DNA of 64,000 bases from Thermoanaerobaculales bacterium (GTDB lineage Bacteria > Acidobacteriota > Thermoanaerobaculia > Thermoanaerobaculales > Sulfomarinibacteraceae). The stretch lies in NCBI GenBank assembly GCA_035358815.1, contig DAOPQC010000001.1, forward strand, positions 481,309 through 545,308. Reading direction: 5' to 3'. Positions within the stretch are counted from its first letter, which is position 1. Each line of letters begins with the position of its first letter. Made by a program: the position numbers and the translations under genes. This document shows, piece after piece, positions 1 through 64,000 of the stretch. The notes under the pieces are model-generated. The model saw only the letters and a list, made by a program, of their open reading frames with translations, was not told the DNA's origin and searched no databases.

Positions 1-435
1 GCGCCACGCCGCGTCGCCGGCGTGGGCGAGGAGGGTCAGCAGCTGGAGGTCCCTCAACTGCTGGACCGACAGCTGGTTCCCGGGCCGGCCCGACAGCTCC
101 TTGAGGCGCGGGAAGCGTGCGCTCTGGCGGGAGGTCATGTGGCTGGCCCACTCGCCAACCGTGGCACGTTGCCCGTGCGAGAGGTCCGCTGCTGGTGTCG
201 TCAACGCCTCGGCGACCGGGTCGATCACGTTCCCCTCTCGGTACGCGAGGAGCTGCTCGAGCAGGGTCGGCACGATGCTCACGACCTGGCCGCGCCCGGC
301 GGTGTCGGCGATGGCGCGGGCGAGCGTGAGATAGGCGCCGCCCGAGTGGAGCAGCACCCATGGTGCGTGCGCCACGCCGTCCGCGGTCCGGTAGGCGGGC
401 TGGTGCAGATGCCAGAGGAAGCTGATGTAGGCCAT
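1..435 (-). CDS. glycoside hydrolase family 57 protein, N-terminal part (runs off the left edge)
   Basis: My own reverse-strand translation from CAT at 433-435 gives MAYISFLWHLHQPAYRTADG..., with the WHxHQP motif typical of GH57 N-termini. It is not in the ORF track because it is truncated. The track ORF 22..714(+) is its antisense shadow. Confidence 0.6.
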   Translation of the reverse strand, partial: MAYISFLWHLHQPAYRTADGVAHAPWVLLHSGGAYLTLARAIADTAGRGQVVSIVPTLLEQLLAYREGNVIDPVAEALTTPAADLSHGQRATVGEWASHMTSRQSARFPRLKELSGRPGNQLSVQQLRDLQLLTLLAHAGDAAWR

Positions 436-453
436 GTCGGGGGTCGGGCGCGG

Positions 454-636
454 TCAGGAGTTCGGGTGGTAGCGGCCGTCCATCGACATCTCTTCGTAGT
501 CGCTCTCGGTGATGAACTGGGCCGGGTCTTCGTTGCCGCACAGCGCGCAGTGCGCCTCGACGAGGACCCCGTCCTTCCACTCGAAGATGTAGACGGGCGA
601 CTCGCACTCGAGGCAGATCACGTAATCCGGCGTCAT
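454..636 (-). CDS. small zinc-ribbon protein (60 aa), unknown function
   Basis: An internal ATG (634-636) gives MTPDYVICLECESPVYIFEWKDGVLVEAHCALCGNEDP..., with two CxxC pairs. It ends 18 nt upstream of the GH57 start. Confidence 0.5.
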   Translation of the reverse strand: MTPDYVICLECESPVYIFEWKDGVLVEAHCALCGNEDPAQFITESDYEEMSMDGRYHPNS

Positions 637-784
637 CGCGTCGGCCCTCCGCTGACGGGGGCGCTGCGCCCCTTCCACACGAACGCTAGCACAGCGGAGG
701 CTGGGTGGCGGTGACGGAGGTTGCGGGAGACGGGTGCGGCGAGCGCCGCCGCCGGCGCGGGTCCGGCTGCCGGCTTCGCTCACA

Positions 785-825
785 GCTTCGCCGTGACAGG
801 TCGCCTTTGGCTTCGCCGTGACAGG
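785..825. repeat. 16-bp direct repeat GCTTCGCCGTGACAGG x2 (785-800 and 810-825)
   Basis: Both copies are identical in the sequence. On the minus strand they read CCTGTCACGGCGAAGC just downstream of the SNF2 stop. They share the CTGTCAC motif with the heptad array at 35985-36015. Confidence 0.8.
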
Positions 826-849
826 AGTGGGCGGGGGCGGCCGCCGGCG

Positions 850-3606
850 CTAGGAAACCCGCTCGCATCCCACGACCCCGTCGCCCTCGATGTCGAGGTC
901 GAGGAGGGCTGCGAGCTCGCGCCGGCTGAGGCCGCGGACCAGCTCCTCGGTGGGCGACACGACCTCGTCGATGAGCCGGGTCTTGTTGCGGATCATGGCG
1001 TCGATCCGCTCCTCGATGGTGTCGCGCGCGATCAGCTTGAACACCTGGACGAAGCGCCGCTGTCCGAGACGATGGACGCGATCGGTGGCCTGGTTCTCCT
1101 TGGCAGGGTTCCACCAGCGGTCGTAGTGGATGACCACCGAGGCCCCGGTCAGGTCGATGCCCAGGCCGCCCGCGAGCAAGCTTGCCAGCAGCACTCGCTC
1201 GTGCTGCTCGGAGTTGAACCGGCGCACGATCCGGCTGCGGTCGCGGGTCTGGCCGGTCAGCACGAGGTGAGGGATGTCCCGCCGCTCGAGGTACCGGGCA
1301 AGCAGGTCGATCATCTTGACGTACTGCGAGAAGACGACCACCTGATGGTCGCCATCGAGGGCCTCCTCGAGGATCTGATCGAACACCTCGAGCTTCCCGG
1401 AGCGATCGGGCGACGAGGGACCGCTGGTCAGAAGCGCCGGGTGGTCGCACACCTGCTTGAGCCGGGTCAGCAGGGCGAAGATGTGCATGTAGGGGACCTC
1501 GCGGGACGGGTCGCGGAGCATGGCGGCGATCTCCGGCGCCTGCTGGGCATGGATGGACCGGTACAGGGCCTGCTGCTCCTCGGCAAGCCGGCAGTAGCGG
1601 AGGTCCTCCACCTTGTCGGGCAGGTCTGCCAGCACCTGCTCCTTGACCCGCCGCAGGGTGAGCGCCGACAGGCGTTGCCGCAGCCGGTGCAGCTGGTGGT
1701 GGGTCGGGGCTCGGTAGGATGCCCGGAAGTCCCGCTCCGAGCCCAGGTAGCCGGGCAGGATGAGGTCCACCACCGACCACAGCTCGAGCAGGCGGTTCTC
1801 GAGCGGCGTGCCGGTGAGAGCCACCCGGAACCCCGCCTCGACCTTGCGCGCGGCGCGGGCCGCCTTGGTGCGGGGGTTCTTGATCCGCTGCGCCTCATCG
1901 AAAACCGCCACCTCCCAACCGCGATGGCAGAGCTCGTCGGTCGCGCGCAGCAGGAGGTCGTAGGTCGTGAGCACCAGCTGGCCGCCGCGGTCCAGCCGCT
2001 CGAGCGTGCGCGATGGGCCGTGGAACACGACCACCGGGATGTCGGGGGCGTAGGCCTCGAGCAGCGTGCCCCAGTGCTCGAGGACGCCGCGCGGGCAGAC
2101 GACGAGCACGTTGCCCGAAGGCCGGCGCTCGCGGACCAGGCACAGCAGGCCCATGATCTGGTGGGTCTTGCCGAGGCCCATGTCGTCCGCGAGCAGGGCG
2201 CCGACGCCGGCCAGGTAGCGGCTCCACAGCCACGCGACCCCGTCACGCTGGTAGGGCCTCAGGCGCGATCGCAGCCCTGGCGGGTCGGGGATGCCCGGTG
2301 CGGCGGCCCCGAGGAGAATGTCGGCGAGGTGCCGGAGGTCGTCGTCACCGGCGACGACCGGCAGCCCGGACTCCGCGACCAGCCGGATGAAGCTCAACTG
2401 GTTGCCGAGCAGGCCCCTGTCGACGTGGGACCTCGGGAACCGGAAGCCGGTGCGCGTGATCGGGTGCAGGTCGGGGGCGCGCACGATGGAGTCGCCGACG
2501 TGTGCGAACCCCTCGTCGGCGATCGCGAGCGCCTGGGCCCAGTCGAGGTCGGTCCCCGCCGCACGAAAGTGGACCCGGATCCGGATGGTCCCGTTCGGGG
2601 TCCGCTCCGCCTCCAGGCTCGCCGGCTTCGGGAGCTCCGGGCCGCGGAAGGTCGCGAGCTGCCCCTGAGGGAGATACCACCCGTGTTGGCTGAGCTGGGG
2701 ATGGTCGAGGTTGAGGAAGCGCAGCGCTTCCTCCCCGGCGAGGGTCTGCCGCCCCTTCCGGTGGAAGGGGACCAGCGGGGTGGCCGGATCGAGCACGCGG
2801 CACAGCAGGTTTCCGATCCGGGCCCAGCGGCCGTGGATGCGGCCGTCGAGCTTGGCCGCCGGCAGCAGGTTCCCGTCCGCGAGCCGGTAGGCCGGCTCGA
2901 GCACGATGCCCTGGTCGGTCCACTGTGACGCGAGCACTGGCCGCAACCTGGCCTCGGACAGCTCGAGGCCGTCGAGCTCGCCCTCGAGCCGGATCCGAGG
3001 CAGGGAGCGCAGCAGCGGCAGGGCGGCTGGCAGCACGGTGGCCGAGAAGAACACGACGCGGGTGTCACCGGACGGCAGGCGGATGTGGATCTCGACGGTG
3101 CTGCCGACCAGCCTCGCCGAAGCGGTCCCCGAGCTCTGCAGAGACAGCTGCAGCTCGAGGGCAGACCGCAGGTCGGCGCCGGTGAGGTGGCTGAGGTCGA
3201 CCCGCTCGGCGGCGATGCGGCTGGGCGCGATGAAGGGGTGCCTGGACTTGGCGCGCCAAGCTGACCCCGGACCGAGCCGGTGCATGGTCGGGCGGATGTC
3301 GAGCCACTGCATCAGCGCTGCGGCGGTGTGGTGGCAAGGCTCGGGACCGCCGCAAACGGTGCACAGGCTCTGCAGCGGACCGTCCGGCTCCGGCGCCGGG
3401 ATCTTGACCGTGCACTCCGGCTGGATCAACGCCGCCTCGACGTAGTCGCCGCGCCAGACGATCTTCATGACGCGGCGGTCTTGGTAGAGGTGGTACCCGC
3501 GCTCCGCCGCATCCCGCTGCAGCATGCCGAGGATCTGCCCGCGGTTGATGCGGAACAGACTCCCCGCACTGCCGCCCAGCTCGGGCGGGGGGAGCGTGTC
3601 AGCCAT
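850..3606 (-). CDS. SNF2-family DEAD/DEAH helicase with N-terminal SWIM zinc finger
   Basis: 918 aa. Motifs: LADDMGLGKT (motif I), DEAQRIKN (motif II), QATDRVHRLGQ (motif VI), and CTVCGGPEPCHH, a SWIM-like CxC..CxH. Confidence 0.85.
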   Translation of the reverse strand: MADTLPPPELGGSAGSLFRINRGQILGMLQRDAAERGYHLYQDRRVMKIVWRGDYVEAALIQPECTVKIPAPEPDGPLQSLCTVCGGPEPCHHTAAALMQWLDIRPTMHRLGPGSAWRAKSRHPFIAPSRIAAERVDLSHLTGADLRSALELQLSLQSSGTASARLVGSTVEIHIRLPSGDTRVVFFSATVLPAALPLLRSLPRIRLEGELDGLELSEARLRPVLASQWTDQGIVLEPAYRLADGNLLPAAKLDGRIHGRWARIGNLLCRVLDPATPLVPFHRKGRQTLAGEEALRFLNLDHPQLSQHGWYLPQGQLATFRGPELPKPASLEAERTPNGTIRIRVHFRAAGTDLDWAQALAIADEGFAHVGDSIVRAPDLHPITRTGFRFPRSHVDRGLLGNQLSFIRLVAESGLPVVAGDDDLRHLADILLGAAAPGIPDPPGLRSRLRPYQRDGVAWLWSRYLAGVGALLADDMGLGKTHQIMGLLCLVRERRPSGNVLVVCPRGVLEHWGTLLEAYAPDIPVVVFHGPSRTLERLDRGGQLVLTTYDLLLRATDELCHRGWEVAVFDEAQRIKNPRTKAARAARKVEAGFRVALTGTPLENRLLELWSVVDLILPGYLGSERDFRASYRAPTHHQLHRLRQRLSALTLRRVKEQVLADLPDKVEDLRYCRLAEEQQALYRSIHAQQAPEIAAMLRDPSREVPYMHIFALLTRLKQVCDHPALLTSGPSSPDRSGKLEVFDQILEEALDGDHQVVVFSQYVKMIDLLARYLERRDIPHLVLTGQTRDRSRIVRRFNSEQHERVLLASLLAGGLGIDLTGASVVIHYDRWWNPAKENQATDRVHRLGQRRFVQVFKLIARDTIEERIDAMIRNKTRLIDEVVSPTEELVRGLSRRELAALLDLDIEGDGVVGCERVS

Positions 3607-4007
3607 GGCCCGCCATCTTAGCAGGACGGTGCTCGGCGCGAGCGCGGCTCCGCCAGGCGCGCGGCCGCCGCCTCCGGGCAGGCGCGGGCTGGGGCCGGAC
3701 GGCCCGCCGCCAAGCGCAGGATGGTCCTCGAGCGGGGCGGGTCGAGGCGGCGACCAGGCGCGGAGCCGATACGGGCCAGCGACTGGGGCGACGCGTCGGC
3801 GCCCGCGGCCGCTGCGCCGGGCCAGCCCCCGGCGTCAGGCACCCGGGGAGCCCGGTCAGGGAGCACAGGCCTGCACGCGGATGGTGCGCCGCGGCATGGC
3901 AGCGCGTCGGGTGGAGAAGAACCCGCGCAGATAAGTGATTTTCTAGCAACATTTACACAGATAATGATAATGTACGCATAATATTCTGGAAATTCTTCCG
4001 TCAAGAC

Positions 4008-4036
4008 TTGACAATTTACATATCAGATCTTATATT
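4008..4036 (+). promoter_or_regulatory. sigma70-type promoter TTGACA-17 nt-TATATT upstream of hsp20
   Basis: TTGACA at 4008-4013, a 17-nt spacer, then TATATT at 4031-4036. It lies inside an AT-rich island of about 125 bp (3933-4060) and 35 nt upstream of the hsp20 ATG. Confidence 0.6.
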
Positions 4037-4070
4037 GACGACGTGTGAGATGAACGAAGGGAGGTGCGAC

Positions 4071-4532
4071 ATGCGCACACTGACTCGTTGGGAGCCGATC
4101 AACGACATCACCAGTCTGAGCCAGCGGATGGACCGGGTGTTCGAGGAGCTGATGGGCCGCGGGCTGCGCCGGATCGGGGACGAGGACCGGCTGCGCGGCA
4201 GCTGGTCACCCGCCGTCAACATCCTGGAGAAGAAGGACGCCATCGTGATCACGGCCGACCTGCCGGGCCTGAAGGCCGAGGATGTGGAGATCACGGTCGA
4301 CAACGGCGTGTTGACGATCCGCGGTGAGCGCCGCCTCGAGGAGGCGGCGGACGGGGAGACCTACCACCGCGTCGAGCGGGTCTACGGCATGTTCGAGCGC
4401 ACGTTCACGCTGCCGAACTCGGTCGACGTGAACAAGATCGACGCCAAGTTCCGCAATGGCGAGATGGTGGTGACCCTGCCCAAGCGCGAGGAGTCGAAGC
4501 CGCGCGCGGTCAAGGTCGCCATCGAGTCCTGA
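4071..4532 (+). CDS. Hsp20/alpha-crystallin family small heat shock protein
   Basis: Alpha-crystallin domain: AVNILEKKDAIVITADLPGLKAEDVEITVDNGVLTIRGER...FERTFTLP. The ATG at 4071 is preceded by GGGAGG. The longer track ORF from 4008 runs through the promoter. Confidence 0.85.
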   Translation: MRTLTRWEPINDITSLSQRMDRVFEELMGRGLRRIGDEDRLRGSWSPAVNILEKKDAIVITADLPGLKAEDVEITVDNGVLTIRGERRLEEAADGETYHRVERVYGMFERTFTLPNSVDVNKIDAKFRNGEMVVTLPKREESKPRAVKVAIES

Positions 4533-4562
4533 TCGGCTCAGAGGGCGTTCCGGAGAAGGGCG

Positions 4563-4588
4563 GGCCCCGGGGGCTGATCCCCGGGGCC
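4563..4588. terminator. 10-bp GC hairpin between convergent hsp20 and the nuclease gene
   Basis: GGCCCCGGGG-gctgat-CCCCGGGGCC. There is no clear U-tract on either side. Confidence 0.4.
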
Positions 4589-4606
4589 TCGCCGTGTCGC
4601 CGTGGG

Positions 4607-5467
4607 TCAGCCGTCCTGGGGTCTGGCTGCGGTCCCGAGCGGAGGCCAGCCCCTGTCGGCCGCGAGGCGCAGGCCTCCGGACAGCTCGGCAGGCACCCGC
4701 GCCTCCGGGCAAATCGCGTTCAACCCGCACCACGCGCAGAGGACCGAGGGCCGCGCCGGAAACTCGGCGGCGTCCCTGGCAGCCCGCGCCAGCTCTCCGA
4801 AGCGGTGGAGGTGGCCGTCCGCCCGGGTGCGGCTCACGAGGTGCCAGCTGGTCCTGCCGGAGCGCAGGTAGTGGTACCCCGCGAGAGCCTCGGCCTCGTC
4901 GTGCAGCCGGATCGCGCAGCCGGCGTACAGCTGCGCCTGCAGGCCCTCCGAGAACTCGTCCGGTGTGCCCGGAGAACGTGAGGTCTTGTAGTCGACGATG
5001 AACAGGCGCCCGCCGGGGATGCGTCCGATCCGATCGGCAACGCCGGTGAACTGGATGTCGGGCGCGAGCTGCATCGTGAGCCTGGCCTCGAGGGCGATGG
5101 TCTCGCTGCGGTCCCGCGCGAAGGTCGATCGGTGGAACAGCGACAGCATCTCGCGCCCCAACCGGAGGGCGCCGTCGGCGCTGTCCGCGGCCCGAACCAC
5201 GGCCACGTCCTCGGTCCAGCCCGCGCCCCAACGTCTCGCGAGCTCTTCGAGCGCGGCGGGCAGGGCGGGGCCCTCCGCCCGGTCGCGCCGCTCGTACAGC
5301 CATTCAACCACCGCGTGCAGCGTGCTGCCGAGATAGGTCTCGATCGAGCGGAACGCCTCGCGCCGCCCCTCCACGTAGCGGAATCGGTAGCGCAGCGGGC
5401 ACTGGGCGAACGTCTTGACGCGGGAGAAGGAGTACTGGTGTCGAGGCGTCGGCGACAGCGTGGCCAC
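4607..5467 (-). CDS. PD-(D/E)XK nuclease, Cas4/RecB-like, with a 4-Cys cluster
   Basis: Motifs: FSRVKTFAQCPLRYRF, LFIVDYKTS (D..D-x-K core), and C-terminal CAWCGLNAICPE. The start was trimmed to GTG 5465-5467, downstream of the neighbouring gene. The track ORF extends to 6064 across Nif3. Confidence 0.65.
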   Translation of the reverse strand: MATLSPTPRHQYSFSRVKTFAQCPLRYRFRYVEGRREAFRSIETYLGSTLHAVVEWLYERRDRAEGPALPAALEELARRWGAGWTEDVAVVRAADSADGALRLGREMLSLFHRSTFARDRSETIALEARLTMQLAPDIQFTGVADRIGRIPGGRLFIVDYKTSRSPGTPDEFSEGLQAQLYAGCAIRLHDEAEALAGYHYLRSGRTSWHLVSRTRADGHLHRFGELARAARDAAEFPARPSVLCAWCGLNAICPEARVPAELSGGLRLAADRGWPPLGTAARPQDG

Positions 5468-5505
5468 GCTCGGCAGTGTAGTCGAGCCGGTCTCCCGGCG
5501 ACTGG

Positions 5506-6264
5506 CTAGACCGGGTTCGGCAGGTCGACGAACTCGACCTCCAGCCCGTGATGCTGCTCGAGCCAGCGGCCAAGGGCCAGCACGCCGAAGCGCTCGGTGG
5601 CGTAGTGGCCGGCTGCGATGTAGTGCACACCGTCCTCGGCGGCCTGGTGGAGCACCCACTCGGTCGGCTCTCCGGTGATGAAGGCGTCGAGGCCGGAGGT
5701 GACCGCCTCCCGATACGCGCGCTGCGCCGCGCCGGTGACGATGCCGACGGACGACACCAGCCGGCGGTCGCCTTCGAAGACCTGGGGCTCGCGGCCGCAC
5801 GCGCCGGCGACCGCCACGAACAGCTCCTCCGCCTCGACCGGCTCGGCGAACACACCGCACACGCCCACCGAGACGCCGCTGAGCTCGCCGAACGGCTCGA
5901 GCTCGACCAGGCCGAGCCGGTTGGCGAGCTGCGCCGCATTGCCGAGCTCGGGGTGGCGGTCGAGGGGCAGGTGGTAGGCGATCAGCGACATCCGATGCTC
6001 GATCAGCAGGCGCAGCCGCTCGCGCAGCGATCCGACGATCCGCGGTGCCTCGGGGCCATTCCACAGGACCCCGTGGTGAACCAGGACCGCGTCGGCGTCG
6101 CGGTCGACGGCGCGGGTGAAGAGGGCCCGCGACGCCGACACACCGGTGATCAGGCGGCCGACGTCCGGCCGCCCCTCGACCTGGAGGCCATTCGGGCAGG
6201 AGTCGTTCACGGCCTCGACGTCGAGGACCTCGTCGAGCTCGGCGACCAGCTGGAGCAGATTCAT
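5506..6264 (-). CDS. Nif3-like dinuclear metal centre protein (GTP cyclohydrolase I type 2 homologue)
   Basis: MNLLQLVAELDEVLDVEAVNDSCPNGLQVEG...LVHHGVLW...AAGHYATERFG. Start at ATG 6262-6264. Confidence 0.8.
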   Translation of the reverse strand: MNLLQLVAELDEVLDVEAVNDSCPNGLQVEGRPDVGRLITGVSASRALFTRAVDRDADAVLVHHGVLWNGPEAPRIVGSLRERLRLLIEHRMSLIAYHLPLDRHPELGNAAQLANRLGLVELEPFGELSGVSVGVCGVFAEPVEAEELFVAVAGACGREPQVFEGDRRLVSSVGIVTGAAQRAYREAVTSGLDAFITGEPTEWVLHQAAEDGVHYIAAGHYATERFGVLALGRWLEQHHGLEVEFVDLPNPV

Positions 6265-6332
6265 GAGGCCATGGTAGCGCATGGCTGGCGCCGCGGCGGG
6301 CTCCCGGCCGCCTCCTCCCTTATACTGTCGCA

Positions 6333-7079
6333 ATGGTGACGACCACCGACGACCGCGCGGCGGTGTGTCCACACTGCGGCGGCACCGGCTGGCGGCTCGT
6401 CGACGAGGCCGGCACGCAGCTCGCGAGGCGATGCGACTGCGCCGAGTCGGCGCGGCGGGGGCAGCTGCTCGAGCGGGCCGGCATACCGGCGCGCTACCGG
6501 CACTGCATGCTCGGCAACTTCGAGCTCTGGAACCCCGAGGACCCGACCCTCGGCCGCGCGAGGCGGGCCGTCGAGGAGTTCGTCAACCTCTACCCCGAGT
6601 CCGGGAAGGGCCTGCTGCTCATGGGGGCGGTGGGCACCGGCAAGACCCACCTCGCGGTCGCGGCGCTTCACTCGCTGATCGTCGACAAGGGGGCGAGAGG
6701 GCGGTTCGCCGACTTCACGACCCTGGTCCTGGAGATCCAGATGACCTTCGACGGGTCGGGCTCGAGCCGCGACATCCTGCGTCCGCTCATCGACGCCGAC
6801 GTGCTGGTGCTCGATGAGCTTGGAGCAGGCAAGGTGACCCCGTGGGTGATGGACCTGCTGTACTACCTGGTCAACAGCCGCTACGTGCACGATCGGCTCA
6901 CCATCTTCACCACCAACTACTCCGACTTCGCCCACACTGCGGGCGCGGAGACGCTGACCGATCGGGTGTCGGCGCGGATCCGGTCCCGGCTGTTCGAGAT
7001 GTGCCGGCGGCTCGAGCTGCGCGGCGGTGACTACCGGCGATTCCAGCTCGCCGAGGCCTCGGAGCGGAGCACTCCGTGA
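6333..7079 (+). CDS. DnaC/DnaI/IstB-like AAA+ ATPase with N-terminal Cys motif
   Basis: Walker A GAVGTGKTHL, Walker B VLVLDELG, and N-terminal CPHCGGTGW...CDC. Confidence 0.7.
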   Translation: MVTTTDDRAAVCPHCGGTGWRLVDEAGTQLARRCDCAESARRGQLLERAGIPARYRHCMLGNFELWNPEDPTLGRARRAVEEFVNLYPESGKGLLLMGAVGTGKTHLAVAALHSLIVDKGARGRFADFTTLVLEIQMTFDGSGSSRDILRPLIDADVLVLDELGAGKVTPWVMDLLYYLVNSRYVHDRLTIFTTNYSDFAHTAGAETLTDRVSARIRSRLFEMCRRLELRGGDYRRFQLAEASERSTP

Positions 7080-9175
7080 TGCGGCTCGCGGCCGGCGCGG
7101 TCGGCGCGCTGCTCGCTCTGACAGGCTGCGCCACCGCGCCGTCGCCGGCCCCGCCGCCGACCACGCCGTCGCCCGCGCCGACCCGTCCGTCGGCGGTGGC
7201 GGCGCCGCCGCAGCTGCCGACGCCACCGGCGCCCGCGTTCAAGCCCGACGCCCACACCGATCCGCCGTTGATCCGGGTCCTCATCGCCAGGACGCGCGAG
7301 GGGGTCGAGCTGGCCCAGCCCGGCCGCGCCTACCGACTGCGCCTGGCGGAGGACCGCGAGAGCTGGCTGTTCGGCCCGCTGCGCCTGGCTGCGGTGCCGG
7401 GCGGCCGGTCGTGGCAGGTCGGTGCCTTCCGCGGCGCCGCGGCCGCCGACGCCGCGGCCCGCCGGATCGAGGCCGCGCTGGGAGGAGACGTCACGGGCAG
7501 CGTGACCGAAGCGCCGGACGGGCTGCTGCGGGTGCGAGCGCGGTGGCGGGGTGCCGAGCCGGCCGACCCGGCGGCGGTGCTCGCCGGCGCCGGCTTCCCG
7601 GGCGCGTTCGCTGTGACCGCGCCCGGCCTGCTCCGCGTCGAGGGATCGAACGGGGTGATCGACGAGATCGCCGGCGAGGTCGTCGTCGACGCCGAGGACG
7701 GCTGGCCGATCGCGGTTGACGGAGGGCACTACCACGGCCGGCTCCGGGTGCGAGTCGCGACCGACGAGGTTCTGGTCATCAACCAGCTCAACCTGGAGAG
7801 CTACCTGAGGGGCGTGGTGCCGGCAGAGATGGGGCCGGTGCAGTTCCCGCAGCTCGACGCGCTCAAGGCGCAGGCGGTGGCGGCGCGCACCTATGCGATC
7901 GCCCACCTCGGCGATGCCGAGGCCGAGGGCTACGACCTCTGTGCGACCCCGGCCTGCCAGGTGTACGCCGGCGCCGACGCTCAGCACCCGCTTTCCGACC
8001 GGGCGGTGGACGAGACCGCCGGCCTGATCGCCGTCTTCGGGGGCGAGCCGATCGACGCGATGTACACCTCGACCTGCGGTGGCCACACCGAGGATGCGGC
8101 GCTGCTGTTCGAGGGCCGCGCCCAGCCGTACCTGCGGGGCGTGCCCTGCGCCTGGGACCGGCCGCTCGAGCTCCTCGGCAGCGGCGAGCCGCAGCGGTTC
8201 CACGGCGAGTCCGAGTTCCGCGCCCACCTCGCGTCCCGGGCACTCGGGCTTCCCTCCGAGGCCGAGCCGCAGCAGGTGGTGGCGCGAGTGGCCGCGGCGT
8301 GCGGAGGCCGGATGGTGGCCGGCGGACGGCAGGCGGGTCCGGACGAGCTCGCCGCTGCCCTGATCGCGGCCGGCGGGCTGGACGGCGCGACGGCGCTGGT
8401 CGACGGTCAAGGCGCCGCGGCGTTGGCCGAGCTCGCGGACCTCTACGACATCCCGCTCGAGGTCCCGGAGGCGGACGTCCGCCGGCACGGCTGGCAGCTG
8501 CGGGCGGCGCTGGCGGTGCTCGAGCTGCGGGGCGTGGTGCGGCGCGACGCCGGCGAGGCGGTGCCGCATCCGGCCGGCGTCGCCATCTTCCCCCGCAACG
8601 CGCCCGGCTCCGAGCCCTTGCCGCAGCCGCTCCCGCTCTACCGCCGGTGGACGCCGGTGTGGAGCAGCGAGGCGGCGCTCACCGTCCTGCCGGGGACTGC
8701 CCTCGAGCGCTACCGGCTGGGCGATCGGCTGCTCGCCGTGGTCGCCGTGCAGTCGGGCGGCGGCGGCCTCGCCGACCGGCGCTCGGCGTGGCGCAGCTGG
8801 TACCGCGACCGGACCTGGGAGGAGGTCGCCCGCGGCCTCGGAGTGCCCGACCTGGAGCGCCTCGAGATCACCAGCCGCGGCCCGTCCGGGCGGGTCGTCG
8901 GCCTGAAGGCTGTCGGCCGCTCGGGTGCCGAGAAGGCGTTCGAGGGGTTCCCGATCCGGCGCGCCCTCGACCTTCCCGAGAACCTGTTCAGCTTCCACGT
9001 GACGACGGCGCCCGACGGCACGAAGACGGTGCGCTTCCTGGGCCGCGCCTGGGGCCACGGTGTCGGGCTCTGCCAGAACGGCGCCTTCGGGCTCGCCCGC
9101 TCGGGCATGACGTTCGAGGAGATCCTCAAGCACTACTACACGGGGATCGAGCTCGTGCGATGGGAAGGGAAGTAG
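7076..9175 (+). CDS. SpoIID/LytB-domain lipoprotein
   Basis: Lipobox LALTGCA. SpoIID motifs AQAVAARTYA, CATPACQVY, YTSTCGGHTE and GHGVGLCQNGA. Its ATGA overlaps the upstream gene. Confidence 0.8.
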   Translation: MMRLAAGAVGALLALTGCATAPSPAPPPTTPSPAPTRPSAVAAPPQLPTPPAPAFKPDAHTDPPLIRVLIARTREGVELAQPGRAYRLRLAEDRESWLFGPLRLAAVPGGRSWQVGAFRGAAAADAAARRIEAALGGDVTGSVTEAPDGLLRVRARWRGAEPADPAAVLAGAGFPGAFAVTAPGLLRVEGSNGVIDEIAGEVVVDAEDGWPIAVDGGHYHGRLRVRVATDEVLVINQLNLESYLRGVVPAEMGPVQFPQLDALKAQAVAARTYAIAHLGDAEAEGYDLCATPACQVYAGADAQHPLSDRAVDETAGLIAVFGGEPIDAMYTSTCGGHTEDAALLFEGRAQPYLRGVPCAWDRPLELLGSGEPQRFHGESEFRAHLASRALGLPSEAEPQQVVARVAAACGGRMVAGGRQAGPDELAAALIAAGGLDGATALVDGQGAAALAELADLYDIPLEVPEADVRRHGWQLRAALAVLELRGVVRRDAGEAVPHPAGVAIFPRNAPGSEPLPQPLPLYRRWTPVWSSEAALTVLPGTALERYRLGDRLLAVVAVQSGGGGLADRRSAWRSWYRDRTWEEVARGLGVPDLERLEITSRGPSGRVVGLKAVGRSGAEKAFEGFPIRRALDLPENLFSFHVTTAPDGTKTVRFLGRAWGHGVGLCQNGAFGLARSGMTFEEILKHYYTGIELVRWEGK

Positions 9176-9199
9176 GGGAGAGGGGTCAGGGGCAAGGGG
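9175..9199 (+). repeat. 7-bp periodic G-tract array (GGGGnnn)x4, a canonical G-quadruplex motif, starting in the stop codon
   Basis: taGGGGagaGGGGtcaGGGGcaaGGGG. The first G is the last base of the SpoIID TAG (9173-9175). Confidence 0.9.
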
Positions 9200-9217
9200 A
9201 AAGGCAGCTCCTGTCCG

Positions 9218-9365
9218 CCTCCGTGCGCGTCTCCGTGCCCGCTCGTTCGCTCGGTCCTCGAAAGCGCTTCGCGCCGATTCTCCTGAGGCGCTCCCCGAGG
9301 TTGGGGTCGGGGCTTTGGGGTGGTTCGCGCTCCCGTTCCCGTTCCCGTTCCCGAACGCCTCCCGG
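9218..9365 (+). repeat. composite intergenic repeat: CCGTNN hexamers, 68-nt conserved core, G-tracts, (CCCGTT)3
   Basis: CCGCCTCCGTGCGCGTCTCCGTGCCC..., core at 9233-9300, ggttGGGGtcGGGGctttGGGGtgg, and ctCCCGTTCCCGTTCCCGTTCCCGaacg. The core matches 62518-62585 in inverted orientation (63 of 68 nt). Confidence 0.85.
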
Positions 9366-9496
9366 TTGTCCGTGAGGCTGGCTGCGCGGAGGTGGTGTCG
9401 ATCCGCGGGAAAGCCGTCTGCGCCGCTCGTGTTGTCCTTGAGGGGCCGCGCCGGCCCCCCTACAATGCGGGGTGGCAGGGTTGCGAGGAGGTGTCC

Positions 9497-10651
9497 GTGG
9501 ACTTCGAGCTGACTCAGGACCAGTTGGCCATCCGCGACATGGTGAGGGACCTCGCCCGCCGCGAGATCGCGCCGCACGCCGGCGCCTGGGACGAGCGCCA
9601 GGAGTTTCCCCGCGCGCTGTTCGACAAGCTCGGCGAGCTTGGCCTGCTCGGGGTCCTGATCCCGGAGCAGTACGGCGGCGCCGGCCTGGCGTACATCGAG
9701 TACGTGGTCATCCTGGAGGAGATCGGCGCCGCCGACGGTGGGGTCGGGCTCGGGGTCGCCGCCCACAACTCGCTGTGCACGAACCACCTCTACCTCTACG
9801 GCTCGGAGGAGCTGCGGCGCGAGTTCCTGCCGAAGCTCGCCAGCGGCGAGTGGATCGGCGCCTGGGCGCTCACCGAGCCCGGCGCCGGGTCTGACGCCGG
9901 CGGCACCACCACGACCGCTGCCCGCGACGGCGGAGAGTGGGTGCTCAACGGGTCCAAGAACTTCATCACCCATGCCACGTCGGGCCAGGCGGCCGTGGTC
10001 ATGGCGCGCACCTCGAAGGAGAAGGGCCACCACGGAATCTCGGCCTTCTTCGTGCCCTTCGATCGTCCGGGGGTGTCGCCCGGGAAGAAGGAGAACAAGC
10101 TCGGGATGCGCTGCTCGGACACCTCCTCGCTGGTGCTCGAGGACTGCCGGGTCCCCGCGGGTCACCTGCTCGGCAAGGAGGGTGACGGCTTCGTCCAGGC
10201 CATGCAGGTGCTGGACGGCGGCCGGATCTCGATCGCGGCGCTGGCCCTCGGCATCGCCCGCGGCGCGCTCGATGCGACGCTGCAGTACGCGCCGACGCGC
10301 GAGCAGTTCGGCAAGCCGATCGCCTCGTTCCAGGCGGTCCGCCACAAGCTCGCCGACATGGCCACCGAGGTCGAGGCGGCGCGGCTGCTCACCTTCCAGG
10401 CGGCGGCCCTCAAGAACGCGGGCAGGCCCACCACCAAGCAGTCGTCGATGGCCAAGGTCTACGCATCGGAGGTTGCGGTGCGGGTCGCCGAGGAGGCGAT
10501 CCAGATTCACGGCGGCTACGGCTACACCAAGGACTACCCGGTGGAGCGCGCGTGGCGGGACTCCAAGCTGTGCACGATCGGCGAGGGCACGTCCGAGATC
10601 CAGCGGCTCGTGATCGCGCGCGAGCTGCTCGACGTCGAGGGTGGCCGTTGA
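9497..10651 (+). CDS. acyl-CoA dehydrogenase (short/medium-chain type)
   Basis: 384 aa from GTG 9497, preceded by GAGGAGG. Motifs: [14 protein letters not shown], and YEGTSEIQ-like [14 protein letters not shown] at the C-terminus. Confidence 0.85.
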
Positions 10652-10653
10652 CG

Positions 10654-11070
10654 ATGGAGCCGGAGCGACCGTCGCACCTCGACCACATCGGGATCGCGGT
10701 GCGCTCGATCGCAGAGGCGCTGCGCTTCTGGGAGGCTGCCGGGCTCCGCCTCGAGGGCGCGGAGGAGGTCGCGGCGCAGGCCGTCCGCGTGGGCTTCCTG
10801 CCGCTCGGCGAAACCCGTCTCGAGCTGCTCGAGCCCACCGGCCCGGAGTCGCCGATCGCCAGGCACCTCGAACGGCGTGGGCCGGGGCTGCACCACATCT
10901 GCGTCAGCGTGCCCGACATCCGCGCCGCGATGGCGCAGCTGGCCGCCGCGGGCTTCGAGCTGCTGTCGGCCGAGCCGCAGCCCGGGGCGCGCGGCTGCCT
11001 GGTGTGCTTCGTCCACCCGAAATCCGCTGGGGGCGTCCTGGTCGAGCTGTCCCAGCCCGGGATGCGCTAG
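10654..11070 (+). CDS. mce: methylmalonyl-CoA epimerase (VOC/glyoxalase fold)
   Basis: LDHIGIAVRSIAEA...LELLEPTGPESPIARHLERRGPGLHHICVSVPDI...FVHPKSAGGVLVELSQ. ATG at 10654. Confidence 0.8.
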   Translation: MEPERPSHLDHIGIAVRSIAEALRFWEAAGLRLEGAEEVAAQAVRVGFLPLGETRLELLEPTGPESPIARHLERRGPGLHHICVSVPDIRAAMAQLAAAGFELLSAEPQPGARGCLVCFVHPKSAGGVLVELSQPGMR

Positions 11071-11079
11071 GCTCGGGCC

Positions 11080-11400
11080 ATGGAAGCCATCGACGCCGGG
11101 GCGCTGGTGATCGTCCACTGCCGGGAGCCGAAGGAGAAGCTGTGGGGCGTGCTGGTGCGCCTCGACCTCATCGGGCTCGTGGTGCGCGGCCTCGACCTGG
11201 CTGCGGTCGAGGACTGGCTGCGCCAGGAGCGCGCCGGCGAGGCGGCGCTCATCGGGCCGTCGACGTCCTTCATCCCGACCCATCGCGTCGTCCGCGTCGA
11301 CCTCGACGAGAGCAGCGCCGTGGTCGAGAGCTTCGGCGATCGGTTCGCCGAGGCGTGTGGCCGGGACGCGCGCGAGGCGCTGATGGGTGGGCGGCGTTGA
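11080..11400 (+). CDS. hypothetical protein (106 aa)
   Basis: Its composition looks like real coding sequence. Its stop overlaps the likely TTG start of the next gene (TTGA at 11397-11400). I recognise no motif. Confidence 0.45.
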   Translation: MEAIDAGALVIVHCREPKEKLWGVLVRLDLIGLVVRGLDLAAVEDWLRQERAGEAALIGPSTSFIPTHRVVRVDLDESSAVVESFGDRFAEACGRDAREALMGGRR

Positions 11401-12347
11401 CCGGGGCCTGCTCGCGGCACGCCCGGCCGCCGTCCGCGGCCGCGTGCGGACGCGCGGCGGCGGCTTTGTCCATCGTGGCTGCCCTCACGGTGCTGTCGCT
11501 GCCTGCGGTAACCGTTCGCGCCCAGTACGAGGGGGAGGTCACCGTCAACGCGGTGGTCGCCCCGGTGACCGTCCGCGACGATGCGGGGCGGATCGTGAGC
11601 GAGGTGGCGCGCGATCGCTTCCACCTCTACGTCGACGGTATGGAGGTCCCGATCCGCGACTTCGCGCGGGAGAGCGATCTGCCGCTCAGCCTGGGTTTCA
11701 TCCTCGACAGCTCGGGCTCGATGGCAGGCCACAAGCTGGCCGCGTGCCAGGACCTGATCGGCGCCTTCCTCAAGGAGCGGCGGCAGGACGACCAGCTCGC
11801 CCTGTGGACCTTTGGCGACGACCGGGTGCTCGAGCGCTTCCCATTCGGCATGGGCTGGTACCTGTTGCCGCGGGTCCTCGAGACCATCCGGCCGTGGAGC
11901 ACCACAGCCCTGTACGACATGATCCAGCGCGTCCCCGACGTCATGGAGCGGGCAACCCATCCGCGGCGCGCCGCCATCCTGCTGACCGACGGCGTCGACA
12001 ACGCGTCGCGCTTGTCGGCGCAGGACGCGGGGCTGATCGCGGAGGGGCTCGACACCCCGATCTTCGTCCTTGGCGTCGAGCCGCCATCGACTCCGGCCAC
12101 CGGCGAGACGTCCTACGAGGAGGTCCTCGTCCTGATCGCCGAGTCCTCCGGCGGCCGCTACCAGAGGATCCCGGCGACCGAGCAGATGCCGGCGGCGGTG
12201 CGGGCGCTGATCGCCGAGCTGTCGTCGCGGTTCATCATCACCTTCGTCACCTCGGGGGTGGGAATCAGCAAGTACCGCACGCTCGAGGTGACGGTGGACG
12301 GCTACCGGGCGACCAGCCGCAAGGGATACACGGGCACTCTGCCGTGA
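11397..12347 (+). CDS. secreted von Willebrand factor A domain protein (acidobacterial VWFA-related type)
   Basis: Signal-like AAALSIVAALTVLSLPAVTVRAQ. MIDAS motif LSLGFILDSSGSMAG plus AAILLTDGVDN. The start is uncertain (TTG 11397 chosen). The track ORF from 10641 is an upstream shadow extension. Confidence 0.65.
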   Translation: MTGACSRHARPPSAAACGRAAAALSIVAALTVLSLPAVTVRAQYEGEVTVNAVVAPVTVRDDAGRIVSEVARDRFHLYVDGMEVPIRDFARESDLPLSLGFILDSSGSMAGHKLAACQDLIGAFLKERRQDDQLALWTFGDDRVLERFPFGMGWYLLPRVLETIRPWSTTALYDMIQRVPDVMERATHPRRAAILLTDGVDNASRLSAQDAGLIAEGLDTPIFVLGVEPPSTPATGETSYEEVLVLIAESSGGRYQRIPATEQMPAAVRALIAELSSRFIITFVTSGVGISKYRTLEVTVDGYRATSRKGYTGTLP

Positions 12348-12487
12348 CCGTGCGACCGGCTCGCCAGGTGCGCCCCGTCACGCAGCGGCCGCCGGCGGGG
12401 AGGCCGGGGGCTCGCCGGCAGCGGAATCTGTACTAGAATCGTCTCGATGGTACACAAGTTGGACGATCGCCCTCGCGGAGGTACGTG

Positions 12488-13012
12488 ATGCGGAAGTCCG
12501 TGCTGGTGTTGGTTGGCTGCCTCGTGCTGTGCGCGGCCCCGGCGTGGGCCGGGGGAGCGTTCTCCTTGTTCGGGACCTACGGTGAGGTGACCGAGGACAA
12601 CCGGTCATACGGCGTCGGCGCCAGGCTCAGTCTCGGCGGCCAGTGGGTGATGGTCGACCTGACCGGCACCTGGGTCCCGGGCCACAGCGCCGGCGACTTC
12701 GACGAAGACATGCAGGTCGTCCCCTTCGACCTCGGTCTGCGCCTCGTGCTCGCCCCCGCGAGCGAGCTGCGGCCATACGTCGGAGCAGGCGTCACCTACA
12801 TGGCGATCAACCTCTCGGAGAGGGACGTCGACGATCCGACCGGCTTCTATGCCCTGGCCGGCTTCAACGTGAAGGCCTGGGACCACGCGGGCTTCTTCAT
12901 GGAGGCCGTCTACCGCGAGGCAGATGCCACGGTCGTCGACTACGACGGGTCGGAGTTCGACGAGGACTTCGGCGGCATCGCCGGCGCGGTCGGGTTCTAC
13001 TGGACCTTCTAG
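12488..13012 (+). CDS. small outer-membrane beta-barrel protein
   Basis: Signal peptide MRKSVLVLVGCLVLCAAPAWA, an alternating hydrophobic pattern, and C-terminal GFYWTF ending in Phe. GGAGG lies 6 nt upstream of ATG 12488. Confidence 0.65.
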   Translation: MRKSVLVLVGCLVLCAAPAWAGGAFSLFGTYGEVTEDNRSYGVGARLSLGGQWVMVDLTGTWVPGHSAGDFDEDMQVVPFDLGLRLVLAPASELRPYVGAGVTYMAINLSERDVDDPTGFYALAGFNVKAWDHAGFFMEAVYREADATVVDYDGSEFDEDFGGIAGAVGFYWTF

Positions 13013-13013
13013 C

Positions 13014-13514
13014 TCAGCCCAGCGCCGCCAGCGCCGCGTCGTAGTCCGGCTCGGTCGTGATCTCGTCCACCAGCTGGGTGTAGATGACCCGGTCGCGCTC
13101 GTCGAGAACGACGACCGCGCGGGCGCACAGGCCGGCCAGCGGGCCGTCGACGAGCAGGACTCCGTAGTCCTCGGCGAACCTCTTGCCGCGCATCATCGAC
13201 AGCGGCACGACGCCGGTCAGGCCTTCGGTTGAGCAGAACCGGCCCTGCGCGAAGGGCAGGTCGGCGGAGATGACCAGCACGACCGTGTTGTCGAGCGAGC
13301 CGGCGGCCTGGTTGAAGCGGCGCGTCGAGGCCGCGCAGACCGCGGTGTCGAGGCTGGGCACGATGTTCAGGATCTTGCGCTTGCCCGCGTGATCGGCGAG
13401 GGTCACGTCGGCCAGGTTGCCGCCGACCAGGGTGAAACGCGGCGCCGCCGTTCCGACGGCCGGGAGCTCACCGTTGGTGTGAACGGGGTTGCCTTTGAGA
13501 TGGGTTGTGGCCAT
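13014..13514 (-). CDS. tpx: thiol peroxidase (atypical 2-Cys peroxiredoxin)
   Basis: [27 protein letters not shown]...[14 protein letters not shown].... Confidence 0.85.
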
Positions 13515-13876
13515 GGTGGGTTCCTTTCATCTCGTCCTCGGTCCCATATGATAGACGAACGCAGCCTGCGAGTAGCGCGCATCCCCGGCGCTCGCTTCAC
13601 CCCCGCCCGCTCCCGCTTCCGGATGGCTGCCTACAGCCTATCGACCGCTCGAGTCCGCACGCCCCTGCCAGCGAAGCCCGGCCCGGCGACCCCCCTCAAC
13701 CGGATCGAACCGCGGAGGGCGCCGAGATCGCAGAGGCCGTCCCAGAGAACGTCTTCTGTCCGTGCTCCGCGCTGTCTGCGCCCTCTGCGGTTCAGATGAC
13801 GTGAGGCCGAATCGGTGGAGGTGTCCGGCCGCGGATCGAGTGGAGAGGCGTGGGCTCGCTCCGGTCAACGCTGCCG

Positions 13877-14036
13877 GCGAGCGGGCGGATACGGGCGCGG
13901 CAGCGGGTACGGAAACGGGGCGCGTTCGACCGGGAACGGGAACGGGGACGATTCGGGCGCGGAAGCGGAAGCGGGTGCGGAAACGGGGCGCGCTCGATCG
14001 GGAACGGGAACGGGAACGGGGACGGGAACGGGAGCG
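13877..14036. repeat. long G-rich hexamer array (NNACGG/GGGAAC) containing a 68-bp tandem duplication
   Basis: GGGT[A/G]CGGAAACGGGGCGCG[T/C]TCGA[C/T]CGGGAACGGGAACGG occurs at 13905 and again at 13973. The complementary short C-rich arm CCCGCCCGCTCCCGCTTCCGG lies at about 13603-13622. Confidence 0.85.
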
Positions 14037-14046
14037 AGCCGGCCCC

Positions 14047-14538
14047 TCAATCGTCGTTGCGCCCGAACCACCTTCTCTCGAGCAGCCGCACCACCGACTC
14101 GTAGCCCTCGCGGTCGATCTCGTCGAAGTGGGCGGGGCGGTGGGAGTCGGCGTCGAGCACGCCGACCGGACGGCCGTCGGCGCCGCGCACCGGCACCACG
14201 ATCTCCGAGCGGCTGCGATCGTCGCAGGGAATGTGCCCGGGGAACGCGTGCACGTCCGGCACCACCACCGTCTGGTTGCGGTCGATGCCGGCCCAGCACA
14301 CGCCGGTGTGCCGGGCGAGCACCAGGCAGGCCACCGGGCCCTGGTAGGCGTCGACCACCAGCTCGCCGTCCGTGAGCCGGTAGAAGCCGGTCCACGACAC
14401 CCCAGGCACCTTGTGGTGCAGCAGCGCCGCTGCGGTCGCCCGGTGCGCGACGGCGTCGTCGGTCTTTGCGATCAGCTCGGACAGCTGTTTTAGGGTGCGG
14501 GCCCAGCGGGCGCGACGGGTCTCGTCCTTCACCGACAC
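14047..14538 (-). CDS. GAF-domain protein, free methionine-(R)-sulfoxide reductase-like (YebR/MsrC type)
   Basis: WTGFYRL..GELVVDAYQGPVACLVL..HTGVCW...VVPDVHAFPGHIPCDDRSRSEIVVP. The GTG start at 14536-14538 is 1 nt after the argS stop. Confidence 0.7.
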   Translation of the reverse strand: MSVKDETRRARWARTLKQLSELIAKTDDAVAHRATAAALLHHKVPGVSWTGFYRLTDGELVVDAYQGPVACLVLARHTGVCWAGIDRNQTVVVPDVHAFPGHIPCDDRSRSEIVVPVRGADGRPVGVLDADSHRPAHFDEIDREGYESVVRLLERRWFGRNDD

Positions 14539-14539
14539 G

Positions 14540-16708
14540 TCACATCTCCTCGGGGATCGGGATGCCGAGTAGCTCCTCGAGCAGCACCCGGATCTCGTCG
14601 ACGAAGACCGTGAACACTGCCCGCCGGAGGCGGCGCACCCCGCCGTCCTCCTCCGGCACCACCGGGTGGCCGTGGTAGAGCTTGTGGAAGAGCTGGGCCA
14701 GATCGTGGACGTGCTGGGCGAGCAGCGAGAACTCGAGGCAGGAGAGCGACTGGGCGACCACCTCGTGGCGGCGCGCGCACTGCAGCACGAGGTCCCACAG
14801 CTCGTCATCGATCGCCGCTCCCTCGAGCAGCGCGGCCTCCTCGGCGCCGACGCGGCCCTCGCCGCGGCGCTCGGCGAGCTTCTCGAAGACCTTCCGGGCC
14901 CGCACTGCCGAGTACTGCAGGTAGGGCCCGGTGTCGCCCTCGAAGGCGAGCGCCTCGGTGAAGTCGAACGCCAGCACCCGATTGCGGGACTGCCGCGCCA
15001 TCAGGTAGCGAAGCGCCCCAACGGCGATGGCGCGGGAGCGCCCTTGCAGGTCGGCAACCTCGCCCCGGTGTCCGATCCGCGACACGACGGCGTCCTCGGC
15101 CGCCGCCTCGAGCACGTCCAGGAACTCGTCGGCCTTGACCCCGATCCCGCGCCGCCCGGACATCTCGACGTAAGCCTTGGCCATGTCCTCGTCGGAGAGG
15201 CAGAAGCTGCGCCCGCTCGCCTCCTCAATGCGACGGACCGCGGCCGGGGTCAGCGCCACCATCTCGTAGGCGAAGTGGATCGAGCCGTCGGCCGCCTCCG
15301 GGTGTCCGAGCACCCGGACCGCCTCCTTGACCACGCGCTGCGGGTACGACTGCCGGACGTCGATGACGTTGTAGATCCGCGCGCCGGCGCCGAAGCTCGC
15401 CGAGGGCAGTGCGTCGGCCCGGTCCGAGCTGGTGCGGACGAGGGCCTGTCCCTGATCGCCGTAGCACAGCGGCAGCGCCGGCCCCGGCCGCGTCCACCTG
15501 GCGAAGGTCCGGTAACCGAAGTCGAGCCGTCGGCCGTCAGCGCCCGCCAGCAGGCCGAGCTTCCACAGCTGGTAGGCGATGTCCTTGCCGGTGTAGGTGA
15601 CGGTGCCGTTCGAGCGCACCAGGATCTTGTCGGGGTCGTCGAGGTCGGCGAACTCGGGGCTTGCGGCCAGCGACATCACCCAGCAGCCGGCGTTCTTGCC
15701 CTCGGCCGCGAGGCGGACCGCTCCGGAGGCCTCGAGCATCTCGAAGGCCTGCCGCCAGAACCCGAGGTGGAGAATGTCCGACTCGTGGGGCAGCAGGTCG
15801 TAGGCGACGCCGAGCCGTGCCATCGTCGCCAGGTGGCAGCGCAGGTTGCCGGCCGCGACCTCGGCGGCGAGGCGCGCGATCGCGCGCTGGGAGTAGGGCT
15901 CCCCGGAGATCACCGCCCCGCGCAGCAGATACTCCGCCTGCTCGAGGTCGACCTCGCCTGGCCCGCCCTCGACGGCGTGCAGCACCTCGTCCCGGTGGGT
16001 GGCGAAGCCGGGATCGGCCTCGTAGCGGGCGGTCACCCGGGGGTAGATCTCCCAGCACAGGTCGTCGAAGTCCCGGGTCGAGGCCGCCGGCACGGCGTCC
16101 TGCGGCAGCCGCGCCAGGAAGGAGCCGATCAGCTCGTCGCGTCGGCTGACCTCGATGTCGAGGGCCGCGGCGAGCTCTGGCTCCGGGAGGTGGAGCACGC
16201 CGACCACCACGTCCGCCACCTGCACGCCGGTGTCGTCGATGTAGTTCTGGACCTCGACCGGGCTCTCGAGCGCGCGCAGGCAGCGCACCAGGATGTCGCC
16301 GAGCACGGCGTTGCGCAGGTGGCCGATGTGGGCCGCCTTGTTGGGGTTGATGTTGGTGTGCTCGACGATCGTCTTGGGCCCGCCGGCGCCGGCTGCCGGC
16401 GCCGGCGGCACGAGCAGCCGGCGGAGCAGGCCGGGGCGGTCGAGGAAGATGTTGACGAAGCCCGGGCCGGCGACCTCCACCCGGGCGACGGCCTCCGGCC
16501 AGGGAGCGGCCGCCACCACCCGCTCGGCGATCTCGCGCGGCGGCCGCCGCAGCGCCTTGGCGAGCGGCAGGGCGCCCGGCCAGGCCAGGTCGCCGAGCGA
16601 GCGCCGCGGCGGCACCTCGAGCACGGGCTCGGCGCGGTGGCCGAGCTCGGCCTCGAGGGCAGTGGCGATCGCGTCGGCGCAGCGCTTGCGGATCTCCTGA
16701 AGCGGCAT
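14540..16708 (-). CDS. argS: arginine--tRNA ligase
   Basis: 722 aa from ATG 16706-16708. HIGH-type motif NPNKAAHIGHLRNAVLGD, and an anticodon-binding DALR-like C-terminus. The track ORF extends into the upstream repeat region. Confidence 0.85.
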   Translation of the reverse strand: MPLQEIRKRCADAIATALEAELGHRAEPVLEVPPRRSLGDLAWPGALPLAKALRRPPREIAERVVAAAPWPEAVARVEVAGPGFVNIFLDRPGLLRRLLVPPAPAAGAGGPKTIVEHTNINPNKAAHIGHLRNAVLGDILVRCLRALESPVEVQNYIDDTGVQVADVVVGVLHLPEPELAAALDIEVSRRDELIGSFLARLPQDAVPAASTRDFDDLCWEIYPRVTARYEADPGFATHRDEVLHAVEGGPGEVDLEQAEYLLRGAVISGEPYSQRAIARLAAEVAAGNLRCHLATMARLGVAYDLLPHESDILHLGFWRQAFEMLEASGAVRLAAEGKNAGCWVMSLAASPEFADLDDPDKILVRSNGTVTYTGKDIAYQLWKLGLLAGADGRRLDFGYRTFARWTRPGPALPLCYGDQGQALVRTSSDRADALPSASFGAGARIYNVIDVRQSYPQRVVKEAVRVLGHPEAADGSIHFAYEMVALTPAAVRRIEEASGRSFCLSDEDMAKAYVEMSGRRGIGVKADEFLDVLEAAAEDAVVSRIGHRGEVADLQGRSRAIAVGALRYLMARQSRNRVLAFDFTEALAFEGDTGPYLQYSAVRARKVFEKLAERRGEGRVGAEEAALLEGAAIDDELWDLVLQCARRHEVVAQSLSCLEFSLLAQHVHDLAQLFHKLYHGHPVVPEEDGGVRRLRRAVFTVFVDEIRVLLEELLGIPIPEEM

Positions 16709-16768
16709 GCAGGGCCTCCAGCCGAGGGGAGATTCTACTTGCTGGCCAGGCAAACTGGTAACGCGGGC

Positions 16769-16985
16769 CACCCGTTCCCGTTCCCCTGCCCCTTCCCGTT
16801 CCCGAAACGGCGTCCCTGCTCTCCATTCTCCTGCTGGGAACGGAGGCGGCGACGACGACAGGCAAGGGGTTGGCCTGGGGAAAGTGCCAAAGTGTCGGCC
16901 CTGGCACGGGAATGGGAACGGAGGCGGCGACGACGACAGGCAGGGGGTTGGGCTGGGGAAAGTGCCAAAGTGTCGGCCCTGGCAC
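16769..16985 (-). repeat. hexamer arms plus a near-identical 78-bp tandem duplication
   Basis: CCCGTTCCCGTTCCCCTGCCCCTTCCCGTTCCCGAAACGG at 16769-16806. The units 16836-16913 and 16914-16985 differ at 2 positions over the shared 72 nt. Each unit holds the GTGCCA-n12-TGGCAC hairpin. Confidence 0.9.
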
Positions 16986-17133
16986 TCGATGGTTGTGGCG
17001 TGGGCTTCCAGCCCGCGTTCCACGGCTTCCAGCCCGCGACCTTGACGATGGCAGCCAAGATGGCTGCCCCAATAGAAGGCGGAGGCCGGAGCCCCCGCTG
17101 GTTCTCGCCGTCATCGCCTTCTGCAGCGCCCTG

Positions 17134-17168
17134 TATCTATCCCCCAGATCCTATCCCCCAGATCCTGG
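17134..17168 (-). repeat. heptad array (minus strand: GGATCTG GGGGATA GGATCTG GGGGATA) 14 nt after the LVIVD gene stop
   Basis: The plus strand reads tatctatcccccagatcctatcccccagatcctgg. Confidence 0.85.
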
Positions 17169-17181
17169 ACGGGCGGAGGCC

Positions 17182-20100
17182 TTACTGCGGCAGCACGGTG
17201 GTCGGGTCACTCGTCGTGTTGTCCAACACGGAGCCGTAGCCGAAGATGGACGCGCCCTCGGTGTTGGTCCAAATGTCCACGTAGCCGGCCTCAATCGGCG
17301 AGTGGTTCCGGAACACCCGGGTGATCTGGTTGTTGGAGTAGGGCGCCAGGTCCATGGTCTTGGTTTCGAGCGACTCGCCCTCGGAGTTGAAGAGCTCGAT
17401 GAACACCCGCACCGTCTGGCCGCTGCCGTTCTGGCAGCCGACGTTGGAGCGGACGTCGTCGTTCTCGTTCATGAAGATGATCCGCTTCTTCACCCCCGAG
17501 GCGATCATCCGGTCCTCCGGGATGCCCGGCAGCTCCTGTCCGAAAGTCCCAGCCACCTTGGCCCACGGCAGGTTGTAGGTCCGGCTCATGGCCAAGAGCT
17601 CCGGTCCGCTCGCCTCGATGGCCAGCGCACCGGCCTGGTCCGGCTCGAGTCCGAACACCTCGTCGAGCACGTTGGCATAGCGCACGCCGGCTCCGGGCGC
17701 GAGCGAGAACGTGTCACTGCGGACCGGATCGCCGTTGTCGGCGCCGCGGGGCAGCCACAGCAGCTCGTAGGTGAGGTCGGTGGAACCGACGTTGTTGAGG
17801 TCCACATCCGTCTCGAAGAACGCGCCCTCCAGCCCGGCGGCGAGCGCTGCGGCGGGGATGAAGGTCGTGTCATCCGACGGCACCTGGGGCAGGATGGTGG
17901 TCGGGTCGGACGTGATGTTGTCGAGCATCGAACCGTAGCAGTAGTAGAGCGCGACGTCGCTGCCGGCCCAGACGTCGACGTAGCCGTTGACCGGCTGGTA
18001 GTCCCGGAAGACCCGGTTGATCTGGTTGTTGGACCAGGGTCCCAGGTCCATGGTCTTGGTTTCGAGAGGCGAGCCCTCGGCGTCGAAGATTCCGATGTTG
18101 ATGGTCACCGGCTCGCTTGAGCCGTTGACGCAGCCGACGTTGGCCCGGAAGTCAGGGTCCTCGCTCAGGAAGATGATGCGCTGCGGCTCGGTGCCGGCGA
18201 TCATCTCGGTCGCCCGGATGGCTGGCAGGCCCTGGCCGAAGGTGCCGGCGGTCTTGCCGGCAGGGATGTTGTAGGTGCGGCTCATGCCGATGACCGACTC
18301 GGTGTTCGCCACCAGCCTCAGGGCGCCGAGTGAGTCGGCGCCGAGACCGAATAGCTCAGCGAGTACATTCTCGTAGCGCTGGCTCTGCCCGGGAGCGAGC
18401 GCAATTACATCGGAGCTGATGGGATCGGAGTTGTCCTCGCCGCGCGGCAGCCACTGGAAGGTCAGCTGCGCTGCCTCTGTCCCTGTGTTGTTGACCTCGA
18501 CGTCGGTTGAGAAGAAGGCCCCCTGGGCGCCGGCCGCCACCGCCGCCGCCGGGATGAACGACTCGCGGTCCGGAGAAGGGCCGCCGGCGCACTCGGAGAA
18601 GACGTAAACGCCGGTGTCGCTGCCCGCGGCGTAGACCCGTCCCGCTGACACCACCACCGACTCCACCGGCGCAGGCGTTTCGAAGAACCCGACCTCGACC
18701 GGAGCCGAGGGAGTTCTGACGTCGACCACTCGGAGGCCGCTGGGAGCGTAGTCTGCGAGGTAGGCGTAGCCCCCCGCGACCGCCACCGCCCGGGAGATTT
18801 GCCCCGCCGCCCCGAGGGACCCCACCGGAACCGGGGCCGAAGGGGTGCCCACGTCAACGACCCACAGGCCGCCCGCGTCGTCTGCGACGTACGCATGACG
18901 GCCGGCAAGCGCGACATCCCAGGCGAAGCCCGGCGTGTCGACGGAGCCTACCTCGACGGGCGCGGCCGGCGTGCTGACGTCGATCACGCGAAGACCCGCG
19001 TCCCCGCCTGCGACGTAGGCGTGGGTCCCCAGAATGACGACACCCTGGGCAGTGCCAGGCGTGCCGATGGAGCCGACCTCGACGGGCGCGGAAGGCGCGC
19101 TCACGTCGATCACGCGGAGGCCTGCGTCCCCGTCGGCGACGTAGGCGTGGGTGCCCGAGACCGCCACGCCCGAGGCGGACCCTGGTGTGTCGACGAAGCC
19201 GACCTCGACCGGCGCGGAGGGATCGAGAACCGAGATCACGCGAAGGCCCCCCTCGCCGTCGGCGGCGTAGGCGAAGCCGCCGCTCGCCGCGACGTCGGCG
19301 ACGGCTGCCGGCGTGCCGACGAAGCCCACCTCGGCCGGCGCCGCGGGGTCCGAGAGGTCGAACGACCGTAGCCCGGCGGGCGAGAATCCGACGAACGCGT
19401 TGCCACCGGATACGTCGATGCTTGCGGCACTCCCGGGAACGTCCACGAAGCTCATCTCGGTCGGTGCCGGTGGCAGGCTCACGTCGATCACCCGGAGACC
19501 CCCACCCCAGTCAGCGATGTACGCCAGGTCATCCGCGACCGCGACACCGTAGGCATATCCCGGCGTGTCCGCGGCCCCGGCCTCCACCGGCGACGACGGA
19601 ACGCTCACGTCGACCACCCGGAGTCCCTCGGTGTCGTCGGCGACATAGGCAAAGCCGCCGGCAACGGCGACACCGTAGGCAAGTCCCGGTGTATCGATGA
19701 AACCGACCTCAACCGGCTCGTCCACTGTGGCCGCATCGATCACGCGGAGGCCCGCAGCCTCGGCAGCAACGAAGACGTAGCTGTTCGCGACTGCGACACC
19801 GTAGGCGACTCCCGGCGTGTCGAGATGCCCGACCTGGTGGGACGCCGCCGGAACCCCGACGTCGATCACGTGCAGACCCGTGCCAACGTCGGCGACGTAG
19901 GCGTAGCCTCCCGCGAGAGCGACGTCGATCGCGAGGTTCGGGGTGTCGACGGATGCCACCTCGACGGGCGTGGTCGGTGAGGCCACGTCGATCACGCGAA
20001 GGCCCGCACTGCCGTCAGCCAGGTAGGCGAAATTGCCCGCGACCGCGACGTCGATGGCCAAGCCCTGAGTCGCGATGAAGCCCACCTGGACCGGCGCCGC

Positions 20101-20436
20101 CGGCACCCTCGCGTCGATCACTCGAAGCCCATCACCTGCTGCAACGTAGACGTAACCGCCAGACGCCGAAATGCCGAGCACGAGCCACGGCAGCTCGACG
20201 TCGCCCACGACGCGTGGCGTCGACGGGTCGGAGACGTCGGCGATTTGCAGCGTGCTGCCGCTGCCGAGGTAGGCAAGGTCTGCGGATGCGGCGACCGCCG
20301 CCGTCGGGCCGTAGGGCCAGCGACCGATCAGCTCCGGGCAGCCCTGGGCTGCAACCGGCGCCACCGCGACGGCGAAGCCTGCCGCTAGCGCGATGATCAA
20401 GGACTCTGAACCCAAACGGCTTGGGGACCGCATCAT
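17182..20436 (-). CDS. secreted LVIVD-repeat beta-propeller protein with two tandem C-terminal modules of about 226 aa
   Basis: The ATGATG start (20431-20436) follows GGAGG. Signal peptide MMRSPSRLGSESLIIALAAGFAVAVAPVAAQG. There are many GLRVIDVS.P..P.EVG..DTPG.A.GVAV.G..AYVAD repeats. The track ORF starts further upstream at 20868. Confidence 0.75.
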   Translation of the reverse strand: MMRSPSRLGSESLIIALAAGFAVAVAPVAAQGCPELIGRWPYGPTAAVAASADLAYLGSGSTLQIADVSDPSTPRVVGDVELPWLVLGISASGGYVYVAAGDGLRVIDARVPAAPVQVGFIATQGLAIDVAVAGNFAYLADGSAGLRVIDVASPTTPVEVASVDTPNLAIDVALAGGYAYVADVGTGLHVIDVGVPAASHQVGHLDTPGVAYGVAVANSYVFVAAEAAGLRVIDAATVDEPVEVGFIDTPGLAYGVAVAGGFAYVADDTEGLRVVDVSVPSSPVEAGAADTPGYAYGVAVADDLAYIADWGGGLRVIDVSLPPAPTEMSFVDVPGSAASIDVSGGNAFVGFSPAGLRSFDLSDPAAPAEVGFVGTPAAVADVAASGGFAYAADGEGGLRVISVLDPSAPVEVGFVDTPGSASGVAVSGTHAYVADGDAGLRVIDVSAPSAPVEVGSIGTPGTAQGVVILGTHAYVAGGDAGLRVIDVSTPAAPVEVGSVDTPGFAWDVALAGRHAYVADDAGGLWVVDVGTPSAPVPVGSLGAAGQISRAVAVAGGYAYLADYAPSGLRVVDVRTPSAPVEVGFFETPAPVESVVVSAGRVYAAGSDTGVYVFSECAGGPSPDRESFIPAAAVAAGAQGAFFSTDVEVNNTGTEAAQLTFQWLPRGEDNSDPISSDVIALAPGQSQRYENVLAELFGLGADSLGALRLVANTESVIGMSRTYNIPAGKTAGTFGQGLPAIRATEMIAGTEPQRIIFLSEDPDFRANVGCVNGSSEPVTINIGIFDAEGSPLETKTMDLGPWSNNQINRVFRDYQPVNGYVDVWAGSDVALYYCYGSMLDNITSDPTTILPQVPSDDTTFIPAAALAAGLEGAFFETDVDLNNVGSTDLTYELLWLPRGADNGDPVRSDTFSLAPGAGVRYANVLDEVFGLEPDQAGALAIEASGPELLAMSRTYNLPWAKVAGTFGQELPGIPEDRMIASGVKKRIIFMNENDDVRSNVGCQNGSGQTVRVFIELFNSEGESLETKTMDLAPYSNNQITRVFRNHSPIEAGYVDIWTNTEGASIFGYGSVLDNTTSDPTTVLPQ

Positions 20437-20671
20437 TCGCCTCCGTTCCAGCCCCGGGCGTGGACCGACCAGCGCATTACGCTGCCGTGAGGTGGGCAGC
20501 ATAGCGGGCCCTGGCGTCGCGGACGAGGGCCTGGTCCGTGGACTGTCAACGACGGTGAAACAGCCGTGCGGGTGCGTCGCTTCCGGATCGTCTCGTGGCG
20601 GAGGATGGCGGACCGGGCCGGATCTGGGAGTGCCGCAGTGGGGGTCGATGGCGGTCCGGGCCCGAGCCCGG

Positions 20672-20768
20672 CGACGGGCAGGGAAACAGGAACGGGGGCG
20701 CGACGGGCGCGGAAGCGGGGGACGCATCCGGGAACGGGGACGGGAACGGGAGCGGGCATGGGCGGACG
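20672..20768 (+). repeat. G-rich hexamer array in a divergent promoter region
   Basis: cgacgggcagggaaacaggaacgggggcgcgacgggcgcggaagcgggggacgcatccGGGAACGGGGACGGGAACGGGAGCGGGCATGGG. Confidence 0.8.
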
Positions 20769-20855
20769 GCTTGGCAAAGCGGGCGGTCGCGAGTACCATG
20801 CGTTGGCCTTGGTGCAACAATTCACAAGCAGCACCGGGGCGCCACGGAGGCAGCC

Positions 20856-21836
20856 ATGGCAGGGTCACTGTTGGGTCGGCACTTTCTCAAGCTGCTCGAC
20901 TTCACCCCGGACGAGATCCGCGGCCTGCTCGACCTCGCGGCGCGCCTCAAGGCCGACCGCCGAGTCGGCCGTCGCGGCGCCCGCCTGGCCGGCAAGAGCG
21001 TCGCCCTGATCTTCGAAAAGCCGTCGACCCGCACCCGCTGTGCCTTCACGGTGGCCTGCATCGACGAGGGGGCCCACCCCGAGTACCTCGGCAAGGGCGA
21101 CATCCAGCTCGGGAAAAAGGAGACGGTTGCCGACACGGCGCGGGTGCTGGGGCGGATGTTCGACGGCATCCAGTTCCGCGGTTTCGCCCACCGGACGGTG
21201 GAGCAGTTGGCGGCGCATGCCGGAGTGCCGGTGTGGAACGGGCTGACCGACGCCTGGCACCCGACCCAGATCCTGGCCGATGTGCTGACCGTGCAGGAGG
21301 AGTTCGGCAGGCTCGAGGGGATCGCGCTCGCCTATGCCGGCGATGGCCGCAACAACGTCGCCCGCTCGACCCTGGTCGGCGGCGCCAAGCTCGGCATGGA
21401 CGTCCGGGTGGTGGCGCCAAAGGCCCTCTTCCCCGAGCCCGACCTGGTGGCGACGGTGCGGGCGATCGCCGGAGAGACCGGCGGCAAGGTCACGGTGACC
21501 GAGTCCGTGGAGGAGGGGGTGCGCGGCGCGCACGCGATCTACACCGACGTCTGGGCCTCGATGGGCGAGGAGGACAAGATCGCGGAGCGGATTGCGCTGC
21601 TCAAGCCTTACAAGGTGACGCGCCGGATGATGGAGCTCACCGGACGGCCGGAGGCGATCTTCCTGCACTGCCTGCCCGCGTTCCACAACCTCGAGACCGA
21701 CATGGCGCGGCAGCACCCGGAGATCTGCGAGGTCGAGGACGAGGTCTTCGAGGGCCTGCAGTCGCGAGTGTTCGAGGAGGCCGAGAACCGGCTCCACACC
21801 ATCAAGGCAGTCATGGTCGCGACCCTCGCGGGCTGA
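20856..21836 (+). CDS. argF: ornithine carbamoyltransferase
   Basis: Motifs: [29 protein letters not shown], and C-terminal [15 protein letters not shown]. The ATG at 20856 follows GGAGG. Confidence 0.9.
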
Positions 21837-21885
21837 CGGCCGGCACTGTTCGGCTCCGCTGGCGGAGTCCTGGAGGATGAAGGAC

Positions 21886-23217
21886 ATGAAGCGAGTCATC
21901 GTGTTCGGCGCCGGTCTGGTGGTGCGCGCCCACGTGCGCTACCTGCTCGATCATGGTTTCCACGTGACGGTCGCGAGCCGTACCGTCCGCAAGGCCGAGG
22001 CGATCCTCGACGGCCACCCGCTGGGCACGCCGGTCGCCTTCGACATCGAGCGCGAGCCGGAGCGCCTCGGCGCGCTGGTGGCCGAGCACGACCTGGCGGT
22101 CAGCCTGCTGCCGTGGGTCCACCACCCGGCGGTGGCGAAGGCGTGCATCGCGCACGGCAAGCACATGGTCACCACCTCCTACGTCAAGGACGAGATGAAG
22201 GCCCTCGACGGGCCGGCCAAGAAGGCCGGAGTGACCCTGCTCAACGAGCTCGGCGTCGACCCCGGCATCGACCACATGACCGCCATGAAGGTCATCCACG
22301 CGGTGCAGGCGGCGGGCGGCGAGATCACCACCTTCCAGTCCTACTGCGGCGGCCTGCCGGCGCCCGAGGCCAACGACAACCCGTTCGGCTACAAGTTCTC
22401 GTGGAGCCCGCGCGGCGTGATCCTCGCCGGCCTCAACGACGCCCGCTACCGCCGCGACGGCCGCGACGTTCGGGTCCCCGGCGCCGAGCTCTTCGACCAC
22501 CAGTGGCAGGTGCCGGTCGAGGTCGAGGGCAAGGTGGTCGACTTCATCGGCTACCCGAACCGCGACAGCATGCCCTACACCGAGTACTACGGGATCAACC
22601 CGTCCGACACCATGTTCCGCGGCACCCTGCGCTTCCCGCACTGGTGCGCGGCGATCACGCAGATGGCGCGCCTCGGCTGGCTCGGCACCGCGGAGCTTGA
22701 CGGCCTCGAGGGCAAGACCTTCGCCGACCTGACCACGCGCCTGGCCGGGCTGAAGTCGACGCGCGGGCTCGCCGGCGCGGTCGCCGGCAAGCTCGGCATC
22801 GATGCCGCGCAGCCCGCCATGTCCTGCATGGAGTGGATCGGGCTGTTCTCGTCCGACCCGCTGCCCAAGCCCAAGGCGCCGGTGGACATCCTCACCGAGC
22901 GGATGCTCGCCAAGATGTCGTACGCGGACGGCGAGCGCGACATGCTGGTGCTGCAGCACACCTTCGTCGCCCGCTACCCCGGTCGCCGAGAGCGGATCAC
23001 GTCGACCATGGTCGACTTCGGCATCCCGGGCGGCGACTCGAGCATGAACCGCACGGTCGGCCTGCCGGCCGCGATCGGCGTCCGCTACATCCTCGAGGGC
23101 CGCTTCACGCGCACCGGGGTGATCGTGCCGGTGATGCCCGAGTTCTACCAGCCCGCGCTCGCCGAGCTCGAGCGCCTCGGCCTCCAGTTCACCGAGTCGA
23201 GCGAGGTGATCGGGTAG
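21886..23217 (+). CDS. saccharopine dehydrogenase family protein (LYS9-like)
   Basis: Rossmann motif MKRVIVFGAGLVVRAHVRYL. Also GYPNRDS..Y...YGI and RGTLRFP. ATG 21886 was chosen because it lies 9 nt from GGAGG. The track start 21877 abuts the SD. Confidence 0.75.
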   Translation: MKRVIVFGAGLVVRAHVRYLLDHGFHVTVASRTVRKAEAILDGHPLGTPVAFDIEREPERLGALVAEHDLAVSLLPWVHHPAVAKACIAHGKHMVTTSYVKDEMKALDGPAKKAGVTLLNELGVDPGIDHMTAMKVIHAVQAAGGEITTFQSYCGGLPAPEANDNPFGYKFSWSPRGVILAGLNDARYRRDGRDVRVPGAELFDHQWQVPVEVEGKVVDFIGYPNRDSMPYTEYYGINPSDTMFRGTLRFPHWCAAITQMARLGWLGTAELDGLEGKTFADLTTRLAGLKSTRGLAGAVAGKLGIDAAQPAMSCMEWIGLFSSDPLPKPKAPVDILTERMLAKMSYADGERDMLVLQHTFVARYPGRRERITSTMVDFGIPGGDSSMNRTVGLPAAIGVRYILEGRFTRTGVIVPVMPEFYQPALAELERLGLQFTESSEVIG

Positions 23218-23280
23218 CAGGTCGTCGGGAGCTGAGAGCAGTCAGCGGAGCGGCTGGCCTGCTGAAGAGGCGGGCGTTTG

Positions 23281-23440
23281 CCCCGTTCCCGCTCCCGTGC
23301 CCGTTCCCGTACCCGGATGACGGTCCGGAATCGAAGGGGCCCACTCGAGCGAGGACTCCTCGATCGATTCTGACGGTCTCGTGCTGTTCCGGTCGATTCA
23401 CGAAGTCGTTCGGGGACGGGAACGGGGACGGGAACGGAGG
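23281..23440 (+). repeat. inverted hexamer arms with a loop of about 95 nt
   Basis: CCCCGTTCCCGCTCCCGTGCCCGTTCCCGTACCCGG ... CGGGGACGGGAACGGGGACGGGAACGGAGG. Confidence 0.85.
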
Positions 23441-23451
23441 GCAGGTCCCGC

Positions 23452-24888
23452 GTGGCCATGCCTGCAACCCGCGTCCTGCTATCCTGCCTCACCGTGCGCG
23501 GCGACGTCCTCCGCTACCGTGAGCTGGTGGTCTCCGGCTCGATCGACCGGGCGGTCCTCCACCTGGGCGCACCGGCCGCGCTGTCGGCCTTGCTGCAGGC
23601 CGGGTTCCTGATCGTCGACGCCTTCTGGCTGGGCCGGGTCGGCCCGGCCGCCGTCGCCGCGGCCTCGACCGCGGGCTTCGCGATGTGGCTCGCCCAGACC
23701 ATCGGCGAGGGCTCTGCCGCCGGGTCCGGGTCGGTACTCGCCGCCGCCGTCGGATCGGGCGACCGCGCGGCGGTCGGGCGGGCCGCCGCCGCCGGCCAGA
23801 GCCTCGCGGTGTGGGCGTCGCTGCTGGTGGTCGGCATCGGCCTGTGGCTGGTCAGGCCGCTGTTCGAGTTCATGGGCACCGACCGAGCCGTCACCCAGCC
23901 CGGGGTCGCCTACCTCGTAATCGTGCTGCTCGGCATGCCGTCGTACTTCCTGTTCTCGTGGATCTCGGCGGCGTTCCGCGCCGCCGGCGACGCGGCCACC
24001 GCGCTGCGGCTGCTGGCGGTCGCGGCCGCGGTCAACGTCGTGCTCGACCCGCTGCTGATATTCGGGGTGGGGCCGCTGCCGCGGCTCGGCGTGGCGGGCG
24101 CGGCGTCGGCGACCGTGCTGGCGTGGACGGTCGGCTGCGCCCGCGGCTGGCAGCTGCTCGGCCGGCTCGGGATCCGCCCCCGGCCGCTCGCGTTCCTGCG
24201 CCCGCCGGCCGAGAGCTGGGCGGCGCTGCGGGTCGGCCTGCCGCTCGCCGTCGAGGGCGCGCTGTTCTCGCTGATCTACGTCCTGCTGACCCGGGTCACG
24301 ACCACCTTCGGCACCCCGGCGGTGGCCGCCCTCGGGATCGGCCACAAGCTGGAGGTCCTCAACTACTTCGTGTGCGCCGGCATGGGCGCGGCGGCGACCA
24401 CCCTGGTCGGCCAGAACCTCGGCGCCGGCGACCCGGTGCGGGCGAGCCGGGTGGCGTGGCGGACGCTGTTCCTGACCATCCTGCCGGTCGGCCTGGTGAC
24501 GGTGGTGCTGGTGTCGAAACCGGCGGCGGCGGTGTCGGTGTTCATCTCCGACCACGAGGTGGTGGCGGCGGGCGTCACCTACGTCCTGCTGGTCGGCATG
24601 AGCCAGGTCTTCATGGCGGCCGAGGTGGTGCTGGTCGGCGCCTTCGCCGGCGCGCAGTGGACCGTGGTGCCGGCGGTCCTCGAGATCGCGCTCACCGCCG
24701 CCCGGGTGCCGGTGGCGGGCTGGCTGGTCGCGAGGGGGTGGGGGGTCGAAGCGGTGTGGCTGGCGATCGCGGCCACCTGCGTCGTCAAGGGCACGGTGCT
24801 CGCCGTCCTGTTCGCCGTCCGGCGGCCGCGCCTCGGCGGCGGGGCCGGGTTCGTCGGCGGGTTGCCGTACAATGCCCCGGGACCTTGA
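23452..24888 (+). CDS. MATE family efflux transporter
   Basis: About 12 predicted TM segments and the N-terminal [27 protein letters not shown] motif typical of MATE. The start is uncertain (GTG 23452, ATG 23458 or later). Confidence 0.75.
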
Positions 24889-24900
24889 GGAGGTGGAACC

Positions 24901-25950
24901 ATGATCAAGCAGATCCGCAAGCTTCTCGGCGACAAGGCGTCGCTTCTCGACTACCACTGCAAGGGGATCTCCAAGGAGCAGCTGCACCTGCCGGGACCGG
25001 ACTTCATCGACCGGGTGGTGGCCCAGAGCGACCGCTCGCCGGCGGTCATGCGCAGCCTGCAGTGGCTGCTCTCGACCGGCCGCGCCGCCGGCACCGGCTA
25101 CGTCTCGATCCTGCCCGTCGACCAGGGCATCGAGCACTCGGGCGCGGCGTCGTTCGCGCCCAATCCGATCTACTTCGACCCCTCGAACATCGTCAAGCTC
25201 GCGATCGAGGGCGGCTGCAACGGCTGCGCGTCGACCCTCGGCGTGCTCGGGGCGGTGTCGCGCACGTACGCCCACAAGATCCCGCTGATCCTCAAGTTCA
25301 ACCACAGCGAGATGCTGAGCTACCCGAACATCGCCGAGCAGACCATGTTCGCCTCGGTCGAGCAGGCCTGGAACCTCGGCGCCGCCGGCGTCGGCGCGAC
25401 CATCTACTACGGCTCCGAGGACTGCCGCCGCCAGATCATGGAGGTCTCGGAGGCCTTCCAGCACGCCCACGAGCTCGGGATGTTCACCGTGCTGTGGTGC
25501 TACCTTCGCAACCCGGCCTTCAAGCACGAGGGCACCGACTACCACAACGCCGCCGACCTCACCGGGCAGGCCAATCACCTCGGCGTGACCATCGAGGCCG
25601 ACATCGTCAAGCAGAAGGCGCCGACCAACAACGGCGGCTTCAACGCGCTCAAGTACGGCAAGACCCACAAGTCGGTGTACGGCACGCTGGTGCCCGACCA
25701 TCCGATCGAGTGGACCCGCTGGCAGGTCGTCAACTGCTACATGGGGCGGGTCGGCCTCATCAACTCGGGCGGCGAGTCGGGCGCCAACGACCTCGAGCAG
25801 GCGGTGGCCACGGCGGTCATCAACAAGCGGGCCGGCGGCATGGGCCTGATTTCCGGCCGCAAGGCCTTCCAGAAGCCGATGGCCGAGGGCGTCGAGCTGC
25901 TCAACGCGATCCAGGACGTCTACCTTTGCGGAGACGTTACCATCGCGTAG
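24901..25950 (+). CDS. fbaB: class I fructose-bisphosphate aldolase (FbaB/DhnA type)
   Basis: [24 protein letters not shown]...[17 protein letters not shown]...[16 protein letters not shown] closely parallels E. coli FbaB as I recall it. GAGGAGG lies upstream. Confidence 0.85.
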
Positions 25951-25956
25951 CCCGAT

Positions 25957-26058
25957 CTCCGTTCCCGCTCCCGTACCCGTTCCCGTTCCCGAGTGACGGC
26001 TCGGGGCGCGCACCGGCCGTTTCGGAGACGGAGCCGGGCACGGAGACGGGCAGGGAAG
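25957..26058. repeat. inverted hexamer arms between convergent genes
   Basis: CCGTTCCCGCTCCCGTACCCGTTCCCGTTCCCG - loop of about 28 nt - CGGAGACGGAGCCGGGCACGGAGACGGGCAGGG. Confidence 0.85.
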
Positions 26059-26081
26059 GCTCTCCCTAAAGGGTCGACTCC

Positions 26082-28115
26082 CTACGGTGCGAGCCTCCCC
26101 CGCGGCCGCAGCGGGACGTGGCAGGCCGCGACATCGAGCGCCGACACCCCGGCGATGAGGTCGGCGGTGTAGGCGCGCGTCCCGGCCAGGACCGCATCCG
26201 CGGGGTAGCCTGGCAGCTCCTCGAAGCCGTTCTCGACCAGCTCACCGTCGGGTGACAGCGACACCAGCAGCAGGCCGGAGGGGGCCGCGGTCGCCACGTA
26301 GGCGAGATCGCGGTCGGCCGCGGCCGCCGAAACGCCGCAGGCGACCTCCTCGAGCTCGGCCACGACATCCGGGGATGCCGGGTCCGACAGGTCGAGCAGC
26401 TGCAGGCCGCCGGTGCCGAGCGCGACCCAGCCGCGGCCGCCCATCAGGGTGACGCCGGAGATGCCGTGATGGGGCTGCAGCTCGTAGGAGCGCGGGTAGT
26501 CGGGCCACGGCAGATCGCAGCGGTCGCAGTCAGACCAGAAGTTGATGCGCGTCGGCTGGGTCGCCGGGGAGGCCGGGTCGCCGACGTCCCAGGTCGCCAG
26601 CGCGCAGCGGCCGGCCCAATCGGACCAGTCGCTGTAGGCGTAGCCGTCCGCCACCGCCATCACGCCGCCCTCGAGCTGCGCCACCGGGTGCGGGGACGCC
26701 GGGCTGGAGACGTCGAGGATGACGGTCGACACGTAGGGTGAGCTGGCGATGGTCGCGTAGAGGTGGGTGCCGTCGAGCACCACCCGGTAACAGGGGCCGG
26801 CGGTCGCCACCCGCGCGATCTCCACCGGCGCCCTCGGGTCGGCGACGTCGAGGACCCGGACCCCGTCGCGCCAGCTCGCGACGAAGGCGGTCGAATCGGC
26901 CAGCGCGACGTCCTTGGCGAAGCCTCCGACCGCGGCGGGCAGCCTGAGCGGTGCGAGGCCGTCCGGGTCGCCGACCTCGAACAGCAGCAGGCCGCTCTCG
27001 CCTCCGGCAACGGCCAGCAGCTCGCCCGAGATGGCCGCCGCCTCGGTCACGCCCGGGGTCGTGAAGCTGCCGACCAGCCTCGGCTCGCCGGTCGGCGGGT
27101 CCTCGACCAGCCACGGGCCGCCGCGGCTGTTGCTGATGCCGACGATCCGGTTGGCGACCGCGAGGTCGTGCAGGAAGGCCTCGCCACGCAGCGACCCCAG
27201 CGAGAGCACGTCCTTGCGCTCCGGGTTGTTCGGGTCCGAGATGTCGACCAGCTCGAGCCGGATCGAGGACTCGGCTGGGGTGGTCGCCACGTAGGCTGTC
27301 GGACCGACGACGCGGACCTTGCGCAGCCGGTCCGCCCGATACTCGGAGAGCGCGACCGGTTCTGAAGGCTCGGCGACGTCGAGGATCCGCAGCACATCGG
27401 GGTCGTCGTCCCGCCACTCGGCGAGGTAGAGCAGCTCGCCGACCGCGTCGAGGTCGCGCACGTTGCCTTCCAGGTGGACGATCTCGACGGGCTGCCCGGT
27501 CTCGGAGACGTCGAAGCCGCGGGCGCCCTCGCCGAGGCCGACCACCCAAAGCGTGTCGCCGGTGACGTCGAGCCGCTCGGACCACCCCTCGATCTCGACC
27601 GTCGTGATCCGCGGCGGCGAGGTGGGGGTGGCGCCCGGCACCAGCTCGAGCAGCACGCCGTGCTCCGGATCGGCGGGGTTCACGAGCCCGGCGAACACGG
27701 CGCCATCGCCGATCGCGACCGAGCGCGCCGGCAGCGGCGTCTCCCACGCCGCCACCACCACCGGGGCGGCGGGGTCCGTCACGTCGAGGCGGAACAGAGT
27801 GCCGCGCTGGACCGCCATGTTGCCGGCCGCCACCCAGGCGGTCTGGCCGTCGACCGCGATGTCGTGGATCAGCACCCCGAGGTCGAGCTCGGCGAGCACC
27901 GCCGGCGATGCCGGGGTGGTCACGTCGCCGATCGTCAGGACGGTGCCGCTGCCGAAGTAGGCGCGCCCGGTGCGGATGAACACCGCGTCGGCCGGCCCGG
28001 CCGGCCAATGGTCGACGACCTCGGGGCACTCGCCGGCGGCCTGTCCGATCATCGGCAGCCAACCGGCCGCGATCAGCGTGAAGACGATCACCGCGAGGCG
28101 TCTGGAGTGCGACAT
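26082..28115 (-). CDS. secreted LVIVD-repeat beta-propeller protein (paralogue of 17182..20436)
   Basis: ATG 28113-28115 follows GGAG. Signal [28 protein letters not shown], followed by [13 protein letters not shown]. The paralogue has GCPELIGRWPYGP at the same place. Confidence 0.7.
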
Positions 28116-28200
28116 CGTGTGCTCCTTCTCCATCCAGTATTCGGTTCCCGCACGCCCAATGCAAGAGACGCAGACCCGCCGTTGGTGTCGCTCGCCACCT

Positions 28201-28366
28201 GATCCCGGATCTATCCGTGCCCGTGCCCGTCTCCGTGCCCGTCTCCGTTTCCCCTCTGATCGTCCCGAGACCGGATGGCACGGTCGGGCACGGAGACGAC
28301 GGCCGGGGCGGACGGCGTCGGCGCGAGCGCCCAGATCGTGACCCCTGACCCCCAGCCCCGACCCCA
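28201..28366 (-). repeat. composite element in minus orientation: G-tract head, C-hexamers, loop, G-hexamers
   Basis: The minus strand reads GGGGtcGGGGctGGGGGtcaGGGG (28341-28366) ... ccgtcgtctccgtgcccgaccgtgcc ... ggaaacggagacgggcacggagacgggcacgggcacgg. Confidence 0.85.
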
Positions 28367-28378
28367 TGAAACGACGAA

Positions 28379-28400
28379 ACCCCCGCCGGAGGGCGGGGGT
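28379..28400 (-). terminator. 9-bp GC hairpin after the acyl-CoA dehydrogenase gene
   Basis: ACCCCCGCC-ggag-GGCGGGGGT. On the minus strand it is followed by ttcgtcgtttc and then the G-tract array. Confidence 0.55.
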
Positions 28401-28427
28401 CGTGAGGGAATCGGTTGAGGCGAGGCG

Positions 28428-30269
<1,842 letters not shown>

Positions 30270-30309
30270 GGAAGACCTCCCCCGAAGCGGTCAATCGCGT
30301 CTCGCGACC

Positions 30310-30329
30310 ATGAATGAACACTCATTCAT
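30310..30329. promoter_or_regulatory. perfect palindrome ATGAATGA-acac-TCATTCAT, a candidate repressor operator
   Basis: An AT-rich 20-mer in a GC-rich spacer, 41-60 nt upstream of the acyl-CoA dehydrogenase start. Confidence 0.55.
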
Positions 30330-30403
30330 ATTCGGTCCGCCGCGGGAAAAAAGCAACCCTTCCGGGCCGGGTGGCGGCAAGGCGTCGAGTGTCAGGACCT
30401 GGC

Positions 30404-30770
30404 GCTTCGCTTCGGCTCCGCTTCCGCGCCCGCTTCCGCTTCCGCGCCCGATCGTGGTGCCCGCCACTCGGAGCAGGCCCTACTCGGCCAAACGGAGAAA
30501 GTGACTCTGCTCCAGTACTTTCGAAGAAAAGCTGGAGGCTGGAACGAAGGCGGAAGCGGGCGGGAGGTCCACTGCCGCAGTGACTCACTGCGAAGGACCC
30601 TGGGCGGTTGGGAACGGGGACGGGAACGGGAACGGGAACGCGGGGACCCTGCTTGCGGCTCGGAAGGAAGAACGAAGACGGAAGGGGAAGGGGGCGGGTG
30701 GCCCACTGCCCCACTGCCCCATCGCCCCAACGCCCAGGACGGTCGGGAACGGGAACGGGAACGGGAACGT
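30404..30770 (-). repeat. complex multi-array repeat region
   Basis: Plus strand: C-hexamers 30404-30450, G-hexamers 30541-30566, palindrome cGCAGTGAcTCACTGCg 30576-30592, (GGGAAC)n 30610-30645, a purine tract, 8-bp periodic CCCACTGCCCCACTGCCCCATCGCCCC 30701-30735, and (GGGAAC)4 30744-30770. Confidence 0.85.
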
Positions 30771-30800
30771 GGAAACACTAAACCCACCCCGAAGGGTGGG
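30771..30800 (-). terminator. rho-independent terminator of pnp
   Basis: The minus strand reads CCCACCC-ttcg-GGGTGGG followed by TTTAGTGTTTCC. Confidence 0.7.
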
Positions 30801-30854
30801 CCTTGTCGCTCGTGGTGGGCTGCGATCAGTCGTCTGGGCGCAGTAGTCCGCCGG

Positions 30855-33095
<2,241 letters not shown>

Positions 33096-33109
33096 ACGGT
33101 GTCTCGATC

Positions 33110-33379
33110 CTATCCCCGTAGCCCGAGCTGCTCGACCAGTCGGCGATAGCGGGTGAGGTCCTTCGCCTTGAGGTAGTCGAGCAGACGACGGCGACGTCCC
33201 ACCAGCCGCAGCAGGCCGCGACGCGAGTGGAAGTCCTTGGTGAATGACTTGAAGTGCTCGGTGAGAAACTCGATGCGGCGGGTCAGCAGCGCGATCTGGA
33301 CCTCCGGCGAGCCGGTATCGTTGCCGTGCTGCCGGAACTCCTCGATGATCGTTGGCTTGCGGGCGTCAAAGTGACTCAT
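33110..33379 (-). CDS. rpsO: 30S ribosomal protein S15
   Basis: [57 protein letters not shown] lies upstream. Confidence 0.95.
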
Positions 33380-33429
33380 GTCTCCTCCACAATTGGTTCC
33401 TCCGGTGGCGAGGAGGCAGCGGTACGGTA

Positions 33430-34437
33430 TCAGGAAGTTTCTCCGCTGGCAACAGATGGGCCGTCGTCGGCAGGTGCCGGCGGCGGAGCCTCGGTCGGCT
33501 GCAGCACCATGCTGGGGCGCAGCCCCACGGTCCGACCGCGTGCCAGCACCGACTGCACGACGGCGACGCCGAGCAGGCGGCCGCCCGGCGACCTCACCAC
33601 GACCTCGCTGTCGACCGCCAGCGGACCGCCGCCGGAGCGCAGGACCACCACGTCCTGGCCGTGGGCGAAGCGCTCCGTTGCCCCGCGGTTGAGCTGGACC
33701 TCTGCAAAGGGGAGGGTGATGCGGTCGATCGCGATCCACCCCGGGTGATCGAGGACGGGCTGGGGGCCGGCGGCGGCCTCGAGCGCGCTCTGCGGGATCG
33801 CGGTCTCGAGCGAGTAGGGGCCGATCGAGACCCGCTGCAGGCGATCGAGGTACCCCCCGCATCCGAGCTCGGCCCCGACATCGTGGGCCAGGGACCGGAC
33901 GTAGAAGCCGGACGAGACCGTCACCTGCACGCCAAGCAGGTCACGGTCCAGGCAGTTCAGCGAGAGCGCGTGCACCGTCACCGCCTTCGGCTCGGCGACC
34001 GCGGGGTGGCCGGAGCGGGCAAGCTCGTACATCCGCTTGCCCCCGATCTTCTTGGCCGAGTACGGCGGCGGCGCCTGCTCGATCTCGCCGGCAAACCGGG
34101 CCTCCAGCCTGGCCAGCGCGTCGCGGTCGAGCGCCGGCACCGCGCCACGCGGGTCCGCCGGCTCGCCCTCGCCGTCGTAGGTGGTGGTGGCGTGGCCGAG
34201 CCGGATCTGACCGCGGTAGGTCTTCTGCCAGCGCACCAGGAACTGCTGGAGGCGCGTCGCCTGGCCGACGCACAGCATGAGCAGCCCCTCCGCCATCGGG
34301 TCGAGGGTGCCGGTGTGGCCGATGCGGCGCTCGCCGAGCGCCCGGCGGGCCATGTCCACCACGTCGTGTGAGGTCGGGCCCTGGCGCTTGGCCACCAGCA
34401 GCAGCCCGTGCCGCAGCGAGCTGCGTCGGCGGCTCAC
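33430..34437 (-). CDS. truB: tRNA pseudouridine(55) synthase
   Basis: [17 protein letters not shown]...[22 protein letters not shown] 34435-34437 overlaps the nrnA stop (GTGA). Confidence 0.85.
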
Positions 34438-35420
34438 AGCGCCGCCTCGAGGGTTTCGCGGACGGCGGCGAGGACCGCCTCGCGGGCGGACGGGAGATCG
34501 CCGTCGAGGGTGCAGCCCGCCGCGTTGGCGTGGCCGCCGCCGCCGAACCGCTCCGCGATGCGCCGGACGTCGACCGCGCCGGCAGAGCGCAAACTGACGC
34601 GGACGGCGGCCTGCTCCCACTGCTTGAGGAACACGACGGCCCGGACGCCGTCGATGGCGCGCGGGTGGTTGATGATGTCCTCGGTGTCCTCGGGAGCGGC
34701 GCCGGCGCGGCGGAAGGCCGCCACGTCGAGCTCGATGACGGCGATCCGGCCTTCTGCTTCGAGGCGCAGCGTGGACAGGGCCTCGCCGAGGAGGAGCACG
34801 GCGGCCGCCTTGCGGCGACCGTGGATCCACCCCGCGACCAGGGTCGGGTCGGCCCCGGCATCGACCATCTCGGCCGCAGCGCGGAAGGCCCGGCCGGTCG
34901 CGTTGGAGTACCGGAAGTCGCCGGTGTCGGTGGAGAGGGCCACGTAGGCGTTGGTGGCCGCCGCGGCGGACGGCTTCACTCCTGCCGCCCGGAACATCCG
35001 CCACACCAGCTCGCCGGTCGCCGGCGCGTCGGCATCGACGTAGTTGACCTCGCCGTAGAGCGGGTTGGCCGGGTGGTGGTCGATGTTGAGGATCGGCAGG
35101 CGGTCCAGGCCGGGGAAGCCGGCCCGGTCGGGCTCCGGGCACTCGACCGCGACGACCAGGTCGAAGGCCTGCGGGAAGCCTTCCGGAAGCGAGTCGCCGA
35201 CCGCGACGCGATCGCGCCCGGGCAGCTCGTCGAGGGTGGCGGGCGCCGGGTCGCGGTTGACGACCACGGCCGGCACGCCGAGCGCCGCGGCCAGCTCGGC
35301 GAGCGCGAGCTGCGAGCCGAGGGAGTCGCCGTCGGGCCGCTGGTGGCCGACGATCAGCGCCCGGGTGGAGCGGGCGAGGCGCTGGACGGCCCCGCGGGCA
35401 TCGAGCTGTCCAGCCGTCAT
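34434..35420 (-). CDS. nrnA: DHH/DHHA1 phosphoesterase (NrnA-like oligoribonuclease/pAp phosphatase)
   Basis: Motifs: GHQRPDGDSLGS, NIDHHPAN, GGGGHANAAG. Confidence 0.8.
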   Translation of the reverse strand: MTAGQLDARGAVQRLARSTRALIVGHQRPDGDSLGSQLALAELAAALGVPAVVVNRDPAPATLDELPGRDRVAVGDSLPEGFPQAFDLVVAVECPEPDRAGFPGLDRLPILNIDHHPANPLYGEVNYVDADAPATGELVWRMFRAAGVKPSAAAATNAYVALSTDTGDFRYSNATGRAFRAAAEMVDAGADPTLVAGWIHGRRKAAAVLLLGEALSTLRLEAEGRIAVIELDVAAFRRAGAAPEDTEDIINHPRAIDGVRAVVFLKQWEQAAVRVSLRSAGAVDVRRIAERFGGGGHANAAGCTLDGDLPSAREAVLAAVRETLEAAL

Positions 35421-35827
35421 GAATCTTCCTCCCCGCTGCCGTCGTCGGTGCCGGTCGGCCCGGTCTGGATGCGGTCGAGCAGCCGCTCGATGCGATCGCC
35501 GTACTCGTAGGAGGTGTCGCGGTGAAAGTCGAGCGCGGGCACGGTGCGCATCCGCATCCGCCGGCCAAGCTCGCGGCGCATGAACGCGGCCGCCGCCGCG
35601 AACCCGTCCGCGGCCTGCCGCTCGCGCTCGGCGTCGCCGATGACCGAGTAGAACACCCTGGCCTGGGTGCGGTCGGCGGAGAGCTGGATCGCCGACACGG
35701 TGACGTCGTCCAGTCGCGGGTCCTTGACCGAGAGGCGGAGCAGGTCGGCGAGCACCGCCCGGATCTCGCCCTCGAGGCGTCGATTGCGGCTGAAGGTCTG
35801 TCGGCTGGTCAATTCACGCTCTCCCAT
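35417..35827 (-). CDS. rbfA: ribosome-binding factor A
   Basis: RNRRLEGEIRAVLADLLRLSVKDPRL..VTVSAIQLSADRTQARVFYS. ATG at 35825-35827. Confidence 0.85.
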   Translation of the reverse strand: MGERELTSRQTFSRNRRLEGEIRAVLADLLRLSVKDPRLDDVTVSAIQLSADRTQARVFYSVIGDAERERQAADGFAAAAAFMRRELGRRMRMRTVPALDFHRDTSYEYGDRIERLLDRIQTGPTGTDDGSGEEDS

Positions 35828-35854
35828 GTCGACGCTGCCGGCGGGCTGTCCGTC

Positions 35855-36015
35855 CGGGCGCGGAAGCGGAAGCGATTCTGGCACTCGGCTTCGTGCCCCG
35901 CCCGATGAGTTCCGCGGTCACGGGTTGCCACATCAGCGGGCGCGGAAGCGGAAGCGGGCGCGGAAGCGGGATTGGGGGCGTTTGCCTGTCACCTGTCACG
36001 GGTCACCTATCACAC
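35855..36015 (-). repeat. heptad array plus two direct hexamer arrays, inside the operon
   Basis: The minus strand after the DUF503 TGA reads GGTGTGA TAGGTGA CCCGTGA CAGGTGA CAGGC. The plus-strand block GGGCGCGGAAGCGGAAGCG occurs at about 35855 and again at about 35937. Confidence 0.85.
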
Positions 36016-36309
36016 CTGAATGATCTCGACGTCCCACGCCAGCACGCTGCCGCCCCAGGTTTCGTGCACCGTCTTCTCCACCCGCTGCAGCCGGCTCTCG
36101 ATGTCCACCGGATCGGTGGACAGGGCGCTGATGGCGAACCCGGCGCGCTGGTGCAGGTCCTGGTGGTCGGCCTCGATGATGAGGACCTGGTGCCGGTTGC
36201 GGATCCTCTCCACGAGCGGACGGGTCGCGCTCCGTTTCTCCTTGAGGCTGCGGGCGTCCTCGATGTGGACCTCGAGGCGCGCGATGCCGACGTAGATGTT
36301 GCGTTCCAT
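36010..36309 (-). CDS. DUF503 protein (YlxP-like)
   Basis: MERNIYVGIARLEVHIEDARSLKEKRS..RPLVERIRNRH. It sits in the canonical position between infB and rbfA. Confidence 0.8.
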   Translation of the reverse strand: MERNIYVGIARLEVHIEDARSLKEKRSATRPLVERIRNRHQVLIIEADHQDLHQRAGFAISALSTDPVDIESRLQRVEKTVHETWGGSVLAWDVEIIQV

Positions 36310-36431
36310 GCTCGTTTCGCCGACGCAAACTGAAATCTCGCAGCCCAGGTCTCGACATTGCCGAGCGCGGTTCCTTGAGACCGTGACGGAGGCCGATCGT
36401 CCCGTGGCCCGTGATTCTGGCTCTGCGCTGC

Positions 36432-36465
36432 TCCCTAGACCCCAGATCCTAGATCCCAGATCCTA
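36432..36465 (-). repeat. heptad array beginning with the infB stop codon
   Basis: The minus strand reads TAGGATCTGGGATCTAGGATCTGGGGTCTAGGGAG, with three TAG triplets in three different frames within 31 nt. Confidence 0.9.
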
Positions 36466-39183
36466 CAACTCGGGCGCGACCTCCACCATCCGGAAGGCCT
36501 CGATGACGTCGCCTACCTTGATGTCCTGGAAACGGTCGAGGCCGATTCCGCAGTCGAACCCCTGCCGGACCTCCGACGCGTCGTCCTTGAAGCGGCGAAG
36601 CGACGACACCTGGCCCTCGTAGACGACGACGTGGTCGCGCAGCAGCCGGACCTTGGCAGTGCGCGTGATGATGCCGTCGACCACGTGGCTGCCGGCGATG
36701 GCGCCGATCTTGGGCACCCGGAACACTTCGCGAACCTCGGCGTGGCCGAGCTCCTCCTCGTTGAAGACCGGCTCGAGGAGGCCGACCATGGCCTTCTTGA
36801 CGTCGTCGATCAGGTCGTAGATGACGGTGTACAGCCGGATGTCCACCTGCTCGGTCTCGGCGAGCTCGCGCGCGGTCCGCTCCGGCCGCACCGAGAAGCC
36901 GATGATGATCGCGTTCGACGCCGACGCGAGCATGACGTCGTTGGTGGTGATGGCGCCGACCGAGCCGTGCAGGTGGTTGATCTTGACGCGCTCGGTGGAC
37001 AGCGCAGCGAGCGCCTCGCGGAGCACCTCGACCGACCCCTGGACGTCGGCCTTGACGACGACGTTGAGCTCCTTGATGTCGCTCTCGGCGATCTGGTCGA
37101 ACAGGTTCTCGAGCGAGACCTTGCGGCCGGCGACCCGGCCCTCTTCCTTCTCGCGTAGGCTCCGGTAGCTGGAAACTTCGACCGCCTTGGCCTCGCTCTC
37201 GGTCCCCTGCAGGACGTCGCCTGCCTCGGGGACGGCCTCGAAGCCGATCACCTCCACCGGGTCCGAGGGGCCGGCCGAGTCGACGCGTTCGCCGCGGTCG
37301 TTGGTGATGGCCCGCACCCGCCCCCAGGTCGACCCGCAGAAGAAGAAGTCGCCGACGGCCAGCGTGCCCTGCTGGACGACCATCGAGGCCACGATGCCGC
37401 GACCCTTCTCCTTGCGCGCTTCGAGCACGACGCCGCGGGCCGGCCCCTCGACGGTCGCCTTCAGCGCCTTCATCTCGGCGACCAGCAGGATCATGTCGAG
37501 GAGGTCCGCGATGCCCTTGCCGGTCTTCGCCGATACCTGCACCGAGGGGACGTCGCCTCCCCAGTCGTCGACCAGCACCCCATGGTCGGCCAGCTGCTGC
37601 TTGACGCGATCAGGGTTGGCGTTCGCCTTGTCGATCTTGTTGATCGCCACCATCAGCGCCACGTTGGCGGCGCGCGCGTGGTTGATGGCCTCCTCGGTCT
37701 GCGGCATGACGCCGTCGTCCGCCGCCACCACCAGCACCACGATGTCGGTGACCTGGGCGCCGCGGGCCCGCATCTGGGTGAACGCCTCGTGGCCCGGGGT
37801 GTCGACGAACACCACCACCCGCCCGTCGTCGGTCTCGATGCGCGACGCTCCGATGTGCTGCGTGATGCCGCCGGCCTCCTGCTCGGCGACCCGGGTGGAC
37901 CGGATCGCATCGAGCAGAGAGGTCTTGCCGTGGTCGACGTGACCCATGACCGTGACCACCGGGGGCCTCGGCAGCGCCGGGCCGACCTCGGCCAGGCTCT
38001 CCTCGCGCTCGTACTCGAGGACCTCCTCGGCCGACGCCACCATCGCCTCGACCCCGAGATCCTCGCAGATCTCCTCGGCCAGCTCGTGGGGGAGGGACTG
38101 GTTGGTGGTGACCATGACTCCCTTGGCGATGAGCAGCGCGAGCAGGTCCTTGGCAGTGACGTTGAGCTTCTCTGCGAGCTCGCGGGCGGTCACCATCTCG
38201 GACAGGATGATCGGGCCTTCCGGACGGTCGCCGTCCCTGAACTGCACCGTCCGGGTGGGCTGCGGTGGGGCCGGTGTCGTCTCGTCCCGCTGGAGGCGGC
38301 GGCGGGCCTTCTTGGTGGGCCGCCGCTCGCCGGGACGCGGTCCCGGGCGCGCCGGCGCCCCACCTTCCTGCTGGCCCTTGAGCTTCTGCTCCTCGAACTT
38401 GGTGAGCAGCTCGCGGATCTCCTTGGCGTCGGCGGCGGCCTTGGCCTTGCGCCCGCCTCCCGGCTTCGCCACCTTGCGACGCTGCTCGGCCCGCTTGCGG
38501 GCCTCGAGGCTCTCCTTGATCTCGTCCGGCGTGAGCTCGCGCAGGCCCTGCTCCAGGGGGGTCTTGGCGCGAATCGGGCGGACCCGCAGCGGGGCGGCCT
38601 CTTCGCCGGCCTTGCGGGACGCCGTCAGCTCCTCCTCGGTGATCTCGAACTCCGGCTTCTCCTCGACCTCGGCCTCGCCGGTGGCGTCGAACGGCCCCTC
38701 GGGGGCGGCCGCAACCTCCTCGACCCCGGCGACCACCTCGGCCTGCGGCGCCTCGCCGGCCTCGGGCGCCTCGGCGACCTCGACGACCTCGGCCTCGGTC
38801 ATGGGGACGGCCTCGGCGACAGCCTCGATCGGCTCGCCGGGCGCCTCCCCGGCCTCCTCGACCTCGACGCCCTCGTCGGCGGGGGCCGCTGCGAACTCGC
38901 GGATCTCCTTCTCGGTCTGCACAACCTGACGGCGCCGGCGCTTCGCCATCCGGTCCCGGGCGGTGCTGGTCTGGGACTCCTCCTCACGCGCCTCGGGGCG
39001 GACGATGACCTCTCGGGGTCGCTTCTGCAGGGTCTCGCCGGTGATGATCGATCGGACGGTGGAAAGGTCGAGGGCGTCCTCCTCGCCGCTGACGCTGACG
39101 CCAATCGAGCGGAGCTTGAAGATCAGCTCCTTTGGGCTGATGCCCATGGTCCGCGCCAGATCCACCACTCGAAGCTGCTGCAT
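36463..39183 (-). CDS. infB: translation initiation factor IF-2
   Basis: 906 aa. G-domain motifs GHVDHGKTSLLD, DTPGHEAF and NKIDK. Confidence 0.95.
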   Translation of the reverse strand: MQQLRVVDLARTMGISPKELIFKLRSIGVSVSGEEDALDLSTVRSIITGETLQKRPREVIVRPEAREEESQTSTARDRMAKRRRRQVVQTEKEIREFAAAPADEGVEVEEAGEAPGEPIEAVAEAVPMTEAEVVEVAEAPEAGEAPQAEVVAGVEEVAAAPEGPFDATGEAEVEEKPEFEITEEELTASRKAGEEAAPLRVRPIRAKTPLEQGLRELTPDEIKESLEARKRAEQRRKVAKPGGGRKAKAAADAKEIRELLTKFEEQKLKGQQEGGAPARPGPRPGERRPTKKARRRLQRDETTPAPPQPTRTVQFRDGDRPEGPIILSEMVTARELAEKLNVTAKDLLALLIAKGVMVTTNQSLPHELAEEICEDLGVEAMVASAEEVLEYEREESLAEVGPALPRPPVVTVMGHVDHGKTSLLDAIRSTRVAEQEAGGITQHIGASRIETDDGRVVVFVDTPGHEAFTQMRARGAQVTDIVVLVVAADDGVMPQTEEAINHARAANVALMVAINKIDKANANPDRVKQQLADHGVLVDDWGGDVPSVQVSAKTGKGIADLLDMILLVAEMKALKATVEGPARGVVLEARKEKGRGIVASMVVQQGTLAVGDFFFCGSTWGRVRAITNDRGERVDSAGPSDPVEVIGFEAVPEAGDVLQGTESEAKAVEVSSYRSLREKEEGRVAGRKVSLENLFDQIAESDIKELNVVVKADVQGSVEVLREALAALSTERVKINHLHGSVGAITTNDVMLASASNAIIIGFSVRPERTARELAETEQVDIRLYTVIYDLIDDVKKAMVGLLEPVFNEEELGHAEVREVFRVPKIGAIAGSHVVDGIITRTAKVRLLRDHVVVYEGQVSSLRRFKDDASEVRQGFDCGIGLDRFQDIKVGDVIEAFRMVEVAPEL

Positions 39184-39189
39184 TCTGGT

Positions 39190-40638
39190 CTACTCCTCGC
39201 CGGCTTGCGCGTCGGCCGCGTCGGCGAGCGCGATCTGGAGGGCCCGCCGCGACATGTCGAGCAGCTTCTGCGCGGTGACCGGCCCGATGCCCGGGATGGT
39301 GGACAGCTCGTCGGCGTCCCGGGCCAGGACGTCCTGGACGGTGTGGATGCCGTGGCTCTGGAGGCGCTCGCGCAGCCGCTCCGTGAGCATGTCGAGGTCC
39401 TCGAGCGGGATCAGCTCGCTGTAGTCGACGCTCTCCGCGGCTGCGCCGACCTGCGGAATCTCCTCCTCCTCCGCCACCCCCTCCATCTCCCGCAGCATCG
39501 ACGCCAGGGCGGAGGCCAGCTCGTCCTTGACGGCCTCCTCGCTCTTGATCTCGATCCGGCAGCCGAGCATCTTCGAGGCCAGACGGACGTTCTGGCCGCG
39601 CTTGCCGATCGCCAGCGACAGCTGCTCGGACCCGACGATCACGTCGAGCACCGTGTCCCGCGCCTCGCGCGTCACCGGCTCGCCGGCCTCGTCCAGGATC
39701 ACAGCTCCGTTCTCGTCGATCATGGTGACGAGAATCGGCTCCTCGCGGACAGCCACCCGGTTGATCTTGGCCGGCGCCAGCGCGTTCTGGGCGAACGTCA
39801 CGAGGTCGCTGTTCCAGGGGATGATGTCGATCTTCTCGCCCTTGAGCTCACGGGTGATGGCCTGGACGCGGGAGCCCTTGAGGCCGACGCACGCGCCCAC
39901 CGGGTCGACGTCGCGGTCCTTGGAGAAGACGGCCACCTTGGCGCGCTCCCCGGGCTCGCGGACGCACTTCTTGATGACCACGGTCCCGTCGTAGATCTCC
40001 GGCACCTCCATCTCGAGCAGCTTCTCGAGCAGCGCGGGGTCGGTGCGCGACAGCACGACCTGCGGACGGCTGGCGTCCATCGTGACGTCGACCACCACCG
40101 ACCGGATGCGGTCACCCTGGCTGTAGCGCTCGTGGCGCACCTGGTGGTTGCGGGGCATGATGCCCTCGGTGTCGCCGAGCTCGACGATGATCGAGCCCCG
40201 GTCGACCCGCTTGACGATGCCGTTGATCATCTCGTGGACGCGTCCCGAGTAGTTGCGGTAGACCACTGCCCGCTCGGCTTCGCGGACCCGCTGGAAGAGC
40301 ACCTGCCGCGCCGACTGCGCCGCGATCCGCCCCAGCTGCGAGGTGTCCAGCGAGTCGAGCTTGACCGGCGTGCCGATCTCCGCGGCGGGATCGATCTGAC
40401 GCGCCTCCTCGAGCGTCATCTCGGTCTCCGGGTCCTCGACTTCCTCGACGACGTCGCGCACGATCCAGCTCTGGACCTCGCCGCTTTCCGGCTCGATCTC
40501 GGTCAGCACGTTGCGCTGCTTGAAGTGCTTGCGGGCGGCCGACGAGATGGCCTCGGCGATCGCGTCGACCAGCTTCTCGGGTTCGATGTCGCGCTCGGCT
40601 GCGACCTGGCGCACCAGGGTGTTGATTTCGAGCTTCAT
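39190..40638 (-). CDS. nusA: transcription termination/antitermination factor NusA
   Basis: MKLEINTLVRQVAAERDIEPEKLVDAIAEAI. S1, KH and HhH regions are present. Its ATGA overlaps the rimP stop. Confidence 0.9.
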   Translation of the reverse strand: MKLEINTLVRQVAAERDIEPEKLVDAIAEAISSAARKHFKQRNVLTEIEPESGEVQSWIVRDVVEEVEDPETEMTLEEARQIDPAAEIGTPVKLDSLDTSQLGRIAAQSARQVLFQRVREAERAVVYRNYSGRVHEMINGIVKRVDRGSIIVELGDTEGIMPRNHQVRHERYSQGDRIRSVVVDVTMDASRPQVVLSRTDPALLEKLLEMEVPEIYDGTVVIKKCVREPGERAKVAVFSKDRDVDPVGACVGLKGSRVQAITRELKGEKIDIIPWNSDLVTFAQNALAPAKINRVAVREEPILVTMIDENGAVILDEAGEPVTREARDTVLDVIVGSEQLSLAIGKRGQNVRLASKMLGCRIEIKSEEAVKDELASALASMLREMEGVAEEEEIPQVGAAAESVDYSELIPLEDLDMLTERLRERLQSHGIHTVQDVLARDADELSTIPGIGPVTAQKLLDMSRRALQIALADAADAQAGEE

Positions 40639-41123
40639 GGCCGGCTCTTCCCTTCCTTCAGGACGGCGTCCCAGTCGACCTCGAGCCGCGCCTCGGAGAC
40701 GCGGTCGAGCGGCAGGCTGACGTCGTCCCCTGCCGGGGTGCGGAGCCGGACCTCGTCGCCCTCGAGGCCGATCAGCTCGCCAACGACCACCCGGTGCGCC
40801 CGGAATCCCGGATCCATCTTGACCTTTACCATCCGGCCGGCGAACTTCTCGTAGTCCTGCCGGTGGTACAGCTTGCGGTCGAGGCCCGGGGACGTCACCT
40901 CGAGCGTGTAGGCGTGCCGGATCGGATCGGAGACATCGAGGATCGCCGAAGCCTGGCGGGAGATGTCGGCACACTGCTCCAGCGTCACCCCGCTTGGACC
41001 GTCGATGACGAGCCGCAGCACGGTGCGCGGACCGCTGCCGACGAGCTCGGTGGCGAGCAGCTCGAGGCCCTCGCCAGCCGCCAGCTCGGCCAGCTCGTTC
41101 TCCAGGCTTGCGTCCAGCTTCAT
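40635..41123 (-). CDS. rimP: ribosome maturation factor RimP
   Basis: LEVTSPGLDRKL motif. ATG 41121-41123 follows GGGAG. An alternative start lies at 41141 or 41144. Confidence 0.8.
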   Translation of the reverse strand: MKLDASLENELAELAAGEGLELLATELVGSGPRTVLRLVIDGPSGVTLEQCADISRQASAILDVSDPIRHAYTLEVTSPGLDRKLYHRQDYEKFAGRMVKVKMDPGFRAHRVVVGELIGLEGDEVRLRTPAGDDVSLPLDRVSEARLEVDWDAVLKEGKSRP

Positions 41124-41142
41124 CCTGCTCCCTTGCTCCATC

Positions 41143-41174
41143 AAAAAAAGTGGGCCGGGGGCCCACTTTCTTTC
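41143..41174 (-). terminator. terminator-like hairpin plus U7 in the rimP-nusA leader (candidate attenuator)
   Basis: The minus strand reads gaaagaaaGTGGGCC-ccc-GGCCCACTTTTTTT and ends 2 nt before the first in-frame ATG. No minus-strand gene lies upstream of it. Confidence 0.5.
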
Positions 41175-41286
41175 GAAAGCAGCGCACGCTGTATAACACA
41201 GAACCGGGCACGCAGCAAGGTCAACTCCAGGCCTCTGCCGGGGGGGCGGCCTGCCGGGGTGCGGGCCGCCAGCCTACAATCGGCCC

Positions 41287-42405
41287 ATGTCCTGGATCGC
41301 GCGGGAGATCGCGGCGCGCGGCGGCGAGGTCAGCTTTCGCGACTACATGGAGCTGGCGCTCTACCACCCCCGGCACGGCTACTACAGCGCGGCCACGCCG
41401 CGCTACGGTCGCGGCGGGGACTTCCTGACGGCGCCGACGGCGTCGCCGTGGTACGCGGTCGTGCTGGCGGGCCTCGTCGAGCGTCTCGCCGCGCGCGCCG
41501 GCCCGGTCTGCTTTCTCGATGTCGCCTCGGGCGACGGCGCGCTCCTCGTCGACCTGCTGTCCGCGATGGCGGACGGTGGCGCCGCCGCGATCCGGGAGGC
41601 CTGCTCGGTCGAGCGCTCGTCACCGATGCGAGCCGCCCAGCTCGCCCGGCTCGGCGGCGCGGCCAAGGTGTCGATCAGGGTGGTGGCGTCGCTCGAGGAG
41701 GTGGAGCGCACGGCAGGCCCGGTCGTCGTGCACGCGTGCGAGCTCTACGACGCGCTGCCGGTGCATCGGGTCGTGATGAGGCCGGGCGGCCTCAGCGAGC
41801 TGCGAGTGGCGGCGGTCGGCGACGCTTGCCGCTGGAGCGAGTCGCCGGCCGGGGGCGAGCTCGATCGGTACTTCGCCAGCCACGGCGTGAGGCTCGAGCC
41901 CGGGCAGATCGCGGAGGCGCGCCTCGACGCGGAGCGGCTGCACTCGAGCCTGCTCGAGCTCGCCGGGGGCGACGGGCTGGCGGTGATCACCGACTACGGC
42001 TACGAAGCGCGCCGCCTCTACGACCCCCGCGGCCGCCGCGGCGGCTCGCTGGCCGTCCAGCGCGCCCACCGGGTGTCTCGCGATCCGTTCCTGGAGCCCG
42101 GCGAGCGCGACCTCAGCGCCCACGTCAACTGGGACGATCTCCGGCGCGCCGCCGACGCCGCCGGCTGGCGGGAGATCGCGCTGACCGGCCTCGCGCCCTT
42201 CCTCATCCGCGCCGGGCTCGCCGGGCAGATGGAGCGGCTGGGGGTGGGCGAGGCGGCCGGGCTCGACGCTCGGACGGTGGCCGAGCGGCAGGAGATCAAG
42301 CGCCTGCTCGACCCCGACGGCATGGGCTCGGACCTCAAGGTTCTGGTGCAGGGGAAGGGGCCGCTGGCTGACGCCGCAGCAGAGGATCTAGGATCTGGGG
42401 TCTAG
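41287..42405 (+). CDS. class I SAM-dependent methyltransferase, MidA/NDUFAF7 (DUF185) family
   Basis: VSFRDYMELALYHPRHGYY....GRGGDFLTAPTASPWY. Confidence 0.75.
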   Translation: MSWIAREIAARGGEVSFRDYMELALYHPRHGYYSAATPRYGRGGDFLTAPTASPWYAVVLAGLVERLAARAGPVCFLDVASGDGALLVDLLSAMADGGAAAIREACSVERSSPMRAAQLARLGGAAKVSIRVVASLEEVERTAGPVVVHACELYDALPVHRVVMRPGGLSELRVAAVGDACRWSESPAGGELDRYFASHGVRLEPGQIAEARLDAERLHSSLLELAGGDGLAVITDYGYEARRLYDPRGRRGGSLAVQRAHRVSRDPFLEPGERDLSAHVNWDDLRRAADAAGWREIALTGLAPFLIRAGLAGQMERLGVGEAAGLDARTVAERQEIKRLLDPDGMGSDLKVLVQGKGPLADAAAEDLGSGV

Positions 42406-42610
42406 GGGATAGGGCCCGTCTCCCCGTTCCCGTTCCCGAAACGCCGCTCAAGGTCGGGACGGCCCGTCGGACACTGAGGATCTAGGATCTGGGATCTAGG
42501 GGATAGGGCCCGCCTCCCCGTTCCCGTTCCCGTTCCCGTTCCCGAAATGACCCTCGACGCTGGTGCCCCCCGTCGGGAACGGGAGCGGGCACGGGTACGG
42601 GAACGGGCTG
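42384..42610 (+). repeat. two tandem composite elements (heptad head + C-hexamers, twice), the second with a G-hexamer arm
   Basis: GGATCTAGGATCTGGGGTCTAGGGGATAGGGCCCG at 42384-42418 overlaps the last 7 codons and the stop of the methyltransferase. A second head lies at 42477-42511. (CCCGTT)4 is followed by a loop and GGGAACGGGAGCGGGCACGGGTACGGGAACGGG. Confidence 0.9.
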
Positions 42611-42634
42611 GGACGCGATCCGAGTCGAGAAGGC

Positions 42635-44368
42635 CTACTCCTCGAGGTGGATCCTGAGCTCGTCGAGCAGCTTCTCGATCTCGGCGACGGTGTTCCCGGC
42701 GTCGACCATCCGCTTGATGCCGTCGCGGCGCAGCGAGATCTCGACCTTGCCGTCGGCGAGTCCGCGCGATCCGACCACGACCCGCACCGGGAAGCCGATC
42801 AGGTCGGCGTCGTTGAACTTGACGCCGGGGCGCTCGGCCCGATCGTCGTAGAGGACGTCGATGCCGGCGCCGGCGAGCTCCTGGTAGAGGCGGTCGGCCG
42901 CCGCGACGACGTCGGGCTGGTCGGAGTTGAGCAGCACCAGCAGCACCTCGTAGGGGGCCAGCGGCAGCGGCCAGATGATGCCGCGCTGATCGTGGTTCTG
43001 CTCGATCGCCGCGGCCGCCGTCCGGCCGACGCCCAGCCCGTAGCAGCCCATGATCATCGGGTGGTCGGCGCCCTCGTGGTCGAGGAAGGAGCACTTCATC
43101 GCCGCGGAGTACTTGGTGCCGAGCTTGAACACGTGCCCGACCTCGATGCCACGCCGCTCGACGAGCGAGCCCGGGCAGCGCGGGCAAGGGTCGCCGGCGC
43201 GGGCGCGCCGGAGGTCGGCCACCTGGGCGGGAGAGAAGTCGCGGCCCGGCACCACGCCGACCAGGTGGGTGTCGGCGGCGTTGGCCCCGGTCGCTGCGAC
43301 CGGCAGCTCCATCACCGTCCCGTCGGCCACGATGCGCGCGCCCTCGAGCCCGACCGGCCCGGCGAATCCCTGTGGCGCGCGAGTGACCTGCTCGATCTTC
43401 TGCTCCGACGCGAGCTGGAGGTGAACGGCTCCGAGCAGGTTCTTGAGCTTGACCTCGTTGACCTCGAGGTCGCCTCGGATGAGAGCCGCCACGAACTCGG
43501 TGTCGGTCTCGAAGATCATGGTCTTGATGAGGTGTGAGGGCGCGATGCCGAGGAACGAGGCGACCTCCTCGACGCTGCGCTGCTCCGGGGTGTCGACCGC
43601 TCGCGGCGACGCCGGGGTGTCGAGCGGCCATGGCGGCGCCGCGGCGAGCGCGCCGGTGGTCGCCTTCTCGGAGTTGGCGCCGTAGCCGCACTCGGGGCAC
43701 GACAGCACCGCGTCCTCGCCGGTGTCGGCGAGCACCATGAACTCGTGCGACTCCGAGCCGCCGATGTTGCCGGTGTCGGCCTCGACCTGGACGAAAGACA
43801 GGCCGCAGCGCGTGAACACCCGGCGGTAGGCGTTCTCCATTGCCCGGTAGGTGTGGTCGAGGTCCTCGGCGTCGGCGTGGAAGGAGTAGGCGTCCTTCAT
43901 CAGGAACTCGCGCCCGCGCATCAGGCCGAAGCGCGGCCGGATCTCGTCCCGGAACTTGACCTGGATCTGGTAGAGGCTCACCGGCAGCTGGCGGTAGGAG
44001 GTGACCGAGCGGCGGACGATGTCGGTGATCACCTCCTCGTGGGTCGGACCGAAGCAGAAGTCGCGCTGGTGGCGGTCCTTGATGCGCAGCAGCTCGGGCC
44101 CGTACGCGAACCAGCGCCCGGACTCCTGCCACAGCTCGGCCGGCTGGACCGCCGGCAGCACCAGCTCGGACGAGCCGGCGCGGTCCATCTCATCGCGGAT
44201 GATGGCCTGCAGCTTCTGCAGCACCCGCCACCCCAGGGGCAGGTAGTTGTAGATGCCGGTCGCGACCTTGGAAATGAGGCCTGCCCGGACCATCAGGCGG
44301 TGGGACACGACCTCCGCGTCCGAGGGGTCCTGGCGCAGGGTGTAGAGAAAGGTCCGACTCCATCGCAT
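42635..44368 (-). CDS. proS: proline--tRNA ligase
   Basis: MRWSRTFLYTLRQDPSDAEVVSHRLMVRAGLI..GIYNYLPLG. GGAGGAG lies upstream. Confidence 0.9.
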   Translation of the reverse strand: MRWSRTFLYTLRQDPSDAEVVSHRLMVRAGLISKVATGIYNYLPLGWRVLQKLQAIIRDEMDRAGSSELVLPAVQPAELWQESGRWFAYGPELLRIKDRHQRDFCFGPTHEEVITDIVRRSVTSYRQLPVSLYQIQVKFRDEIRPRFGLMRGREFLMKDAYSFHADAEDLDHTYRAMENAYRRVFTRCGLSFVQVEADTGNIGGSESHEFMVLADTGEDAVLSCPECGYGANSEKATTGALAAAPPWPLDTPASPRAVDTPEQRSVEEVASFLGIAPSHLIKTMIFETDTEFVAALIRGDLEVNEVKLKNLLGAVHLQLASEQKIEQVTRAPQGFAGPVGLEGARIVADGTVMELPVAATGANAADTHLVGVVPGRDFSPAQVADLRRARAGDPCPRCPGSLVERRGIEVGHVFKLGTKYSAAMKCSFLDHEGADHPMIMGCYGLGVGRTAAAAIEQNHDQRGIIWPLPLAPYEVLLVLLNSDQPDVVAAADRLYQELAGAGIDVLYDDRAERPGVKFNDADLIGFPVRVVVGSRGLADGKVEISLRRDGIKRMVDAGNTVAEIEKLLDELRIHLEE

Positions 44369-44439
44369 CTTCGAACTCCTCCTGGAGCCTGTGGCACGCC
44401 GGCGCCACCCTGGCGGGAGTCGCGCGGAGGCGGAGGCCG

Positions 44440-44766
44440 CTAGAGCAGCGCGTCCAGCCGGGCCCGGAGGCTCTTCTTGTCGACGACGCCGACGATCCGG
44501 TCGGCGATCTGCCCGCCCTTGACGAGGATGAGGGTCGGAATGGCCTGGATTCCGAGCTGGGTCGCCACATCCTTGTTCTGATCGACGTCGAGCTTGCCGA
44601 TCACGGCGCGGCCGGCGTACTCCTCGGCGAGCTCCTCGACGATCGGCGCGACCGCCCGGCACGGGCCGCACCACACCGCCCAGAAGTCCACGAGCGCCGG
44701 CACGTCGGCACTCATGATCACGTCGTGGAAGTTGCCATCGGTCACTTCGAGCGCTTTTCCGGCCAT
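44440..44766 (-). CDS. trxA: thioredoxin
   Basis: 108 aa with VDFWAVWCGPCR. GGAGG lies upstream of ATG 44764-44766. Confidence 0.9.
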   Translation of the reverse strand: MAGKALEVTDGNFHDVIMSADVPALVDFWAVWCGPCRAVAPIVEELAEEYAGRAVIGKLDVDQNKDVATQLGIQAIPTLILVKGGQIADRIVGVVDKKSLRARLDALL

Positions 44767-44829
44767 CTTTCGAGCCTCCGCATGTCGACCCGGAGCTCCG
44801 GGCGCGGCACATGGTACTACAGCAGCGAA

Positions 44830-44977
44830 GGGGGTAGGTGTTGGGGGAAGGGGGTCGGTTCCCGTTCCCGTTCCCGTTCCCGCTTCCGTGCCCGCTTCCG
44901 TTCCCGTTCCCGTTCCCGGAACGCTGCTCGCGTCTGGCACGACGTCCATCGGAGATAGAAACGGGCACGGAGACGAA
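44830..44977 (+). repeat. composite element: three G5 tracts, a 60-bp (CCCGTT/CCGCTT) array, loop, short G arm
   Basis: GGGGGtaggtgttGGGGGaaGGGGGtcgg, then ttcccgttcccgttcccgttcccgcttccgtgcccgcttccgttcccgttcccgttcccgg ... aacgggcacggagacg. Confidence 0.85.
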
Positions 44978-45006
44978 GCGATGCAGCGCTGGCCGCGGGG
45001 TGCGAA

Positions 45007-46356
45007 TCAGATCGGTGCTGCTTCCGAACCGGCGGCACCACCGCGCGCGCCGCGGAGGTCCTCGAGCACCAATCGCGCGACCCGGTCGCCGTACGCGATC
45101 GCGTAGTTCATCCCGCGGTCCTCGGGGAAGATCTGGGCCATGCAGCACAGGTAGAGGCCGGTCACCGAGGTTCGCATGCCCGGGATCTGCTCCCGGTAGC
45201 CGCGCGTCACCACCGGCTGGGCGTAGTCGGCGTGGAAGTGATGGCTGGCCAGGATCCACGAGCGATCGAAGGAAGGGTTGACGCGTTGCAGGGCGGGCAG
45301 ATAGCTGTTCAGGACCTCTTCCTTGTTCGCCCGGTAGAGCGGGTGATCGGGGAAGAGGTAGTTGGAGATGTAGAGGATGTGGCGGCCGCCGTAGCGGTCG
45401 CGCGGGATGTAGTTGGTGTGCTCGATGAGCCCTCCGAACGGCATTTCGGGGTCGGCGATGTTCAGCCAGTAGAAGGGCGTCAGCGAGCGACTCAGCTCGA
45501 GCACGGTGCAGATCGCGGCGGTGGCCTGCAGCCCCTGCAGGCGGCCCAGCTCCTGCGGGTCGAGGAGATGGCCGGCGATCTCGATGTGGTCCGGCACCGG
45601 CGCCGCCACCACGACCCGGTCCGCGGGCTGCGCGCCGGAGCGGGTGACCACCTGGAAGCGGCCGTCCGCCCGCTCGACCCGGCGGACCGGCTCGCTGAGG
45701 CAGAGCTGCCCGCCCGCGGCGGCGATCCGGCCCTCGAGGGCGGTGATCAGCCGGGCGAACGAGCCGCGCATGTAGCCGAGCCGCTCGCCCAACCCGGACT
45801 CGGATCGCGAGCGGCCGCGCAACCGCAGCTTGCCCCACAGCCACACCATCGCGACCTGCTCGGCGCGGTCGGCGAACTTCTGGTGGAACAGGGGGCCCCA
45901 GACCGTGCGCCAGACCCGTTCGCCCTGGGTGCGCCGGATCCACTCCACGGCGGTGACGTTCTCGAACTGCTGGTAGCGCCCGGTGTACTGCAGCCGTAGC
46001 GTCGCCAGCACGAAGCGCAGCTTGTCGACGGGGTTGAGGGGACGGAAGCGGAGCAGCGAGACCGGGGTGCCGAAGTCCCACAGCCGCCCCTCGGTCCAGA
46101 TGCCCATCCGCGACGGCAGCCACTCCAGGAGATCGCCGACGCCGAGCTCCTCGGCGAGCGCAACGGCAGCGCGGTCCGAGGTGAACAGGTGGTGGTAGAA
46201 GGCCTCGAGCGGCTCGCCGCCGACCTCGAGGACCCGGGCCAGGCCGCCGGGCCGCGGGTATCTCTCGTAGATCCGCACCCGGTGTCCCCGCTCGGCGAGG
46301 CGGAGGGCGGCCGTCAGGCCAGACAGGCCGGCGCCGACGACAGCGATCTCTCCCAC
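45007..46356 (-). CDS. FAD-dependent oxidoreductase (amine oxidase/phytoene desaturase-like)
   Basis: N-terminal dinucleotide fold IAVVGAGLSGLTAALRLAERGHRVRIYE. GTG start. Confidence 0.7.
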   Translation of the reverse strand: MGEIAVVGAGLSGLTAALRLAERGHRVRIYERYPRPGGLARVLEVGGEPLEAFYHHLFTSDRAAVALAEELGVGDLLEWLPSRMGIWTEGRLWDFGTPVSLLRFRPLNPVDKLRFVLATLRLQYTGRYQQFENVTAVEWIRRTQGERVWRTVWGPLFHQKFADRAEQVAMVWLWGKLRLRGRSRSESGLGERLGYMRGSFARLITALEGRIAAAGGQLCLSEPVRRVERADGRFQVVTRSGAQPADRVVVAAPVPDHIEIAGHLLDPQELGRLQGLQATAAICTVLELSRSLTPFYWLNIADPEMPFGGLIEHTNYIPRDRYGGRHILYISNYLFPDHPLYRANKEEVLNSYLPALQRVNPSFDRSWILASHHFHADYAQPVVTRGYREQIPGMRTSVTGLYLCCMAQIFPEDRGMNYAIAYGDRVARLVLEDLRGARGGAAGSEAAPI

Positions 46357-46500
46357 GACCCTACGCTACCGAAGCGGCGCCGTCCCGTCAAAGCTCGCGG
46401 CCGATGCGCGCAGCGCATCGTGAGGAGTTCGTGCCGCAGTGGCCGTCCGCGTGACCTTCAGTCGATCACCTGCGCCGACAGGCCAATGCGGGACGAACGC

Positions 46501-47256
46501 CTAGAAGATCACGTGATCGACGTAGAACTGCTCCATCGACACCCGCTTCTCGGCCAGCGATCGCGCCATCTCGGGCGTGATGCGGAAGGTGCCGGAGGCC
46601 CGGCCGGTCGTCTCGATCATCTGCAGCTCGACCGCCGTCGGGGCGAGCTCGGGCTGGAGCTTCAGGATCAGCGCGAAGGCGTCGGTCACGATCCGCAGCG
46701 CCTCGAAGACCTCGCGCTGGGAGTCGGTCACGGTCTGGACGAAGAAGTACTCCGGCCGGGTGCCGGCGCTGGTGCGGTAGATCAGGAGGTTGCGGTCGTC
46801 GAAGTACTTGGTGAAGGCGCGATCGACCCGCTCGTCGTGGTAGGCGGTCGGCTGGAGCTTGATACCCGGCGTCGGCGTGGGCGTCGGCACGTACTTCGCG
46901 GACAGCTCCGGGTCCCGGGAGCCGGCGTCGATGCTCGCGAACTGGCCGAGAGATCGCTTGGGAGTGGGGGTCGGGATCGGGGTGCCGGTCAGCGACAGCT
47001 CGTCGATGACGAGAGCATCGCCGAGCCCCTGCTGGTTGTAGCGCTCGGTCGCCACGAGGTCGACCTGGTCGACCGGGTACGAGGCGACGGTCCCGGTCAC
47101 GAGGGTCAGGATCGCGTTCGCGCCGTCGATCCGGAGCGGATCACGGCACGGGATCTTGTGGCCGTTCTTCAGGATCACCACGTAGCCGTCCGCCGACGCC
47201 GCGACCGCCACGGCCACGATGAGGACCGCGACGACACCGATCTGTACGGTTCGCAT
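46501..47256 (-). CDS. hypothetical secreted/membrane-anchored protein (251 aa)
   Basis: N-terminal hydrophobic segment MRTVQIGVVAVLIVAVAVAASA. PTPTP linkers. GGAGG lies upstream of ATG 47254-47256. Confidence 0.6.
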   Translation of the reverse strand: MRTVQIGVVAVLIVAVAVAASADGYVVILKNGHKIPCRDPLRIDGANAILTLVTGTVASYPVDQVDLVATERYNQQGLGDALVIDELSLTGTPIPTPTPKRSLGQFASIDAGSRDPELSAKYVPTPTPTPGIKLQPTAYHDERVDRAFTKYFDDRNLLIYRTSAGTRPEYFFVQTVTDSQREVFEALRIVTDAFALILKLQPELAPTAVELQMIETTGRASGTFRITPEMARSLAEKRVSMEQFYVDHVIF

Positions 47257-47330
47257 CAGAGGGCCTCCATCGACCAGCCCATTATATCCATCCGGTGAAC
47301 GGTTCCGGCGACCGGCGGCCGAAATACCGC

Positions 47331-48239
47331 TCAGAAGCGGTCGAGGCTCGCGGCCGGCTCCATGCGGGCGGTCGACACCACGCTGATCAGCTCGCTGCGC
47401 GAGCGCGTTCCGGTCTTTCGGTAGAGGCTCTTGAGGTGGTCGCGGACGGTGTGCTCGCTGATCGACAGCCGGCAGGCGATCTCCGACGTGCCGCGCCCCT
47501 CGAGCAGCAGGCCGATCACCTCCTGCTCGCGGGGGGACACGCCGTAGTGGGCGCAGAACGCCTCCAGGAACAGGACCGGCAGGGTCGTCAGCGGCTGCAG
47601 CAGCGCGGCCGCAGCGACACCGCTGACGCCGGACTCGCCCCCGAGGAGCACGATCTCGCAGCCGATCACCGAGCCGTCGGTGAGCACCAGCAGCGAGTTC
47701 CACGCCCGCCGGGCCAGGTGCCCGTCGAGCAGCTTCTTCGCCGCTGACCGCAGCCGCGCGAACAGGGTCGGGAAGGGTTGGCCCGGCTGGCCGCTGTCGG
47801 GGAGGCCCTCGGCCGGCTGCGACAGCAGGGCATCCGCGCGCGGGTTCGCGTACACGATGTCGGCAGCGCGGTCGAACAGCAGCACCGCGCTGGTCGATGC
47901 CTCCATCCCGGCGAGCAGCACCGCGAGCTGGGCCGAGGAGCGTACGCCCTGCAGGATCCCATCGAGGGAAAACGCCACCAGGTCGGCCAGCCGGCCGGGA
48001 ACGTCGCCGGCCCCACCGAGCCGGAGGGTGCCCCGGTGCTGCCGCAGCTCGAGCGGGTGGACTGCGGCCTCGGCGGTCGGCTCGCCCCGGCGGTAGCGGC
48101 CCACCTGCCCGTCGGGGGTCACCAGCTCGAGCTCGACGAACGACGCGCCCACCGTGACGGCGATCAGCTCGAGGAACCGCTGGATCTCGGGGTGGTCCTC
48201 GGGGGGGCAGCTCGGGCGAAGGAGGATCGAAGGTCTCAC
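47331..48239 (-). CDS. LuxR/GerE-family transcriptional regulator with N-terminal sensory region
   Basis: C-terminal HTH SPREQEVIGLLLEGRGTSEIACRLSISEHTVRDHLKSLYRK. Confidence 0.75.
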   Translation of the reverse strand: MRPSILLRPSCPPEDHPEIQRFLELIAVTVGASFVELELVTPDGQVGRYRRGEPTAEAAVHPLELRQHRGTLRLGGAGDVPGRLADLVAFSLDGILQGVRSSAQLAVLLAGMEASTSAVLLFDRAADIVYANPRADALLSQPAEGLPDSGQPGQPFPTLFARLRSAAKKLLDGHLARRAWNSLLVLTDGSVIGCEIVLLGGESGVSGVAAAALLQPLTTLPVLFLEAFCAHYGVSPREQEVIGLLLEGRGTSEIACRLSISEHTVRDHLKSLYRKTGTRSRSELISVVSTARMEPAASLDRF

Positions 48240-48291
48240 CCGCCGCGATTATACCCAGGCGCCGCAACGGCGGCACTGGCGGCGAGCGCGC

Positions 48292-48320
48292 TTGACCGGC
48301 AGGGAGGCGTTATCTAGACT
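48292..48320 (+). promoter_or_regulatory. candidate promoter TTGACC-17 nt-TAGACT for ffh
   Basis: TTGACC at 48292-48297 and TAGACT at 48315-48320. The -10 ends 9 nt before ATG 48330, and no SD lies between them. Confidence 0.4.
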
Positions 48321-48329
48321 GCGTCTCCC

Positions 48330-49664
48330 ATGCTGGAGACGCTTCAGGACCGTCTCGCTCGAGTGACGAAGGCGCTGCGCGGCGAGGGCCACCTCACCGA
48401 GTACCACGTCGAATCGGCCCTCCGGGAGATCCGGCTCGCGCTGCTCGAGGCCGATGTCAGCGTCGAGGTGGTCACCCGCTTCATCGATCGCGTCCGCGAG
48501 CGCGCGGTGGGCAAGGAGGTGCTCAGCTCGGTGACCCCGGCCCAGATGGTGACCAAGATCGTGCACGACGAGCTGGTCAACCTGCTGGGGGGACAGACCG
48601 CCGAGCTCGACTTCAGGGGCCGTCCCGCGGTGATCATGCTGGTCGGCCTGCAGGGCTCGGGCAAGACCACCACGGCGGCCAAGCTCGCCCGCTGGATCAA
48701 GTCCTCGAAGGGCCTGTTCCCGCTGCTCGTGCCCGCCGACACCTCGCGCCCGGCGGCGCGCGAGCAGCTGCTGGTGCTCGGGCAGCAGGCCGCGATCCCG
48801 ACCATCGACACCCGCGACATGGAGGACCCCGAGGCCATCGCACGGCGCGCGCTGCGGGAAGCGTCGATCAAGGGCTATCAGGTGCTGCTGTTCGACACCG
48901 CCGGCCGGCTGCACGTCGACGACGAGCTGATGGACGAGCTCGGCCGGCTGAAGAAGATCCTGGCGCCGAAGCACATCGTGTTCGTCGCCGACGCGATGAC
49001 CGGCCAGGACGCGGTGCGCTCGGCGCGCGCGTTCCACGATCACCTCGACATCACCGGGGTGATCCTGACCAAGCTCGACGGCGACGCCAGGGGCGGCGCC
49101 GCACTGTCGATCCGCGAGGTCGTGGGCCGGCCGATCGTGTTCGCGGGAATCGGCGAGCGGCTGGAGAACCTCGAGCAGTTTCACCCCGACCGGATGGCCG
49201 GCCGCATCCTCGGGATGGGCGACGTGGCGACCCTGGTCGAGAAGGCGCAGGACGCGCTGGACGAGCGCAAGGCCCGCCGCCTCGAGGCCAAGCTCAAGAA
49301 GAACAAGTTCGATCTCGGCGACCTGCGCGACCAGCTGCAGAGCCTGGGCAAGATGGGCCCGCTGCAGCAGGTGCTCGAGATGGTGCCGGGCGCGGGCAAG
49401 ATGCTGCCCGCCGGCGGCGCCACCGAGGCGCAGGAGCTGCAGCTCAAGAGGATGGGAGCCTGCATCGACTCGATGACGCCGCAGGAGCGTCGGCACCCCC
49501 AGATCCTCAACGCCTCGCGCAAGCGTCGGGTGGCGAAGGGGTCGGGAACCAGCGTCGAGGAAATCAACCGGCTCTTGCGTCAGTTCGGACAGATGCGTAA
49601 GCTGATGAAACGTCTGGGCAAAGTTGACGCCCGGACCTTGAAGCGACAGCTCGGGATCCGCTGA
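48330..49664 (+). CDS. ffh: signal recognition particle protein
   Basis: Motifs: GLQGSGKTTT, DTAGRL, TKLDGDARGG. The M-domain is Met-rich. Confidence 0.95.
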   Translation: MLETLQDRLARVTKALRGEGHLTEYHVESALREIRLALLEADVSVEVVTRFIDRVRERAVGKEVLSSVTPAQMVTKIVHDELVNLLGGQTAELDFRGRPAVIMLVGLQGSGKTTTAAKLARWIKSSKGLFPLLVPADTSRPAAREQLLVLGQQAAIPTIDTRDMEDPEAIARRALREASIKGYQVLLFDTAGRLHVDDELMDELGRLKKILAPKHIVFVADAMTGQDAVRSARAFHDHLDITGVILTKLDGDARGGAALSIREVVGRPIVFAGIGERLENLEQFHPDRMAGRILGMGDVATLVEKAQDALDERKARRLEAKLKKNKFDLGDLRDQLQSLGKMGPLQQVLEMVPGAGKMLPAGGATEAQELQLKRMGACIDSMTPQERRHPQILNASRKRRVAKGSGTSVEEINRLLRQFGQMRKLMKRLGKVDARTLKRQLGIR

Positions 49665-49697
49665 GGCGGTCCCGCAACGACCAGGAGGAAGAGCCAG

Positions 49698-49949
49698 ATG
49701 TTGACGATCAGACTGCGGCGAGGCGGTGCCCGGGGCAAGCCGATGTACCGCGTGGTGGTGTCGGACTCTCGCAAGACGCCGGGCGCCGACTACATCGAGC
49801 AGCTGGGCTTTTACAGCCCCCACAGCGATCCGCCCGAGCTCAAGATCGACCTCGAGAAGGTCGAGCAGTGGCGCGGCCAGGGCGCGGGCGTCTCGGAAAC
49901 CGTTCGGTCGCTCATCCGTAGGGCGCAGCGTCAGCAGCAGCCCGCGTGA
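49698..49949 (+). CDS. rpsP: 30S ribosomal protein S16
   Basis: [34 protein letters not shown] lies upstream. Confidence 0.95.
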
Positions 49950-49974
49950 CCGCAGGTCGCGAAAGGAGCTCCCA

Positions 49975-50214
49975 GTGAGTGCCATGAAGGAACTTCTCGA
50001 GGAGATCGCGAAGGCGCTGGTGGACCACCCCGAAGATGTTCGCGTGACCGAGGTCGAGGGGGAGCAAACGACGGTTCTGGAGCTGCGCGTGCGGAACGAG
50101 GATCTGGGCAAGGTGATCGGCCGCCAGGGCCGCACGGCGCGCGCGATCCGGACCCTGCTCGCAGCGGCCGGGATGAAGGTGCAGAAGCGCTTTGTGCTCG
50201 AGATCCTCGAATAG
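49975..50214 (+). CDS. KH-domain RNA-binding protein (YlqC/UPF0109)
   Basis: [54 protein letters not shown]. The start is GTG 49975 (6 nt after GGAG) or ATG 49984. Confidence 0.8.
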
Positions 50215-50761
50215 CGAATCGACGGCCGACCAGGACTGGCTGATCGTCGGCCGGGTGGGGAAGCCGCACGGCGTTCACGGCGACGTCCTCGTCGACATCT
50301 CGACCGACTTCCCCGAGCGGCTCACGGACGGCCTCCGCTTCGGCCTTGGGCAGGCGGACGGGCCGACCGAGTTCCACGAGACGTTCCGGGTCCGCTACCA
50401 CAAGGGGCGCTGGCTGCTCTCGGTGGCCGGGCTGCGTGACCGGGGAACGGTCGAGGCGTGGCGCGGGCGGTTCCTGTACCTGCCGGCGCTCGCGCTCGAG
50501 GAACTGCCCGAGGGCTACTACTACGAGCACCACTTAGTCGGGCTCGAGTGCGTCTCGACCGCCGGCGAGGGGCTGGGGACGGTCGCCGGCGTCGATCCGG
50601 GGGCGGGCGGCCAGACCCGGCTGGTGGTGCGGAGAGGCCCCCGCGAGTTCCTCGTCCCCTACGTGCCCGAGATCGTGCGCGAGGTCGACCTCGAGCAGCG
50701 GCGCGTGGTGCTCGATCCGCCGCCGGGGCTGCTGGACGACGACGCGGTGGTCGCCGGGTAG
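50192..50761 (+). CDS. rimM: 16S rRNA processing protein RimM
   Basis: [19 protein letters not shown]. The start is uncertain. TTG 50192 overlaps the KH gene by 23 nt. Confidence 0.75.
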
Positions 50762-50831
50762 GATCGCCGGCCAGCCGCTGGGGATGCGACCGGCCGGGAC
50801 GGCCAGGTGGCTTGGGGAGGTCTCGAGGCCG

Positions 50832-51587
50832 ATGCATCTCGATGTGGTCACCATATTCCCCGAGCTGTTCACGCCGTTCCGCACCACCGGAGTGCTGGGC
50901 AAGGCGGTCGAGCGCGGCCTGATCGAGATCGACGTCCACGACCTCCGGCAGTGGGCGGAGAACAGGTGGGGGCAGGTCGACGACGAGCCGTACGGCGGCG
51001 GCGCCGGGATGGTGCTCCAGGCGCCGCCGGTGCTGCGCGCCGCCCGCGCCCTGGCAGCGAGGGCGGCCCAGCCGAGCCAGCTGATCCTGCTCTCCCCCAG
51101 CGGGGAGCCGTTCGACCAGGCGCTGGCCGCGGAGCTGGCGGCGCTCGGCCGCGTGATCGTGCTGTGCGGGCGGTACGAGGGCTTTGACCAGCGGATCGTC
51201 GACATCCTGAAGCCGCGTGAGATCTCGCTGGGAGACTTCATCCTCGGCGGCGGCGAGGTGGCGGCGATGGCGATCATCGAGGCCGTGGCCCGCCTCGTCC
51301 CCGGGGTGGTCGGTGACCCGGCCTCGGTGGCCGACGACTCGTTCTCGCGAGGCCTGCTCGACCACCCCTGCTACACCCGGCCGCCGGACGTGGAAGGACA
51401 TCCGGTGCCGGAGGTGTTACGCTCCGGCAACCACGAGGCGGTCCGGAAATGGCGCCTCGAGCGCGCGGTCGAGGCGACGGTCAGCCGCCGTCCCGACCTG
51501 GTCAGCGAGCATTGGGATGCGTACCCGGGCGAGGTTCGCGAGCTCATCGGTCGGATGCGGCGGGCCGGAAGCGATGGCGAGCCGTGA
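50832..51587 (+). CDS. trmD: tRNA (guanine37-N1)-methyltransferase
   Basis: MHLDVVTIFPELF...DDEPYGGGAGMVL...LLSPSGEPF..LVLCGRYEGFDQR...SLGDFILGGGE. Confidence 0.9.
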   Translation: MHLDVVTIFPELFTPFRTTGVLGKAVERGLIEIDVHDLRQWAENRWGQVDDEPYGGGAGMVLQAPPVLRAARALAARAAQPSQLILLSPSGEPFDQALAAELAALGRVIVLCGRYEGFDQRIVDILKPREISLGDFILGGGEVAAMAIIEAVARLVPGVVGDPASVADDSFSRGLLDHPCYTRPPDVEGHPVPEVLRSGNHEAVRKWRLERAVEATVSRRPDLVSEHWDAYPGEVRELIGRMRRAGSDGEP

Positions 51588-51629
51588 TCCGGGCCCCGGA
51601 ATCGAAACTCAGTTGAGAGGCCGAAACGG

Positions 51630-53375
51630 ATGATCAGGCGCTTGATCGCAGCGAGTGTGGTTCTGGTGGCCCTCATGGCCGCGACGGCTGCAGCCCAGCC
51701 AGCCGGCCGGGAGCCGGTGTTCGGCGTGCGGCTGCTCGCGGACCGGGCCCCGGTGGTGGCCGGCGCGCCGGCGCGGCTGGCGGTGGTGCTCAACGTCGAG
51801 CAGGGCTGGCACGTCAACTCCGACGACCCCGGCGACGAGTTCTCGATGCCGACCACCCTCGAGTGGCGGCTGCCCGAGGGGTGGTCGGTGGACGGCGTGG
51901 AGTACCCCGCCGGCCGGCGGCTCACCTTCTCCTTCGCGGAGACGCCGGTCGAGGTCTGGGAGGAGCGGGTCGTCATCGTCGCCGCCGTCAGGGTGCCGGC
52001 CGCCGCTGCCGGCCCTGCCGAGCTCGCCGTGACGGTCACCGCTCAGGCCTGCAACGACCACCAGTGCCTGCCTCCGGCGCCGGTCAAGGCTGCGGCCACG
52101 GTCGACGTGGCGCCGGCCGGCAGCTCGTCGCTGCCGGCCAACAGCGAGCTCTTCCCGGCGCAGGCGGCCCCGGCTGCGGCGGTCGACGCCGCCGCCGAGA
52201 GCCCGTTCGCCGGCACCTCGCTGCCGCTGCTGCTCCTGACCGTCTTCGTCGCCGGCCTCGCCCTCAACCTCACGCCGTGCGTCTACCCGCTGATCCCGAT
52301 CACCGTCGGGTTCTTCTCGCAGCAGACCGCCAGGCGCCGGGGCGGCACCTTCGGGCTGGCGCTACTGTATGTGCTCGGCATGTCCGTGACCTACTCGGTG
52401 CTCGGCGTCGTCGCGGCGCTGACCGGCCAGCTGTTCGGCTCGGCGATGCAGAGCCCGATCGTCGTCGCCGTCATCGTGGCCGTCATGCTGGCGCTGGCCG
52501 CGTCGATGTTCGGTCTCTGGGAGCTGCGGGTGCCGGGGTGGGCGATGCGCGCCGCCGGCGGCCGCCGGGGCGGGTTCGGGGCCCTCCTGATGGGCCTCGT
52601 CGTCGGCTTCGTGGCCGCCCCGTGCATCGGTCCGTTCGTGCTCGGGCTGCTGACCTTCGTCGGCCAGAAGGGCAGCGTGCTGCTCGGCTTCGTCCTGTTC
52701 TTCACCCTCGCGATGGGGCTCGGCCTGCCCTACCTGCTGCTCGGCTCCTTCACCGGCGCGATCAGCAAGTTGCCCGCCTCGGGCGCCTGGATGATCGGCA
52801 TCCGCAAGGTCTTCGGCGTGCTGCTGGTCGCCCTCGCCGTCTACTTCGCGCGCCCCTTCCTGCCGGGTCAGGCCGGCGCCCTGGCGATGGCGGCGGTTCT
52901 GGTCGTGGGCGGGCTCTACCTGCTCGTGGTCGACCGGACCGGCCACCAGCAGCCGGCCATCGACCGGGTGATGCGCGTGGTCACGCTCGGGATGGTGGTC
53001 GCAGGGCTGACGTTCCTGCCACGGGGGGAGAGCCCGCAGGCGAAGCACCTCGAGTGGCAGGCCTACGACGAGGGGCGCGCCGCCGCTGCCATCTCCTCCG
53101 GCCAGCCGGTGATCCTGGACTTCTACGCCGACTGGTGCGCCCCGTGCCGCGAGCTCGACGAGCTGACCTTCGCCGACCCCCGGGTGGCGGAGGCGCTGTC
53201 CGGGTTTGCGCGGTTCAAGGTCGACCAGACCCGCTCGACCGACGCCGGCGACGAGGCCGCGACGCGGTTCGAGGTGATGGGGATGCCGACCGTGATCGTC
53301 TTCCGGGACGGCAGCGAGCGGTTCCGGATCACCGGCTTCGAGCCGGCGGACCGCTTCCTCGCACGGCTGCTGTAG
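51630..53375 (+). CDS. dsbD: thiol:disulfide interchange protein DsbD (protein-disulfide reductase)
   Basis: Signal peptide, N-terminal domain with ACNDHQCLPP, TM core with TPCVYPLIPIT and APCIGPF, and C-terminal thioredoxin WCAPCREL. Confidence 0.85.
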   Translation: MIRRLIAASVVLVALMAATAAAQPAGREPVFGVRLLADRAPVVAGAPARLAVVLNVEQGWHVNSDDPGDEFSMPTTLEWRLPEGWSVDGVEYPAGRRLTFSFAETPVEVWEERVVIVAAVRVPAAAAGPAELAVTVTAQACNDHQCLPPAPVKAAATVDVAPAGSSSLPANSELFPAQAAPAAAVDAAAESPFAGTSLPLLLLTVFVAGLALNLTPCVYPLIPITVGFFSQQTARRRGGTFGLALLYVLGMSVTYSVLGVVAALTGQLFGSAMQSPIVVAVIVAVMLALAASMFGLWELRVPGWAMRAAGGRRGGFGALLMGLVVGFVAAPCIGPFVLGLLTFVGQKGSVLLGFVLFFTLAMGLGLPYLLLGSFTGAISKLPASGAWMIGIRKVFGVLLVALAVYFARPFLPGQAGALAMAAVLVVGGLYLLVVDRTGHQQPAIDRVMRVVTLGMVVAGLTFLPRGESPQAKHLEWQAYDEGRAAAAISSGQPVILDFYADWCAPCRELDELTFADPRVAEALSGFARFKVDQTRSTDAGDEAATRFEVMGMPTVIVFRDGSERFRITGFEPADRFLARLL

Positions 53376-53400
53376 CGGGCGGCCGCGACCCGTTCCCGGG

Positions 53401-54177
53401 TCAGCTTTCGACCACGTCACCGCCGGTGATGACGCGCTCGCCGGCGCCCTGCCCGAGCCGGAGGAAGCCGTCCTCGGTCAGCCCGGCGAAGGTGCCGGAC
53501 TCGACCGCGCCGGACGCCACCCGCACCGTGATGCGGTCCCCGAGTCGATGGACCAGGCGGCGCCGCCAGTGCTCGAGCGCGGGTGCCGGATCGGCGATGG
53601 ACTCGGCCAGGCCGCGCACGAAGCCGGCCGCGACGCCGGCGGCCGCAGCCGCAGCGGCCTTCGCCCCGATCACCTCGGAGAGTGAGATCGGTGGCCGCTG
53701 CGCGCCCCTCACCCGACCGCCGATCGGCACCACGTTGACCCCGACGCTGACGGTCACCCGCGTGACGGCGCCGAGCCGGGCGTGGACGAGGATGCCGGCG
53801 AGCTTGCGCCCGTCGACCAGGATGTCGTTCGGCCACTTGATGCCCGTGTCCCCGGCCCCCGCGCCCGCGAGGGCGAGGCAGGCGGCCGCTGCCGCCAGCA
53901 TCGGCAGCCGCGCCACGGCGTCCCCGGCGACCGATGATGCCACCCAGCTGAGGTACAGGCCCCCCGGCGGGGACACCCAGCGGTTGCGGCCGCGGCCGAC
54001 GCCCCGGCTCTGGGAGGCGGCGAGCACGACGGTCGGGTTGAGGGCGAGGCCTTCGCGGTCGACCTGGTCGATGAGGCGGAGCGCCACTGCATGCGTCGAG
54101 TCGACCGTCTCGAACAGGACGACGTTCTCGACGAGGTCCCCGAGGTCGCGGGCCAGCTCGACAGCGAGCGCCTTCAC
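53401..54177 (-). CDS. birA: biotin--[acetyl-CoA-carboxylase] ligase (no N-terminal HTH)
   Basis: Motifs: QSRGVGRGRNRWVSPPGGLYLS and KWPNDILVDGRKLAGILV. Confidence 0.85.
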   Translation of the reverse strand: MKALAVELARDLGDLVENVVLFETVDSTHAVALRLIDQVDREGLALNPTVVLAASQSRGVGRGRNRWVSPPGGLYLSWVASSVAGDAVARLPMLAAAAACLALAGAGAGDTGIKWPNDILVDGRKLAGILVHARLGAVTRVTVSVGVNVVPIGGRVRGAQRPPISLSEVIGAKAAAAAAAGVAAGFVRGLAESIADPAPALEHWRRRLVHRLGDRITVRVASGAVESGTFAGLTEDGFLRLGQGAGERVITGGDVVES

Positions 54178-54301
54178 CTGGGCCGAGCCCCCTTCCCCGG
54201 CCCCTCGGTCGGCCGACCGGAATCGGCAGGGGTGAACGGGCAGAACTCGGAAGTGCTCATCGCGGTGGCCGGATGGACGGGTCCCTCATGACTGCCGAGC
54301 G

Positions 54302-55549
54302 CTAGCGGTCCGTCTCGAGCTCGGCCTCGAGCTGGCGAATGCGCTCGCGCACCATGACCTCGGCGACGTCGGGGATCACCTCCCACGCGATGTGCTCGAT
54401 CGTGCCGTGGGCCAGCTCGAGCACGCGGCGGGCGATCCGTTCGACGTCGTCGTCGGACAGCCCCGCCGGGATCGCCGCCGCCGGAGCGGCAGCGCCGTCC
54501 GTCGGGGAGCCGGCCGGCCGCTCGAGGGGAGGCAGCGGCGCCGTGTCAGCATCGGTGACGAACGGCGACCCGGCCCCGACGTCCTCCCCCGCCGGTCGCA
54601 GGTCGATCCCGGGCCGCGCCGGAGTGTCCGCGGGCGCCGTGACCGGCCCGGTGTCCGCCCGAAGCGCCAGGTCGTCGCCGGCGGTGTCGGGCTCGATGGC
54701 CGGGCCGCGGTCCGGCTCGGCCTGCGGCCGCGGCTCCGGCGGCGCGAACACGGCGCCGGCGATGTCGGATCCGTCGAGCGCCGGAACCACGTCGCCGAAG
54801 GGATCGCTGCTGGTCTCGAAAGCATCGGCGAAGGTCCCGTCGCCCTGCGCGTCGGCGGGCTCCTCGCCGAGATCAGCGAAGGGGTCGACGTCGGCGCCGC
54901 CGAGGTCGAACTCGAGCCCGTCCCGCGGCGCCTCGATCGCGGTGGCGGACCGCTCCCGGGCCGCGGCCTCCATCTCGGCGAACCCCGCCTTCGTGAACTC
55001 CAGTCCCTCGCCGAGGCCCAATGCGGCGGCCGCGGCGTCGCCCAGCTGCGGCGGCGCCCCGGTGCCGGTCGGCCGCAGCGGCAGGGGCGCGAACGACCCG
55101 CCCTCCGCGAGCCCGCGCACGACCGGCCCGGTGTCGGCGTCGCCACGGCGCACCTCGGTCCGGGCCGCGGGTGCCGAGCCCCGGCCGCGCACCAGCCGGT
55201 CGACGGCGTCGATCAGCTTGCGGGCCTCGAACGGCTTGGTGAGGATCTCCGAGCATCCCACCGCCAGCGCGCGGTCCCGGTCCAGTGGCTCGAACGTCCC
55301 GGACAGCAGGATCACCGGGATGTGGAGGGTGTCGGGGCTGGACTTGATGACCTGGCAGACGTCGTAGCCGTCGCGGCCCGGCATCATGATGTCGCAGATG
55401 ATGACGGCTGGCTGGACCTGCGAGACCTTCTCGAGGAGCTCGTCGCCGCTCGACACGGCGACCACGGTGTAGGGGGTGTCGGCGAAGGTCAGCTCCACGA
55501 CCTTCTGGATGGTCAGGCTGTCGTCGGCGAGGAGGATGGTCTGCGTCAT
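54302..55549 (-). CDS. response regulator (REC domain) with a long acidic Pro/Ala/Asp-rich linker and a short conserved-looking C-terminal segment
   Basis: REC domain: ILLADDSLTIQKVV...IICDIMMPGRDGYDVC...TKPF. A low-complexity stretch of about 230 aa follows. The C-terminus reads ERIARRVLELAHGTIEHIAWEVIPDVAEVMVRERIRQLE. Confidence 0.75.
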   Translation of the reverse strand: MTQTILLADDSLTIQKVVELTFADTPYTVVAVSSGDELLEKVSQVQPAVIICDIMMPGRDGYDVCQVIKSSPDTLHIPVILLSGTFEPLDRDRALAVGCSEILTKPFEARKLIDAVDRLVRGRGSAPAARTEVRRGDADTGPVVRGLAEGGSFAPLPLRPTGTGAPPQLGDAAAAALGLGEGLEFTKAGFAEMEAAARERSATAIEAPRDGLEFDLGGADVDPFADLGEEPADAQGDGTFADAFETSSDPFGDVVPALDGSDIAGAVFAPPEPRPQAEPDRGPAIEPDTAGDDLALRADTGPVTAPADTPARPGIDLRPAGEDVGAGSPFVTDADTAPLPPLERPAGSPTDGAAAPAAAIPAGLSDDDVERIARRVLELAHGTIEHIAWEVIPDVAEVMVRERIRQLEAELETDR

Positions 55550-55696
55550 GCGGTCTCCCGATCGCCCGGCACCCCACAGGAGGCAGGCCTCGCCGTCTCC
55601 ATCGGGACGCCGCAGCTGACCCGATTATAGCCCGTGCCGACGGCGGCTTCGGTGACCGCCACGCCGCGGACGGCCCACCGGCGCCCGCCTGGCCGG

Positions 55697-56344
55697 TCAG
55701 CGCGGCCGCGCCTGTGTGCCGGCGCGCAGGAAGTCGAGCGCGCGCAGCGGCCGGTCGGCCTCGGAGCGCACCCGCCGGTCCAGCCATCGCGCGAGCTCGG
55801 GGGAGGGCAGGCCGGGCAGCTCGGTGGGCCCCAGGGTCCGGCAGGCGACCAGGAGCTCGAGGTCGCCAGGCCCGAGCGGACAGTCCTCGAGCGGCGGCAT
55901 CAGGCCGCTCAGGGTGAGGATCCAGAGCTGGCAGTAGGCGACGACGGATGCCGGGGGGGTGCCCTCGAGCAGCGCGTTGAGGGCCGCGACGCCGAGCCGG
56001 AACGGGCGCGGTGCCGGCTCGCCCTGCGGGCAGAAGGTGGTCAGCAACTCGGCAACGACCGCCGCCGCCGCCGCGCGCTCGAGGTCGCGCGCGAGCGGGA
56101 ACGACGACTGCTTGAGCTCCACCTGCCGGACCGTCGCCAGCTCGGCCCGGCGCCCCTGGAAGGCGGCGACGCGGATCAGCGACAGCAGCTGGGTGGCTGC
56201 CGCCTGTGGGCTCTTGCCGCCGCGCGCGCCGCGCAGGACGCAGCGGACGACGCCTGCCGACGGCGTCAGCAGCAGCAAGATGAGGTGGAGCTCGCCGTAC
56301 GGCAGCGAGTCGAGCACCAGGGCGTCGTCGTCGAGGTAAGCCAC
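55697..56344 (-). CDS. recO: DNA repair protein RecO
   Basis: OB-fold N-terminus ALVLDSLPYGELHLILLLLTPSAGVVRCVLRGARG. Length 215 aa. Confidence 0.65.
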   Translation of the reverse strand: MAYLDDDALVLDSLPYGELHLILLLLTPSAGVVRCVLRGARGGKSPQAAATQLLSLIRVAAFQGRRAELATVRQVELKQSSFPLARDLERAAAAAVVAELLTTFCPQGEPAPRPFRLGVAALNALLEGTPPASVVAYCQLWILTLSGLMPPLEDCPLGPGDLELLVACRTLGPTELPGLPSPELARWLDRRVRSEADRPLRALDFLRAGTQARPR

Positions 56345-56383
56345 GGCACCATGGTAGCCGGGGGCGGGTCCGGCGTCGCGGGC

Positions 56384-58897
56384 TCAGCGATCGGCGCCCA
56401 GCTCGGCCCCGACCTGCCGGGCATAGAGCTGGACCTCGGGGTCGTCCCCTGCGACCTGGAGGGCGAGCGACAGCCAGTGCACGGCGCCGGCCTGGTTGCC
56501 GGCGCTGCGCTCGAGCAGCGAGAACAGCAGCAGCCGCTTGCCGGCCACCAGGCTGCGAACCGGCTCGATCAGGGGCGGCGGCAGGCCGCGGATCCGGTCG
56601 AGCGGCGACCGGTAGCCGTCGACGAGCAGCCGGGCGTTGGCCTCCCACAGGCCGTCGCGGTACGCGGCCGGCGCGAGGAACTCGAGCCGCGGGTGAAGGT
56701 CGGTCGACGGCGGGCCGAGCGCCAGCCTCCGGCAGGCCTCGGGGTCGAGCTGGAGCAGGGCGGCGATCTGGGCCGGCGTCGCCAGCGCCGAGGCGGCAAG
56801 GTCCGCCGGCCGGCCGTGCTGGTCGAGCAGGAGCTGCCAGCGCTGCCAGTCGAGGTCGAGCGGGCGGTCGCTGCCGACCAGCATCGCGTGGCCGAGGCCG
56901 AACAGCACCCAGGTCTCCGCGAAGGCGGCGTCGAAGGTGGCGATCGCCCGCCGGAACTCCCGGGTCGGCATCCGGTGCAGCGGGAGGTACTGGCAGACGA
57001 CGCCTCCCGGATGCAGGCGGCGGCGGCACAGGTTGAAGTAATCGAGGGAGTACAGCGGCGCCGACCCGTACAGCGGATGGACCGGGTCGCAGGTGATGAC
57101 GTCGTAGCGCGGCCCGCCGAGCAGCAGGTGATTGCGGCCGTCGTTGGCGACGACGTGCACCCGCGGGTCGCTCAGCACGCCGTGGTTGAGGTGCTCGAAG
57201 TAGCGGGTCGCCTCGATCACCTCCGGCACAATCTCGGCCACGTCGATCCGCTGCACCCCGGGCGTGGCTGCGATCATCGCCGTGGTGACCCCGGCGCCAC
57301 AGCCGATCACGAGCACCCGCTCCGGCCGGGGGTGGACCAGGGCCGGCACCAGGCCGAGCATCCGCACCACCTTGAGCGCGTCGTAGGTCGAGCCGATCAC
57401 CGCGTTGTTGTCGACGAACATCGAGCGCACGCCGGTCTGGCGGTCCTCGGTGACGACGACGGTGCCCGACGGCGACTCCCGGTAGGCGAGGATCCCCGCC
57501 TCGGGATTGCCGGCCAGCGACGGCAGCGCCACCACGGCGAAGCGGGGTGCCGCGACGGCGGCGATGGCGAGCGCGCCCGCGGCGGCCGCCGCCGCGACCG
57601 CGAGCGCCCGCTGCCGGCCGCGGGCAGCGGTCGCGGCGAGCCCGGCATGACAGGCGGCCAGCAGCGCCAGGCAGCGGCCGAAGCCGAGGGCTGGCAGCGC
57701 CAGGAAGCCGGCGGCGGCGGCGCCGGCCGCCGCGCCGGCCGAGTTGACGATCCCCATCGCGCCGAGGCGGCGGCCGCCGTCCTCGACCCGCGGCGTCGCC
57801 GCGGCCAGCAGCAGCGGCCACGCCGCCCCGAGCAGCAGGGCGACGGGGAGGATCACGCCGCCGCCGAGCACGAGCGGCGGGACCAGGACCCGCGCCCAGC
57901 CGGCGCCCGGCCGCAGCAGCCGCGCCGCGAGCGCGATCTGGGGCAGCAGCAGGGCCTGGCCGAGCAGCAGGAGCGCCGCTGCGGCCTGGAGCCTGGCCCA
58001 CCAGGCGAGCGGCTGGCCGCCGCCGATCAGCCGCGACGACGCCGCGGCCCCGGCGGCTAGGCCGGCCAGCGTCACCGCGAGCAGCAGCGTGAGGGTGGCG
58101 GTGGAGTTGGCCATCACCATCAGCAGGGCGCGGTGCCAGATCGTCTCGGCCGCCAGCACCAGGCCGCCGGAGACGGCCGCGGCGGCGAGCAGGGCCACCG
58201 CCGACCGGTCGAGCTCGAGCGGTTGCGGTCCCGCCGGCCGACGGCTCTCCCCGCGACCCGAGAGGGCCCGTTGGGCGGCCAGCGCCGCGGCGGCCGCGCC
58301 CAGGTTGGCCACGGCGGCGAGCGCGGCAGCGCCCGGGATGCCGGCCCCGGGCAGGACCAGGAGGCCGGTCACGATCACACCGGCGACGCCGCCCACGGTG
58401 GCCCCGGCGATCAGCCTGCCGATGCCGTAGTGAAGCTCGGGCACCGAGCGCGCTGCGGCGCGTGCGAGCAGCGGGAAGCCGGCGCCCATGAGCATGGTCG
58501 GCAGCACCAACGCGGCCACCGCGGTGACCAGGCGGCCGGCCAGGAACGCGGGCCGGGTCGCGTCGTCGGCCGCGGGCAGGATCGCCGCGGCCAGCGCCGG
58601 CAGCCGGAGCAGGCCGACCGACCACAGCGGACCGGCGAGCGCCAGCGCGAGCTCGATCCGTGCCGCGACCCGGGCAGGCGCGGCCACGCGGTCGGCGAGC
58701 CTGCCGCCGAGGAAGCTGCCGAGGCCGAGCCCGAGCATGAAGGCGGTGAGCACGGTCGCCACCGCGTACTGGGAGGAGCCGAACGCGAGCGCCAGCTCGC
58801 GGCCCCACAGCAGCTCCAGCGCGAGCGCCGACATCCCTGACAGGACTGCGCACGAAACGAGCAGCGGGAGGGCCGAGTCGGGGCGCCGGCGCGACAC
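56384..58897 (-). CDS. fused polytopic membrane / spermidine synthase-like / TPR protein
   Basis: The N-terminal region of about 450 aa is multi-TM. Methyltransferase-fold motifs VLVIGCGAGVT and DVITCDPVHP...LYSLDYFNLCRRRLHPGGV. The C-terminus is TPR-like. GTG start. Confidence 0.7.
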   Translation of the reverse strand: MSRRRPDSALPLLVSCAVLSGMSALALELLWGRELALAFGSSQYAVATVLTAFMLGLGLGSFLGGRLADRVAAPARVAARIELALALAGPLWSVGLLRLPALAAAILPAADDATRPAFLAGRLVTAVAALVLPTMLMGAGFPLLARAAARSVPELHYGIGRLIAGATVGGVAGVIVTGLLVLPGAGIPGAAALAAVANLGAAAAALAAQRALSGRGESRRPAGPQPLELDRSAVALLAAAAVSGGLVLAAETIWHRALLMVMANSTATLTLLLAVTLAGLAAGAAASSRLIGGGQPLAWWARLQAAAALLLLGQALLLPQIALAARLLRPGAGWARVLVPPLVLGGGVILPVALLLGAAWPLLLAAATPRVEDGGRRLGAMGIVNSAGAAAGAAAAGFLALPALGFGRCLALLAACHAGLAATAARGRQRALAVAAAAAAGALAIAAVAAPRFAVVALPSLAGNPEAGILAYRESPSGTVVVTEDRQTGVRSMFVDNNAVIGSTYDALKVVRMLGLVPALVHPRPERVLVIGCGAGVTTAMIAATPGVQRIDVAEIVPEVIEATRYFEHLNHGVLSDPRVHVVANDGRNHLLLGGPRYDVITCDPVHPLYGSAPLYSLDYFNLCRRRLHPGGVVCQYLPLHRMPTREFRRAIATFDAAFAETWVLFGLGHAMLVGSDRPLDLDWQRWQLLLDQHGRPADLAASALATPAQIAALLQLDPEACRRLALGPPSTDLHPRLEFLAPAAYRDGLWEANARLLVDGYRSPLDRIRGLPPPLIEPVRSLVAGKRLLLFSLLERSAGNQAGAVHWLSLALQVAGDDPEVQLYARQVGAELGADR

Positions 58898-58956
58898 GGC
58901 GGCGAGTATAGCGGCTGTCCCTGTGGGACAGTTGAGATCGCGTCTAACTTATTGAA

Positions 58957-58984
58957 TTGACAACGCCTCGCACCGTGACATGAT
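58957..58984 (+). promoter_or_regulatory. candidate promoter TTGACA-16 nt-(TGa)CATGAT for the C25 peptidase gene
   Basis: TTGACA at 58957-58962 and an extended -10-like gTGaCATGAT at 58976-58984. The hairpin GGCGGATCG-cc-CGATCCGCC (58996-59015) follows in the leader. Confidence 0.4.
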
Positions 58985-59035
58985 GCGCGGTGGAGGGCGG
59001 ATCGCCCGATCCGCCGACATCCGAGGAGGGGCTCG

Positions 59036-62000
59036 ATGGGACGCAAACTTCTCGTGACGGCTGTGTGTGTGCTCGTCGTTGGCGTGGTCGGCGCGGCGGA
59101 GCCACGCTGGATCGCATTCTCCGACGACATGAATGAGGCCGGGGTCGAGATCCTGAGCTCGAGCGCGAACGGGATCGAGTTCATGGTCGAGCTGCCCGGC
59201 ATCGCGCTTTCCAGCGCGGCGACCGACGGCGGCCAGTTCGTCCGGGTCGAGGTGCCGGGCCTCGGCCGGATCGGGGCGGTGGGCGAGCCGGAGCTGCCGG
59301 CGCTGCGCCGGTTCGTCGAGATCCCGGACGGCGCCCAGGTCGAGATCGACGTGAACGTCATCGAGAGCCGCGTCATCGACCTCGCGGCCGAGGGCATGGC
59401 GGTGCCGGTCGAGCCGGTGCAGATGCCGCGGCCCAAGTGCGACTGCGAGGAGGCTCGCAACTGGCGCTTCTCCTACAGCCCGGAGGCCTACCGCGGGACG
59501 ATCGCGCATCCGACCGCGCTCACCGGCCCATTCACCTTCCGCGACCACCGCATGATGCTGCTCGCACTCGCGCCCGTGAGATACGACGTTGACCGGGGCA
59601 GGCTCGAGGTGACCACCCGGGCCCAGGTCTCCCTCCGCTTCACCGGCGGCGACCTCGCGGCCACCGTCGACCGCAAGGAGCGGCTGGCGAGCCGCCACTA
59701 CGACGCCTTCCTCGGCAAGGCAACCGTGAACCTCAACATGAACCTGGAGGGGGCGAACTGGGCGTACCCGGACGACGCGCCGGTCGAGTTCCTGATCATC
59801 ACGCCGCCCCAGTTCGTGACCGCGCTCGAGCCCTTCGTCGAGTGGAAGACGAGCTGCGGCTACCACGTCACGGTGACCACCACCGACGTGGCCGGCACCA
59901 CGACCAGCGCCATCAAGAGCTACCTGACCGGGCTCTACAACGGCGCGACGCCGCCGGTCTACATCCTGATGATCGGCGACTCGCCGTCGCCGCTCCCGAC
60001 CTACACCAACTCGGGAGGAGGCTACGGCGGCACCGACCTGCCGTACGTCCAGATGGACGCCGACCTCTACGCGGACATGATGATCGCGCGCTGGCCGATC
60101 GACGACACCACCGAGCTCGCGAACGTGCGCGACAAGATCCTGTGGTACGAGCAGCCGACCGCCGGCAACTCGGCCTGGCTCAACCGGGCGCTGTTCCTGG
60201 GCGGTGACGACTACATGGGGTGGTACCCGACCCACGAGGACGTGATCGCCCAGCTGATGGCGCCGCCGCCCAACAGCGCCGAGTGCGCGCTGTGGTACGG
60301 CGACACCCAGAACCCGACCACCCAGCAGCTGATCAACGACCTCAACACCGGGCGCGGATGGGCGGTGTACTCGGCGCACTCCGGGCCGGATGGATGGTCG
60401 GGCGACCCGCCGCTGTCGAGCGGCGACATGCCCAACTTCGGCAACACCGACATGTACCCGGTCTCGCACGGCCACTCCTGCTCGTCGAATGAGTGGAACA
60501 ACTACGGCGACGTCTTCGGCGAGGCGGCGGTGATCCAGCCGTCGAAGGGCTTCGTGGCGTACTGGGGCGCCTCGAACTCGAGCTACTGGGACGGCGACGA
60601 CTGGCTGGAGCGCGGGTTCTTCGACGCCATGTTCGACACTGACATGACCGGCAACATGATCCCGCTCGACCGCCAGTACTCGAACCTCGCCGCCTGCTAC
60701 GCCGGCCTGACCGAGGTCACGCTGCAGGGCGGCGACGAGCAGTACTACTGGTACCTCTACAACCTCAACGGTGACCCGACCCTTGATCCCTTCACCCGGC
60801 AGCCGATCGCGCTCGACGTTGGCGCGCCGCCGGTGGTGCCGCCCACCGCCATCGCCGACTTCGAGGTCACGGTGTCCGACGGTGCAATCGGTCCGGTGCC
60901 GCTGGCGCTCGTGGGCGTCAGCCAGGACGGGGTCCTGCTCGGCGCCGGGATGACCGACGCCACCGGCACCGCGATCTTCCCGATCGAGGCGCCGACGGCG
61001 GGCTCGGACATGACGGTGAGGGTCACCGCCCACAACCACCTGCCGACCGACGCCACCGTGATCGTGGCCGCGGGATCGGACGGGGTGGTGACGCTCGACC
61101 GGTCAATCTACCGCTGCGACTCGACGGTCGGGATCGACGTCTTCGACGAGGACCTCGCGGGCCACGGCACCCAGTCGGTGACCCTCTCGGCACAGCCCTC
61201 CGGGGGCAGCACGACCGTGATCCTGTCGGAGGTCGGCGGGCCGGTCGTCCGCTTCTCGGGCTCCGCCGTCCTCGGCAGCGCCCTCAGCGTCGCCGACGGC
61301 GACACCCTGACCGTCACCTACTACGACCAGAACACCGGCGGCGGCTCGGGCCAGAACAAGACCGACACGGCCATCCTGGACTGCGCGGGGCCGCTGATCA
61401 GCGATGTGGAGCTGGAGGCGACCGAGGCCTCGGTGACGGTGCGGTTCACCACCGACGAGCCGGGGACCACGGTGGTCCACTACGGGACCACGCGGCCGCC
61501 CCAGCTGGCGGTGTCGGACCCGGCGCTGCGCACCCAGCACGAGATCGTGATCGAGGGCGTCGACCCGTGCACCTACTACTTCGTCGGCGTGGAGTCGGCG
61601 GACGCGCTCGGCAACGTCGGCGTGGACACCAACGGCGGCTCTTACTACGGCATCGAGACCATGGGCTGGCAGGTGTTCCTGTCCGAGCCCTTCGACGCGG
61701 ATCCGGGCTGGACGATCGACAACGGCGGCAACAGCCACGGCTGGGCGTTCGGCCAGCCGACCGGCGGCGGCGGCCAGTACGGGGAGCCGGACCCGACCTC
61801 GGGCCACACCGGGACCAACGTCTACGGCGTCAACTTGGTCGGTGACTACGACCCCAACCTGACGGCCGACCAGCTCAAGCTGACGACGCCGTCGCTCGAC
61901 CTCAGCGAGGCGACCTCGGTGATGCTCCGCTACTGGCGGTGGCTGGGCGTGGAGAGCCCGAGCTACGACCACGCGCGCGTGCAGGTGTCGGTGGACGGCG

Positions 62001-62272
62001 GGGCGTTCGTGACGGTGTGGGAGAACACCGACACGATCGACGGCGGCTCGTGGGTGGAGGAGGTGGTGGACGTCACCGCGCAGGCGGCGGGGCACGCCGA
62101 CGTGCGGATTCGGTGGACGATGGGGCCGACCGACTCGTCGTGGCAGTTCGCGGGCTGGAACCTGGACGACGTGGTGATCGAAGGGGCGTTCCCGTGCGAC
62201 GGGTCGCCGATGCCCTTCGTGGACGGGTTCGAGTCCGGGGACTGCTCGGCCTGGAGCCTGATGGTGCCTTGA
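59036..62272 (+). CDS. secreted gingipain-like cysteine peptidase (family C25) with Ig/FN3-like and jelly-roll (MAM/LamG-like) C-terminal domains
   Basis: Signal peptide. Motifs: EFLIITPPQFVTALEPFVEWKTSCGYHV, YILMIGD, YSAHSGPDGW, and SHGHSCSSNEW (candidate His/Cys dyad). The C-terminal tail is DGFESGDCSAWSLMVP. Confidence 0.7.
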   Translation: MGRKLLVTAVCVLVVGVVGAAEPRWIAFSDDMNEAGVEILSSSANGIEFMVELPGIALSSAATDGGQFVRVEVPGLGRIGAVGEPELPALRRFVEIPDGAQVEIDVNVIESRVIDLAAEGMAVPVEPVQMPRPKCDCEEARNWRFSYSPEAYRGTIAHPTALTGPFTFRDHRMMLLALAPVRYDVDRGRLEVTTRAQVSLRFTGGDLAATVDRKERLASRHYDAFLGKATVNLNMNLEGANWAYPDDAPVEFLIITPPQFVTALEPFVEWKTSCGYHVTVTTTDVAGTTTSAIKSYLTGLYNGATPPVYILMIGDSPSPLPTYTNSGGGYGGTDLPYVQMDADLYADMMIARWPIDDTTELANVRDKILWYEQPTAGNSAWLNRALFLGGDDYMGWYPTHEDVIAQLMAPPPNSAECALWYGDTQNPTTQQLINDLNTGRGWAVYSAHSGPDGWSGDPPLSSGDMPNFGNTDMYPVSHGHSCSSNEWNNYGDVFGEAAVIQPSKGFVAYWGASNSSYWDGDDWLERGFFDAMFDTDMTGNMIPLDRQYSNLAACYAGLTEVTLQGGDEQYYWYLYNLNGDPTLDPFTRQPIALDVGAPPVVPPTAIADFEVTVSDGAIGPVPLALVGVSQDGVLLGAGMTDATGTAIFPIEAPTAGSDMTVRVTAHNHLPTDATVIVAAGSDGVVTLDRSIYRCDSTVGIDVFDEDLAGHGTQSVTLSAQPSGGSTTVILSEVGGPVVRFSGSAVLGSALSVADGDTLTVTYYDQNTGGGSGQNKTDTAILDCAGPLISDVELEATEASVTVRFTTDEPGTTVVHYGTTRPPQLAVSDPALRTQHEIVIEGVDPCTYYFVGVESADALGNVGVDTNGGSYYGIETMGWQVFLSEPFDADPGWTIDNGGNSHGWAFGQPTGGGGQYGEPDPTSGHTGTNVYGVNLVGDYDPNLTADQLKLTTPSLDLSEATSVMLRYWRWLGVESPSYDHARVQVSVDGGAFVTVWENTDTIDGGSWVEEVVDVTAQAAGHADVRIRWTMGPTDSSWQFAGWNLDDVVIEGAFPCDGSPMPFVDGFESGDCSAWSLMVP

Positions 62273-62312
62273 GGCTGAGGATCTGGGGGCTGGGATCTGG
62301 GGGATAGGGCCC
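62273..62312 (+). repeat. heptad array immediately after the peptidase stop
   Basis: TGAggcTGAGGATCTGGGGGCTGGGATCTGGGGGATAGGGCCCC. Confidence 0.9.
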
Positions 62313-62351
62313 CGCCCAGCCCGTTGCGACGTGACGTGCAGAAGCGATCGG

Positions 62352-62380
62352 GCGGGCCCTTCGGGGCCCGCTCATTCTTC
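62352..62380 (+). terminator. rho-independent terminator candidate
   Basis: GCGGGCCC-ttcg-GGGCCCGC followed by tcattcttc. Confidence 0.6.
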
Positions 62381-62448
62381 CCGCATCCGCATCTTCGCCC
62401 GGGAGGCGAGGCGAGTGCGCGGCAAGTGCGTCTGGCGGGCGTGCCATC

Positions 62449-62509
62449 TTTGGCGATTTCGGGAGTGGCGGTCCTGCTGAAGAAGCGCTCGAGAACCGAA
62501 ATCGCCAAA
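62449..62509. repeat. 14-bp perfect inverted repeat with a 33-nt loop
   Basis: TTTGGCGATTTCGG (62449-62462) and CCGAAATCGCCAAA (62496-62509). Confidence 0.9.
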
Positions 62510-62517
62510 TGTGGCTC

Positions 62518-62712
62518 CCTCGGGGAGCGCCTCCGGAGAATTGGCGCGAAGCGCTCTTGAGGACGGAGCGAACGAGCGGGCACGGGCACGGATGCGGGCA
62601 CGGGAACGGGAACGGGTACGGGAACGAAGGCGGGCGCTGCAGGGGAAGTCGAGGCGGACGAGGGGAAGGGCCTTGACCCCCTGTCCCCCAACCCCTACTC
62701 CCTATCCCCTGG
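62518..62712 (-). repeat. composite element in minus orientation: 68-nt core, G-hexamer array, C-rich heptads
   Basis: Core 62518-62585 is the inverted match of 9233-9300. GGGCACGGGCACGGATGCGGGCACGGGAACGGGAACGGGTACGGGAACG. gaCCCCCtgtCCCCCaaCCCCtactCCCtatCCCCtgg. Confidence 0.9.
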
Positions 62713-62724
62713 GTGGGAGGGGGC

Positions 62725-62733
62725 TGCTATACT
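62725..62733 (+). promoter_or_regulatory. extended -10 element TGcTATACT upstream of infC
   Basis: Read directly from the sequence. I see no good -35. Confidence 0.35.
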
Positions 62734-62810
62734 CTGCGGTGACCATGGGCATCCTGCGAGGAATGGTCCGAGCCGGCCCATGAGCAACCTGTGACCAAAG
62801 GAGGTTGGAC

Positions 62811-63359
62811 ATTCGGAAGTACGCATTTCGTGATGACCCCGATGCGCCGCAAGTGCGCATCAATGAACGGATCAGACTCTCCCCCGTTCGCCTCATCGAC
62901 GACGAAGGCAACCAGGTCGGCGTGGTGTCGGTCGACGAGGCGCTCCAGCGCGCGCGCGACAAGGGCCTCGACCTCGTCGAGGTGGCCGCAAACTCGCGGC
63001 CGATCGTGTGCAAGATCATGGACTACGGGCGCTTTCGCTACGAGCAGGAGAAGAAGGCGCGCGAGGCCAAGAAGCAGCAGCACCAGGTCGACCTCAAAGA
63101 GGTCAAGTACCGTCCCAACATCAACATCCACGACTTCGAGACCAAGACGCGCCGGGCCCGCGAGTTCCTGGAGGAGGGCAAGCACGTCAAGGTGACCATC
63201 ATGTTCCGGATGCGCGAGATGCGGCGCCCGGAGAACGGCTACGAGCTGCTCCGCCGGGTTTACGAGAGCCTGAAGGACGCCGCCAAGATGGAGCGTGAGC
63301 CGTCGAAGGAGCTGGAGGGCCGGGACCTCACCATGGTGCTGAGGCCGCTCAAGAAGTAG
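62811..63359 (+). CDS. infC: translation initiation factor IF-3, probable ATT start codon
   Basis: VRINERIRLSPVRLIDDEGNQ...PIVCKIMDYGRFRYEQEKK. GGAGG at 62800-62804, a 6-nt spacer, then ATT at 62811-62813. The track start TTG 62805 abuts the SD. Confidence 0.85.
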   Translation: MRKYAFRDDPDAPQVRINERIRLSPVRLIDDEGNQVGVVSVDEALQRARDKGLDLVEVAANSRPIVCKIMDYGRFRYEQEKKAREAKKQQHQVDLKEVKYRPNINIHDFETKTRRAREFLEEGKHVKVTIMFRMREMRRPENGYELLRRVYESLKDAAKMEREPSKELEGRDLTMVLRPLKK

Positions 63360-63395
63360 CCGGCGCCGGCCGCTGCCGAAGCGGCGCCGCTCCAG

Positions 63396-64000
63396 TCACT
63401 CCGCACCCCGCCGGTCCAGGTTCGCGCGGACGATGGCCAGGCTGTGCCGGAACTGCGCGAACGGGATCCGGCGCAGCGCGCTGCCCTGCCGCCAGGCCCG
63501 GTAGCCCTCCTCGTCGAGCGCCTCCAGCTCGGCAAGCGGAGGCCGCAGGCGGTGCGCGGCGGGGGCGAACTCGTCGTGGAGATCGGCCGGCGCCCGGCGC
63601 GTCCACGGACAGACCTCCTGGCAGATGTCGCAGCCGGCGACCATCGATCCCATGGCCGGCCGCAGCTCCTCCGCCACCGGCCCCCGATGCTCGACCGTGA
63701 GGTAGGCGATGCAGCGCCGCGCATCGAGCACTCGCGGCCCCGGGAACGCACCGGCCGGGCAGGCGTCAAGGCACGCCGTGCAGCGGCCGCAGTGGTCGCT
63801 CACCGGGCCGTCGGGCGCCAGCGGCGCGGTGGTCATCAGCACCCCGAGGAACAGCTCTGAGCCCAGCCGGCGGTTGAGCAGGCTGGTGTTCTTGCCGATC
63901 CATCCCAGCCCGGCGCGGGCCGCCCACTCGCGCTCGAGCACCGGCGCCGTGTCGACGCAGGCCCGCCAGCCGGCCCCGGGCCGCTCCGTCTCGAGCCAGC
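63396..64000 (-). CDS. queG: tRNA epoxyqueuosine(34) reductase QueG, C-terminal part (continues past the right edge)
   Basis: GLGWIGKNTSLLN, CGRCTACLDACPAGA, CIAYLTVE and CDICQEVCPW (4Fe-4S motifs). The reading frame stays open to the window end. Confidence 0.8.
   Translation of the reverse strand, partial: WLETERPGAGWRACVDTAPVLEREWAARAGLGWIGKNTSLLNRRLGSELFLGVLMTTAPLAPDGPVSDHCGRCTACLDACPAGAFPGPRVLDARRCIAYLTVEHRGPVAEELRPAMGSMVAGCDICQEVCPWTRRAPADLHDEFAPAAHRLRPPLAELEALDEEGYRAWRQGSALRRIPFAQFRHSLAIVRANLDRRGAE

Follow-up and report, generated by a model that had tools for sequence, protein, structure and literature searches.

The 68-nt sequence that occurs twice, in inverted orientation, in the 64,000-nt stretch of DNA analysed here (hereafter, the window; G+C content of about 70%) is probably part of a new family of modular, non-coding, interspersed intergenic repeats of the Holophagae, in which it forms the 3' module. 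The element itself is about 190 nt long, is non-coding and consists of a 5' leader, a 21-bp hairpin and the 68-nt module, in this order. On our best reading, it is closest in kind to ERIC, BOX, BIME and MITE elements: as in the ERIC/BOX/BIME-like repeats, a descriptive class and not a homologous family, the element is multi-copy, strictly intergenic, non-coding and hairpin-forming, occurs in either orientation, and is modular, with long and short variants. Two features stand out as unusual: its constant nesting in polar hexamer arrays, and the replacement of loops at fixed sites.

The reverse complement of positions 9233-9300 (copy A) aligns without gaps to positions 62518-62585 (copy B), with 63 of 68 positions identical and 5 mismatches; gapless realignment has thus confirmed the match reported in an earlier note on this DNA, and the match extends to 73 nt (66/73 identical). 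Shuffles of the window give an expectation of 0.00 for the 68-mer at up to 3 mismatches, and 0/100 of them contained a match. The self-complementary segments that had been pointed out in the core (CCTCG/CGAGG, GCGCC/GGCGC and AAGCGCTT) are all present, and the surroundings are arranged as had been described: both copies are located beside hexamer arrays (9323-9353 and 62577-62626), and, in the orientation of the element, hexamers are found 3' of the core in both copies, followed by a C-tract heptad block, which at copy A corresponds to G-tracts on the forward strand (9174-9204). Each copy is intergenic, copy A being flanked by a SpoIID-domain gene (stop at 9175) and an acyl-CoA dehydrogenase gene (start at 9497), and copy B by a peptidase C25 gene (stop at 62272) and infC. 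Between the two copies, the flanking sequences can be aligned only through simple or low-complexity repeats, and thus copies A and B are not a segmental duplication; at least 125 further copies have been found, on either strand. The ideas of an oriented element that is present in both orientations, and of copying or mobility as opposed to segmental duplication, have therefore held, while the 68-mer has turned out not to be the whole unit, as the conservation of copy B continues for about 120 nt upstream of position 62518. Weaker versions of the core, thought to occur in other loops, have not been recovered: a covariance search without filters gave no match at 13712-13735, 16815-16830, 23356-23372 or 28250-28272, and CGATTCTCCTGAGG with up to 3 mismatches gave 5 matches against 8.3 expected by chance. 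These weak copies were also ruled out by blastn-short.

The coordinates of the element and of its parts in the window are listed in Table 1. The leader has the sequence CCCGGGAGGCGAGGCGAGTACGAGGAGAGGGCGTCCTGCGGGCGT, and it is followed by the hairpin, whose 21-nt arms, GCCATCTTTGGCGATTTCGGG and CCCGAAATCGCCAAAGGTGGC, surround a variable apical part; a two-base junction separates the hairpin from the 68-mer. Over its whole length, copy B can be aligned with 9 copies from genomes and 78 from metagenomes.

Table 1. Positions of the 190-nt element, its modules and its flanking arrays in the window.
Feature	Position	Strand	Remarks
Full-length element, subfamily A, short form	62396..62584	+	Covariance model R1: 185.5 bits, E 2.9e-40, model positions 1-188
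5' leader (CCCGGGAGGCGAGGCGAG...GCGGGCGT)	62398..62442	+	Sequence-conserved in alignments; kept in subfamily B
Central hairpin	62443..62515	+	Arms 62443-62463 / 62495-62515; variable apical part
3' module, copy B core	62518..62585	+	Most sequence-conserved part, mean column entropy 0.43 bits
5' flanking CCG-period-6 hexamers (CCCGCATCCGCATCTTCGCCCGG)	62380..62402	+	Polarity as in 79/96 copies
3' flanking CGG-period-6 array (CGGGCA/CGGGAA)	62575..62635	+	Tandem Repeats Finder: period 6, 8.3 copies; polarity 91/96
3' module, copy A core	9233..9300	-	63/68 vs 62518-62585; part of R1 match 9234-9368, 51.1 bits
Replacement segment	9301..9355	-	C-tract heptads 9301-9322 and (GGGAAC)n hexamers 9323-9353, in place of leader and hairpin
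5'-terminus remnant (CCGGGAGGCG)	9356..9365	-	About 10 nt; R1 alignment spans model 1-188, ends at 9368
3' flanking CGG-type hexamers (CGGAGACGCGCACGGAGGCGGACAGG on - strand)	9205..9232	-	

Among the matches listed, 129 copies have been extracted from metagenome stretches. In about 98 of them, the 68-nt module directly follows the hairpin, while in about 17, a 99-nt, hairpin-rich insert separates the two, placed precisely at the junction; of the 14 others, nearly all are truncated by the end of a contig. The insert is conserved, is never found outside this context, and is bounded by a direct repeat, AACCT or ACCT. No copy has a gene between its modules, the apparent gaps being contig ends, and an autonomous version with a gene in this position, which we considered, has for the same reason been rejected. 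In one insert-bearing copy (contig L042, 1574-1900), a different hairpin (GGTGCCAGGTGCCGTGA...TCACGGTACCTGGCAC) takes the place of the 68-nt module after CACCTCGGG, from which it follows that the tail of the element can be swapped. The core also contains the heptamer GCGAAGC, located at 62546-62552 on the forward strand and at 9266-9272 on the reverse strand, a sequence known as an unusually stable DNA mini-hairpin; its three loop bases vary among copies (GAA, GAT, GCA, GGA, GAG, GGT), and the flanking GCGC stems are fixed.

The history of copy A is seen in contig L099, which is orthologous to positions 9384-13531 of the window at 83-87% identity, and which carries at the place of copy A a full-length copy of the insert-bearing form, with the full 5' module. 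The replaced state of copy A is also found in several assemblies of the window's own species. These sequence comparisons show copy A (9234-9368) to be the internally replaced remnant of a full copy.

The range of the element has been explored with two exact search words and a covariance model. A 21-mer from the core (GGAGAATNGGCGCGAAGCGCT), searched for in 185,579 genomes, one per species, gave 13 stretches, 10 of which are true copies, all located in the metagenome-assembled genomes MFD00032.bin.2.196 and FeB_10 (Holophagae); a scan of metagenomes, for which the search word was an exact 21-mer of the 5' arm, gave at least 117 stretches, many of the copies being orthologs from related strains. 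The covariance model (R1) was built from the nine genome copies. With the filters off, it finds only two element matches in the window, at 62396-62584 (+) and 9234-9368 (-), and in 606 kb of fetched loci it finds 115 matches, some without the exact search words, with up to 3 copies per 8 kb, tandem pairs included. A weak match in the window, at 5624-5716 (-) (21.3 bits, E of about 0.002 on a rough calibration), lies in a coding-like region and is probably a chance, G+C-rich hairpin. No copies were found in viral, plasmid or phage collections; the element has so far been found only in Holophagae (Acidobacteriota), i.e. bacteria of soil and sludge. A search of the literature on Holophagae repeats and on the hexamer motif returned nothing relevant, and the element is apparently undescribed so far.

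The comparison of the copies has revealed that the hairpin and the core are conserved differently. RNAalifold predicts a 21-bp stem in the central hairpin. In a second group of copies, which we refer to as subfamily B (L034, L092, L084 and L107), the leader and the 3' module are as in subfamily A, and the stem is wholly different; as the two arms of this stem, GCCACTGGTGACACTTTCGGGG and CCCGAAAGTGTCAGCGGTGGC, still pair with each other, the central hairpin seems to be selected as a structure. In the alignment fitted to the model, the structure beats 500/500 shuffles on every measure, and 25 pairs of the hairpin and the apical helix have changes on both sides, a number that 0/500 shuffles reach; the compensatory changes are found in the main stem and in the apical helix, and they are concentrated in helices 5 and 6. 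G-U cells exceed A-C cells by about 3:1 in helices 5, 6 and 9 of this model-fitted alignment, although the counted events are not independent and the excess is for the most part shared by descent within subfamilies. In addition, both subfamilies keep a T-G wobble close to the base of the stem; together, these two observations hint at a functional forward strand. The conservation of the 5' arm is inflated, because the metagenome sample required an exact 21-mer in that arm.

The 68-nt core, on the other hand, shows no sign of a conserved fold: the 73-mer is no more stable than shuffles on either strand (z of -0.2 to +0.9), and none of four pairing models (two within the core, as a long hairpin or as the GCGCC/GGCGC hairpin, and two between the core and the leader) has a single compensatory change among 78 distinct copies. 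Since the core is also the least variable part of the element, it is conserved as a sequence. Thus, the small structured RNA that the earlier note had proposed for the 68-mer itself finds no support; the one structure that is supported is the central hairpin, which belongs to the larger element and lies outside the coordinates that had been considered. The same note had named two findings as speaking against its reading, i.e. a lack of compensatory changes and an origin of only two copies by segmental duplication; the former is what we have found in the core, and the latter does not apply.

Comparison of orthologous sites gives some insight into how the element behaves over time. The site of copy B is filled in MFD00032 (L004), while in FeB_10 (L009) it is without the element, and a different small hairpin is located between the same two terminator hairpins. 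Similarly, L066, L064 and L060 have unrelated inter-array loops at sites where L090, L093 and L010 carry the element, and a single orthologous site is occupied by subfamily A in L043 and by subfamily B in L107. From these alignments, it is shown that copies can be absent on occasion, or replaced by another loop or by the other subfamily. Target-site duplications, which the earlier note had suggested looking for around full copies, are not visible in the three to four comparisons between filled and unfilled sites (L004/L009, L090/L066 and L093/L064 among them), where the unfilled sites hold other sequence and the junctions are not clean. Orthologous copies share 86.8% identity, their mostly coding flanks 87.3%, and all pairs of copies 79.5%, which indicates that copies are mostly inherited in place and evolve no faster than coding DNA. 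This slow divergence of orthologs, together with the covariation of the hairpin, fits a host-selected function as well as it fits a selfish repeat.

A multi-copy family of structured small RNA genes, with the forward strand being transcribed and with the hairpin, the single-stranded leader and the 3' module acting as RNA, is the alternative that survives best, and although we consider it unlikely, it keeps some weight because the hairpin covaries and the divergence is low. Such a family would account for a hairpin that is kept through a complete swap of its stem between subfamilies, for the covariation of the apical helix, for orthologous sites that diverge as little as coding flanks, and for the bias towards the forward strand that the G-U excess and the T-G wobble of both subfamilies suggest; the optional 99-nt, hairpin-rich domain also resembles the expansion segments of structured RNAs. 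The element is, in this respect, similar to the curated RNA families of Rfam 15, where long conserved hairpins with covariation and optional expansion domains occur, but none of these families matches anywhere in the window at gathering score, and a search of 62250-62800 at E values up to 10 gave chance hairpins only, the best of which (E 0.36) is a microRNA model that is placed on a heptad hairpin, off the element. Moreover, no sigma-70-like or intrinsic-terminator-like site is located at copy A or copy B, the only promoter-like site (9438-9466) is that of the downstream gene, and canonical intrinsic terminators are rare in the flanks of the copies, too rare under the strict definition used to be informative. 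Also against an RNA gene are the leader and the 68-nt module, which do not covary in any pairing tested, the fold of the full copy, which beats shuffles only modestly (z of -1.6 for the forward strand and -2.1 for the reverse strand), and the G-U excess itself, given its inheritance within subfamilies and the fitted alignment. The high copy number, the contigs that break inside the element and the sites that are empty or otherwise occupied likewise speak against it.

The intergenic repeat that we favour is found in a characteristic context. Among the 66 copies that have a gene called on both sides, based on crude, GC3-based ORF calls, the flanking genes are convergent in 28 and divergent in 7, while among the co-directional pairs the element points in the direction of the genes in 15 copies and in the opposite direction in 16; the element thus favours the 3' ends of genes, without a preferred orientation. 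On the strand of the element, 43 loci have flanks with a positive GC skew and 44 have flanks with a negative one; the orientation thus also shows no relation to local GC skew, a noisy proxy for replication direction in loci of 3-12 kb. Period-6 CCG units are located upstream of the element, at its 5' side, in 79/96 copies (82%), and period-6 CGG units downstream, at its 3' side, in 91/96 copies (95%), the reverse arrangements being rare. The element takes the place of the loop between a 5' CCCGNN array and a 3' NNCGGG array. Pairs of this kind abound between the genes of these genomes, for the most part close to a gene's 3' end: when up to 1 mismatch is allowed, CGGGNNCGGGNNCGGGNNCGG matches 45 times in the window against 0.42 expected, and 725 kb of related DNA contain about 580 hexamer arrays, with 37 C-then-G pairs that enclose loops other than the 190-nt element. 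A copy-specific complementarity between the two arrays, which L005 had suggested, was rejected, as the arms of the same copy score 10.1 and mismatched partners score 10.4. The ends of the element are not inverted, i.e. it has no terminal inverted repeats of its own, and the arrays are inverted only as a class.

In the window, hexamer arrays are located at 9323-9353, 13886-14037, 16771-16804, 20729-20761, 23282-23437, 25959-26056, 28215-28300, 30403-30774, 35855-35969, 42423-42607, 44858-44976 and 62575-62635, usually in the order C-type (CCCGNN)n and then G-type (NNCGGG)n, a pair that could fold into a long hairpin; as (GGGAAC)4, the G-type strand conforms to the canonical G-quadruplex motif. 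Heptad arrays of the GGGGNNN and GGATCTN types occur directly after stop codons, in the orientation of the transcript (9174-9204, 17137-17166, 28340-28370, 36434-36465, 42383-42406, 42477-42500, 62273-62303 and 62678-62710), with C-rich counterparts further on; positions 62639-62711, for example, fold as a hairpin of G-heptads with C-heptads, and heptad motifs are also seen beside copies in other loci. In the tandem pairs of subfamily B (L034 809-1228 and L092 5205-5630), each copy has its own hexamer arrays, and the two copies are separated by (GGGAAC)n and then (CCCGCT...), which leads into the next copy.

As regards the way in which the element spreads, the likeliest routes are a trans-acting enzyme that would read the leader and the 68-nt tail, carrying or exchanging the element between array pairs, or, alternatively, recombination across the flanking arrays. 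The hairpin, either as RNA or as single-stranded DNA, would be the selected feature, while the leader and the 68-nt module would be conserved because something reads their sequence; a role for the host, e.g. as a 3'-end or terminator-like structure, is conjecture. The search for a parent element or enzyme covered about 0.7 Mb around the copies, and the clustering of 485 flanking ORFs in this DNA gave no recurrent neighbour gene or transposase, but only orthologs and spurious ORFs across the element. A bolder reading, which we put forward tentatively and hold to be unlikely, is that the polar array pairs, present in most intergenic regions of these Holophagae, serve as docking sites for the hairpin element as an exchangeable cargo, which would be moved by an array-guided mechanism (either through recombination between arrays or by means of an enzyme recognising leader and tail), or that the element is an abundant new class of structured RNAs, with tens of genes per genome. 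The docking of a cargo, if true, would mean that a repeat needs neither terminal inverted repeats nor target duplications nor a linked transposase in order to spread.

Among known repeats, the ERIC/IRU sequences of Enterobacteriaceae are intergenic, non-coding, imperfect palindromes of about 100-200 nt, found in either orientation, which exist both as truncated, shorter forms and as longer forms with insertions at fixed internal positions; no transposase or clear target duplication is known for them. The Holophagae element is similar in its intergenic and non-coding nature, its length, its occurrence in either orientation and its long and short variants, but it shares no sequence similarity with ERIC and is hosted by a different clade; in addition, ERIC is one long imperfect palindrome and is not bracketed by polar hexamer arrays, whereas the Holophagae element is an asymmetric succession of leader, hairpin and tail. 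BOX elements of Streptococcus pneumoniae vary in the number of their middle modules, and the BIMEs of E. coli are built of 20-40-nt REP units. Both share with our element a modular or mosaic structure, many copies in the spaces between genes, frequently close to a 3' end, and predicted stable hairpins, but the order of the modules is fixed in the Holophagae element, the 99-nt insert is its sole optional module, and the short repeats that accompany it are tandem arrays of 6 and 7 nt. MITEs (e.g. the Correia elements of Neisseria) are defined by terminal inverted repeats that match a parent insertion sequence and by target-site duplications; they are comparable as non-autonomous, multi-copy intergenic elements of 100-300 nt, with internal-deletion variants and presence/absence polymorphism, but for the Holophagae element we have found no terminal inverted repeats and have seen neither a target-site duplication nor a parent element.

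A closer relation to the REPs, which are 20-40-nt extragenic hairpins that are enriched at the 3' ends of genes and have conserved stem irregularities, would make the element a derivative of a single-strand DNA transposon (REPIN/RAYT, or a PATE of IS200/IS605), whose hairpin would be read by an HUH transposase that is encoded elsewhere. We regard this as quite improbable. The extragenic hairpin, its enrichment at 3' ends and its conserved irregularity, i.e. the T-G wobble (A-C on the other strand) that both subfamilies keep, are indeed shared with the REPs, and no terminal inverted repeats were found and no target-site duplication was visible in the site comparisons above, features that such elements also lack; the putative GCGAAGC mini-hairpin of the core and the copies of one 8-kb locus, which often have the same orientation, would also be in agreement. 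REP elements are described as carrying a GTAG or CGTC tag at the foot of the stem (PMC3733652). This tag is absent from the foot of our stem (GGGCGT|GCCATC...GGTGGC|WM). Furthermore, the hairpin unit of about 73 nt lies within a 190-nt element with an asymmetric leader and tail, unlike the much shorter REPs, no RAYT or other HUH gene is located next to any copy, and the orientation has no strand bias, being related neither to GC skew (43 vs 44) nor to the direction of the genes (15 vs 16).

The chance that the core belongs to a small protein-coding gene, whose dipeptide repeats the hexamer arrays would encode, is very slight. One frame of the reverse strand is free of stops in 68/74 copies, and copy B has an ATG at 62510 from which an open frame continues across the hexamers, but open frames are to be expected at 67% G+C, and most other copies lack this ATG because they have AAGGTGGC in place of AATGTGGC. 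The variability of the element has no codon (3-base) periodicity, and insertions or deletions of 1 and 2 nt are seen among the copies, which leads us to consider the element non-coding. A two-copy segmental duplication, or a chance match in low-complexity intergenic DNA, is of negligible probability: both copies of the window do lie in hexamer- and heptamer-rich regions, where many weak matches arise, but the shuffles, the flanks that align only through simple repeats and the many further copies all speak against it.

The Holophagae, and the Acidobacteriota as a whole, are abundant in soils, sediments and sludge, and their genome biology has been little studied. The element and the hexamer and heptamer arrays make up a large share of what lies between their genes, and metagenome assemblies are seen to break at them; a model of the element is useful for annotation and binning, and the copies can serve as markers for strain typing. 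The stem-swapped subfamilies constitute a clean natural experiment, in which the hairpin is selected and not its sequence, while the sequence-conserved leader and 68-nt tail point to a putative protein or nucleic-acid partner. If this partner were to act through an array-guided exchange or an RNA function, the mechanism would be new to biology; otherwise, the element is one more family of bacterial interspersed repeats.

Several features of the window that are located outside the element were also noted. ARAGORN calls a 92-nt tRNA-Ala(CGC) at 11375-11466, which overlaps ORFs with coding-like GC3; the Rfam scan at gathering score finds no tRNA anywhere in the window, and the call is probably a false positive. 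A second, palindromic family of intergenic repeats, unrelated to the 190-nt element, is located at 13690-13830, an interval that includes 13712-13735; it matches L007 (76% over 126 nt), L016 (in both orientations) and L121. Another intergenic repeat, at 16835-16985, consists of 1.9 copies of a 78-nt unit with 97% identity, each unit ending in CGG-type hexamers. Lastly, 10-12 tandem repeats of 126 nt (42 codons), with 60-78% identity, are found at 18672-20130 inside a 1228-aa ORF (17182-20868, reverse strand), which suggests that this ORF encodes a repeat-domain protein.
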